A stretch of 64,000 nucleotides of DNA from Ramazzottius varieornatus (GCA_001949185.1 BDGG01000001.1:8031067-8095066), one strand, 5' to 3'. Positions 1 to 64,000 are shown, counted from the stretch's first letter. The notes: generated by a model not told the origin, from the sequence alone. A program made the numbers and translations.

Positions 1-1690
1 CTATTCGCCTTTGGAGGTTCGCTCGACGAACGTCAGGCATGCCGAGAAGTGGTGGCGGTTGCCTGTCCCGGTATACAGTTCCCCTCCAGGAAAGATCTGA
101 GTTTGCTAGGTGCACCACTGATGGAAGAGGGCCTGGAGGAAGCCATTCGCGCGAAAACAAGTAAGATGAAGCTGGTGCGCACGAACCTTAACTTGTTGTT
201 TGCTCACCAGGCCCTCTTCGTGCTCGAAAACTGCCTTTGCGTTCCCAAGCTCCTGTACATTCTCCTGTCTGGAAGATTACGTGGTTGCTTACAGAGTTCG
301 ACGAGGTGGTACGGGCAAGTCTGGAGAAATGTGCTAACGACGAATTGACATCTGGTCTATGGCGACAAGCAACACTTCCCTTCGGTCTAGGTGGATTAGG
401 CATTCGTCGTACGGAAAATATCGCGCTTTCTGTCTTTCTGACATCGTTCTAATCTTTATATCAACTGCTACTTGGGCTCTGAGCAGAGCTCCTCAGAAGT
501 CCGGGGTCACGGCGTAGAGACATAATCGGTGAAATTCAGACAAGGGCCATGGTAGCTCAAGGGTAGAGGCCGGGGCCTGCCATGTGGAGGCCTGGATATT
601 TCAAGAAAAACCTGGAAACCCTCCCTTGCCCTCGTTAAATTTCATCAGCTGTGCCTTTACCCCATGACCCCAGACTTCTGAGGAACCTTGCCCAAAGCCC
701 ACTTGACATCCTGTTCTAAAACTAACGTCGACAGCGAAGCGAACCTCGTCATTTCCAAGCAGAGTCTCTTCCCTACAGCTACAGCATCTGTCCCCGATCT
801 GCTTTACCAACAGAAAGCCCAGGACTCGCCGCTTCTCAAAGAAATCCATGAGAATCTAGTAAGTACCATTATGGATAACAATAAAACGAGACTTTTTCTT
901 TTTCTAAACAAGAATGCACGATTCTGGCTTCACAGGCTATGTCCCAATGCTCGGGACAATTTTCTCCGCAACGGCGCCCTTCGGATCAACGTTGGTCTAC
1001 GTCTGGGTGCCAAGCTCTTTTGTTCCATATCTGTTGCTCTGGAACCAATTTGGATGAATACGGTCAACACGGCCTGCGTTGCAAGTTCAGTGGCGGTTGT
1101 TACAGCCGGCACAACGCACTGAGCCAGTCGCTCAAGCGTGCGTTGACATCTGACCAGATCTCAGCCATCCCTAAACCTCCAGGGATCTTCGGGAAGGACA
1201 AGAGACGGCATGAGTTCATGGAAGAACGGTGAAGAGCTCTTCTGGGACTTTACGGTCGTGGATACCCTCGCCATAACGAACTTCGCAATGTCCACGCTCA
1301 AACCCGATCCCCGATGCCGCCGAAAAGAGAAAGATTTCCAAGTGCAAGGACATCAAAAGCCAGTTCCAGTTCTGCCTCGTTGGTTTAGAGATCCTTGGAC
1401 AATACGACCTTGTGCAAAGGAGCTGTTTGAGGCAGTCGGAAGGAAGATGGCTGAAGTAACTGGCGAGTCTGATCTTTTCACGCCTTCAAGCAATGAGTGT
1501 CAATCGATATTCTGTGCAATGATTATTGTTCTGTTCTTAATACTGTCAAAGATACGAAAGGCCTCGACGAAGCTTTTCATGTTTTAGATATTAAGAAAAG
1601 TACAGTAAATCCATGTAACGCTTGTTGGTTACTTTTGTGTCGCTGCTTTCCCACTTTTTGAGTGTAGATTATTGTCTTCAAATGAAACAA
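1..1690 (+). mobile_element. Decayed CRE-like non-LTR retrotransposon, 3' half (RT C-terminus, Zn finger, restriction-like endonuclease, 3' UTR)
   Basis: Frameshifted ORFs give LLGAPL, HQALFVLENCLCVPKLLY, WRQATLPFGLGGLGIR, GLRLG, HGLRC...SRHNAL, WKNGEELFWDFTVVDTLA. This motif order is typical of RLE-encoding non-LTR elements. Interrupted by an insertion at 474-700. Confidence 0.85.
474..700. mobile_element. 227-bp MITE with ~70-bp imperfect TIRs (GGG...CCC) and 4-bp TSD ACTT
   Basis: GGGCTCTGAGCAGAGCTCCTCAGAAGTCCGGGGTCA.. pairs with ..TGACCCCAGACTTCTGAGGAACCTTGCCCAAAGCCC. ACTT lies at 470-473 and 701-704, and removing the insert rejoins the retroelement sequence. Confidence 0.85.
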
Positions 1691-2114
1691 TGCAAGAATT
1701 CGCTTCTAAAGCGTGACTCAGAAGATATGTTTCAACCGTCGGTCTGATTCTATGTGACTGAATCCAATAAGCCAAAGATGTCAGTCTCAGTCTGAGGACA
1801 GTTTGAGGACAGTCTGAGGGTCTGTGGGGACAATCGACTCAAATCATTTGGTTTTCGCCTTCCAAACAACAGAAGAATCCACATGCTTTTATCAAGCAAC
1901 AGAATCGATCGAATGCTACTACAAAAACTCGTAAAATTCTACGGCGTAAAAACGAGCTCGTTCGGGAATTTCAGAATTTGAAAGTAACATTCGATCCTGC
2001 GGCTTCATGAAAAGTACAGTCCGTTCAAGCAAAGTATATGCAGTTGCTTTGGCGATTGGAAACCTTCAACCGGCTGTTCGTTCGTCAATGTCGTTAATTT
2101 TGCGCAATTAGGCA

Positions 2115-2222
2115 CACGCGCCTGGCCTAACTGTTGGCATGGGCAAAACAACTGGCAGCCGGCCGAGAGCGGTAACGGACATTAGATTAAGCTGAGTATT
2201 GTTGTTTTAGGTTAAGCGCATG
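2115..2222. mobile_element. Degenerate copy of the CACGCGCCTGGCCTA MITE family
   Basis: Begins CACGCGCCTGGCCTAA like 16575. Its interior is the reverse complement of part of the 5294-5453 copy. Confidence 0.65.
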
Positions 2223-3099
2223 TATTCTGTCTCCTCTCTTCTACAGGAAAAACCGCGCACAAAAGCGCATCAGAAAACCGACTCGAAACAAGGACATATG
2301 TAGAACGGCGTGAATACGTCTCTAATATTCTTTCCTTCACCCTGAGCATAAAAATTGTTTTCGGGGATGTTCGAGCTTTCATCACCGGAAACTTCGTTCA
2401 TACTTGTTTGGCAAGCTTTCGGCTTTCCCTTCACGTATGTTGTAAAATTGTGCCATCCATTGACTCAATGATACCGTGACTTTTGTGTCGAAGGCGCTAA
2501 CAAGCACAGCTAAAAAGCAGTGTTTCCGCAAACGTTGTCAGTTTCGTTCGGATGAACAAAAGGATGCGTTTTCGCTACCCGGATTAACGCTGAGGCTTGT
2601 AATGGCGACTATCTCGCGGGATGGCCTGATGGGAGAAGCACCACAGGGAAATTCCGGTTCTCTTGTGTGATCATTTTTAGGCTTCATCGAAATCGGGATC
2701 GTCCGATCAGAATCAGGCCAAAATGTCACCTCAAGTGCGAGTTTTCCATGGTTTAGTAAGTTTTCGCCATGGGTTACGGTTTCCGGTGTCGTGATGTCAG
2801 GATCTGGTTTCCTATAGGGAACTCGACATTGAGCCAAGCAACTGACTTAATGGATCTATCAACGGCCACAAGTCACGAATCGCCAGACAGGTCAATTTTG
2901 CAGTATCAGAAAGTTGAGATCAGATTTTGCTCATCCCGCCATCGGGGAAGATCAGCCGACTGGATCACTAGCCCCCAGTATGTAGGATTCTCCACACAGT
3001 CACACGCGTGAATCAGTCCCAGGCAGCAAAAACGCGGAATGTGACTAAATCAATGATCAGCTCTCAACCAGTCTTGACGAAGTTTTCATGTTGTAGATG

Positions 3100-3190
3100 T
3101 CGAGAAGGGAACCTCTGTGTGGGTTTTATTTACTTCGTTCGTATCGTTTGTTCCTCATTTTTTGAGTGTAGACTATTGTTTTCGAATGAA
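3100..3190 (+). repeat. Isolated 3'-UTR fragment of the CRE-like element
   Basis: TTTTTGAGTGTAGACTATTGTTTTCGAATGAA matches TTTTTGAGTGTAGATTATTGTCTTCAAATGAA at ~1655-1686. Confidence 0.6.
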
Positions 3191-4358
3191 GTTACTTTTC
3201 CAATACGAGGGTCAGAGGACACGCAAGAACTTAGTATTGCTGTACGGGACAGACAATGGTTCCCGGCTTTTGGGATTTTCTCCCAAACAGCGAAGTTCTT
3301 CCTCTTCCGTTCTGATTGTGCATGGACAGCTGGGACCTCTAGCTACCATAGAAAAACATCGACTTTATAATAGGCATATGATATTCCACAAGGTTTTCTT
3401 TTAACCTGGAACTTATTCGCATCCTGAATTCAGCTGGAGGTTCGAGATGACAGATAGTCTTTCGCAGGAAACAAAAACTACGGAATGTGTGCACTAGAAA
3501 ATGTGACGAAATATGCCTTAATTATGGTGCGAAATTCACTATGACCACTACCTAGCTGTACAAGTTCACTGTTGACGCGGCGGGGGTGAATCCTCCCCAG
3601 GACTTTATATGGCTTCAAAAAAAGTATTGGCACTTCTTCCTGCCAGTTCGGTGTTGGCTAATAGTCACTTTTACAAAAAATATATCGAGAAAATTATCTT
3701 TATTTATACTCTCTCAAGGGTACTTGGCAAATCAGGATGCACCGAATATTACTGATTATGAACGTAACCTTAGAAGATCCGAGAGTTCATTGGTTCATGA
3801 GTACCGACTCTGACTCGCATAGCTACGGTACCAGGCACATATAGACAAGAGCCGGATCTCTTGCCGGTTTTCTCGCGCAGACTTTCTGCAAATATTTTAA
3901 CCGGACCGTTTACTCATATTGTAGTCTGTTAGGCAGTGTAACATCAGCGAAGTCCTCGAAAAGTTCTTCCTCCATTCGACCTGAGCAGAGCCACAGTTTT
4001 GCCGAATTAGTTAACCTAAGGCGCAAAGGCGCCAAGATCCAGTATCGTGAATGCTCGTCATGTGAACAGCACGCGGAAGTTTGATCCCTTATCCGCTCAA
4101 CTTTTGACTTGCTGGACAAAACAGCCGCGATCTGCTGTCAAAGCCAGCAAGCATTTTCCACAACGTCGAATATGTTTCCCTGCGCGTAATCAAATCTTAT
4201 TGCTTAGTGCATATGCATACCTTCACTGCAGCTGCAGTAGTGTGTTTTAAACCGCTAATTAAGTTTGATCGTGGACAAGAAGGTACTTCCTACGTTGTGC
4301 TCGCTGCAGCTTGTGTTATCGAATTCAGCAGGGTTTGCTTGTGATACGACTCATGCAG

Positions 4359-7300
4359 TTAGTTAGCCGTGCAGCATGCAGCAGCGTCGCTTACAGCTGC
4401 TTTATGGAAAACGAAGTTGAAAAGCATTTGCATCATTAGTTTGATTCCTTTAGGACCAAAATGTAACCCGTCAGTTTTTTCAGCCATCATGTGATGTATT
4501 TGATAGTAGGACTCCCATATATGGACGGATGTCCCCCGCAAGCATTGTCTTGACACATCATTAAAAATTCCTTGCTTTTCGTTCATGTGGTCTGATTCTG
4601 GTTTCCACGTGATTGGATGTTGAACTGCCCATAAAACAGCTGATCGACTGGACAGGCTCTCCAAGACAGGGACCAGCAGTGTCAAATTCCTAGAAAAAAT
4701 AAACATGCGTCTTGTAAATTCATACATTCAGTTGAACACGCTGGCTGTGGTTGTTACTCGATCAGGTTTTCCTTCGCCGAGGCTACTTGAAGTCTTCAGA
4801 ACCGGAATTCGGTTTTACGTTACGGTTTCAGCAGTCGGCGTTTTCACAACAAAGACTTCTATTCTGTAAGACCAGGCTATGTCGGGCATTTGAAGAGAAC
4901 GAGCTGTAACGACAAAATTTACATGTGATGGAACAAGAGTCAATTGTGAGTTGCTGATCAACCATCTTCGTAGACCTAATGCGAACAAGTCTGTATTTAG
5001 ACGGCTGTGCCTCGCTCGCTGAGTACCGAATTGGGTAATTCTTCACGAAGCAGACATAGAAAGTAATAGTCAGAATCTCGAAAACTACCTTAAGACAAAC
5101 TGTTGTCTTTCGAGGGCATAAATCCGTTCTATACTGTCAGGTTAGAGACCTCCTGACCATGCCCTCCATGACGCAACTGTTCGAAGCTGTCGGAAATAAG
5201 ATGCCGGAACTAACTGGCAAGTGTGAATCTTTTCAGTTATTCAAGCGAATGTCAATTGAAATCTTTCGAGGTAATAGTTATTCTGTCTCAGTACACGCAC
5301 CTGTCCTTACTGAAGGCATGGATCACAACGTTGGGAGTCGGCCGGAACCATTAATGGTCAGCTTGATTCAATGCGCGCTACCGCTTTCGGCCGGCCGCCA
5401 ACTGCGTGGTTCATACCTTCAGTAAGGACAGGCCAACAGTTATGTTGGGTGCGTACTGTAAGAACGAAAGGAGTGGATGAAGTATTTATGTTTTACATAC
5501 TACGGAACAATCAGTCTAACGTTTGTTTTTCATTTTATATACGCTGCTTCTTCACACTTAAGTGTAGAGTACAGTGTACGCCAAAAATTAAGCGCTAGAA
5601 ACGTGCGACATTGCAGCTGAAGCCTCTCTACGATTTTTAACAGCTATCTGTGACGCTCACTGTATTGTCTTTAGATAACACCTTGAGCACCACGCGATTT
5701 CTGACTCTGAATACCGGGTGAAAAAGTCACTTTCGCCTGTTTTTAACTGGTCAAAACCGGGGGCGTCGCCAAATTTGACCGATCATCACTTTCTCGATTG
5801 GCCGGAATTCTGGAATATGATGTAAAGTGCGCCACCTATCAACTTGAAACGGCCAACCTTCATGGTTTTTTTTTGAACACCGAAAAAGCGATTTCTCAAA
5901 TCTGAAAAATTCGCTAGATGGAGAAATGTTTAGACTCGAGCTAGGATTTTTGGATACTCTGGCGCAACCGACTGCTTTACTGAAAAACATTCTGCTGTCT
6001 AGGACGAAATTTCCATCGAATACAGAAAAAATTCCAGACAGTTGTGCAGATACCCTGTCCAGTGGCCGCTAGTCCCAGTGTGGAGGGAAGTTGATTCTTC
6101 AGGCAAAGAGAGAAAAACGAGGAACAAAAGTTGAACCGGAATCTCGCCACGTGCATATTAGTGTGCGCCGGGAAGTGAGTTTCCCACCCAGTGCTCAACG
6201 TGGTAAAGGTGTTTACATTTGGAAACCCTTACATTCTTGATGGAGAGTACCACAACGACACACCACCCAGACAGGAACGTTACCTGGACCGAACGGTAAC
6301 CTATCTGTCATGAGAGACCGGGCTGACAATGCCACGGGGGACTAGGCGGTACAAGAAGCTCATCCTCTGCACCGCTCTTGCGAGACCACAACGCCTGGCG
6401 GATCAATTAATAGAGATACTATTGCAGTTGAAGGGTGGTAAATCAAACAATCGAAAATCGGTGAGTGAGTTCGGTGGCTGTTCTAATTAAAAGCCCTGAT
6501 TAACAGTTTCGATGTAGCCGGCTGTTTAGTCCGCACGAGATTTTCTGTCGTACTTCCTCGGACCGTATTTTCTCCAGTCCAGGTAAACGTCCGCAATGAT
6601 ATGTCAGTTTGTCTACTTCCACATGCTTAACTGTTTGGCTTGCCACATTTTTTATGTGGAGGCCAAAACCGTTCTAAGAGAAGATATTCCGGATGACCAT
6701 ACATCCGTTTACGAAGGCCAGATTTTACTGCCCAAATATGTTCGTATAATGCGGTCTCACTACCAATAAAATGCGGTGAGATGGTATTGCATACTGACCG
6801 GAAACAAACGACCAAGAGGTCAGCTGAAGTTTATTAATTGGTCTGGCCTAATTGGTCTGACCAAAGCGTGGCCAAAACTACGTTAAAGTAGCGTCGTGGT
6901 CCTGCCCGGCCAAGAAGTTACACCTATGGTATCTCTGTGCAAAAGAGTTCACTTTTCAAACAGTAATTGAAACACTTCCATGCTGCACCACCAGCGTCCT
7001 TCAGTAGTGGTACCTCTGTAGCGGATTAATCGGTACATGCATATTTCGCGGTGGTTCTATGTCATACCGAATGCATCCTTTCCCGTGGTCACGATCTCTA
7101 ATGGCGCCCGTCAGCGGTCACCGACGTCGTGTGATCACAGGAGGAAACAGCTCTCCCCGTATGTGGTTCGGTAATGATGAGTTTACCTTTGGAAATACAG
7201 CATGCAGTCTCCGAACGGAACTTGTTTGAGGTTGCAGCCTCGTATAAACCAAACTCCGGCGCTCAGGACAATAACAGCTGGAATTTCGCTAGTGTTTCGA

Positions 7301-7987
7301 CTGAGTAGTCCGCTGAGTCTAGGGTGTAGTGTCTTGTAGTCGTTATACGGAACCCACCACCTCTCGAGAACAAAGTTATGCTGCTCAAATGTCCGTCGAA
7401 ATTCGCAAGCCTGTAATAGCTCATTTGGCCAGACAAGAGAATTTGCGTCTGGCCGGTCGCAGAAGTTGGTTGCTGGCCACTCATTAACGTAAGATTCGTT
7501 GACGACATGTCTGTGGATGGCAATCTGGAGCTGCCTGATTCTTGAGTCACCAATCAGAAGAATGCTAAGTCTTCTGGGACATGTGCCGTTAAGCATAGCT
7601 TTCGCATATTTCGAGAACCTGAATAAGAAGGAACAGATGGTGCTCGATTAGACAACATATCTAAAATATAGCCTTCACTCACTCTTCATAGTTATAGTTG
7701 TGCATCTGGCAGTCTATTGGCCGCCAGGTCTCGTTAGGATACTGTAGACCGAATTTTAGCATTGCATTGCAGCCAGAAATGTGGGAAGAGCATTGATCTG
7801 TACGTTGATAGCGCGAGCCAAGATCATTGGTCTCGTCACGAGAGTCGTTAATGGATGTGTATCTAAGACCTGGAATGTATGTTGTCGTACCGCATTCTTG
7901 TTTCCAATAGATCAACAGACAAATTATGCCGGTGGCTGCAACAAAGGTCCCAAAGTAGCCTCCTTGAACACATGGAATGAGTGTCAT
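4359..7987 (-). CDS. Stand-alone CASD1/PC-esterase-like SGNH O-acetyltransferase/esterase, gene A; complement(join(4359..4689,7187..7618,7683..7987)), 355 aa
   Basis: Three exons are joined by phase-2 GT-AG introns with matching frame (1068 nt total). The protein has an N-terminal hydrophobic anchor (FVAATGIICLLIYW), WRPIDCQMHNY, LIGDSRIRQL (GDS), VLWAVQHP, DGLH (DxxH) and a terminal CC. Confidence 0.85.
5159..5590 (+). mobile_element. 5'-truncated CRE-like retrotransposon 3' end, interrupted by a MITE
   Basis: LFEAVGNKMPELTG..FKRMSIEIFRGN aligns with ~1420-1590, and similarity resumes after 5455. Confidence 0.75.
5294..5453. mobile_element. TA-flanked MITE (Tc1/mariner-type TSD), CACGC family
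   Basis: TA|CACGCACCTGTCCTTACTGAAGG...CCTTCAGTAAGGACAGG...GGTGCG|TA. The paralogous CRE copy at ~1540 shows the empty site. Confidence 0.75.
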
Positions 7988-9410
7988 TTTTTGATCGCAA
8001 TGAGCCACAAAATTACTGTAAAAGAGATGTGGTTTAGTCGAACACAATTGTCAGCATATTCGTTCCAGCAGTGGCCGCAGAGAGGTATACCGCTGTTGAG
8101 TTTGCGAAGTGAGACGTACCGCTGGTACGACCACCACGCACACAGGTGTAGAAAGTGACCAATACCGAAAGTTTTACTGTTTTAAACTAAATTGACTGAT
8201 TTAAACATTAGAAGAGGGCAAAGACTCTTTTTTCGCTTTCGCTGCTGACGGCTTGTTGCATAGATTAAGCTGCCACCGCGGGATGAAAGTCCGACCGCAG
8301 CTAAAATGAGCTGCAACGTCACTCACTCAAAGTTGACTGGGTGTGCCCGGAAGTGGTCGCTCTATCAGCTTTTGGATAGAGTGACCGGGCATACAAGGCA
8401 TGGGGCTGGTGGCTTATAAGCGGTTGCCTTTTGATGCCAGTAAACACCAGTTTCTGTAGCGATGAATGCGCCCAGAAGAAAGGAAGGACCATAGCCAGAG
8501 CGTCCACACTGACCAACGCTTCACTGACCAGCGTAAAGACGCTCTGCAGGCACCGGGTGGGAGCTGACTGGTCAAGCCTCTTCGTGCCTGCCGTGAAAAG
8601 TAAACAAACTTTGAAGCGTGATCCTGAACAGTCGACCCGTTTGCAATAAGAATTTCGTCAAGAAATTCCAGGATGAGCGAAAACAAAATATTCAAAACAT
8701 TTCTCCGATAGCTGAGTGTTTGGGAAACGTACTCCTAAGCTTTGCTAGTCGCAACCATGAATAGTTTTCGAGCAATCGGTCTCTAAAGCCGTCTGCCAGT
8801 GTAATTTTAGCATTGCCCGAACCACATTGCAGGTTGCCACTTGAAAATGAAGTGCTGAGTGGCCAACGTTATCATCTATAACTTTGTGCTCGATGGCTCC
8901 TCATAGAACGGTCGAGTCGAGCTACATCGCCGCAAAACCAAAATCGTATTTACGGGTCCATGGCAGCGCAGCCAGGGGTCTGTTTGCGCTGCCCGCGGTT
9001 ATTTCTCAGAAATCAACCATTTTTCTACCTTACTCGGCGGGCTTCACACAGAAAACGTTTCTGAAATGCCCGAGATAAATCTTTCCCCAGAATGGCCGGA
9101 AATCACAGGCCCGTCGTCTTAAGCTATCTCACACACTGCATAGGAGAGAGTAACGCGCAGCCCTTTCGTTGTTTTAGTACCTACTTAGCATTAAAATGGG
9201 AGGATTAAGTACGAAAAGCGTAACTTTTCAGTCCGGTCTGCGTTATCTTACCGGGGAACATCTCATTTTGGTCAGTTTGTTGCTCAAGTATTAACAAGTA
9301 CGAGTACTGAGTGATTACAAGGCTTCCAGGCTGCCATACGAAGATATTTCGCTAAGCTGTGTCCTCGACCTGAATTAAGAGGAACGATCTTAGTATGGAC
9401 TGTGTAATTT

Positions 9411-9802
9411 GGTTCTAACCAGAGATATCCGAAATTGGAGTCAAGTGAGAAAATCGGTCCCTTGCCCTAGGAGAGAATCTGCTCGAAGTTTCTAACGCAC
9501 AAGACGACGGCATTCATGTTAGGCAACAGCACGCGGATGAGGTATTAACTAGTAGCCAGTCTTTACTGTATGCTCTCCCGAAATTCACGTACGTCACTGA
9601 TTCTCAAATCATTGGGGTCTTACCGTCTAATTTTACACTCTGAATGGAGTGACGTACGTGAATTTCGGGAGAGTATGCAGTAATTAGATCTGTACTGTTG
9701 TGAAACGAAAGCCGCGGTCTTCTGCGTCTTCACGCAGTTTTATCTAGAGCGGAGCACAATCGCGTCAATTGGGATTAACTTCGGACCCCTTTGGTTAGAA
9801 CC
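9411..9802. mobile_element. Older inverted-repeat element (GGTTCTAACCA...TGGTTAGAACC) hosting a nested MITE
   Basis: ~26-bp imperfect terminal inverted repeats; no clear TSD. Confidence 0.5.
9566..9680. mobile_element. 115-bp TA-flanked MITE
   Basis: TA|CTGTATGCTCTCCCGAAATTCACGTACGTCACT...AGTGACGTACGTGAATTTCGGGAGAGTATGCAG|TA. Confidence 0.8.
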
Positions 9803-11169
9803 ACCAATGAAATAAACAGAATTCTTGTATCAGTATTAAATTAACCTCACTGGAAAAATTTGGCTGTCGGATTAGCAGCGGCTTCCTGCACTCTGGATTT
9901 CCGAAACTCTTGACAGAACGCGGTGATCCATGTTGTTGGCTGCTGTAACCTCTTTACCGGCCCACGCTACGTTAAAAAACCGCTATTCGATTTGAAGTTA
10001 TGACCACTGCAGGTCTACTTGGTTATCGGGTGGCCGAGAAGACACCCAAATTTTGAGCCGTTCCTCGTTCATTCTGCCGATGGCGACAATACCTTGAGCA
10101 ACGCTAATAGCGCTTCCATCATGCTGAACCTTGAAATAAAGGTTAAACCAAGGCCGCAATCTGTCTGACTTACGCCCTGCCTGACCCACCACGCTTGATT
10201 TAGCTGACTCACTAAACGCGATGCGGATACATCGACGAACTGTCCAAGGATCGCTAACAGTTGTACGGAGGCACTGTTGGTTGGTGGCTTTTGAGGAGCG
10301 AAGGTCAAACGGCCCAAAATTATTGCAGAAAAGGTGGTTTCTATTTTACATCGCTCGACGCATTAGCATGATGATACTGTCCAGTCGCTCGAAAAGTGTA
10401 CAACCGTTTTCAATTCTAGTTGAAGGCCTGCTGAACATTCATCAAACAGCATGCCAAGCCACAGGCGAAAATTACGTCAATTATACAATACACTGTGCTC
10501 TGAGTGGGGTAATCAAGTAATCAAGTCGCACGGTTCTGTCTGTATCGGCAAGGTGAGCAGTATCGTTAACTTTGAATGATTTGCGTGGTGAGAATTCGAA
10601 AAACCTTGTATATATTCGGAGCGACTCGACTGTAACGAGGAAGAAAATTAGCCCGATACGGTTGGATAATTTTAAAAAACCACCAGGCCTTTTAGGCCAT
10701 TGGCGAAGGCATGGTGATGCTCATTTCGTTCGAAAGTCCGCGCTCGTCTGAGAGAATTCGCTTCGATGGAAACGATAAGCGAAGCTTTAACGGTAGTGAG
10801 AACCTTTCTCCAGAAAGGCCACGGAGTTCGCAAGAATTCGTAGTTCGTCTGAAGGAGTCTGCCTTAATTAGCAAATTCACGACAGCGGATCACGTTACAG
10901 CTACTGTGTCGAAAATCCATCCCTTGCCGTGATTATGTGACATTGGCTACCTTGATTAATGCTGTGGTGACATATGACGACGGGAAAGGATGCTTTTTTG
11001 ACATTATAGTTGCACTTAGTGTCGAAGCTTAACCACGTGAATAGACTTTCCCTGATCTGACCGGGTTGATCGACCAGGGATCGATCGGGTTATGAGCACT
11101 AACGCTCGTATCTTCGAGCTCGGGTCAACTGGGTCGAGCCTGAACAAACTACGACACAACGCGTGGGTT

Positions 11170-11244
11170 GTCGATGATCCAGGGTCAAACGGGTCGATGA
11201 TCCAGGGTCAAACGGGTCGATGATCCAGGGTCCAACGGGTCGAT
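11170..11244 (+). repeat. 23-bp minisatellite, ~3.3 copies (GTCGATGATCCAGGGTCAAACGG)
   Basis: Head-to-tail direct repeats, with degenerate related units at ~11060-11140. Confidence 0.9.
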
Positions 11245-12023
11245 TATAACAACGGAGATTTGCATAAATCATCCGTCATGGTCGGGTCATAGCAAGCTTA
11301 TTTGTCAGGTTTCGAAGCATATAGTACGGTACATGACACGGAACTTTTTCAGAGGTACGCTTTGTTGGTCTAACCGTTGACCAGATTATTCGGCTATGAA
11401 CAATCATTGAGTATCAGGAGGGGTGTTGGTGAGTCACTGCAAGTCGGAATCCCGCTATGCCGTAGTACACGAGGTAACTATCTTATTTGACTCGACTTTG
11501 CAGAAAACAAGGAAACCAGCGAAGTAAAGATAGGTCCAACTGATCTGGTGGAAGAACGAGGTCGAAAAAGCACATACAGTTGAAAGCAAATCAACTTCGA
11601 GAACTCTCAATGCTTGATAATTGGGAGCGACAACAGCACCAACCCTAGTCCTTTGACGAAGTATCAGAATATTCTATGGGTTGCGGAAGTAGTTCAGAAT
11701 CATCTGGATGTTGTTGTTTAGAGTTTCCGGTTCTGTGTATAACCCGTCCATCGTATCATCGAATTTTGAATCGGATTAGATTCCTAGTAGACCACTTTAC
11801 TTTCAGAGAATTTGGCCCGAGCCGTGCGTGCGGCTTTTTCATACAAGATCATGTTTCTGTTGGTCAGTTCCCTGGAACGAAAAGAACTTTCGCTGTATCT
11901 CCGAGATGTGACAGTTCAATATTCCGGTTTGAGTTTTACACAGCTCGCATGTTCACGGAAATCGTCATACAGTTCCTACGACACAGATCAGCTGATCGGA
12001 CAGACACTTAATCCCTTGCCATA

Positions 12024-12727
12024 CAGTCACTGTCACGGGTCATCGCCACCCCATAGTGTTCGTTCGTAATTTCGTGTCTGCTGACCCCATTCTCCGATTC
12101 CTAAAACTTGAAGGTTGTTACGTACAAGACACCTAAAGTTTTTCGACCGCGTGAGAGACATTTTCTCGTATATGTACCACGGCCCACTTTTCCGAACACA
12201 ATTAATCGGTTATCTCCTTCGTTGCTTATCTGTGGAATCCACATGGTAACTCTCGGCTCATTCGAGAGAGTAAAATCTCACCTATCGCTACTCGCTAGAT
12301 ACCCGATTCATAGATAACGGATGATCACGACGGAAGATATTCAAGACGAAAATATCTCGTCCATTAACAACGTCAACAAATGGGGTGTCGTATCCATACG
12401 CAAAACTTTTTGAGAAATTTTTGCTGGAGACCTCTTCTATTGCGATCCATGGAACTGTGTGTTTGTTAAATTTTGACCGTTTAGGACCTCTGATAAACCT
12501 CCCTCGTGATTTGTGAACAGGCACCAAAAATGACCCTTATTTCCGTGTTCGAACGACCAATTCTTACCGGTTAATTGATTGAAAAACGGCTTGTCTGTCA
12601 CGTGGTCAAAAATCTGCAGGTTTCTTGTACATAACAAAGTTTAAGTTTTTGGATTGGGCAATGGGTTCAGGAGACGCGAAATTACGAACGAACACCCTGG
12701 GGTGGCGATGGCCCGTGACAGTGACAG
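12024..12727. mobile_element. ~700-bp non-autonomous DNA transposon with ~90-bp TIRs (TA|CAGTCACTGTCACGGG)
   Basis: 12024-12113 is the imperfect reverse complement of ~12640-12727. TA-CAGT termini are typical of Tc1/mariner/pogo. Confidence 0.75.
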
Positions 12728-14429
12728 TTACTGCAGTCAACTAGAACGAAAAAGGTTTTTGCCGTATCGTAATACGCAGTACCGCTGGCTATTTAGTGCA
12801 TCAGTGTCACCAGACCAAGATAAAATAATTTGTTCATTGTACAAGCAGGACGAACAATCAGGTTTTGGACTGCGCCATGTTTGGCGAACAGGCCCGCAGA
12901 AAATCAATGTCAAGTCGCAGAATACATAATTCACCTCGCTCCTGTGCAGAGTTCGTCGTATTTCCCGTGAAGATGATGGCATCACACACATGGGTTCTGA
13001 CGTCCCGATAGACTGCAGAGATAGGTTCGTTCTTTAATTCGTGACAAATTCTCCTTCCACTCAATCTTTGCAGAGAGACTTTTTGAGAACAGACAAACGT
13101 TCGAACACTTGAAACGCACCGACCAGAGAGGGAATGGTTGGCTGTTTAAGCACCCAACCAATTGAAAATCGAAGCTGAAAATCCTCGTTTTCCTGTCGTT
13201 AAAGCGGTGCGTCTGTAGGCGGACTGGCTGGCCAACCACGCTGGTCAACCACGGCCAACCACGTAAATTTGCACACCGCGAGGGTAGGGCTAATCTTTGG
13301 TATGTGTATTTCGGTTCGGTTTTCAGTTGGCAAAAATTTTGGTGCTACAGAACGTGTTGCCCGATAGCGGTACTCATCGTACGTAGGGGAGGCGGAAGGA
13401 GAGACTCCACATACACACTTCGTCCAATGAGACCTGCGGAGGGTTGCGACGTTCTCACGCCAGTACCGAAAATGTTCCGCTAGCTGCTTTGCTGTATGTG
13501 AAGCAAGATCCTCTTGGTAAAAAACGTCGAGCCTACTTACACGGGCTGATCTGGCTTGAAATCGCCTTTTCTCCCTGCACCGTCCACGACACTCTCTTTT
13601 TCTAGGTGCGCGGGGCTTGATGCGACCTTCAAACATCACGATTCCGAAGGTTGTCAGCGGAGAAAACAGGCGTTTTTTCATTTTTTTGCGGACTGGAAAA
13701 CCCCATGTTGAGACTGGTAGCTATTCAACGAGTGTATACAGAAGAAAGCGTTGGAGCGAAGCGCCACTACTATCTAAGACTTTGTGCGATGGTTTTCTTC
13801 GTACAAAATGTGGCCAACCCGAAGTAAGTCAAAAGGATAACCAATGTACCGCGACAACCTACTTGCGGGGCCTGGAAAGTGTGTCGTCCTTTACACTACG
13901 CGTATTTATACTCCGTAAAAAATGCCGGCTGTCGTGCGTCGACAACCTCTAGAACCAGTATGTTTTGAAGGCCGTATTAATGCCGTGCACCTAGCTAAAA
14001 AGCACTGTGCAAAGCTGTGCACCCAGTTTGAGGGAGTGTCGCGGGCGGTTCACGGAGAAAAGACAGTGGTAGGCCGTGCACTAAGTCACTGCGGTACGGA
14101 AACCATGGAGCTTTCCCAATGTCGGTGTTAAACCGCCTCAGTCACATGAAAATACTTGGCTATACAATCGTTGTATTGTTTGGGCTCATATTTCAGGCTC
14201 ATATTTCGGGAAGTCGTTTAACCACAGTACCGTCCATGGACATCGCGTGCGCGAGATGCCGCTCAACTGCCGGCTAAACAACCGTATGTTTAACTCGCGC
14301 AGCCGCGCAGAGCTTGCCAACTCACGGCGCAAAAGACCGACGGGTCATCACGCCACGCTGATAATGTTCAAGTAATTTTGGTGGGCAGGCGGCGTCCTAA
14401 CATCGTTTTGGACTAAATATTCATTGCGA

Positions 14430-14700
14430 ACATATCGAAGGGTGCTTGGGAAGAGAGTTGCAGATCACACGGGAGAAAGAAGATCATCAGTATTTTTTAA
14501 GCAGCGTTTTGCTATAGATATTCAGAGAGGAAATGCTGCCTGTGTTCTGGGAACTTTTCCCTTCTCTCGTAGCGTCGAAGAAATCTGTTATATTTTTGGA
14601 TACTCGGAACCAGGGAGTCTAGCTTGTGCTAGGCTCCTTTTTTGTTTTACTTTTTTCGAAATTTGAAACGAAAACCAATATATCTACCAATAAAGACCTT
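14430..14700 (+). mobile_element. 3'-terminal fragment of a second CRE-like lineage
   Basis: LGKRVADHTGERRSSVFFKQRFAIDIQRGNAACVLGT is the characteristic QR.S...QRGNA C-terminus. It is followed by a T-rich UTR and AATAAA. Confidence 0.75.
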
Positions 14701-16352
14701 GGACAAGGATGCTAACAACGAGTCGTTGAACATCTCGACGAACTTGATACACTAATAACTCTCACTTCCTTAGTACGAGGAGCGAGTTCTTACTTGGCTC
14801 ACGGGACTACTTTACCCAGTCAAGTTCTGAAGGCAGCGCTGCCAGTGCGAAGTTAGCTTTATCGGGCAACTCGCGAAAAGTTTATCCGTTCCGCATTCGC
14901 AATGCAATGCAGACCTTGGTTCGATGGTTGCCGAAACGGGCTGCGCCGCAGTACAGCACGGTGCTACGTTCGAAGACAGTGTTTCATGTCGCCATATCTC
15001 CGTGTAACGTAGCCAGATTTCGCTGGTTCTGCTTTCAGAACGCAGTCAAAGGCTTACTCCTAATTGTCAAAGCCAACGATGGCAGAAAACAACTTGCTGT
15101 AACCGACGCATTCCCGTCAAACAACAATTTTCTTGTCGGGCATTTTCACTTCCAGTGACATCGAAGACGAAAAAACGGCTATCGGTTGAACCAGCGCAAC
15201 CCCATTCCTGCACCTCTTCCCTCGAATTCAGCTCTTAGAATTGAACTAGTTTTAGGCCACAGTTCAGTACTTGGGTGGTTCTAATTCGACCATCGCAGGC
15301 TGAGATATGAGCAGGAGAAGATCTTCAAAATAATCTGGCGTCTCTACTTGGTTTATCCATGGATATCAGGTGCATTGCAACAAAAAGGATAGCCTTCAGA
15401 TATCGCAAAGCTCGCTGAAGGTTATCCTGCAAAGAACAGTAGCAAGTCAAGTAAATGTTGGAAAATAAAGACGGAGAAAGCAAGGACAGATTGCACTCGT
15501 ACAGTTGACTGAATTTTGTAAAAGCAAAGCGTTTCGCTTAAAAGTGGGTGACGTTTTGGCCGTTCCGATTTCGAATGAAAACGGTAGTGTTTCGTTATTA
15601 TTAACCTTGAGCACACCTTTCAGAAATGTCTTATTTTGCTCGGTTGGACACATCTGTGGTTTACTTGGTGGCTTGCTTGGCTTGCAGCAGAAAGCGTGCT
15701 CCCTAATATCGGAACGGATTTCCGATCGACTTTCATTCCCAAATTTCTTCTCTCATGATCTTCGACGAACTCTGTTTCTAGCCTGGCTTAACACGAGGCG
15801 GGGTGTTGGGAGATGGTTGGGATTCAGTTTGAAAGTTGGGGAGGGGAACGGTATGAAGAAATATCAGTGGGGAAGTACTAGCCAGTTCGGCAAACGGGTA
15901 AAGTAGAGCCTCGCTTCTCGTACACGATAAAATGCTTGCTTATGTTGCTCGTACTGTAACATTGTAGAACACCAACTTCTCCGTTGTACGGAGCGATTTC
16001 CGCGCGGTAACCGTTCCCTCCGAATCCACCATCTAAGTTCTATACTCTCCAGAAATTTTCGGAAGCATTTTTCTCCATTTTTCTAGAAGGTTGACGGTAA
16101 GTATCATTTACAGGGTAAATACCACAAGAAATCAGGGTCAGCAGTTTTTACTGCCGACTGTTAGGACTGCAAGCAGCTTTCTCTCCGCTGGTTTTCAATC
16201 AGCGGAGATTACTTTACTGGTACAGTCGCAAACACGTATCGCGAACAATTGTGCTGTTGACTGATGTTTTTATCGGCTGAATCTTTTGGGGGAAATTGGG
16301 ATGCAAAAATCGAACTGATTACGATATTCCGGGCTGGAAAGTGGTAGACAAA

Positions 16353-19300
16353 ATGAACCTATATTTTGTTATTTTACTGTGCGCCAGTTTTTCTTGTCTG
16401 GTTATGATCTTCGTCAGTTATCGTGACTTCCGCAAGACACCATATCCAGTGGAAACAAAGTCTTGTGATGTAATGTTTACCGGAGGTTATTTTTCGTTCC
16501 CAGGACTTGGACTTGCTAACTTGTGGAATCCCCGCGACTGTGATTTGATTTTTCGCGAAAGCATTAAGTAAGTACACGCGCCTGGCCTAAATATGGGGAT
16601 GGACAAAAATATGGGGAACGGAGCGAAAGCGACACGGGCCAGCTGAGGTTGATCAATCAACTAAATCAATCGAAGCACAGTCGCTTTCGCTCCGTTCCCC
16701 ACATTTTTGTCCATCCTCATATCTAGGCCAGGCGCGTGTACGGCTTCTTGTAGGCTACCAACTCAAATTAGGCATTGATGTTCGGAAGCTTCGAGTGGGT
16801 GTTGCGGACCTCAGGTTGCAAACTTGCACAGTGTAACAGTCTCAGAGATAAGAGCCGCTTGCTTGATCAGTGCAGCCCAATAACCCCTTTGTCGATACGA
16901 GAAATCACAGAGCGCATATACAATAAAATACTTAAAGTAGGGTGGGTCGGATGGTCGAAAGCTACGAGACTATGACGATCTAAAATGAACCCGGTAAAGT
17001 GTGAAAGCGAGCCGTCGACTGGGCACGAGACACATGAAAAAAGGAGCATGCGTTCTGTGCTCGAGCGATGCCCAGAACTCATTTCTCTTTTTTGCATCGC
17101 AGATTGAACGAATTGCTCCGTTGTATGTTCAATCACTTTTCATCGGACAATTTTGAGAAGCTTGGTCTGCAGTGTTATGAACGGATCTTCGTTAATTTTC
17201 AGCACCGAGGCTACTTGTGCTACCACAAGGTCTGGTCAAGATGATGGGCTCTGGAAGACAAAAACGGGTGGTACAGCAGTAAGAAAGGACTATATGCGCA
17301 ACACAAGTACACTAGTTTGGTGGAATTAAACATCGTAATGTTCGATGCGAAATCAATTTTGTTCAGCGAAGTACGTGGCAAAATTCTGTGACGGTTCCCA
17401 TAGCCCACCGAAACTGTGTAACTCCAGCCGTGACTATCTCAAGGAAAAGCTAACTGGTAAATCCGCCCTTTTGCACGTTCTTCGCAGTGTTCAGCTTTTC
17501 GACGCTGGAGAACGCAGAAACGTGACTCCGGATTGAAAGGTTGTGGTTTTTCCATCAAAATCACTACCAGTCGAACTTTGGGGCTCACAGTAGCTGACCA
17601 AAGTACCTTTGACTAGAAACGATCCCACAGTCGGGTGTCTGGAAAACATCATTTTCCTTCAGATATTTAGATAGGGAGATCTCTGAGCGACAGACTCATG
17701 GATATTTCTGGTGTGGGTCAAAGTTTTGCATATTGCTGCGGCAGGTGATCAAAGGCACTGTCTTATGACGTCATCGTGTCTATGATTCTGTAGCTCAGAC
17801 ATCTCTCTATCTAACTATCTAAAGAAAAATGATGTCTTCCAAACACCAGACTGTGGGATTCGTTTCTAGTCAAAGGTACTTTGGGCAGCTACTGTAAGCC
17901 TTAAGCCCGATTTTGGTTCTAGTGGCTTATGTCCTAGTAGTCTGTCAGCTCACGCATTTCTTGAAACTACGTGTGTCACAGGAACCACAGTCCCGAGCTG
18001 AAAAAACAGTGCACTGGTAGTGGAACTTAAAACTAACGATGTATATTTGAATCACGTTTTGAAAAAGTTATGAGCGAAGGGAAAGATTCCTCCAAGACAG
18101 GATCACCGAACAATAGCAGCTGGTATGTTTTACACGAGGGCTGTCAACATCCAGACCAGAACACCTAGAAAATGGCTTAAATGGTGCAACTACAGCAAAC
18201 CATAGAGCATCTCAAACTAGACGATGTAGACCGGCTTCAACCGCCAGATCACATAGGGAGCTGGTTTAAATGACATAACACACAAAAAACTGTGGCGGCG
18301 ACGTAATGGTCAACCGAACTTATAACATTAATTAGGTTGCAAAAGGAAAATTCACGCTGAAAGGCATGCAACTGAAGTTTACGACAGCCACAAGGCCGCT
18401 ACTGTCTACTGATACCCCAGTAGCCATGTCACAATGACTTTCTCATTGAGGCAAAATTCTCCACATTGTCAACGCAAGAACCGCCATTTCTAAAACCCTT
18501 TGTCACAAATTCTGTCTCCTTGTTTATGAAACATTGCTTCATGAATAACCAGTTTCCAACGTTCGCGAGCTTATGGATGATGATGACCTTTCTGATGCTT
18601 CTTCCAACCATAACCGCAGGTCACCATTACCAGTGCCCAGTTTTCTTCGCTCCGGACAACCCTAAGGGTGTCGAAGCCCAACACCAGAACCCGCCAAGCG
18701 TCGACGTAACCCCCTCTTTACTGGTCTCACGACTGCGCTTGGTGGCACCACCATCCGACGATCACGCAGCATTCCTCCTGAAATTCCACCGCCGCTACCC
18801 GTCCGCAGATTCACACCCTCGTCTCGTATACCTCGTATACCTATCTTCTGCCATTAACTGCCTACGGTAAAACCATCCGTTCCCTTCAAGCGAAACACGA
18901 TTTCAAATCAGTCTATGAGTGCAACACCCGCTTTCGAGAAGCCATGCCCTCCATTGACACTAACGACGTCGACTAGTTTGGGCTCGATTCTTCGCTTCTC
19001 GTCAACGTCATTCCGTCCCCGTCAAGCGCTCCAGCTTTCCCTTCTCGACCACTTTTTACCTCTCGTCCACTTTCCGATGCTCTTTGTTTCAAGTGTCACG
19101 CCTTCGGGCATCATGCCGACCAGTGTACTGCATTCTTTGCACAAGCATCTTCTTCCGACCGTAGTCCCGCAGCTCAGGCCGCATTTAAGGCCGCATTTCT
19201 TGCCGGTCGTTCCTCGTCAGACAAGCCCTCTGGAGCGGCGGGCGAGGTTATCTGCAGGGACAACAACGCTTGCCGCTGCACCACTCCCTGCCCCAACAGC

Positions 19301-22300
19301 CGTACCCACAAATATACCTATTGCTGGCAGTTTCATCCTTTCTCCGAATGTAGTAAACTTTAAGACGACATTAGAGTCAAGAATACCGCTTTTGTCTGAC
19401 CGCTTCGAACACCACCTCAAAAATCACTCCGATCCATCTCTCGTCCACCAGTTTGTCAGCGGAATGCACAGCGGTTTCCACACTGGTTATATCGGACTGA
19501 AATTCACTAGCAGCACCTGTCCGAGATGGCACTACTACCAAAGAAAACCCAGAAATGGCCGACCGTTTCATTCCCAGAGAGGTTCAATTACAGCATTCCG
19601 TGGATCCTTTCAGTTCTCCGCCTTTCCTTAACTACGGCTGCTCTTCTCTGGACCCCCGCTCTTAAAAGAACGGGGACGGGCATTTAGTTATGAACCTTTC
19701 CCGCCTCTTTGATTTTTCGGTAAACGACTTTATCAATAAGGACCATTATACCTTACGCTAGTTCAGTCGGCCCGAATCAAGCCCAAATACGTGCATGCAG
19801 CCGATGCAGTCAAACAGCATAAAATTTAAAATCAAAATTCAAAACGCTGGTCGATCAAACTATCCATGACTGACAAAGTGGCCATGGCGGTCGCAACGTT
19901 AGTATTTTCGCACTTGCTAGTCGTTGATTGTTTGATCGACCAGCGTTTGGATTTTTGATTTCAAATCTTATGCTGTTTGACCGCATCGGCTGCACGCACG
20001 TATTCGAGCTTGATTTACGCGCACGAGTTCGTACAGGATTGTACATACCGGGTATCAAAGATCTTATCAGCTGATCTTCACCGGCAGCGGATGATCAAGA
20101 GCTGATCTCAACTGTCTGAAATGGCCATTCGATAGCCCGTCGACTCGTTTGGATATTCAGATGGAATTCAGGCGAGAAAATTTGGTGGGAGACTCACAGT
20201 GCCGGAATTGAATAGTTCTATCATTGGTGAATCAGAGCTTAACCATGAGTTCTGGATACTGATGTAGTTTTATAAACTTCTTTAATCCTGAAAATGCTAA
20301 GTGATCTGATCCGTGTTCACCTAGCACCTTATCAAGTAACTATTTTCGATCGAGCGATTCTGGCGGGGGCGTCTGGGGTCCGTCGCTCGATGGTGGGTGT
20401 TTGGGGGTCAGCGCGATGGACCGAAGAAGTGGCTACCAGCTGAATGAAGGCTGGATTCGCTACCTTACGACAGTCCGCGCGTTGCGCTACCTCTACGTAT
20501 CCCAACTCGAGTCGTATTCGTTGTACAGTATTGAGGTCTAGGTTAGGCGTAAATTCAAATTAGATTTTCGTGCGTCGTCAGAAATTAGAGTTCGATCAGA
20601 AAAGCCTTTTGGCACACTTAGTGAAACTTTCGGTTTCTAGCGCCCAATGTCACCTACAAAAGACGTCTTTCCTGACAACTTTCGGCCAATTTTTTGCTAT
20701 TGTTCTTGCTTAGTAAACTGGGACAGAGACAGAGACAGTGACAAACGTTTCTGAATTACTCATGTCAAATGAGGCTTCTTTGGTCACATGAACGTAACAT
20801 TGTTCTATTGAAGCATCCTCCCAGTTTATATTCAGGAGACGACGTACTAACTTTTCCTGTTGTATATTGCAGTGAGTCTGCAAGTTGCATGAAAACCCGC
20901 TCACTGCATCTGAAAAAATCGACGCACATCGTCCTTCTAGGAGATTCAAGACTCCGACAGCTCAGAGATGGTCTGATTTATCAGCTTTCTGGGATAGAGC
21001 ATGATTTTTACGTCAACCGAGGAGTTGCAGATGACTCTCGGCTTTACAAGGCTCATGAGAGTACTGTCACCGAGATTGAAAAAGCTGCAGTGCGCGTTGA
21101 ATACTTCTGGCTGACGGAGATGGATGCCGGTAACGGATTGCTTACAAAGTTTTTAGGTCGTGTTGAAAACCTGACTGTGCCTCCGGACATTATATTGGTG
21201 GGCGGAGGACTATGGATGATCCGAGCATGTACAGAAGCCCACCGAAAGCAACTCGATTGCGCTTTGGAATTTAAAAGGTTTCCCTGTACAACAGTTTGAT
21301 GTCTGACAATTATTTCGGCCAAATTTTGCGAAGGATGACCACGACCGTCGTCTAGATGACATCTCAATACGAGTCATGTGCACTGTATACTGTAGGTACG
21401 GCAACCGTATCAAACAACAAAGCACGATTGGTAAAAGTGACTTAATTCTAAGAGACAAGAACAATCATGAGGAGAAGACTTACTAGTGTGACGAGGGTTG
21501 TTCATCCATTAATATATGAAATATCTGCAATAGTTGCCCATCGGTTACATTAGGTGCAATATAGGCTGTCTGGGCTCTCACCATGGCAAGAAACCAAGCC
21601 ATAACTACTAACTGGTTAAGTCGTATCGTTTCCTCAGACTCAAATAACACATTAAAAACTGGACAAGCTGAGAACGATTCGACCGAGAGGATCCCAATAC
21701 TGGAAAAACAGTGAAATGAAACTCATATGTCGGGACTGACACTGGTTTGCGAATGGTACTAGTCTGGCGCTGGGGGGAGCGGACAAGACGGCGTTAGGGA
21801 CGCTCCCTGGATGCTTCGGGTTTTTCCTCTGAACGACGGCGCGGATTACGGTTCAATTCCTGACACTTTACGTACGTTACTAGTGTGCCTTTTAAAATTT
21901 TACCGTTACTGTGACACCGTTACTGCACAAAATGGTATCACAGTAACCGTTTTGTAATTTGTTGACGTTCGCCATTCACTCCGGTGGATGCAGGTGATTC
22001 GATTTGGCCGCAGTACATTCAGGATTCAGCAGATTTTTCCCCTCACTGCGCTTTATCATCCCCCGGCTTATAATGGACGAATCTCGAGCTGCTGGCTATC
22101 AGATCGAAGCAGTGTGTCTGCTCTATGTGTGAAAACCAAGAAAACTAGCATTGGGGGCATACAAGACCTGATTTTGAAGCCTGATTCAGTTTTGATACCC
22201 GTTTTACACGTTCCCGTTCGGAAATCGTGGCTTTCATGTTGTGGATGTACTTTCCATGCTTCCCCACAGACAGAGCAGACACTCTGTTTATTTTGGTTTT

Positions 22301-25300
22301 CAAGAGCAGGAGATTCCTCGATCACATGACGAGGCGACGTGAGGGGGAAAAACTTTATTGGGCGATTGTCCGGGGTAGTGACCCGCATGAGCTGGGCACA
22401 GATCACAATCCTCAATGTGTTTTGCCAGCTTGAGCACTACTTAAGGCAGTGTGTTGGCGAAAAGTTTCACTTGTAATCTCACGAACGTTCACAATATCTC
22501 CGTTCACAATATCCAGCCACAAGGTGAAGATAACGCGCTAAACCTAGATGAACTTACGCATTCATAAGTTGGTTCGCAATGCATGTTGCGCCAAACATAG
22601 TATAACGGCCGGCACATTATTCGCTTCTTTGTCACAATTATCGCTTTTTCCGCCGTTTGGTTGACCAGCGAAACGCGTAAGTTAACATGAAGCGAGTCTT
22701 ACAGGCTAGCAGCTTTTGTCCAGCCGAGCGAACCGAGGCTTTTTTAAAGGGAAATTTGAGCAATGTTAAGTGTGATCACGAAGGAATCGCATTTCTCGCC
22801 AAACGTGTGGCCGTTGGCTGCCGCGATGCCGAACTATGTTCTGCGCACTCTCACGTTGACGATTCACGCAACCACATAGGCGTTCTTTGCAAACGGTCCG
22901 GACGTACTGTAGACAGGCTGGATGCAGACGTCCATTTGGACCTCCGCATGTCTCATGCATACATGTGGACTACCATCTGGAAGTCCATTTTGAACATCCG
23001 TCCAGCCTGAGAAACGCTGGGGAGATGCCAGCAAATTCTCCTTCTGTTTGTGAGTTAGCTGAGGTCGGCTTTTCAGTGATGTGCCACTTGCTAGTAAACG
23101 ACTTTATGGTCTGAAGCGTTTACAGTATCTTTCCGACTGAAACCTGAAATACTTCTTGCAGGCAGGATCTGCGAAAGCCAACAGGATGCAAAGATTTCCC
23201 TTCTTACCCACTGATTGGTTTTCCAAAGAAATAGGAGAAACTGTATGGACCAAATCAGCTCGAATTTTGACACCAAAGAGCATGATGAAGCGCTTGAAAA
23301 TAGCTCGTAGGGATCATAGCGAAGCTTCAAGTTACAGGTGATAGGTTTTTCTTCCAGTGGCGCGCGGCACGCCTTAAAATTCGCAGTAAGCGCGAGACTT
23401 CACTTGATCGGCACGCTGATTGAGCAAGCCTGGCATTGCAGGACGAGAAACGCTCATCTTTGACTGTCTGCAGGTTCTTCAAAATTGTTGGGTGATCCAC
23501 AAAGGAAATTTTGGTTATGAGGTAGCGAGCCTATTTTTAAACCGTGCACAGACCCTCTACATTAGAAAGTTATGAATTGAGAAAGAACTACCCACGAAGT
23601 ACGCTATTCCGCTGCGGTGGAATAGCAACAATAGGGACGAAAAAGCGAAGATCGCGACTCGTAACCTTACATGGCTCGCTTCGTACTGTAACATTATTAC
23701 CATACGCTGCAGATGAGCAAAAATAGGGAAACGCGCAAGATATCTCATTTCGCGCTTCGTGCCCTTGGTTGGGTTTCCATCTGGTGATGGACCCATCTGT
23801 TACGAGGCGATGACAGTGTCAGACATATTCGGCACGGGCAAGATAGTCGTTTTGTCGCTTTATTACCATAAGGCTATGATCGTGCCGGCTAAACACGAAA
23901 ACCCGACACAACTTGCTTTGGTTACGAATTCTTAGCACTTTTGGTTTCATCTTATGACACTGAGTCCAAAAGTGATTGATCACCTTAAACTCACCTTAAT
24001 TTCGGTGTTAAGCTGTTCACTAGCCTTATCCGATTTAAGTGATTTTGGTATTACTACAGAAGCCATCTTCGATCCTGCAGATCACGTGGTTTAAGTCACG
24101 CAGGAAGTACTTATGTAACGGGAGATCCAACTGTCGCGAGTGGCTCATCTGTGCTTACCTCGATCATCTACGGGGCTATTACGAACTCATGTTCTGCAAT
24201 ATGTCGTGCTCAGCAACCTCTGTGGTTTTCTCCAGACTAGATATGCAAAATATATGTACTGTCTAGGTCGGCAAACGTGTTACCTGAATTCAAACCTGCA
24301 GTCAAAATGGTTGACTTCAGTCTGGCGAGAATAACTCCGCGCACCAACAAATTCACCCCTCGGTTGATATCGTTTCTAATTCTTGCCGATACAGCCAATC
24401 CTTGCGAAACTTGGTAGGCCAGATGTACTATATGGGATAAAGTCCATGGATGGTGCTTCCTTCATTGGATGTGTTAAGTTCGACAGATGACGCTATATGG
24501 CACGAACGCTTTCGCACCGAGATAGTTTAAGCTAGCGACGGTATGATATTATCCTAGTACATCCAATACAAGCCGCGCCGGTCCTTGGATGCACAATGCT
24601 TTTTGAACATCTTAGGATTGAGCACTAACGAAGCGCCAGTTTTCATTCACCGGAAGTTTTAAGACTTCGTTTTCTGTTTCCCGGCAACCGAGCTTTCGTA
24701 TTTTCACTGATATGTGCAATAAACGACTTCGTACGCATTTTTCCATCTGGCCGAAACGACGGTCGCGGAATCTATCAAAGCTATGCATTCACCGAACCTG
24801 TCCTGCAATACCATTATTGGCAATGAGGTGATGTTTGCAGGAATTTCCAGCGCCAGCTTATCACTCTCAATCGACTAGCTCAAAAAACAAAAGTTATATG
24901 GGGGCCGCAAAATTTGGTTGTGGAAGCAAAGCTGATGGCGGTGCACTTCGTACACAGGTGAGCAAACCATCAGAAAATCAGAACAGGTTTATGATCCTTA
25001 CACTAAACGGTATTCCGATTGACTTTAATGCCGTGTAAACGGAAACGGTATGCAACAATTGTAAAACTGTAAGACACCTGGTGTATGGCTTTCTGGACTT
25101 TAAACTTAGATGAACCGTCATGACGTCGTTACTTTACATCTAGCTGTATACGGTCTGTGATACCGAATTAGTTCCAGTTTTGAAGAAGATCTTGTCGTCT
25201 TTGTAGTAAGCAACGATAATTTAAATAAGCGGGCCAACGCACTTGGACGGATTTCCAGCCCGGCGTAGCCGCCTGGCTGGAAATCCTGAAATCAGGCTTG

Positions 25301-27558
25301 AACGGTTTGCGCAATAAAGGAATCATCTAGGGCGGGTTGGCCACTCCCCAGCCGTGAAGTCTGAACTCCTACCGAAAAGTACGCCATTTGCTGCAATGGC
25401 CAACCGTTAGAATGCGCTTGAGGCTCCTGAAAATTTGACCATTTTCCGCTTAGTTTCGGGAATAAAGCTCTCAGCCTGTAACTTCGCAGAAAGCAGTCGA
25501 GAGCAGTCGCACAGCAGCTCGGTTGGGGCTTGCAGAAACTCAACCCACTAACAATGCATTGGGAAGTGAACCATAATATCTTTTATAACTAAGGCTGAAC
25601 CAGATAGTAAAAATTTCGATCCCCAGGGCCTCTTTTTTTAGGTACTAAAACTGCTTTAACTTCTTTCTAAAAGTGGTCTAGGCAGGCGGGCTGAATGCTC
25701 AAAGTTTAGCCTGTCCCGGTTCCTCATCCAAAGCCATCCTCAGCATTAAGCATCTGGTATTTTTGGCTACGTGCCAAACTGAACTCCGACTGAAGAGTCT
25801 CCGATGAGGAAGCTTCAGGGACACCAAAAGGATTACGAAGAAGAAGTCGGTGTTTCTTCCTGATAGTTAAGGATCATGATAAGACTATGATAAGAAACCT
25901 AGATAAAAATCGAATTCTTCGTTGGCCCGCACTGTAACTTACATTCAGAGGCAACCGATTCTTGCGAAAGCCTTCAGCCCTATCGCAATAGCTCATTCTG
26001 ACGTCAGGCTCTGGCCTCTTCAAACTGCCAAGCGGACGCATCCAGCCATGCGTCCAATTATTTTACAAAAAAATGTCGCTCAGCGATTTTGATCCTGAGG
26101 CTCAGAAATTTTGCCCATGCGGGGATTTCTACCACGGATGACGGATTTCATCTAAGGTTCAAAGCTTAAGGTGAATGGCTGATTCTGCGTTGAAAGCTGG
26201 CAGTTATCTAAGAATCATTGACCGACGGTATGATTAACTGGGCAGTTTTTCTTCCAAAGCACAGTGAGAACTGACAGCTAGCCTGAACGCATAGTGTAGA
26301 TCAGACAGCTAACCTGAACGAACAGTGTTGTAGGCAAATAAGGTACTCCAGAAGGGGGCAGGATGAAAATCGAATTTTTGACTGGTGCAATGCAGAGACG
26401 TGCATTGCAGCCTGATCAGCTGATTAGTTCAAGCCAAAGCCCTCACGTCACCAGTCAAAAACTCGATTTTAGCCCTGAAATCTTTTAGAGTACCATTGAG
26501 GTCACCAACGTGAGGACATGGAAAATCAATCAATCAAAATGAAGGCGGAGTTCGGGGCGAGACCGCAATCAAGAGACTTATGAACTTTATTGGACAGCAT
26601 CCTCTAAATCTAATTCACCACGTCACTCACCGTGTAGCCTCGAATCATCCCGAACTCTATTACGGAACAAGACAACACAATGACAATCATTCCCGGTATC
26701 ACAAAGGAACACCTGTTACGCCTGAAACAGCTGACTGAACAAGAAACGTTGATCAAAGCTTTTGGTTGCCGGACGTCACGTTATACAGTTAGTTTTGATT
26801 GGTTGATTTGCCGAGTCCTTACGTTCATGGCCGCAATGGTACCTTAATCGCCCACCCTGTGTTCTTCCTTCTGGGCGTCAGATCTTGATTTGGTTTGTGT
26901 CACAATAATATTAAGAGATAGATGTTTCTGCTAATGGACATACACGAAGCGTTTCTTGGCAATGAACAGCGGGAAAAGAACTTAGACGAATTGGGACGGA
27001 AACTTATTAATACTATCGCTGAATTTAGTCAACGCTGATGTCAGGATGTATGCACAAATCGGCTGTTCTTTTCCAGCTGAAAATCGTAAATGAGTTCCAT
27101 CACCCGCGGTAGAAATCGGTGCACGGTAGAAATCGGTGCACGGCAGAAATTCCGAGCCAATCGATCTGTACTTTAAAGCACGGTACTGGAGACCCTTCAG
27201 AATTCTGCATGTTGTTTGCACTACTCGACGACTTCGTCTAATGTTTCATACACAATATCTTAAAAACTGATGCATTTTTGCTTGTAGTGAGATGACAAAC
27301 AGGCAAATGATGATTTACAATACAATTGTTCGGGATGCACTGAGACATTTTAAGCTTAACAAAGTCATCTACTGGGATTCTTTCATCGAGACTGATTTAC
27401 AAGTGGACGATACTCCTGATGGAATGCATCTGGGAGAGAAAACCAGATCAGTCGATATCCAGTTGCTGTTGAACTACTTCTGTAATCCGTTCATGTCTCA
27501 CCGATCACGATCACTCTCTACAACTTCGGAATTCAAGTGCTGCTGTTGTAAGGTATAA
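16353..27558 (+). CDS. Stand-alone CASD1/PC-esterase-like SGNH protein, gene B; join(16353..16567,20873..21277,24841..24957,27288..27558), 335 aa
   Basis: Four exons, all introns GT-AG phase 2 and in frame (1008 nt), with a TACTAAC branch point before 20873. The protein has a signal anchor (LYFVILLCASFSCLVMIFVSY), WNPRDC, LLGDSRLRQL, KVIWGPQ, DGMH and LLLNYFCN...CCCC. Exon 3 is not visible in the correct frame in the ORF track. Confidence 0.85.
16575..16738. mobile_element. 164-bp TA-flanked MITE with ~60-bp TIRs, inserted at the intron-1 donor of gene B
   Basis: TA|CACGCGCCTGGCCTAAATATGGGGATGGACAAAAAT...ATTTTTGTCCATCCTCATATCTAGGCCAGGCGCGTG|TA. Confidence 0.9.
17578..17902. mobile_element. 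Foldback element with ~125-bp inverted arms
   Basis: GGCTCACAGTAGCTGACCAAAGTACCTTTGACTAGAAACG... pairs with ...CGTTTCTAGTCAAAGGTACTTTGGGCAGCTACTGTAAGCC. Confidence 0.85.
18840..19760 (+). mobile_element. Truncated tyrosine-recombinase retrotransposon (Ngaro/DIRS-like): gag with CCHC knuckle and RT N-terminus
   Basis: AYGKTIRSLQAKHDFKSVYE..TRFR (gag-like); CFKCHAFGHHADQC (CX2CX4HX4C, ~19085-19126); HSDPSLVHQFVSGMHSGFHTGY; after a frameshift PFSSPPFPNY...LVMNLS..FSVNDFI. Confidence 0.7.
19775..20015. mobile_element. Foldback element with ~105-bp arms
   Basis: AATCAAGCCCAAATACGTGCATGCAGCCGATGC... pairs with ...GCATCGGCTGCACGCACGTATTCGAGCTTGATT. It abuts the truncation point of the Ngaro-like fragment. 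Confidence 0.85.
20060..20130 (+). repeat. Solo arm of the foldback family found at ~30.8-31.2 kb
   Basis: TTATCAGCTGATCTTCACCGGCAGCGGATGATCAAGAGCTGATCTCAAC matches 31092-31141. Another weak copy lies at ~2910-2960. Confidence 0.7.
26346..26490. mobile_element. TA-flanked MITE (CTC...GAG)
   Basis: AAAATCGAATTTTTGACTGGTG pairs with CACCAGTCAAAAACTCGATTTT; TA on both sides. Confidence 0.7.
26493..26839 (+). mobile_element. TA-flanked MITE family CCATTG...CAATGG, copy 1
   Basis: ~45-bp TIRs; colinear along its length with 58040-58415. Confidence 0.85.
27107..27149 (+). repeat. 17-bp tandem repeat (CGGTAGAAATCGGTGCA), ~2.5 copies
   Basis: Direct repeats visible in the sequence. Confidence 0.75.
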
Positions 27559-29949
27559 GTCACACCGCTTTGTGCTTGCATGCACTTTGCTTTGTGCTTT
27601 CAGGCCGAAGCTCAGCACACAACGCTGGATTTCATACTTATCAATGAACATGCTGCTTTTCTCGTCCGCTGTGCTGTTATTCCGTGCTTGCTTGCGTTGA
27701 CGGCTTTTCCATCAAGCAAGATGTAATAAACCAGGTGTTATGCTGCCAGAAACGCACTCATATGCACCAATGTATTGGGACAAAAGCCGGTTCGAGAGTT
27801 AATTCATCCTTCGCCGAGTTGTTGTTCTGCACAAACGGCGGAGCACCTTTAACCAGATATCGCAATCATTTGTTCCTGGAGTCAAGGCTCAGACTAGACT
27901 TTTGCACGCATTGAGGATAACAGGCATCATTTCAGAGTTCAATTGCGCATTCTAATGTATGACTCGACTAGAACCGGCTTGCACAGCTCTAGGAAGGAAC
28001 ACGGACCATTGTATATTTAGCCATGGATATTTCTACTATCTACACTCTCACACTTAACTCAGCGTAACAGCGAAGAAATTGAAACACTGCAGAGATTTGA
28101 AAGGTAGGGGCAGCTCGACATACATAAGCTTGCAAACCCGTCATGAGCACAAACTGGACTGAGTGGTACGATTCGCCGATTTGCTTTGCTGAATGTGAAG
28201 AAGATCCACGCCTTTCACGAACCGATATCTGACACCATCTGGACTTCCCCCCCCCCAGTTCGTCTGATTCGCTGGTATTTCCAACTCGGTTTAACAAAAG
28301 ACTTAAGTATAGGCACGGTACGGGAGCAAGATGATGTCAAAGAAAACCACCGTACACAAAATAGAAAGTACCTGATAGCAGTTCATGACATTACTATTGA
28401 GGAAAACTGCAGTATTTGTAGGATGAGGAGCGACATAAGTGGAATGCTTTTGTTCTGGCATGTATTTCATTTTTTCTTTAGTAGATCTTGCTCCCATACC
28501 AAGCAACCTACGAAGAACTTCCGAGTTTGGAAATAGGCTCACTAGCAGTTCTCACACTAAGCCTGTAGTTGTTGATCTGATAAAGATTGAACGAACTAGA
28601 GCTTACAGTATCAGATTTTGTCAGGTAACTAAACCCCAGACAGATTACTTTATTAAGACTAGTTAACTTGGTACTGGGCCCGGGCCGTAGTCGCCCTTAT
28701 GCACTAATTTGAGCTATATAAAATTATAACCCTTGAAGCACTTCCACTGAGCCTGACCATGATTGCGCCCTCAGCCCGTTGTTTCCGTGAAGTGGAATCG
28801 GTTGATCCGATTTGTGCTTTTTCTAATTACATACTTTGTGGAATCGGAATTCTGAAATCTGAAAAGCAGTCGTTTCTTGTTTTCCGTCATTCTACTGCGA
28901 CGTGTTGAAATTTCCCTTGTCTTTTCGGCAAATAAAATGCTCGAAGAAAATCTTTTTCCTCGTCTTTTCGGCAACTAATTCTGACGCCAGGTCTGCCGTA
29001 TCACGGACATTCTGTGTCTCACCTGTTTGGTTCATGATCAACCGGTAAACATCCCCACATATCTATCATCATACGAGACAGTCGAGTGGCAAACAGGTCG
29101 ATATACTGCACCGAGAAAAGTTTCAGTGGCCAACTAGAGTTCTGAAAATCATGAGCAGCGCCCGAGCACTACTCTATAATTACTGCCGTAGTCAATGACA
29201 CGCTGCTGATTCTCAAATTATGCCAAATGTTCTGCATTCTTGTTAGTATCCATAACCACAAGCGAGATGTCAACAGCGAAGACCTTGTAAATAGCACCAG
29301 ACGTCGCCAAAAAACCGTTTTGATGCCGGTTGCATTCCGCACAGGTCGCTCACTGCACTATAGTGTGTGCGAGCAAATTTTTTCGACTTCGAAAGACGCT
29401 TTTTGTAATGCTGAAGGATAGCCGTTTCGGCCAATGCGGACACTACCAGACTTCAACGACCGCCACAAGAAATTCGGATCTTTGTTTCACTCCACACTGA
29501 ATAAGTTCATCTAACTTACCTTTGCGGGAATATCTTCGAGTCTTCCACGTACGAAGACGCTGTCGTTTTTTCTGTCATTATTAGACACCGGAATTGATTG
29601 TCTGACCATATATTCTGGAATACTCTTGGAATAGAAAAGAAAAGTTATTTCGATTTGATAATTGGGATGAGAAATTGTCACAAAAACGCACTGCTGCCAG
29701 AATAAATTTTTTCAAAGTGCCTTTTAGATTCCGAAATCTGGCTCCGGACTTTAACCACTCGATGTACGCTCGAAGAAGCCACAGTTTGTCTCATTACGTC
29801 GTATAATTTAGCTCATGGCTACGAACAATTTCGCTCAACACAAAAACCAACTTTTGTCCACTTCATGGCTGAATAACTGACCAGGGGTCGTAATACTAGT
29901 ATATAAAACGCAGAAATAACGACGAAGCTAGGCATGTTAGCTGAGGAAA

Positions 29950-30790
29950 AACTAGCCTTGACCGGCAAAGAGATCCGTGTCGTCCCTATCGTCAAACTCC
30001 TCGCTTGTGTCACTTTCTTCGGTTTCATTCTCACTTTCGTCAATCACCATATCCGCCGGGTTAACGACCACACTTGGCGGGAGCGGTGGAGCTGCGGCAC
30101 CGAGATCCGTATTGGAAAAGTACTTTTCCGCTACTTCACTGTGTGGAATAACAATGTCTTCGTGAACATTAATGACTATCAAGTCAGACAGTCGTTCGTT
30201 TTTCACGAACGTTCTGAGCCAGGTCTTTCCCGCTTAAGCACAGAAAAGCATCTCTCATCACTAGCGGATGTTATGGGAGCAACTGCGTAAATCTGGGATT
30301 AAACTAGGGAAGTGTAGTACAGTGGCAACAACGCATCCCAATAATCAAATCAAAATAATGATGTTGTTGTGTACCATGGCCCGCCCCGCAAGTTTGATAC
30401 ATTAGATTAAGGCCGCGCCGGCCCTGTACTCTAGCTCTTGTACAACTATCGTATATGTTGGGTGTGGAAGCTGAACGTAGCTCACGTCGTGTACCGCGTA
30501 CGCGACGTAAGCGCCACCTGGCATGTTGTGGACTGATGTCTCTCCAGTCGTCGTTGATGAGCAAATTCCATTTATGCGAACGTTTCTGGATACTTGCTCT
30601 GCTTTCTTGCCAGTGACAACTTCCAAGTCAATGGATGCAGCGGAGGTCTTATCTGTCCTCAGTACGCTACTAAGGTTCTGCCAAGCGGATCTTAATCTAA
30701 GATGCTCACTGAGATCTACGTTCTCTCCCTTAACTAAGCTCTGTTTCATTTGCTGACGGGTAGCATTTTTGGCTTTCTGATCAGTTCTAC
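29950..30790 (-). pseudogene. hAT transposase relic (C-terminal dimerisation region)
   Basis: The reverse strand reads IYAVAPITSASDERCFSVLKR-(frameshift)-KTWLRTFVKNERLSDLIVINVHED, the hAT P.TS.S.ER.FS.L.R.K..LR...ERL motif. Upstream is PTYTIVVQELEYR. Confidence 0.8.
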
Positions 30791-30794
30791 AACG

Positions 30795-31185
30795 GATTCT
30801 ATAACGATCATGTGCGTCAACTTGGCCATTCCAGAAATCTGAGATCAGCTCTTGATCATCTCGCTGCCGGGGAAGATCAACTGATAAAATCTGTGGTCGT
30901 CACTATGTATGACCCTACATGCAGTCGCACGCTGGTCAAGTAATCAACGGTAATGACATTGCCTTGTGCGGTGTACCAGGTAATGTTCGATTGACCGACA
31001 GCTGATCATTGATTAACCATTCTGCCTCGTTACGACTACCCAAGGCTTGCTTTACGCGTGCGGCTGCGTATACATAGTGAAGACCAAATATTTATCAGTT
31101 GATCTTCCCCGGCAGCGAGATGATCAAGAGCTGATCTCAACTCTCTGGAATGGCCAAGTTGACGCACAAACCGATCTAAGAACTT
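30795..31185. mobile_element. Foldback element with ~100-bp arms, interrupting or abutting the hAT relic
   Basis: TGTGCGTCAACTTGGCCATTCCAGA..GAGATCAGCTCTTGATCATCTCGCTGCCGGGGAAGATCAACTGATAAA is inverted at ~31091-31168. Confidence 0.85.
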
Positions 31186-33589
31186 TGACTGTTACAGAAT
31201 CCACCAAAAACGTACGAGGAAGCCAAAAATACCACCCATCAGCGAATGAAAAAGAGCATAGTGTGTTTCCTTTTCTGATACCGCGTTCTTGAACGGGGCA
31301 CGATCAGTCGCAGAAGCTCGTCCGCTATTGCATTTATTTAATTTATCCGTTAAGCAGCTTAAGACGACGTTGCGCACATTGAAACTCAAAATTAGAATAG
31401 ACAAAAGTCCTGTCTATCAAACCGAATCTGTCAGGGATAAAGCTTAGCATTCTGCAAAGAAGAACCCGACCCGTTCGGAACGAAGTATCCCAAGAGCATG
31501 CAAAATGGAAAATTTTTACCACACGAAAACTGGCATAAAGTTTCCATTTTGGTTTGCAATTTGTTGAGAAGGTTTGGTTCCACCAAAATGTCTCAACAGA
31601 GCGCAAACCTGTAGTTATAGCTGCAATCTTCGATATGTAACGTCGATTTTGAATAATGTTTCTAACTGCGGTCATAAATGTGGCTTTCGCAACCTAACCT
31701 TTCCGGCACAACTTGGGTACAGCTTTTCTTTCAGAGTTCGAATGAGACCCCAGTTTCGCCTGATTTTGGCGGAATAAGCACTGCATGTCTAACTGTAGCT
31801 TAAAGCATCTATGTTAATTCATTGAATTTAACTGCGACTATTCTGACCGAATCAGTTTCTGAACCGGTTCAACTTTAACCAGTCGGAACTGAAAACCTCT
31901 TCTTTCTGTGGTTTGATCAAGCTTTACTTCGCATAATGCGATATTTCTTCCTCAGCTACTGTGAGAGAAATATTGGAAATTTTACAAGATGCTACCGGAA
32001 AAGCTGCACGAATCGCTTGTCTTGCGTAACAAGCGTCAGCCTCATACGATCAGGTCAAGGAGCGAGTGGATCTAAGCATCTACGCTATTCGGTTCCTAAC
32101 GCGGCATAAATCCGATTGCAACCTCTGTAATGTGTCATAGCGACCACACATGGTAAAACGAAAATTTGCTTCCATGGGCGACCCACTGTAAAAAATTTTA
32201 ACCAACGGACAAAGTTAGAACCAACTCTTTGTACTAGAAGTAATATTTCTCCATTTCAGCGTAAAACTAGCACGTGCTACTGTTCGAATAACTCTCTCAA
32301 GTAGAAGCTTTCACCTGTAGAAACCCGTGTTGGTAAATTCACTGTATGCTGTAGTCGTGCGGTTACTGCGAGGAAAGAAAAAGTTTGCGTTTGCCGGATC
32401 CGGTCCAAGTCCATACTAGCAAGGTACTTCAGCCTTTTTTTCGGCATCGAGTTCATGCCTTTACTGTAGGAGCATGAGGGAAGAGAAACGATAGATTCTC
32501 GGTAGACATTTGTGGTAGCCTCTGCGGAAGAAATGGTTCTTTTTCGCTAGAGGTGCTGTAATTTTTTGACATAGTGATAATCCTTTGCTACGAGCTTTTC
32601 GCTTCGCGTTCGGTTCGCTCGCAGCTTGCACAAGAGAATCAAGAAAAACACGAGAAATATTTTGTTGAGCACGGGAATGGTGTCGGATCTGAGAGAACTA
32701 TTAATATAACGTACCTAAGTTTCCTTGAAAATTCTGACGGTCTTTAGAGACAAATTCTGGACTGGTTACCTTCGCGAAGACAGCAAACTAGAAAAAAATT
32801 GCCACATTTTCAAATACCCGAAATGGCCAATCATAATTTTTGAAATGTGTACACGCAAGACGATAAATTATGGGACAGGCGGAAAGGACGGCGAAATGGA
32901 AATTGGACCGTAGAAAAGTGTCCAAAAATGTATTACTATGAATCAGTCGCGTACGTACGAGCTCCCGTACCGCCATAGCGAGCCCGGCGACATGAGCTTA
33001 TAGGAAAAAAACAATGTGTATGCGAATTGTCTGGAATGAACCGAGTATCAATATTTCGATTAGGAAGTGGCTATAGGCACTCATATCGAACCCTGTTTTA
33101 TTGCTGATTTACTACAGACACACCTATTTAATTCAGTAATTAGGAAACCTTTGATTCGGCGGATTAGCTATCGGCACCCCGACATCTTCGATAGGAGAAC
33201 TTATGCCAGGAATTAGGCAATAAACCGGGTGGCCTATAGTCGAACAGGGTTCCAAAGGGTGCCCATGGCCAAGCGAAGTTTCAAGGGTTGCCTACAGCAT
33301 CACTTTATTCATGATGGAGATGGAATGGCGATGAAGTGACACATGCGTCGGGTTTCGTGCACCCAACTTAAAATACAGTAATGTTTACAGCGAAATTATC
33401 CAAGTAGAGCTCGGTGGAGACCGGTGGAGGATTGTGGAGTGCGTGGGGAGGATGGAGGGAATTCATGATTTACAAATTTTTGGAAATGTATGGTCAGGTT
33501 TGAAGAGCAAACGTTTAATATACGGGTACGTCCGAAACCAGAGGGTGGTTTAGAGAACCGAGGATCGAAGACGTTGCGAGGAATGGTTA

Positions 33590-35613
33590 TTTGCCGTTGT
33601 ACGAACTGTGCCGGATTGTAAAGGGTTTTGCATTCTTCGCGCAGATGGAGGCCGTCGATGGCGATGGATGTCTCCTGAAACATGTTCTCGTTTTCAGGTC
33701 CAAAAGCTTCGGGAGGCAGTTCCTTCAGAGCCGATAGACCGGCAAGATTGCACCTAGAACATTCAGGCGGAAACTGAGTAAAACGGTCAGTGGCTAGTTG
33801 ATTATTTTACCACGCACATGTTGTCGTATATAAGAAAAAATTCTTTTCGATCGTCGAATTGCACTCCTTGGAGGCGTCGGTGCAGTCACTCTAGAATCAA
33901 CAGTAGGACCTGCGACAAGCTTTCTGATCTGTAAAGGAATAGATCCGTTGTGCTAACGCCGTAGCCTGGAGATGTAGGTTTTACCGGTACAATGGCGCAA
34001 AGAGTTGAAATGTGCCCGCACCCGTGGACAAACACAAGCAATCCGCCACTACAGCACCCTCTCTTCTTCTCGCCATGGTTTTTTTAGCAGAGAAGCTGGC
34101 CGAAACCTGTAATAACAGGTCCAATCTCACAGATAACTCTCATTTCAATCTTATTTCATCAAGGTGAGAATTACCTGTTACTCAATCTGTTTTCACTTCC
34201 ACGGGACTAGAAATCGGAAGTCGTGCTGGACCGGTCACCTGGTTTCCGTCCTTAGTTTTCGCTGCGGCTTTCTGCTTTAAGGTGACTGGGAGGCCATGCT
34301 CCTCCGCAAGTCCCCAGTGTTCCCCGCAAAACAGGTAGCCGTGCTTCGGTTCATTGGTGCAGACAGGTGGCAATTTGATACTTCTCATAGCCACGTTCTT
34401 CTGTAGAGTTGATTACTTGGAAATGAACAAAGTACTTTTTGTGACTATCCTCATCATGAAGTAGATGTGGCTTCTGACCCGCATGGGCATCTCGCAATGG
34501 CGATGACAGATCTTCCATACTCCATCGACTACATGCAAAAATGGACACCCCTACTGCTTGCCGTACTCACCGCAGTCGTGAGGGTACAACTCTTCCAATC
34601 GCAGGTTCTCTATAAAGTCTTTCAAGTTGTCGCAGTTGAATCTATGTGAACTGAAACCGTAGTTTAGTTGCCGCGACCAAAGTTCGTTCTCGATCTCATT
34701 GACGTAGAATATTTCGGACAAATGTCGCCGACTGAAATCTGGAGGACCCATTTTTTGTGTTACGAACGGACAGTGTGGATCATGCGAGGCCGCCGTTCAA
34801 TCCAGTGCTCAATTCAAGAACCCCACCAGTTAGATTGTAGATTTCGACTTCCGGACTACTTACTTTTCGGCCAGTCCAATCTCAGACGTTTTGATTTAGC
34901 AAACCTTTCGAATGTAGAGTGCGAGTGCAGACTATACCGGACATAAAGCGAACGTATATTGTGATTAGATTCAGGACGGTAGTTTGAACTGTTGACTTAC
35001 ATGTCGTTGACGAGAAGTTCGGAAAGAGTTCGGGTTACGTAGACGTATTTGGATACGTATTTGGAAAGATCTCGTTACTCCTCGTACAGGAAATGCATTT
35101 TCTTGCTGCTGTCATAGTAGGTGAAATAAGAGTAACGGGATTCGCAGACTAAGCATGGAAGGGTGTAGTCGAATCCCTGCTTGACTACCCGGTCAAGCTC
35201 GAACACCTCCACCTGTAATTTATTAGCGTATTTAAAGGAAAACATATTTCTGGTGATCGACGAACTAAATTTACCTCAACCGCACTCTTGTGTCCCACCA
35301 GCTGGCACGGGTCTCCCTTGTTTTTGCCGCGCTTGTACCGGCATCCGAGCAAGCAGACTTGTGTCGGTGGACAAAGAAAATAAACTCGATTATGTGGCGT
35401 TCTTCTCTGCACTAGCTCAGGAACAGTGCGCCAGAGTTCCTCGATGAGACAAGTGATGTCAGCTTTTTGGAGACCTAGTGACGACTCGAGAGCTTGGTAG
35501 GCGGCTTCTTCCGGAGGATTTTCAGGCAGAGTCCAGAAAACTTCTTGAACACGGATCAAGACATCCCAGCCGTACCTCTGGCATAATCCACCGATTAATC
35601 TCGCATTTGCCAT
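33590..35613 (-). pseudogene. Intron-rich KDZ-type (Kyakuja/Dileera/Zisupton) transposase with CxC5 and CxC6 domains, disabled by stops
   Basis: Phase-compatible exons 35613-35275, 35212-35001, 34931-34864, 34738-~34478, then exons to ~33590. They give LCPPTQVC..C, GFDYTLPCLVCESRY, HSHSTFERFA, SRRHLSEIFY, VVDGVWKICHRHC, CTNEPKHGYLFCGEH, GGLLVFVHGCGHI..FAPLYR|SESLSQV, YDNM|CNL and IDGLH...C..LYNP. Confidence 0.75.
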
Positions 35614-36159
35614 AACCCGAGACCGTACGAAAAGTTGTCGGAAGACCTGGATTATGAGGGAAATAAACGACAAACGGATCGACAATAGACATACGGTGGA
35701 AGAACTACTTTACGATCTAGCTCCTGTTGTTGTTTTTCTGTTTGTAGGCATTTTTCTCTAATCTCGAAGTGGCGTTTTGTTTTGGTGAAGCGTGACTGTG
35801 CTGGCGAAATACTTGCTGCTGCCACCGGCAGTGGTTTCGCTCAGTAAAAAATCACTGCGGCACTTAGATGTAATGCCACATAGTGTGCACCATAGAATTC
35901 ACCGTACAGCGACGCACTGCAACTGTCTAAACCATCTCGGATTTTCGAACCAATTACAGCGGTACGGGCGTGTACCAGTAGGCAGATTCTGAATACTTTC
36001 ATCTTTGCTTTATTTATTCACAGCGAACACATTTTGAACTGTTTATCTGACCAATTTTCTGACGTCGGTCTTGTCAATTTCGAGGCTTCTAACGGGATAC
36101 GGTGACAACAACAAGCGAGGTTAAATTGCCGAGCGTTGCCGGAGACAACATGAGTTTAC

Positions 36160-37488
36160 TCGTACCGAAAAAGGAGATTGCTTCTCAGAAGGTGAGTTGA
36201 GTGACACACCGAGAGGATAACAATGCTGATTTTTCATTCACAGGAATGGTGCAGAACCGGTGTTTGTTTTTCGGGATTAAAAACAAATACCCGGCAAAAG
36301 ATGCTAACAACTATTTGCTTAACTTCGACCATAACATCGTCCAAGAAGTGCGATCCGGTCAGAAAATAAAGGGAGGGTGGGTGTTTAAGATGAAACATCT
36401 GAACGACCAACGAACGAACGTAGTAAGTTTGCTAACCTCTAAGCCTAATTTAAGAGCCTTTCAATTTCGAGCACCAACACCCCAATTTTTCTGATTGCAG
36501 TATCGATTACTCGACCAGTGCGGCGTTTCAGAGCAAAGAGAATTTTCACTCTGAGGTTCAAAGCACACCCGACTTGCCAGCAATTATCGCAAAACGATTG
36601 ACTACGGACATGCTCGGATCGCTGATATCCTGGAAGTCCCAGTTTTACAACGAGTAACAAAGATTTACCTTCCACCAAAAACTGTAATACAGTATCCAGC
36701 TTGAATTTTAGATACTGCACAAAGAACAATAAACTGGTGGACGAGAAGCCAGTCGAGCACCGTAACTTGATGGACGACAACAAAACGTTTTGCTTCGCAC
36801 CGTCGCTGTTCTTTGAGATAATTGATGGAAAGATCGTCAAGATTGATCGCAGATCCTCGGAGTATGTGTGGGTGAAGTCATTAACGGTCCTTGTTCCCCT
36901 AGAAGCGCACACTGAACCGGAAGAAGGAAGCGTGCTGGAAATTATCCGACGAAAGCTAGAAGCAGATGGCATGGACGATCTGTTCATATGCTACTTACTG
37001 ACCTGCGGTAAGCAACACTATTGCCTATATCTTTAACAATATGTCTGAATTATTAAGTGGTTATCTTCCGCAAAACAGCCATGTTCTCTTCCTTTCTCAG
37101 GTCATACAGCAGTTCTTAGTCTTCACTACAGTGCCATCTTGGAGAAGTTCAAGCACGTGCCTGCTTTAATCGTGACGGGGAATAGGAACACCGGGAAAAC
37201 TCAGTCGACTGAGCTCTCGCTGTCCTTTCTTGGAACGAACGCGGACAGCCTTTGTGTCGCGAAAGAATTCTCGCTGCCCGCCCTCTGACAGCAATGTGCT
37301 GAGGAGCCCTTTCCGTTGGTTGTGCATGACTGCAGCGACAGCAATACGGTGGCCACAGCCATACACGAAAGTTACGAGGGGAAGCCTACCATGAAGTTCA
37401 GCGAAGATGTGAAAAAGAAGAGCCAGTCATCAAAGACCAGCATAGCCTTCACGTGGAACGAAAAACAAATGGAGTACTTGCGCACAAG
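36160..37488 (+). pseudogene. Spliced P-loop NTPase gene, SF3-helicase-like; one in-frame stop at 37286-37288
   Basis: Exons ~36244-36422, 36501-36653, 36712-37007 and 37101-37488; the last three are phase-compatible. The last exon has LHY...VPALIVTGNRNTGKT (Walker A, 37178-37201), PLVVHD (Walker B) and SIAFTWN (motif C/sensor-like), about 40 aa apart. Confidence 0.7.
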
Positions 37489-39159
37489 GTAGGTTGGAAT
37501 CCGTTAAATTGCTATATGTGGCGACTAGATACCCCGAAAGGCCTAAAGCAGAGAACCGAAGATGCGACGAATGCCGTGCAGCCCTTTAGACCGCGCCGGT
37601 GAACCGATATCATCTGATGCCTTCTTCGCAGGTCTTTATCGCGTTATATTCAACCAAACGAAGCTGTCCTAATACTCTAGTTTATCCGCCTCAAACTTAG
37701 TTGACAGGTGATTTAAGCCATCTAATGTCTTAGATTGACTGTTTATGATTATTTTGCCTGAAAAGCTCACTGGAACATTTTTTCGCTCCCAAAACAGTCA
37801 ATATCTGTCCAGTTTTCCGAGTTTGCAGTCTTTCCACTAGTTGAAATATTTGATCGTATTCTTTCCTGTGAACGTGTTTACATATGATCGTGCTGGCTCG
37901 AATGTGGAGCAACATATTGGTCAGAATATACCTGCGACAGACGGGTGGTAGGCACGACACAAAACAGCAAACAGTTAACAAAGATCGGTATGAATCTTTG
38001 ACATGTTGGGCGGGACTTAGAGCTGCTCAAGTCAGCTCGCGCCCGGGCGACATGAAAACCCACTTGAGCCAAGTTCGCTGTCGGGAACTTACTATGTAAG
38101 TTTCACGATTCGGTGCACAGTTTTGCGCGTTACAGTGCCATACTTCATCGCACTTCTCTCTGAAGAAAACCCCGGGAACAAAAACACGGAAACAAAAACA
38201 ATAGGTGATTTCAAACTGTAGCGGGAAAACACCAGCGAACTGTTACCGGCCTGAAGAACTATGCTATTGTATTTCCCCTATGATATCGTGGCAGGAAACA
38301 TGAGGGCTTAATCTTTCTAATGTAGATGGCTCGATTATCAATGGCGTCGACACAATCAGGATTTGTACCTGATAATAAAACAAAACCACCACCAGCCACG
38401 TTACAGTTTTGTAACGTACATGTAGACAACCAGCAGACGGATCAATGAATGCTTGACATCTAAACGCCGCTTCTGTTCGGTAAGCCTTAATGGTTAGCGG
38501 GAAATCTACAAGGCTCGATTAATTCGCTTCGGTTTTCAAGGTGAATTATCTGCTTATCCTTGCAACAATGACGGTTTCTATCATCGTCGTCAACGGGTTT
38601 TTTAGAAAATGTGCTGTCCGCGCCATTGGGAATCTATTCAAACCGCCAAAACGTGAGACAACTCATTCCTCACAAAGTTTTGCTTTGGGGTAGAAACCTC
38701 CCGCTGCCGTCATTTCACATTACCATATTGTGTATTTCTGCAGCACGTCCGAACAACCTCGGAAGAATCATCTCTCGTCCAAGACCACGTCCAGAGAAGA
38801 CGCTGCTCCTTATATCTCCTGCCAGCTCTGTCAACAGTATCTCGGACGAAGCCAAGACTGCCAAACCATCGGGTGTTGTTAAAGCCGCAACATGGGTGGC
38901 AAAGGCTGCGGGTACTGGTGCAGCGACCGGAATGGTAGAATGGTGGAAAGGTTGCGGTGCATGCGGGAGTGGAAGCAATCCAGAGAGCCAGAGCAGCCAA
39001 GCTTGACCTAGAGGCGACAACTGCTATTGCATTTCCCCTGAAGGAGGCTGGTCGTATTTCCTCCAATACAACCGACAAAGAGGTGAATTCTCAGAGCATA
39101 AGCCTGTAGTAGTACGTAGCGTTTTTGTCAATCGTCGATTAAGCGTTGCTCTTCATCAG

Positions 39160-39679
39160 GTTGACGATGCAGGTAGACTGTACCAAGAAGAATGGAAAGA
39201 AGATGACCCAGAAGAGGAAGACGAGGAAGAGGATGACGATGAGCAAGAGGACGAAGGGGAGGTTGACGAAGAAGGGATGGGGAAGAAGACAACTTGCGAG
39301 AAAGTCGTGAAGACAGCGCGGAAGCACCTATGGCGGAATGGCACCAGGAAAATTACGAGAATACTGTCCAAAACGAGCCCTTCTACGGACAGATCTACAA
39401 TCAGCTCTTCCACCACAACTCATTAGTCTGAACGATCGTTCAACCACGTCAATTGTCACGTCGACTGCGGCTCCGGAATGCAGTTCGAAGTCACTAGCAT
39501 TGAGTCTTATTGTGGGTCTGTGTGTGGTGGCGTTCCTCGTTCTCGTGGCTATGGCCGCTTTAATTGGCGCGTTCATCTATAAGTGGAAAATCCAAAATGC
39601 TGATTGCAAAATGCAGAAGGACGTAGAGAAGCAGAAAAAAGAACCTGACAACATCTCCCTTTATACTCTTAAGCACTAA
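39160..39679 (+). pseudogene. Frameshifted exon of a single-pass membrane protein (acidic tract, Ser/Thr stalk, TM helix, basic tail)
   Basis: TTCATCAG acceptor; EEWKEDDPEEEDEEEDDDEQEDEGE; then, in a shifted frame, STTSIVTST...LALSLIVGLCVVAFLVLVAMAALIGAFIY-KWK. Confidence 0.5.
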
Positions 39680-40148
39680 ACATACTGCGCAACGCATTCC
39701 AGCCGAAAATGCGATGCTAATAAGATGCTTCTTTACTTCGATTTCCAAGATTATCCTTTGTAATGAAACTGTCTTAACTGTTGCTTAACCAGGCGAAACT
39801 TTTTTTCTCGAAAATACATGGCTGGTCACAGCAAAGAGACTGACAGTAGACAAAGAAAAAATGCATAACCGATATGGTCAACCTTTAGAGGGAATCGGCG
39901 TGTGGTTTACGCGGTCGTGACAGCTGGGCGCGTCTTCGTGAGAACTCATGTGTAATGCACCTGTTAAATGGAAGGTGGGCATATCTTCTTGGGTGATGCA
40001 ATTCCGTACGCTTATTCCGGTCACTAGGTAAGAATGAAGGCTAGATAAATTACATCGACGTTATTTTCCCCCATCCTGTTTCTATGACCAGCTAACGCTG
40101 TCAGCTTGGCTCAGAGGTGGTGTTGGTCACAAGACCTACCCCAAGAGC

Positions 40149-40601
40149 TTGAAGAAGCGATACACGGGATGCGTACTGGTTGTCGACGAATGGTACCAGT
40201 CAGTCGAGAAGAAAGGTGTTCCGGATCGATTCGAAGGACAAAAACTGAGGGACATCTTCCCTGTGACAGATTCAGAAGTCCTGCAAGTCATCGCTAAGAT
40301 GGGTTTAATCGATCTACGGATCAGCGAAGCCCAGTGTTACGACGGACAAGATAGGAAGTACTATGAAAGGATGAAGACGAAGAGGCCGTTCTTCGACAGT
40401 CCTGTTCGGATCGTGGCCCAAGGTGACAATGGAAAGAAGGCACAAAAAAACAGCAAAATCAACTCCCCCCTAGTGTCCAACTCCATCGCCGTCAACATGA
40501 ACTTCGTCTATCCAAGACACAAGTTGGCCATGCAAACCTATGGACGAGGCTACGGAATCACCCAGATGTGGTGCTATGGGAAGGTGTCAATTGAACACTA
40601 A
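40149..40601 (+). CDS. Unknown protein-coding block (150 aa open frame), probably a terminal exon
   Basis: Open frame with globular-protein-like composition followed by an AT-rich 3' region; no motif recognised. Confidence 0.35.
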   Translation: MKKRYTGCVLVVDEWYQSVEKKGVPDRFEGQKLRDIFPVTDSEVLQVIAKMGLIDLRISEAQCYDGQDRKYYERMKTKRPFFDSPVRIVAQGDNGKKAQKNSKINSPLVSNSIAVNMNFVYPRHKLAMQTYGRGYGITQMWCYGKVSIEH

Positions 40602-41129
40602 TTATTTTTTATACTTTAATTTACACATCTGTGATCCTAATTTATATATATTCCTATCCGTCTGCTTTTTGTACGGTCTTATGCTCGATGGTCTGTGGTT
40701 CGAATCGTCTGAAATTGTTTTGCGGATTTCGGAACACTCCAGCTGGGTGACACGTGCGGTTTTCATTGTTTTTTATTTTGGATCAAATTTATGAAAAATT
40801 TTTCGGTTTCGAGAACCATTTTGCATGCACTGCACAATACGCTTTGCCTATCTATGTAAGGTTTTCTAAGCTTAACCAACCAGGAAGTAAAGACGTATAT
40901 TACTCCAGTCTGCGTGTGCCTAACCTTGAAATCTAGTCTCACAGCAGCCCGGGTCAAATCTTACATACCTGCAACCTGGGCTGAGAAGCGCAAACGCAAA
41001 TCTATTAGCGTGAGAACGGGGATGATGAAACGAAAAACTGAAGCCGATCTTGTAGCGTCCTATCTTCCCGTGTGAAGCGTGAGCGCGAAGCAGATGTATC
41101 TTCAGATAAAACTAGCAAGCAGATAAGCT

Positions 41130-44100
41130 GAAGTGGGCTCTACCGCTTGAAACAAAACAGTGCCCTCGGTGTGACGTTACTCTGTTTTGTTCTGATGCGG
41201 ATTCTTTGTGCGGCGGCCCAACCTTAAGGAGAAAGGAAACGTTGATCGAGCCACCTGACGTACCGCCTGCGTGGATCGCGCTGTGCATGATCACTGCTTT
41301 TGCAACACATTGTCGTCAATACAATAATCATTTTGCGCTCAGTGCGATTGCGTCAACGCACGGTATAGATCGGGTTCTTGGCGGTCCGTCGAACTTAATC
41401 CTGCACGACAAAACATACCATCGTATTTCACCCGGGCAGTACGAAACAGGACCTTTGCGGATTTTTTATGTGCGACGGGCTGAACGGAAACAACGACGAA
41501 CTGGAATTAGATGACAGCTGGGTAACAACCTACGCGAGGAACTCTCACATATCAGTCCATTCTGGAATAATTTGAAGTCCCTATCGAAAGAAACTGCAAA
41601 ATTTGCCAGATTAGAACTTACAGTTACTGGTGCTCGTGAGATTGCTGCTCTGATTGTTGTTGATCCGGTGAAACCCATCAGTGCAAACACTATTGTTTAC
41701 TGGCTTCAAACGAAGAGTGCACCTGTTTTCATCAACTCTAAGTCAGGACTCCATTTTCCACTACAGTACGTACTTTTTGCGCCACACGGAGAACCCGGAT
41801 GGAATGAGGACGTCAAGCACAACTTAGTCAGTTGGCGTATTACAGACAGCTTTTAATGCGACACAAACCAATGCATATGCTCGGTCCTCTGCTAAACGAA
41901 TTTCTGGTCGATATCTTCAGTGCAGTTGAAACCAACCGTTTAGACTTTCAGCGCAAACAGCAAAAGCGAGTTGTCCGAAAAGGTGACCTGTCGAAATTGA
42001 GGAGCGATGAGACTATCAGTGGGGTGTTCAACGGGATGTTCAAATTGGAAGAGTGTACCTCTCGTCTAGTTTCCTTGGGTCGCCGCGTCATCAGCAAAAG
42101 TTAGTGGTCGATGCTTTAGCTATCGTCAAGCGATTCGGCAATCCGACGTTCTTTATTACAATGTCTTGCAACCCTAAATGGCCAGAGATCATGGACCAAC
42201 TTCTACCTGGACAGACAGCAGCCGATAGACCTGATATAACGGTTCGGATGTTCCATGGAAAACTTTCACAGTTGTTCGAGCTCATTCCGAAAGCAGTAAA
42301 GTGTGGCAAAATAATATATCGAATACATGTGATTGAGTTCCAGAAACGAGGCTTGCCGCATGCTCACATTGCTATCAAAACACAGAAAGAACCCGTTACC
42401 GTCGACGAGATTGATCAAGTGATTAGCGGATGTGTACCGCATGATAATGCGCAGTTGAAAGGAATAATTGAATCCTTATATAAACATTCGTGCCGACCGG
42501 AACGATGTCATAAGAAGCAGAAGAATGCGGACCGGTACAAACAACCTCGCAGACCTCTCACGAACAACAGTTACATTGACGATGCTGGATATGTACCGTA
42601 TAAGCGTCTGACAGAACAAGACCGGTTAGTTGTAACGTACGACCCGGAACTGACCTATGCACAGACTGACACATAAACGTCGACATCTCCCACACCGTTC
42701 TGCTCATTGTGTACTTATATAAGTACTTTTACAAAGGAATGGATCGTGCAAAGTTGAAGCTTACGTTGTTGATGAGATCGCCGAATACCAAGATTCTCGC
42801 TACCTTTCAGCATCCGAAGCTGCTTGGAGATTCTTTGGTTTTGAAACCACCAGGAGGATACCATCGGTGGATAATTATGTCGTGCATATGGAAAAAGGGA
42901 ACTATGTAGTATACAACAAAGGAAACGAAGACTCCGCTTTGGAATGTATCTCATAGTTAGAACGATACTTCCTACGTCCTGAGGATCCCATTTTTGACAG
43001 CATAACTTATCTGCAGTATTATGAACAACACATCGTCGGTAACGTTATGCCTAGCAAAAAAATTCAGGGCTGTCTAACAGTTTTCAAGAATGATGCAAAA
43101 GACGGAAAGAAGTGCTAAGTGTACGCGCGTCAGTCTATACACGTCGCCAGAATGGACATCAAGCGACTTAGTGCTGGTGAAGTATATTTCCTTCGGATGT
43201 CATTGGACCGGCGACCAGCACGTTCCTATGATGATCTGCGCACTGTTGACGGTATCTACTACAGTACCTTTTCCGAGGCTGCCGTTTCAATGGGCCTGGT
43301 TGCTAAAAATGGTGAGGCTGACCTTCGTATGCAGGAAGCAATCGAATGTCTTCGATCGCCCGCTCAACTTCGTAGTTTGTTTGTATTACTTATAAACGAA
43401 GGAGCTCCTGCCGCTGACCTATACTGCAGATTTCTGACGCAACTCGCAAAAGATTTTACCGCTAACCATAGCCTGCCGGAGCAAGAAGCAGAAAACAATG
43501 TTCTCACAGATATCTCAATGTAATTAGAGTGTCTTGGAAAGTCAAACACAGATTTCGGACTAGCTGAGCCATTAAACCGAAGTACCGAGTTAAATCGAAT
43601 AAAGCTTCAGTTCAACAGAGACCACTGCATGCAGCAGTTCAATGAAAAGGTTTCTTTCCTCAATAACAAGCAGGTGAAATTTTTGACTACAGTGTGTCGA
43701 AAACTGGATAACTCAGAAGCCGGCCTCATATTTCTGAATGAACTAGCTGGACGCGGAAAAACATACGTTTGCAACCTCTTACTAAACTACGTCAGAGGGC
43801 AAGGGCAAGTGGCATTAGCTTGCGCCAGTTCCGCAATTGCAGCTATGAATTACCCCGGCGGTCGAACAGCCTATAATATTTTCAAGATTCCAGTTAAAGA
43901 AGACTACCTGGACCTGACAGAAATACAGTGTGACGTATTACCGACTGGAGAACGTGCAGAACTGTTGCGTGAATGTCGACTGGTGATATGGGATGAATTT
44001 TCCATGATGCATCGCACAAACTTCAAACCAGTACTGAAAATGCTTCGGAACATCAGACGCGACCGAATCCAGCAGCGTGATGTTTAGGAGACTTCAGACA

Positions 44101-45020
44101 AATACCACCAGTCATAAAATTTGGGACGATAAAATCTGAGACTGTATGAGATACGATAATGTTAAGCTCTAGCACTTCACCTCACTTCCACAGGTTCGAC
44201 CTTACTATACCTGTGCGACAATCTCAAGACTTGCCATACGCCGAAATGTTGGACATGATAGGAGATGGAACGATCGCCGAAAACGAAGAAGTAATACTGG
44301 AACTGATCAACACAACAACAGAATTAAATACCCTAATTGATTTTATCTACCCCGACCTACGTACCAAAGGTCACGCGGATACAATTTCTACCGCCATTCT
44401 CAGTTTACGCAACGCCGTCGTCGATTATATCAACTCAGTCATCTGTTCGTATTTGCCATCGAACTACATCGATCTGTTTAGTCATAATTCACTGATTGAT
44501 GACAGCGACACCGACCTACAAAACCTGGGTATCAGTGAAGAATTCCTGAACACCATATCCAAGCCCAACACGCCACCGCATACATTGCGACTCAAAGAAG
44601 GGATGCATTGTTATCTCCTTAGAAACCTTTCACCGGACGATGGATTGCTCAGCGATACCAAGATCAAAATTCAAAAGATAACGCGACAACTGATAACAGC
44701 TGAACTAATCAGTACAAAAGATGTGATACTTATCCCACGAATTACGTTTGAACTAGATTTTCCCGGAAACAAATTGAAAATCAACCGTAAGCAATTTCCA
44801 ATCAGGTGTGGCTACTGCAAAACCTACAACAGGTCTCAAGGAGACACTCTTTAAAAACGCGAACTCGATCTCCGGGAACCGCCATTCAAAAATGGTCAGT
44901 TATATTTTGGAGCTAGCAGAACTCAGACTCGCCACACCCGTATGGCTTTATGTTTACCGGGAAATATCACAGACAATGGTCATCCACGAACAGTAAACAC
45001 TGTGTATCCAGAACTGTTAC
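41130..45020 (+). pseudogene. Helitron RepHel: N-terminal Cys motif, HUH Rep endonuclease, Pif1-family helicase; multiple frameshifts and stops
   Basis: CPRC..., RQYNNHFAL, SSFLGSPR, FITMSCNPKWPEI, DRPD, VIEFQKRGLPHAHI, YLYKYFYKG, AGRGKT, IWDEFSM, GDFRQIPPV, IPRI, FPIRCGYCKTYNRSQG, GQLYFGASR. Confidence 0.95.
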
Positions 45021-45059
45021 TCGAATACTTCGAAACCTAAGAAACACAAAGTACGGCAG

Positions 45060-45557
45060 AACAAAAAAACTTGACACACCTTCTCACAACCACAACGACA
45101 GAACACCCGCACGCAAGCCACCTCTGCCAAACCTTGCGCGTGAACAAGCGCTTACTAGAAAAATTCCTCGAAGATCACGACCTTCGCATCGTTCCTGTCA
45201 TAGGAGACAGGGAGTGTCTGTATCGTACAATATCATACTTTTTGTTTGACCAGAACCAGTCCCATAGTAGAAGAATTTCAAGAGCATGCAGAAAGATACC
45301 AAGATTTCTTGGCAGCCAACCACGATAACGAAGAACCCAATATGGACGAACTCATCGAAGCATTTTCCACACCGGGCACGTGGGGATCTCAAATCTTCCT
45401 AACAGCAGCGGCCAACATATATTTGTTTGATCACACTATATTTTTTTCTGGTCACAAACTGGAATCTGATAAACATCCAAATTACAATTATGATACTCTC
45501 TTCAATGATAATCTCATGTCTAACTGCGGTCATTACAGTGCCACCCACGATCGATAA
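45060..45557 (+). pseudogene. OTU-like cysteine protease domain following the helicase
   Basis: VIGDRECLYRTISYFLF (D..C-L-Y-R), GTWGSQIFLTAAAN and GHY; split by a frameshift. Confidence 0.75.
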
Positions 45558-46080
45558 CATTAGTGATGCCATCTTCAGTACAGATACTACAGTATTCACT
45601 ATGGTTACACTGACAACACATACTATATTCTCTCCGGAAATGGATGTAAGTCACTCAATCCAAAATGTGAAACTGCAGATATGGTCGGTAGGCGGTAGCT
45701 CAAGCGATTGAAACAGCTGTGACGCCACAGGATTCAATCAATCCAATCAATCCGGAGAGTTCACATTTTGCTTGGTTCAGTTATGAAATCAGCTGTTCAG
45801 TGAATGACTCGCACAGACAGTGAAAGCTGTCCGTAAATACGTCAAGATCTGACGCCATGCTGGATTTGTATAACAGCTACGCTAATACTCTAGTGAACCA
45901 GATATCAGTGACGTACATCCATTTCCGCAGAGAATACAGTAAACATCGAACCCGCCATATCGTGTTCGAAAGATTTCCACTGGCATGACCTTCTGGGCTG
46001 TTTCGAATAATCCGCTTCCGGAACTTTAATCTTCAATCTTCCATTCAACCATTATTCACGTTAACACCTGATGTCTTACC

Positions 46081-47290
46081 ATGGGTTCTAAGACCAAACC
46101 AGCTGTTTCTGCTGAAGCCAGTGCAAATAAAAAGACGAAACCAAATGATCCCACATATAATGACCACCACATTGTTCCACCGCCACTACCGCAACCACCA
46201 GCTTCCGGATCTAAAACCACTCCGGAACATGGTATCAACCTGCACGGAATACAGCCATTCTGCTTTGGTGGCGACGGCAAGCAACAGCCGAAAATTAATG
46301 CTACATGTCAGATCGTGGGCACTGCCGATGGTCCCAACGGATCTCTACATTTGGTCGGCTGGGACACTGAGCATGAATACTCCAGTTTGAAGTTCGCCAA
46401 CCAACCGCCTAAGCCAAGTACCGAATTGTTATGGTCCGTTGTCAGACTGAACAAGAAGAAGGGCCTTAGGTAAAACTTATCGCAACATAGTATACACAAA
46501 CTTGCCGCAATACGCAAGCCCAACGTTTCATCTTTAGAGTCCTAACATGATCCTAACCGATATCACCATTCTAAAAACCCCGCAAGATATGGCATTCAAG
46601 AAATTCAAGCCCAATCAGCATAAACTACCAGAAGCTGTCTGCCCAACCCTCAGTTCCATCAACGTAATGAAAAATAATCAGCTAGTGTAAGATCCGTACT
46701 CTCATATCGAACACCGACCATCTTCTCACGCAACTCTCTATCACAGTGACATCCAGCTACAGGTACAGAACGCATCAAACCTACAGGAACTAGGGGGAAG
46801 AACGCTTATCGTTACATGCTCACCGACAGAACTGACTCCATCAACCTCGTCGTTTGGGATAACCAATTCGATGGCTGGCCACTCCAAGCATTCGAAATGG
46901 GCAAGGTAGACTTCAACAACAGCAACAAATGCCTCTCAGAACGACTTGTGCGGTTTCACATGACTTTTACAGATACTTGACTTCAAACAAGTAAAGGTGA
47001 TCAATCGCCCCCAGTTACTCTATACTGCGACGAACCCACTGCAAATCCTCCGTATCAAGGACAGCACCGAAATCGTGATCGAAATGATGATCTCCCACCA
47101 GCCTTACCTCACTGAAAAGGAAGAAACCTACACGAAACTAGTACAAGTCACCCATGCCAACATAGCCCTAGACACCCGTAAGCAATCAACAAACTTCTGC
47201 CTAACTCTATCTGCATATGAGTATCGGCGGCCCAGTTTGCATCCCAACGTTTTTGGCTCCGAACTACCCTTTTTTGCCATGAAGTTGTGA
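46081..47290 (+). pseudogene. Spliced RPA70/SSB-like OB-fold gene carried by the Helitron
   Basis: Removing introns 46687-46746 and 46906-46972 and allowing one frameshift in a G run (~46793) gives SINVMKNNQLV|DIQLQVQNASNLQELG-KNAYRYMLTDRTDSINLVVWDNQ...FEMGK|ILDFKQVKV...ILRIKDSTEI. Confidence 0.6.
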
Positions 47291-47310
47291 GCAATATCCA
47301 GGGATATCGT

Positions 47311-47336
47311 GTGGCGAAGCCACCACGCTTCGCCAC
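47311..47336. repeat. Perfect 10-bp-stem hairpin GTGGCGAAGC-CACCAC-GCTTCGCCAC
   Basis: Directly visible, 21 bp after the last Helitron ORF; not followed by a canonical CTRR. Confidence 0.8.
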
Positions 47337-48069
47337 CGAAAAAAGTTTTAAAGAACTGGTCGCCCGTTTGGGAAGATTTCTTTGGAAATTCCAGGGGTGA
47401 CTAACAGCTATAAAATCCCAGTCTGGGGGTTTGGTGTCAGAACGATTGTGCGCGCATTTTTATGCTGTGCGACGTCATCGTGACGCCAAAAATTTTTCGG
47501 TCAAGAACTCGAACCCCATTTCCCTACAGAGCGTTGGGCTGCAAATTGGGCCGCCGACACCCATATATTTCTCAAATATTTCAAACCTTATCATTTGAAA
47601 TTGTTCAGGATCATTTGAACAGCTTGTATAAAGGTCGATGATGTTTCGGTTTATAGGTCCATCTTTACACCCGCAATAGATGCATGTATCTAAGTCTAAA
47701 GATTGCTTGGTGATAACCATGACCCGCTCATTACCCCCCACAAAACTAGAAAACCAGGGAAAAATATGTGAAAAATTAACGGTGGGTAATCTCAAAAATT
47801 CGGCTGCATCACCAACTCCGCCGTATTCCGTACGAGTTATGGTCGATTTTGGCGTATGATTGATATTATCGTTATTTAGACTCCTTTTCGCTTCTGCTCA
47901 AAGTTTTTCCCTGTGCTTCGTTCTCTGTTGTGCTACCTCGTCGAATACTGTTAGGAAGTGGTCGAACATCGAGTCAGGCACTGTTACTCGACAGTAAGGA
48001 AGGAATCTCAATCAGTGGGAGGTGGTGTTGTTTCCCGTCTAGCCTGGCTCAGTCAATCAATCAAACGGG

Positions 48070-49128
48070 ATGACTCCACTTGAGATCGCTGACTGGTGTA
48101 CTGCTGTTGGAAGCTTCTTCAAATATGTCCAGACGAAAGTCTTGATGAAGGAATCTGCCAAAGTAAAGGAAGATGTCATCCTGCTGTCCACTGGATTACT
48201 CAAAGTACAGGGATCGATCGTAAAGATGCTCGTGGAGAAGATTGATCAGTTACCAACCAAGATAGAAGATGGGATTCGTGATGCAACAAAGCAAGCTGCC
48301 AAAGACGTACAGTCATCTTACCAAACAACCGCTGCTAAACAGACGTTTGCCGATATGGTAAAGCGAAACCCCAATGTCCTGATTCTGAAGCCTGTCGACG
48401 GGGAAGAAAATAACGGACACCGGAAGTCTAACCGTGAGCTCACTGAGCTAGGTAGCAAAGTAAAGGAAGCCCTGGGGCCCGGAAGTAATCAAGTCAAGCT
48501 AGGTGGAATCAGATCTACTGCGAACAACGGAGCCGTTTATGAATTCGCCACTAAAGAAGATCGCGATAAAGCTAAAATAGCCCTCGAGAACTGCACTCCT
48601 GCGACGAAATACTCGGTGAGTCTTCCTAGAAAACCTCAAGTAGTGAACAAATTTGACCCGCAGGATGTAACGGAAGAAGAGATACTGGGCGCTGTTGCTG
48701 ACTGTCCTGGAGTGGAAGCAGTTGACTGCGCTGTGGTGAAGAAGATGGGCAGAGACGACCAGGTCACGCGACCGTACCTACTAGAAGTATCAGAACAGAA
48801 TAAGCTGGCCTTGTTGACAAGGGGATATGTCCTAGTCAACGGATTCATCAAATGCAGGATTGAGGAAAACTCGATCCAGTGTTTTGCTTGCTTCGCTTTT
48901 GGCCACATTGCTGCCAACTGTAAGCAACATCGATGCGGAAAATGTGCTTCGAACGACCACAAAACTCGTGACAGTTCCAGCCTAGATGTGAAATGCTGCA
49001 AATGCGTCGAGAAGAAGGTCGATATGCAGAATGTCCCTAAACATGGCGCGTTCCAGATTCGGCTATGTCCGGTGGCTAAGGCGGTCTCAGAGAGGCGGTT
49101 TCAACAGGTAACTATCACAAAAACTTAA
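48070..49128 (+). CDS. LINE ORF1 gag-like nucleic-acid-binding protein with zinc knuckles (352 aa)
   Basis: TFADMVK; CFACFAFGHIAANC (CCHC); CGKCASNDHKTRDS (last Cys lost); CCKC...HGA....CP. Confidence 0.85.
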   Translation: MTPLEIADWCTAVGSFFKYVQTKVLMKESAKVKEDVILLSTGLLKVQGSIVKMLVEKIDQLPTKIEDGIRDATKQAAKDVQSSYQTTAAKQTFADMVKRNPNVLILKPVDGEENNGHRKSNRELTELGSKVKEALGPGSNQVKLGGIRSTANNGAVYEFATKEDRDKAKIALENCTPATKYSVSLPRKPQVVNKFDPQDVTEEEILGAVADCPGVEAVDCAVVKKMGRDDQVTRPYLLEVSEQNKLALLTRGYVLVNGFIKCRIEENSIQCFACFAFGHIAANCKQHRCGKCASNDHKTRDSSSLDVKCCKCVEKKVDMQNVPKHGAFQIRLCPVAKAVSERRFQQVTITKT

Positions 49129-49147
49129 CGAGGGTGCAAGCGGCTCT

Positions 49148-52020
49148 TTGAGTCAGCGAGCGCCCAATTTCCCCAATGTAAAATCAAACGTCAAGTTACA
49201 TACCCTGTTGTTTCGCCACTGCAATGTCAGAAGTTTGAAGTCCAAGAGTGCGCAGGTTAAGTCGTGGTGCACCGCTGCCGATATCTGTATTATTGATATA
49301 ACTGAAACGTGGGATGACGGCTGCATAGCCGACAACGTCTTTGCTGATTTACGGTGTTTTAATGTTTTCAGAAAACCACTTTTAGATGGGTATGGAGGTG
49401 TGGCGATGGTTGTCAGGAAGATGGGGTTGTGTACTTGAGACAGAGCTGATCTTGAGTGCAGTGAGATAGAATTATTAGTTATTGAGCTTCCCACAGCAAA
49501 GGTGATTGAAGGTGCATTCTGTGCGCCACCAAATAAGGTAGTGGAAGATGTGTCACGATTGAGCGACCACGTCCGAAAATTTCCACAAGAAATAATTGAT
49601 AAGCTGATACTCATCGGCGACTTCAACACTCCGAATGTCGATTGGGGTAAATGTCTGGCAGATACACAGAATGGGCGGGTCTTGTTAGAACTTTGCAGAG
49701 AAATGTCGTTTAGGCAACTGATAGATTTTCCGACTCGAAACAATAATGTTCTTGATCTGATTTTCACCCCTAGAACTTCTCTAGTTACAGATGTAACCTC
49801 AGTATGTCCGCCTTCCGCCAAGTGTGATCATGATGCTCAACAGTTCAAACTTCATCTTCGCAAACAGAGAGTGCAACCAGTCATGAAGTGACGATGGAAG
49901 TTCGTCAATGGATCTCAAGCAGCCTTCGTCGAGGCAGTACGAGTCGCCCACCTACAAGACCAGTTCGATATCATGACGTTACGCTGTGCAGCTGAAGTCC
50001 TGGATGACGCTCTGGTAGAGATAGCTTCTTCTTATCACCGGTACATCACGCGCGAAGAAAAACGCAACCACCAGACATGTCGAAAAGAAATTGTGAAGTT
50101 AAAACAAGTGAGAGACGCCGCGTTTAAAAGATTCAATCGCTGCAAGGTTCAGCCGCTGCAAGATGCATTACGGTGAGCGCGGGGAGATCACTCGAAGAAA
50201 CTCGAAGCAGCTATTGAGAAGGTCGAAACAAGGAACTTGCTCGACATCGCAACTGCCTCCCGTCGGGACAGTAAGAAGTTCTGGAACTACGTCCGCACAA
50301 GCGTCGACAAGAAGCCACTGCAACCCATCAGCGATCCCAACGGTATACTTCACTACGACGACACCAAGCGAGCGGAACTTCTAAACTCCGCTTTCGTGTG
50401 CGGCATGCTGCCTTGCACTGAACACTGTATCCATCAGCTGGCGACCCTCTTACTGGAAGAGCCAGATCCGCAGTGGAAACTGATTAGTGAAGATGAGGTG
50501 CGAGAAGCGCTTAACTGTATGGACTCAAAGAAGGACTCAAAGAAGTGTTGCAGCGCTGGGTATTTCCCTGATCTCTGGAAAACCCAATATGTCACTGCTG
50601 TTCCGAAAAGCTCGAAGGACCCAACCTCGGTTTCTTCGTGGAGACCCATCTCCATCTTACACCCAATATCCAAGTGTTTTGAAAAGGTAATCGGTAAACG
50701 ACTCCGTAATTTCCTGGAAGGCAGGAATGCATTTGGGAGTAATCAGTTCGGTTTTCGTGAGGGTCACTCAACGGAGCTCGCTAGTCTACTGATAACCCAG
50801 TTCTGGGCAGACGTAAATCACAGCAAGGTTGAGATCGATGCAGTGTTTTTGGACTGCACGAAAGCGTTTGATCGGGTCGATCCTAAAGTGATGTTACAGA
50901 AGTTAGAGATGTTTGGAGTCCCAACTCAGTGCAGAAGATTGGTAGAGAGCTATCTGTCGAACCGACGACAGGTGGTTACTGTGAACGGTAAGTCATCGGA
51001 CGTCTTGCCCGTAACAAGTGGAGTCCCTCAGGGATCTGTTCTTGGTCCGATCTTATTTATTGCTCTGATGTCTGATACAAATACTGCTGTATCGCCTGGT
51101 ACTTGTCTCAGTCTTTTCGCAGATGATATTTTAGTTTCCCGTCCACAAGAGACCGCCAGTGATCATTCCATTTTCCAACCGGATCTAGACAATATCGCCG
51201 CCTAGACAATACCAGGCGATAAAGAAGTATTTATATCAGACATCAGAGCAATAAATAAGATCAGACCAAGAACAGATCCTTGAGGGACTCCAACTTGGAA
51301 GGAACTGTCATACCTAGTGCGCTCACCGCCAAGTACCTGGGTATCCACATCGACAGCAGACTAACCTGGACGGCTCACTGGTCTGCCAAATGCGCGTCAG
51401 TCCGTAACCGAATCCGAAATCTAAATTCCTTGCTCAAGTACAGGAACTCGGCAGCACGCATCAGGCTGTTTGATGCACAAGTGCAATCTTTACTTGACTA
51501 TTGTCCATCGGTTGTGTGGTCGTCGCTGGTAGGTACCCTCAGAGAAACTGAAAAGTGCGCTGGTAAGTTTCTCCGCACAGCTCGGCTTGGTGATAGCCCT
51601 AGCTGGTCTGATCACGAACGGTATCACTTTAATGCCTTGGAAGTTGGACGGAATAGCCGATTGATTCGGCGGATAAAACTGTCACTATCTCTTGCTTACA
51701 AGCTTATTGTTGGTACGGTGCCGTTGGGTTCTTGTGTTTTCCAGCCCTTAGAAATTCCAGAGGGTTTTTGTCCCTCGTACTCAACACGAAGTCTGAACAG
51801 AATACGCACGCATCTCTGTCCCGTTCAGCCCACTGGCTCCTTCCTGAATCGTCGAAAGTTACTCACCAGTCCTGACTTCTTCGTCGGGATAATGTGTAGC
51901 TTGTGAAACTCGCTGGACTTTCCAGCTGCTGCCTATGAAACTAAGTGGAAATTTGAACTAGCTCTCGTGTCTGTTGACTGGAAGTCTTTTCCTTTGCTAA
52001 ACCGACTTTTTCCTTGTGAC
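49148..52020 (+). pseudogene. LINE ORF2 (APE endonuclease + reverse transcriptase), broken by stops, frameshifts and deletions
   Basis: NVRSL, ITETW, GGVAM, GDFN, PTRNNNVLDLIFT, DH; WRPISIL, QFGFREGHST, DCTKAFD, GVPQGSVLGPILF, FADD, KYLGI. Confidence 0.95.
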
Positions 52021-55000
52021 TTATCGTTCTGATCTCTTTCCGTTGATTATTGTAAGCAAATGGTGGTCCAGACAAACATTTAGGGAATAGAGGTATACGG
52101 AGCCCTCCTGCGACAGCCACTCTAATGTTGGCCTAGCAAGGTCGATTGCAAACGGAACCATGGACCGGAGTAAACTCCTTAGTGAGTGGATCCGGTAGCC
52201 TGCAGTCTCCGAAGCCCTGTTGGCTTGAGCTCGGACTGAGAAACCGTCCTCCGACGAAGAAAGATGGTTAAGCAGCCAAAGTGGCAAAATCAACATTTGC
52301 CAGCCCTGAAGTGCTAATTTTACAAATGGTACTCTTTTCCGACTGTATTCTACCGATATTGTGATGTCCTGTGGCCTTGATGGGACAAGTTCCCGTGCTG
52401 ATGGACTTTAAACCAATAAACCAAGAAAAACAAAAAAAACTCCCGAATCAATGAGCAAACTGGTCGTCGGGAATCTTTTACAACATTAAGAAGTGGACCG
52501 AGCACTATTCTTCCCGCTTTCCCCAAATGAGCCTAAGAACTTGGCCTCCCACTACTTGACCAGAATCCATGAGTTGTGAGAATCGTGAAGATTGTCCAGA
52601 AAAGGGAGACCAAGTTGGCTTTCACGCACTGTGGCTGAGGGAAGGCCAGGCGCTCTGCCTTTTGTACGTACTTCCCGCAGCATGCGAAAACATACTGACG
52701 TTAAACCTCAACCCTCACGAAAGAAAAGTGCGTGCTTGCGCGGTGACGCACTGTTAACAAAAATCAGTTCCAGATGAGCAGCATTAACGACACTGTGTTA
52801 TGTGATCAAAATCGTTTACTGTAAAATGAAGGTACATCATGGTCGAGACAAGCGATTTGCAAGATTTGCCATTTTGCTGGTGTTTTTCATCGCAATTTTT
52901 TTCACGTTTTATCCAAAGAGCTGCGTGTTTGTTGTGACCCGACAGAATGGGTCGACATAGGACGTGCACCAGTCATGTGACTTGATTTCGCTATCGGGCT
53001 TATTTCTGAAGTACTGTCGAATCCAGGTACAAATGCAGTGAGAAAACTTGATGGTTTTCCGTTCTGATTACCACGTTGTTGTTTCGAATCCGACCAAGAC
53101 GCCGTATCTGCTGAACGATTGAAAAACGATCGGTTCTTGAGATCACCCGAAAGGTTTGCGTTTCGTTCTTTTCTATGATAAGAGAGACTCTTCGGCGATA
53201 TTTACCGTGCCGAAACCCAACGGAACATCGCTCTTCAAATTCAGAGAAATGGGGAAAGAAAACGCGCCATTTAGGTTTGTCGCGGATAAGACAGGATGAA
53301 GAGTTGTATCCGCTTTTTGTCGACGGATAAATTCTTATCCGTGGATAGAAAGCGGCTAACAATAGATAAGAACGAATAAGAACCACACCGCTTTATTACT
53401 GGTTGACTGATTGTACCAAGCCATCAGTTTTAATTAGCTGATCGGCTGCCCTCTATGTAATGGTTCAATTAAGGGTACGCTCCGGTGGTGCTAATCGGCT
53501 CTTATCCATAATCATCCAACTTAACCTTTCTCTAGTTCGCGAATCAAAAGGTGAATGAAACTTTTCAACGTATCTTATCCGTGACTAACCCGCCGTCATT
53601 GCGGCAGTTATGACATCGTGCTTCAGAGTAACGGGTGTATGTCTTTCTGACCGCGCGATCTGACCCTAGATGGTACTACCGATAACAGACCTGTTCTGAA
53701 ACTGTCTTGGATGTTTCGGTCTAACGACACAAATGTCAAGAGTTTTTGCCGAACTTTCATGGTTGGTTGCCTTGTGAGACCTACACGTTTTTCAGAAAAA
53801 GAGAAGATGTTTGTTTCGTTAATCCGGAAAAGTAGTTCCAGAACCCTATTGTTATCGACAGTCTATGCAACCCCATCCAACGAGAAGCTAGCGTGAACAG
53901 ACAAAGGGCATCCAGGCTCATGCAGCACGAGGGGAAGGTTACTGAGTTGGTCGTCCCATGTTTCGGTCGTTGAGTCCACCAAGGGCACATGACACGCGTC
54001 TTATAAGAATAGTATGGCTCTTATGGCCTAACCGAAATCAATCGAACGCGAAGTCGACCGGGTGCTTCGGAATCTGCCTGCGGTTTTAGGGACGTTTTCT
54101 GTATTTTCCGTGTGCGGCCTTTATCCCTGAAGAAGTCAAATAAATAGCTTTATTCAGACGAAGACAACTATAAAAACAGGAGATCGAATTAAAAACAACA
54201 AATCATAATGACACGGTTTCTCGCTTCTCAAGGTTTGAAACATAAACTACTTCTTCGGGTACTTCGTCTCCTTTGCTGTACATGAAACACAAAAAGGATT
54301 ACCGCGTTGCATTCGAGAGACAACCGTCGTTTGAAATACTGAGTAGATCTACTTTCAAAAAAGGTCAACAAGCTTTTCCCCGATTGCGTTGATCAGGTCA
54401 GTCGCAACTGGTCCTCAGGATCCGCATGTGACAAACCCCAACGGAACGAAAAGTTGCCGCGAGGCGATTTTCCTGGTACTTCATAATCTTTCTCTCCTCC
54501 GCGTCTTGGGCAGCGGCTCCGATTTTCTCACTTAACTCGCAGACGTAAGGCTTCGTCAATTTGTCAACCACGGTGAAATCCCAGACTAATTCCTTTCCAT
54601 TCTGTCAAGGTACCATAGTCTTACCGTCAGGTCTGAGTCCATCATCTCGCGAAAGTCCCAATGGTTCAAGGATTGCGGGAAATTGTGCTGAAACAAGGGC
54701 GGGCTGCACAGGTTCATTCAAGCAGACATGTCTGCTTTGACATCCGTACTCTTGAAGCTCGGAGAAAGGCGAAGCAAGAAACGCATGACAACACTTAAAC
54801 AGGCTGTCCCTTCCTCAGATTTAAAACGTAGCAACTCTCAGCAAGACCGTTGTTATCCTGAGATGGGTTGATCACAATGAGAATTTCCCGCTGGATTTCT
54901 TAAAGAAAGTAAAAGATTTAGATTTTCTTGTCGTTTCTGCCATCTCTCTTCCGACAGGCTTAAACAGCTTTGTTGCCCTGATTCTCCGTAGTGCGAGGGT

Positions 55001-55609
55001 CTCCCGATGAACCGGGCAGAACTCCGAATGGCTTTTGATGTCTTGGTAGTTGGTACAGTGCGGCGAAGCACACCTGTCCCAAGTTTTTGCCCTAAAAAAT
55101 TGGTCGTCTTTTGGAGGGAATTCTGCGAACAAGCACAATTTTTCAGAGAGAATCCTAACGTTCTTCTATCAGAAGCTAGCCGGATATCCCTTGTCTGTCA
55201 AAAAACATCCGGGTTTTCGAACCAAAATTTCCACGCAAGAACTGGCGCACGATCTGTTTTCGTCATTTCGCAAAACGGGTTTTGAACCTAGAAAGCAGAT
55301 CTTTCGCAGTTAGACCAAGCCGCTGATGCCGAAAGTTCTGAAAGCTAAGGCAGCGTCGGAAGACCACAGTACGGCCGGGATCTTCAGCCGGAATTTAAGT
55401 ATGATTTGAAACTTTTCAAAAAGTTGCGCTTTGCCTCGATCACCACCGCATATAGATTGACTATCCCTCGAGAGAAAACATAGACCGAATTTTGTAGTAT
55501 CATCGAACTGGTCGACAGATTGTAAAACAGCCGAACATATGCGGGCTGCGAACTCGTTAGATTTTGAGCACTGGTTGGCTACTGAACTGCGAAATTTTTC
55601 TCATTGCAG

Positions 55610-56638
55610 GACAGCTTTTTCTACTCACAGTATTATCTCTCCATGGACTGCGCTAATCTATCTAGCGAAAACAGTTTGGCAGTGTACCTCTCAAAGTTGA
55701 GACGATCTAACGACAGGAAAGTACGCGAATCAAGGAACTACTGGATCGGAAAAAGTTCTCTTTTAAGAACAAACGCAGTGATTAATGGTTCGGTGGCTAC
55801 AACTCACTGGTGCGGAAGACTCGGGAACACGATGTTCCAGATTGCATCGATAATTGGGATTGCAAAACGCAACAGTTTGATTCCAGTTGTTGACGGGGCA
55901 AACGGGCACAAATTTTTTGGAGGCCTTCGTTTTGCAAACACGACTACCGGCATTAACATTAGCGTAACTGCGAAGAGGTGCATTATCAGAGAGCCGGGAG
56001 TTGGAATTTACGTTAAAGAGACAGAAAATTTGGCGGGGCCCTGTAAGGGATACGAGGCCGTTGGTGTTTCTGGCTGTCTGCAGTCGTGGAAATATTTTCA
56101 AAATGTAGATCACGATGTGCGGCGTATGTTGACTTTCAAAATCAGCGTTTATCGAACCGCAGAACTACGAATTTTCGAGGGGATGCGCTCACTCTGGAAA
56201 GATCCCAGGAACAGAAACGTGGTGGAGACGGTAGGTGTACATGTGCGAAGGTCAGATTTCACTCACCCAGGCTGGATCGAAATAGGTGCAGTTTCTGCAA
56301 CAGACGGCTACTTTGTGCGAACCATCGCCGAGTTGGAACTCAACGCCACGGCAGTAATGTTTGTTGTGGGGGATGACTATGAGTACTGCAAACGTCTTTT
56401 TACCGGATATAATATGTTCATTCTGGACACCAGTCCTATTCCCGAAGTAGACATGGCGTTACTGCACATGATGGACAGACTCATCATATCGTCTGGAACG
56501 TTTGGATGGTGGAGTGCGTATCTTGGCTCCGCCAAAGAAGTTTATTACTACAAGAACTGGCCAAGAGCCGGCAGCCGACTGCAGAATGAGCTCCGACACG
56601 AAGACTACTTTTTGCCCCAGTGGAATGGTCGAGCATAG
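55610..56638 (+). CDS. GT11 galactoside alpha-1,2-fucosyltransferase-like protein (large catalytic exon; the 5' exon with the anchor was not located)
   Basis: GRLGNTMFQ, QSWKYF, VGVHVRRSDF, VVGDD, DMALL, GTFGWWSAYL, DYFLPQW; preceded by the acceptor TTTTTCTCATTGCAG. Confidence 0.92.
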   Translation, partial: DSFFYSQYYLSMDCANLSSENSLAVYLSKLRRSNDRKVRESRNYWIGKSSLLRTNAVINGSVATTHWCGRLGNTMFQIASIIGIAKRNSLIPVVDGANGHKFFGGLRFANTTTGINISVTAKRCIIREPGVGIYVKETENLAGPCKGYEAVGVSGCLQSWKYFQNVDHDVRRMLTFKISVYRTAELRIFEGMRSLWKDPRNRNVVETVGVHVRRSDFTHPGWIEIGAVSATDGYFVRTIAELELNATAVMFVVGDDYEYCKRLFTGYNMFILDTSPIPEVDMALLHMMDRLIISSGTFGWWSAYLGSAKEVYYYKNWPRAGSRLQNELRHEDYFLPQWNGRA

Positions 56639-58039
56639 ATCTGATTTACAGCACGAATCACCTAACAGTTTCTCTACAAGCTACTATCGGCTTCGCATAG
56701 AATTTCATGCTGACCCCGATAAATATGATGGGGACGCACCGATCTGGTGACTCAAACAGAAAAACACGTATACCCTTGTCAAAATCAACAGACGTGTCAA
56801 AAGTTGATTCAGGCACAAGAGCTGTTCCTCTCCGACAGCCAGTGGCTAATCACAGATTATGTCTTCATGCTATCAGCTGACAGACGGAAACCGTAGTCTT
56901 CCGACCTAGACCCTGTTCAGTCCTGTTTATCTTAGGTGGAGCATCTTATTTCCAAGCAGAATCAATGTCGGGCACCTAAGGAAACCCAAGCTGTTTGCAG
57001 GCAACCTGACTTCTCTAAAGCCTGTCCCGGGAGTGAAGTGATCATGAGCAAAACCTGCAAATGGCTGAACGGCAATGTTTCGAATCGTTCGATCGTTTTG
57101 AGCTTAATGAAATCCAGTCATACATTTCGATGTACCAGCATCGTAATACGCGCAGCGCTAGCGAGAAGATCGGCGCGTTTAGCAAAAGATCAGCATTTCT
57201 GAGAGACGCTGAGGCGGAAGTTGACTGTTCGACGTCGACCATACCTGCTGGCAGACCGTTGTTGTCTGTTTCGGAACCCACCAGTAGTACTGGTGGGTTC
57301 CGACTGGCACGAGCTCGGTGAAGGTGAATTGCTCGGTTGTGGCCCGCCAGACGTAGCTAGAAAACTGGAAGTGCAGGTTTACTGACCGACTGCCATACAT
57401 CGCTTCGCCCAGTGGCGCTACATCGAGCCGAAATCCGAATACAGAGGCAGCGATCTTTAGGTCGAAGCAACCAAGCCGGGCAAGGAAGCCAAATGAAAAA
57501 AGGTTGCGACACCAGCCTGAAAGAAGCAGAATGTCCGATCTACTACCTCTACGAAAAAAAGGAGGGCTCCTACCAAAACAAGTTTTGCTAAGCGGAAGCT
57601 TTCACCCACTACTCCGGCTCCTGCACGCAGCCAGCAAGTTTCGAGCGAACCAGCCGGTCCGATGTGGGTCAAAGGAGAGGTGAGGTGCGCGAGCCCAGTT
57701 ACTTCAACCACTCGAATCACTCCACATGCGATTTCCCATCCGAAACTAAACAATATGAGTCCTCTAAGTGGTTTTGTTGCTTCTCGATCCAGAAGTGACG
57801 ACCCTCTTCTTGACGGAGACCATGTGCTAAGCTCATGACGCGAATGACAAACTGACAGAAACCGTGAAGAGCTATTCTGGGAAATCTGAATATTCATCGG
57901 ATGTGATCCTTAGTTACATATGGCTTTCGTCGGCCCAATATGTGTACGAACTTTTTTGCTTCCAAACTGTTCGGACATCAGGTTGCTCAGAATACTCAGG
58001 AGCATTAAGTGGCAGAGCCGCCTCGCTTCGCTACGAATA

Positions 58040-58415
58040 CCATTGCGATTAGGAACGTGAGGCATAGAAAATCAATCAATCAAAACGAAGGCGCAGTTCG
58101 GGGCAGGATCGCGTTCAAGAGACTTGATGGACTTTACTGGAAAGCATTCCCTGAAATCTGAATCACCCCACCACTCACCCTGTACCTTCGACTCATCCCA
58201 ACATCTATTACAGAACGCAATGACAGAGAAAGCTATAGATATCACAGAAGAGATCACAGAAAGAATCCCGGTATCACAAAGGAACTCCTGTTACGCCTGG
58301 AACAGTTGACTGAACCGGAAACGTTAATCAAGGCTTTTGACTGCCGTTACGTCACGTCCTGCAGTCAGTTTTGGTTGATTGATTTGCCATGTCCTCACGT
58401 TCCTGATTGCAATGG
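58040..58415 (+). mobile_element. TA-flanked MITE family CCATTG...CAATGG, copy 2
   Basis: TA|CCATTGCGATTAGGAACGTGAGG...CCTCACGTTCCTGATTGCAATGG|TA; homologous to 26493-26839. Confidence 0.85.
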
Positions 58416-60294
58416 TAGAAGTTACAAAGAGCTGTCCGCCCTTCTGGGAGAATTTTCCAGTAAATTCTGGGGAAACCAGCTGGGACACTCCCACATAGGA
58501 GTTTTGCGTGCGAACAGATGCAGGAGCATCCTCACGCTGTATGACATCATTATAACGTCATAGCATTTCCGCCTGTAACTTCGAGTCTCTTCAGATTTTT
58601 CTGACTGGCCAGAGGGCCAAATGAACCCTAGTATGATGTTCCTCGGTGCCTGTTACACCAGACTGCATCAGCCGTTTGACTTTGTCCTGGGGGTCTCGAA
58701 AATTCAAACTTGTTTCTTGAACAATTTGACTCGCAATCGTTCGAGCTCAAATTGGGCTGGCGATTTATGTTACATGTACTGTATAGGTATTATCCTTTGA
58801 TTTTTGTGACGGCATTTCCGGCCAACCGTTTTTCTTCAGATTTTGTCCTTTGTTGGAGCCACTGTCGGAGAGGTGCATGACGGAACTAATTTTTTCACGC
58901 TTGCGTCGTTGATTTGTCTCCAATATTTATTTGTTTCATATTCCTGCGGAAGTTGTGGTTAATGCACGTGTTTTAACTGGGCAAAGTTTACAGACAAGAT
59001 CTTAGTATGTTTCGCGTGCAATTAGTTCATGATTGTTCATAATTAGTTGCATAATTTCAAAAAGGCTGGACCAGTGGGTGAAAGACCTTGACCTCCGCAA
59101 TCTTGATTGGCCGATTGAAATAGTTTTGAGCTCGTTTCCGTTCCAGACTTCCGAAATCAAGCTCAGTGTTGTTCTCATCATTACAATAAGGGTGGCTGCG
59201 GTACCTAGGTGCACGGTGTTTTTTTCCATGCGCACGCGCACAGCTTTCCACTCAGACCAAACAGACGATAAAACACAACAGTGTACACACGAGTGGGCTG
59301 TACGCATGGAGTCGGATATGTCAAATGCTGCATGCACAACGTCACGCGCCGTTAGAACAGTGACGTCAGATACGCGGTATTCAGCCATGTCCGGTTTGTT
59401 TACACTGCCCTGTTCAGTGTCAATAAATACAGCTACAACAGAACAAGTGCTTCCTTTCTCCTTCATTCCTCTGGACCTATGTTTGGTATTCCTAACCGAT
59501 TCATCCAAGCCAATATTGTAAGAACTTTCTGGCTCCATGGAGATTGAATCAGAAGTACAAGGCGGAAGTCAGGACCAAGCACAGATGTGAAAAAGTGTAG
59601 ACCGCGAAACACCTTAGGCATGGGTTGCCCCTCCTCCTCGCATAATACAGACTTCATCAAACTCTAAATGCGTTTTCGAACAATATCTTAGAAGGTGCAG
59701 TACGGCATGGGTGATATTTTTCAGCACAACAAGTCACGCGGACAAGATGGAGGTGGCGGAAGCTGCGGTAAATTCAAGTGAAAAGTTCTGCTGGGAATGG
59801 TAGCCCTGTTTTGACAATCAAGTTTCTACATTGATTGAAGGCCACTGCGTGGCTTGTACGAATCTCGCGCATACCGCTTGCATGACCACAAGTCTCAGCA
59901 TGTACGGACGGACACGTACTGGCGTCGGTCACTTTCTCGCCGGTGCTTTTCGTTCAATGCCTAAATCGCCCTACCACCCTAAATTCTGGTACTGTAAATA
60001 TGTTTTTCTATACCTGCTTGGCTCATGATCAAACAGTACTCCTGCCTTCCGACTTTGTTCTTTCTCACAGTGACTATGCACTGTCAGACAGAACTAAGCT
60101 GTCGATCAAACTACTGTATACAGTACACAGGACTGCGGATGAGCTTCACCGGTACGAAAACCTATTTTATTCGGAAGCGTAGGGTATGAAGGCAATATTG
60201 TCAAAACTATCGGTTGTGGAAACTGTAGGGAAGTGTTTATATACAGTCGGAGCGAAATTACGTTTTGAGATAACGTGGAATCGTATTCAGAACC

Positions 60295-61626
60295 TCAGCC
60301 ATATCTCTTGATTGCATGGAGACTATTTGCGAGTACCTCAGGCGACATAGAGAGAGAGTCACCTGCTATGTATCCAGCATAGTCGCAGCATCGACTGCTA
60401 TTCAACACTATGGGTAAACTATGCGTGTTTTTGTACGCTCCGGAAGCAAAGCGGTACTTGCTGAAATACGTGTCCGACTGGTACGTATGCAAATGAATTG
60501 GCCCAGTCTCCGTGCACGCAGCGGTCGATGTTGTAGGGTGGTCCAGGTCTATTTTCTGAAAGGGATATCTTCTTCCAGCATGAAGTATTTCATTTATTGC
60601 TAGTTGACCTCCATATAGCAGTAGAACACCGTAGTGCCATTCGGGCCACAGGACTGCTTGGCTCCACCATGATTGTTTGCGCATTTTCGGAGCAAACTCG
60701 GTTTTGCTCAGATATACCATCCAGTGAACAGTCCGGGCGGCAATTTTGGAAATTAAGGGGGCTGGTCCCACCCAAGTTGACCCGATGTTCCAAATCGAAG
60801 AGTTAAAGTAAGACCCGCTGTGGTTAGCAACGAGGGCGAGCTTCATCAGGTTATATGGATCGCTGTAACCACCGTTGCCTGTTATGAATGTGCACCCAGG
60901 CGGAATCCACTTGGAGAACGCCGGGGTAAAAAAAACATCCAAATCTGACCGAACGACAAAGTCGTAGTTAAGGTAGACTTCAGGTTGCTCTGCCAGGGGC
61001 GCGATAGAGTCGATGAAACTGTACTCTTTAAACTGATCTTTCAACTCTCGATCGTAACCTGTTGGAATCACAAAACATCATGCAATACCCGAACGGAGCA
61101 AATGCGCCCTACCTGAAGACTTCGGATCGATGACACGGTCTTGAACTTTTGTGTATTTGACTAGTATGCATTTGAAAGGTTCAGACGCATTCTGTCTAGC
61201 CGTCGTGGAGCACCCAAGTTGGCGTAGCTCCGGGGAAGTCAGGTCCTCCACATACAAAACGATATCTGTACGCCAAAGTTTTGGCTCATCTTTCATCATC
61301 TCCAGCAAACTTCTCAGGCACCATTTCAACTGCCCGAGGTAGGGCTCCAACTGTTTCACCGGGAAATAAGCCACAACAGCACGAGTGAGTGGCATCAAAC
61401 GATAATCCGAAGCAAGCCTGTGTTTACCACAAAGCCGTAAATGGTCTAGTAGCAACGTATCATCTGTAGATTGATCCGGCGCGCTGCTGGTCGCACCTGT
61501 TGTTTGGATGGACGATCTATATGTAGCGAGAAAACTACCGACCGCAGTCAGCCCCAAAATCAGTATTCTACACACAACAGCAGAGCCGGAGGATCTTCTG
61601 CAGAAACCGAATAGTCTGGCCTTCAT
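60295..61626 (-). CDS. Type II membrane protein with DxD motif, DUF7164-like putative glycosyltransferase; complement(join(60295..61058,61113..61626)), 425 aa
   Basis: A 54-bp phase-1 GT-AG intron joins two ORFs in frame. The protein has an N-terminal TM segment (ILILGLTAVGSFLATY), RSDLDVFFTP, GNGGY, NIGSTW, WPEWHYGVLLLYG and HLH. The DUF name is from memory. Confidence 0.75.
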
Positions 61627-62163
61627 CCTGGTTTATTTTCGGTATTGTCAACTACTGTACATCAAAAACAAAAAAGGTACAATATTCACGAAAATTAAGA
61701 TCCTTGACCAAGACTCCTGAAAAAGTTTGTTCTGGAAATTTTCGCGATTGACAAGGAACTCCATGACATCGACTGTACAAATGATGGTACTGCAGAACCT
61801 TACTTTTCGAGCAACTTGTCAGACTACATGTTGTCGGCATAAGCACGAGTTACGTATACACCCGGCAAGAAGCACTGGGCACGAAATGCTAAAATTCATG
61901 CAGAGTCCTCGCCGTGCTGAAACTTTCACCACGTAATCGTCCGTGTCTATCTATAGTCAACTAGTGCGGTTGCGTCATAGAAAGAGGTGTAGGTACTCCT
62001 CACAAGCAAATCACCGACAAGAAAGCATAAATACGACGGACCAAACAAAGGCAGCCTTCCGAGGCGTTGTGTTTTATACCACAGAAAGATCGTTCTCTTC
62101 GGCTACTCTGCAACAAATGCACTGTGAGTTCTTTATCCACCAAATTTATAATCAGTTGCTGCT

Positions 62164-62335
62164 ATGTATAGCAAGAGCCTACCATATTTATCGCCCGCAG
62201 TCCAATCGTTTCTTTTTGGAGTTGCTAGCAGTATCTTCGTGCTTTCTGTTTTGTTGTTGATATCAGACCATCGAAGACATAAAGAAACCGATTTGTCGAT
62301 GCTTTACAGTTCGTCTGACAACCACAAGCTACCTG
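62164..62335 (+). CDS. First coding exon of a probable type II membrane protein, divergent from the DUF7164-like gene; remainder not identified
   Basis: ATG, hydrophobic FLFGVASSIFVLSVLLLI and a strong donor CTG|GTAAGT at 62335/62336. Confidence 0.55.
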
Positions 62336-64000
62336 GTAAGTTTCCTCGTTTCATACTACGATGCTCACGTTTACGAAACTTGGTTGAATCCTATGTCAAA
62401 ATTGGAATCGCGAAGTACATTGCTCCACAGAAGAGAAACCCTGATTTAAAGTGATTGCAACGGCTAGCATATGCGAAGTCAGCGCGATGAATTGTTTTCA
62501 GGGTACGGCTTTCTCGGATGAGTAACACCAGCCACAAGTGCAACTTTTCCCCAAAAACATGGTGACTTCTTCCACCCGGTCATCGTAGCGCAGTTCCGAG
62601 TTTTTCGTACCTTTAATAATACATATTTCAGATCACTAATTCACTACTCCAAAGAATTATAGTACGCTTCCCCGCACTAGATTCCTGAAACCCGTGGGTA
62701 CCTATCACATCCCGAGTAACGTTTTCCGCCTCCCCACTTCTCGGCTCATGCATGAAGTTGCGGGAAACGTGATACTTTGGCCCTTGTGATCTATGTGCCG
62801 ACAGCGACTCTAGTATACACGATCCGACTACAATTTCCACAATTTTCTACAGGGCGTCATTGGACCTTGGTAAAGAATGACCAAAACCTTCATAACTTTT
62901 TTCGGTTCTATTCTTGGCTAATGAATTCGAACATCCACTAAAATAACTTCACTGAAAATAATCTCTTTGACGACATTCAGGAAGGCACACATTGGTCCCA
63001 CTAGAGAACTTACAACAGGAAAATAGGCCGGGCTAAATGCACCAGTTTCACTAAGACCTCCTCACATCATGACGGTAGAATAATATTATTGTTAGGTGAA
63101 ACGTATTGACCATTGGAAAACGGATTTCTCGAAGGACCATTTCCTCTGCAACGTCCCGCTGAATGTAGAACATAGTATTCCTGCTCAAAATCGCACGAAA
63201 TTTCTGCAGAGTTTCCGGTTGTCGTCTTGCCCGATCACTGCGGGCTTCATTGACAGCATTAAAGTATTGAAAGAGTCGCTCCATAACGTCAGAAAAACCG
63301 GTAATGAAGTATTCTTCCAGAAATATTTTTGAATCGGAAGCGTATTCGCATGTCTTGGGTTCTTCGTTGTTCATTTCGTACAATCAAACCCGAAATAATC
63401 AATGAGCCGCTCCATGGCGAGTCGGTCATGTCTCGAACGATGCGGACCATGGTTTTCTAATATCATGATCCATGTCTCCGCACTCGTTTCCCATCACCTG
63501 ACCCATTTCCCCTGATCCGGGAAATGGCCTTTTATACTAGGAATCGTGATCCAAGTGCCGAATCACGATCAAGTATAATAGGTCAAATCACAAAATCGAG
63601 TTCTCAATGGGGAGGGATCTGAGAAATGTACTAAAATGCTACCTTAACAATAGTGAATAAAATTTCGTCCTGTTTTGAACAGACAGTAACCATGGTATCG
63701 ATTTGAGCCAACCGTGTTCAGCGGCAGAACGTCGATGAAGATAAATGATTGCTCAATGAAGTTCTGCAACCTTCTGACCCTTACAGGCCCGCATGGGCGC
63801 GCCCGAACAAGCGCTGCTCGATTGTTGTGAGTTTCTTCCATTGGCTTGACCGGTCATCTTTGACAAGGTTGTCCCTAGGATTGGGCGCAAACGCTACAGA
63901 AGGTGTGTGAGGCTAGAACGGCTGGACAAGCCATGCGAACTTTAATTTTCTCAAAAAAGAATGAGAACAAAGCGCCTAGTTCGGGTACTCAGGGCGAAAC

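What the first reader, a model, noticed from the sequence alone, without database searches (positions are those of the whole stretch)
32184..40700. Candidate giant KDZ transposon with a head-to-head SF3-helicase-like gene and extra cargo
Seen in sequence: a spliced CxC5-CxC6-transposase gene (minus, ATG at 35613) and a spliced P-loop NTPase gene (plus, from ~36.2 kb) diverge from a ~500-bp spacer. Both have short introns and similar light decay (isolated stops, frameshifts), as expected if they were inactivated together. They are followed by more unexplained coding blocks (~37880-38095, 39160-39679, 40149-40601). Established knowledge: KDZ transposases carry CxC cysteine clusters and are known to travel with accessory genes. 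Inference: one large element couples an RNase H-fold transposase with a replicative-type helicase. I do not recall this pairing being described, and it would suggest a replicating or virus-like DNA transposon.
Basis: partly seen in the sequence, partly recalled or inferred. Interest (0 to 1): 0.88.

Follow-up and report, generated by a model that had tools for sequence, protein, structure and literature searches.

The report
Dead transposase-like and helicase-like gene pair
In what is probably a tardigrade genome, two broken genes sit head to head: a cysteine-rich, weakly transposase-like gene and a relic of a tardigrade-only ATPase resembling viral replicative helicases. Whether they once formed one mobile element could not be tested.

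Summary
The divergent gene pair is real. The minus-strand gene starts at ATG 35613 and the plus-strand gene at ATG 36150, 536 bp apart.

The plus-strand gene is a pseudogene of an unannotated P-loop ATPase family with a PHD-like finger. The named relatives are all tardigrade proteins (Paramacrobiotus, Hypsibius). The window copy has two canonical short introns, two clear frameshifts plus a probable third, one nonsense codon, and has lost about 400 residues.

The ATPase core resembles SF3 helicases. Four motifs line up with the phage P4 alpha helicase core, and the best phage matches are primase-helicases. Four other ATPases scored below 1%. No Pfam SF3 model matched, and both structure predictions failed.

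The KDZ label for the minus-strand gene rests on one sub-threshold CxC5 hit (E 0.019) and motif resemblance. No KDZ transposase domain was detected.

I found no TIRs, TSDs, second copy, or cargo domains such as primase, polymerase or capsid.

Verdict: gene identities partly supported; the single giant element is unproven.

The parts
33399..35613 (-). Cysteine-cluster, transposase-like pseudogene (KDZ-like candidate), with ATG at 35613
   Evidence: Stop-free pieces in order: 35188-35613, 35078-35275, 34185-34796, 33802-34106 and 33399-33806. The only family hit is CxC5, E 0.019. Piece 33399-33806 found no homologue. The 66-aa ORF at 34554-34751 is an annotated public protein.
35078..35275 (-). 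Piece with the weak CxC5 cysteine-cluster match
   Evidence: Pfam PF18718 CxC5, E 0.019, 15.6 bits (cut-off 26.9), profile positions 24-72 of 117. It overlaps piece 35188-35709 in another frame, so a frameshift lies within 35188-35275.
34185..34796 (-). One reading frame of 204 codons with two in-frame stops (34551-34553, 34413-34415). It carries Cys/His clusters and a VVDGxWK motif.
   Evidence: All three pieces share one frame. The resemblance of the motifs to KDZ or CACTA-type transposases is my recollection, not a test.
33802..34106 (-). Exon-like pieces joined in frame by a candidate GT..AG intron at 33929-33984. A further candidate intron at 34107-34196 links them to the upstream frame. 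There is a TGA at 33886-33888. Motifs include ...YRSESLSQV... and ...LIYDNMC.
   Evidence: Sequence and translations. The splice model is inferred from the sequence alone.
35614..36149 (.). 536-bp spacer between the two divergent start codons (possible shared promoter region)
   Evidence: No function was tested.
36150..37589 (+). Pseudogene of a tardigrade P-loop (SF3-like) ATPase family with a PHD-like finger, internally deleted
   Evidence: Homology. The N-terminus MSLLVPKKEIASQK resembles the N-termini of P0009 and P0005. Frameshifts lie at 36491-36508 and 36630-36654, with a probable third near 36250. A TAG lies at 37286-37288.
36192..36243 (+). Intron 1 (52 nt, GTGAGT..CAG)
37009..37100 (+). 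Intron 2 (92 nt, GTAAGC..CAG, phase 1), at a position conserved in the family
   Evidence: The ORFs P0001 and P0002 read into the same intron and stop there.
37178..37201 (+). Walker A (GNRNTGKT; family consensus GPRNTGKT)
37316..37333 (+). Walker B (LVVHDC; family consensus PLIIHDC)
37442..37462 (+). Motif C / sensor-1 (IAFTWNE; family consensus TCNE), followed by a conserved donor AAG|GTAGGT at 37488/37489
   Evidence: It aligns to the motif C asparagine of P4 alpha.
37515..37589 (+). Remnant of the last ~19-24 codons of the family's C-terminal PHD-like finger, plus the stop. The ~400 residues between motif C and this point are missing.
   Evidence: tblastn of P0008 residues 627-645 against 37530-37586 gives 47% identity, E 0.036 in 4.2 kb. 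The Cys pair and the stop sit at the same positions. The rest of the C-terminal halves of P0008 and P0009 has no match in 37.3-41.5 kb.
37590..41100 (.). It is unassigned and not shown to belong to the pair.
   Evidence: 58 stop-free pieces on both strands gave no Pfam hit better than E 0.005 (Cadherin_C_2, on a transmembrane-like segment). Piece 40038-40598 has no PDB match. Several frames are open at once at 38.6-39.1 kb.

Best explanation
The locus is a dead, internally deleted relic of a mobile-element-type gene pair in what is probably a tardigrade genome.

One gene is a cysteine-cluster, KDZ-like DDE transposase gene on the minus strand. The other is an SF3-like P-loop ATPase with a C-terminal PHD-like finger on the plus strand. 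They were transcribed divergently from a 536-bp spacer.

When intact (inferred):
- The transposase would have excised and inserted the element.
- The ATPase-PHD protein would have served as an accessory, as a ring ATPase acting on DNA during or after transposition.
- The PHD-like finger would have tethered it to chromatin.

Nothing works now. Both genes carry frameshifts and stop codons, and the ATPase gene has lost about 400 residues, including its arginine finger.

Shown: the gene pair, the homology, the intron structure, the decay and the SF3-like motif set.
Inferred: the transposase identity, the linkage of the two genes in one element, and any role in replication.
For: - Both genes keep their 5' ends and face each other across only 536 bp. 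Random truncation of two unrelated relics would rarely produce that.
- Both show a similar density of disruptions, about 3 per kb.
- The ATPase copy has a large internal deletion. From general knowledge, this is common in dead DNA-transposon copies.
- The ATPase family occurs as further copies at 76-87% identity, some carrying different upstream sequence (P0001-P0003).
- Motif order and spacing fit SF3 helicases.
- hhalign of the family profile against P4 alpha covers residues 497-618: Walker A, Walker B, motif C and the arginine finger, inside Pfam DUF5906 at 500-608. Probability is 62%.
- hhalign against the Bdellovibrio phage phi1422 primase gp23 gives 80-86% probability.
- One family member (P0012) hits phrog_35358 'DNA primase' at E 5e-6.
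- The best tblastn match in 50,697 phage records is the same primase gp23.
- Controls scored far lower: PIF1 0.9%, T7 gp4 0.15%, T7 terminase 0.27%, T7 kinase 0.3%.
- Large KDZ elements with extra ORFs of unknown function are documented in fungi (PMC11343200).
Against: - No KDZ_trans (PF18758) or CxC6 hit appeared in any of 50 pieces, even at E up to 10 for the ten main pieces.
- A CxC5 hit at E 0.019 is what about one in 50 piece searches would give by chance. Several unrelated families scored alike.
- No TIR or TSD pair exceeds chance.
- There is no second copy in the window.
- The next 3.5 kb has no domain.
- Intact family members in Paramacrobiotus are annotated as ordinary standalone genes. 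Their neighbours could not be inspected.
- The family is small: about 8 real clusters among 1.84 billion representatives. That is few for a successful transposon.
- No Pfam SF3 model matches the family.
- Both AlphaFold models were of low confidence.
- A bacterial AAA-type ATPase, picked for its P-loop, scored 93% in hhalign over 29 columns. Short hhalign matches here are therefore P-loop-driven.
Confidence: 0.4

Rival explanations
1. The two pseudogenes are unrelated relics that ended up side by side in a repeat-rich stretch. One is a transposase-like relic. The other comes from a separate ATPase-bearing element or endogenous virus-like sequence.
For: - The neighbourhood is a mosaic of repeats. 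A Helitron relic lies at 41.1-44.9 kb. A foldback repeat lies at 30.7-31.3 kb, with fragments elsewhere in the window. LINE-like ORFs at 49-52 kb were read by eye.
- No shared boundaries, TIRs or TSDs were found.
- No literature record of a KDZ plus SF3 pairing turned up.
Against: - Both genes keep complete 5' ends only 536 bp apart. That leaves little room for two sets of element termini and 5' UTRs.
- The decay is similar on both sides.
Confidence: 0.3
2. The ATPase-PHD gene belongs to a fast-evolving tardigrade host gene family, such as a chromatin-associated ATPase. The window holds a decayed duplicate of it, next to an unrelated transposon or cysteine-rich gene relic.
For: - Named homologues are full-length, intron-bearing models annotated as ordinary genes in Paramacrobiotus (two paralogues) and Hypsibius.
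- Intron positions are conserved across members at 40-60% identity.
- A PHD-like finger points to a chromatin role.
- The family is small and found only in tardigrades or unnamed environmental contigs.
Against: - Several decayed or divergent copies exist (P0001-P0003).
- SF3-type ATPases are, from general knowledge, typical of viruses, plasmids and mobile elements rather than cellular genes.
- The window copy has an internal deletion.
Confidence: 0.2
3. The minus-strand gene is not a transposase at all. It is a decayed cysteine-rich gene of some other kind, and the CxC5 hit is chance.
For: - The CxC5 hit is below Pfam's cut-off and at the level expected once in 50 searches.
- No KDZ_trans hit was found.
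- Piece 33399-33806 has no homologues.
- The only 'Zisupton' entry in the published tardigrade repeat library is a raw automatic label on a low-complexity consensus.
Against: - Only about nine of 24,736 Pfam families are KDZ-linked. One of them fell on the piece named beforehand, for a targeted p of roughly 3e-4.
- The order of Cys/His clusters and of the DG..K..SES..QV and ..YD..C motifs fits my recollection of KDZ or CACTA-type transposases.
Confidence: 0.1

Closest known systems
Large KDZ (Kyakuja-Dileera-Zisupton) DNA transposons of fungi, e.g. Cryptococcus KDZ1-3 and KDZx1 (PMC11343200)
   Same: - An N-terminal cysteine cluster lies ahead of a transposase-like body.
- The fungal elements are 6-11 kb and carry extra ORFs without known domains.
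   Different: - No PF18758 domain was detected here.
- No TIRs or 8-bp TSDs were found.
- The host is an animal (tardigrade).
- The partner gene is an SF3-like ATPase with a PHD-like finger. The papers read here do not report that for KDZ elements.
- The copy here is dead.
SF3 (D5 / phage P4 alpha type) primase-helicases
   Same: Walker A, Walker B, motif C (Asn) and an arginine finger fall within about 120 residues. They align colinearly with P4 alpha 497-618, which is Pfam DUF5906. The best phage matches are Toprim primase-helicases.
   Different: - No Toprim, D5_N or Pox_D5 domain is present.
- The N-terminal ~200 residues and the helical C-terminal region match nothing.
- A C-terminal PHD-like finger is present.
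- No Pfam SF3 model reaches even E 10.
- Helicase activity is untested.
Helitron (the neighbour at 41.1-44.9 kb)
   Same: It is another helicase-bearing eukaryotic DNA transposon in the same window.
   Different: It has a HUH Rep plus an SF1 PIF1 helicase, and is a separate element. hhalign of the ATPase profile against its PIF1 piece gives 0.9%.

Membership tests
KDZ transposon (Kyakuja-Dileera-Zisupton) | KDZ transposase domain (Pfam PF18758) | tested here: not met
   All 50 stop-free minus-strand pieces of at least 28 aa were scanned at E up to 0.5. The ten main pieces were scanned at E up to 10. Neither gave a hit. Fragmentation lowers sensitivity, and the joined model was not searched.
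KDZ transposon (Kyakuja-Dileera-Zisupton) | N-terminal CxCn zinc-chelating cysteine cluster | tested here: inconclusive
   CxC5 at E 0.019, 15.6 bits against a cut-off of 26.9, on 35078-35275(-). CxC6 was not found.
KDZ transposon (Kyakuja-Dileera-Zisupton) | Terminal inverted repeats with target-site duplications (8 bp in Zisupton; PMC12730594) | tested here: not met
   Only chance-level inverted repeats were found. No TIR plus TSD combination appeared for TSDs of 6-10 bp.
KDZ transposon (Kyakuja-Dileera-Zisupton) | Several copies with shared boundaries | not testable with these tools
No eukaryotic genome collection was available.
SF3 helicase | Walker A, Walker B and motif C (Asn) within about 100 residues | tested here: met
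   The motifs are GPRNTGKT, PLIIHDC and TCNE in the family, and GNRNTGKT, LVVHDC and TWNE in the window.
SF3 helicase | Arginine finger shortly after motif C | tested here: inconclusive
   In full-length members, an LSR segment aligns with the P4 alpha arginine-rich segment. The window copy has lost this part.
SF3 helicase | Significant profile similarity to a recognised SF3 family | tested here: inconclusive
   - For: phrog_35358 at E 5e-6 for one member; hhalign 60-86% against two primase-helicases; four controls below 1%.
- Against: no Pfam SF3 family at E up to 10; no PDB sequence match.
SF3 helicase | AAA+-like SF3 fold | tested here: inconclusive
   The two AlphaFold2 runs gave mean pLDDT 48 and 46. 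A fold search was not run on such models.
SF3 helicase | ATP-dependent DNA unwinding | not testable with these tools
   This needs biochemistry on an intact member such as XP_055330522.
PHD finger | Cys4-His-Cys3 zinc finger matching the Pfam PHD model | tested here: inconclusive
   P0009 scores E 0.0033, 17.8 bits against a cut-off of 24. The family profile gives weak matches to UHRF1 and DPF PHD fingers, E 0.06-1.

The most novel reading that the evidence does not exclude
Tardigrades carry a family of DNA transposons in which a KDZ-like DDE transposase is paired, head to head, with an SF3-like ring ATPase bearing a PHD-like finger. That would be a cut-and-paste element with a replicative-type helicase module borrowed from viruses or plasmids.
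Probability: 0.3. Interest if true: 0.75.

Novelty: new variant of a known kind. Interest (0 to 1): 0.45.

Why it matters
If the pairing recurs, it would be, as far as I know, the first DDE-transposase element with an SF3-type helicase partner. It would also be a KDZ-like element in an animal phylum whose repeats are barely curated. That would bear on how cut-and-paste transposons acquire replication-type modules.

Apart from the pairing, the ATPase with a PHD-like finger belongs to an unannotated family found only in tardigrades or unnamed environmental contigs. It has no Pfam model. Intact copies in Paramacrobiotus could be studied directly.

As it stands, the window copy is a dead relic, and the key claim is untested.

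Tried and rejected
- Pfam, PHROGs and PDB sequence searches of the window pieces gave nothing beyond the weak CxC5 hit.
- The search for homologous proteins with full-length P0009 returned only P0009 itself, because the candidate cap was filled.
- The search for homologous proteins with the 136-aa minus-strand piece found nothing. Its length limits exclude full-length transposases.
- The metagenome scan returned only two bacterial AAA-type ATPases next to gatB, similar in the P-loop alone. The viral-contig scan found nothing.
- Two hits from the representative search were spurious: P0006, a tandem-repeat protein, and P0013, a bacterial Ig protein.
- Both AlphaFold2 runs (full-length P0009, and core-only P0012) had low confidence. 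No fold search was run on them.
- TIR and TSD searches gave only chance-level pairs.
- I considered a HUH or AEP primase reading of the family's N-terminal domain by eye. The motifs are not conserved, so I dropped it.
- 'Zisupton' in the tardigrade repeat library is an automatic label on a low-complexity consensus.
- The spliced or joined models of either gene were not searched. Only exon-wise, stop-free pieces given by reference were used.


Full report
SOURCE AND SETTING

The window is eukaryotic and not human. The named relatives of the plus-strand gene are tardigrade proteins:
- XP_055330522 and XP_055327386 from Paramacrobiotus metropolitanus
- OWA55001 from Hypsibius exemplaris

A 66-aa ORF of the window (34554-34751, minus strand) is itself a public NCBI/UniRef protein on a 9.33-Mb contig. 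The neighbourhood is rich in repeats. A Helitron relic lies at 41.1-44.9 kb, with Helitron_like_N at E 3e-36 and PIF1 at E 5e-28. A foldback repeat lies at 30.7-31.3 kb. Rfam found nothing in the window.

THE PLUS-STRAND GENE (36150-37589)

Homology. Stop-free pieces of the gene find clear relatives.
- Piece 36626-37033 hits P0001 (E 3e-47, 76% identity) and P0002 (E 4e-42, 87%).
- The Walker A piece 37049-37285 hits ten proteins among 1.84 billion representatives. Two of them are spurious.
- Mapping the homologues back by tblastn covers P0009 residues 19-342 and P0005 residues 17-346 over 36255-37501.

Gene model, read from the sequence and the homologues:

| Feature | Coordinates | Notes |
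|---|---|---|
| Start codon | 36150 | |
| Exon 1 | 36150-36191 | MSLLVPKKEIASQK, like the N-termini of P0009 and P0005 |
| Intron 1 | 36192-36243 | |
| Exon 2 | 36244-37008 | |
| Intron 2 | 37009-37100 | |
| Exon 3 | 37101-37488 | ends at a consensus donor |

Uncurated ORFs from other assemblies end inside the same two introns. These intron positions are therefore conserved in the family.

Damage.
- Frameshifts lie at 36491-36508 and 36630-36654, with a probable third near 36250.
- A TAG lies at 37286-37288, between Walker A and Walker B.
- There is a large internal deletion. Nothing in 37.3-41.5 kb matches the C-terminal halves of P0009 or P0008, except the last ~19 residues of their zinc finger at 37530-37586. 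That match ends at a stop in the same place as in both homologues.

The gene therefore ends at 37589, and about 400 residues are missing.

WHAT KIND OF ATPase

Full-length members (645-774 aa) match no Pfam family except a sub-threshold PHD finger at the C-terminus. The family profile finds only PHD fingers weakly in the PDB.

The core carries GPRNTGKT, then PLIIHDC about 45 residues later, then TCNE about 40 residues later, then an LSR segment. That is the SF3 pattern.

Unbiased searches point the same way.
- Among 38,880 PHROG families, the only significant hit is phrog_35358 'DNA primase', E 5e-6 for P0012.
- Among 50,697 phage records, the best tblastn match is the primase gp23 of Bdellovibrio phage phi1422.

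Profile comparisons against single sequences (hhalign):

| Target | Probability |
|---|---|
| phi1422 gp23 primase | 80-86% |
| Phage P4 alpha | 60-62% |
| Window's PIF1 piece | 0.9% |
| T7 gp4 | 0.15% |
| T7 terminase | 0.27% |
| T7 nucleotide kinase | 0.3% |

With the longer family profile, the P4 alpha alignment runs over residues 497-618. It covers Walker A, Walker B, motif C and the arginine finger. This region lies inside the Pfam DUF5906 SF3 core at 500-608.

Caveats.
- A bacterial AAA-type ATPase, fetched through its P-loop pattern, scored 93% over 29 columns.
- Both AlphaFold2 runs failed, with mean pLDDT 48 and 46. I ran no fold search on them.

I rate 'SF3-like' at about 0.65.

THE MINUS-STRAND GENE (about 33399-35613)

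The ATG at 35613 is there.

Decay and candidate introns.
- The frame 34185-34796 is open except for two stops.
- A further TGA lies at 33886-33888.
- Candidate GT..AG introns at 34107-34196 and 33929-33984 join pieces in frame.

Its family is not established.
- Scanning all 50 stop-free pieces gave only CxC5 at E 0.019, below Pfam's cut-off. That is the level expected by chance about once in 50 searches, and unrelated families scored alike.
- Taken as a targeted test of about nine KDZ-linked families, the hit is better than chance, at roughly p 3e-4.
- No KDZ_trans or CxC6 hit appeared.
- The 136-aa piece found no homologues.
- Motif resemblances (VVDGxWK, YRSESLSQV, LIYDNMC) rest on my recollection of KDZ and CACTA-type transposases.

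I therefore do not file it as a KDZ member. I call it a KDZ-like candidate, at about 0.5.

ONE ELEMENT OR NOT

For a single element:
- Both 5' ends are intact and only 536 bp apart.
- The decay is similar on both sides.
- The ATPase gene has an internal deletion.
- Further diverged copies of the ATPase gene exist.
- Fungal KDZ elements of 6-11 kb carry extra ORFs (PMC11343200).

Against a single element:
- No TIRs or TSDs were found.
- There is no second copy in the window.
- No domain was found in 37.6-41.1 kb.
- No primase, polymerase or capsid gene was found.
- The ATPase family is small.
- Intact members are annotated as ordinary genes.

The decisive test is whether the pair recurs with shared ends. 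It could not be run, for these reasons:
- The metagenome scan returned only bacterial P-loop look-alikes.
- The viral scan returned nothing.
- No eukaryotic genome collection was available.

LIMITS OF METHOD

Every search used stop-free pieces given by reference, which costs sensitivity, above all for the transposase domain.

VERDICT

The SF3-like reading is moderately supported and the KDZ reading weakly supported. The 'giant composite transposon with cargo' remains an open hypothesis, at about 0.3-0.4.

The solid new item is an unannotated family of SF3-like ATPases with a PHD-like finger, found only in tardigrades or unnamed environmental contigs. The window holds a dead, internally deleted copy of it.

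Noticed in passing
window 41116-44851 (+): Helitron relic just downstream. It has Helitron_like_N (42011-42673, E 3e-36), PIF1 (43524-44084, E 5e-28) and the Pif1 2B domain (44150-44851), split over several frames. It sets an outer limit of about 41.1 kb for any element holding the gene pair.
   Followed up: partly
window 30733-31262; also 20056-20127 and 2891-2954: A ~530-bp foldback (palindromic) repeat. Its inner arms, 30811-30888 and 31091-31168, are 96% complementary. Related fragments lie elsewhere in the window at 78-90% identity. It looks MITE-like.
   Followed up: partly
window 34554-34751 (-): This 66-aa ORF is one fragment of the decayed minus-strand gene. It is present as a protein in NCBI, UniRef and nr (P0014), on a 9.33-Mb contig. 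The public annotation therefore carries a pseudogene fragment as a protein.
   Followed up: partly
window 49439-51903 (+): Long ORFs that look by eye like a LINE endonuclease and reverse transcriptase. They were not tested against any family library.
   Followed up: no
window 18001-20000 and 44001-48000: Strong negative GC skew (-0.20, and -0.15 to -0.16). The first stretch holds a 257-aa Ser/Pro/Thr/Leu-rich open frame at 18858-19628.
   Followed up: no
window 38570-39680: Several frames on both strands are open at once at 38.6-39.1 kb, which suggests stop-poor composition rather than coding. An acidic low-complexity run follows at about 39.15-39.3 kb. A transmembrane-like segment at 39311-39676 has a weak Cadherin_C_2 match, E 0.005.
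   Followed up: partly
window 40038-40598 (+): A 187-codon stop-free frame with no match in Pfam, PHROGs or the PDB. One frame of that length is expected by chance in 64 kb, so coding is unproven.
   Followed up: partly
L001 1985-3181, L002 546-1742: Bacterial ATPases of about 398 aa next to gatB share the P-loop string VTGPRATGKT with the tardigrade family. hhalign scores them 93% over 29 columns only. This warns that short P-loop matches inflate profile scores.
   Followed up: yes
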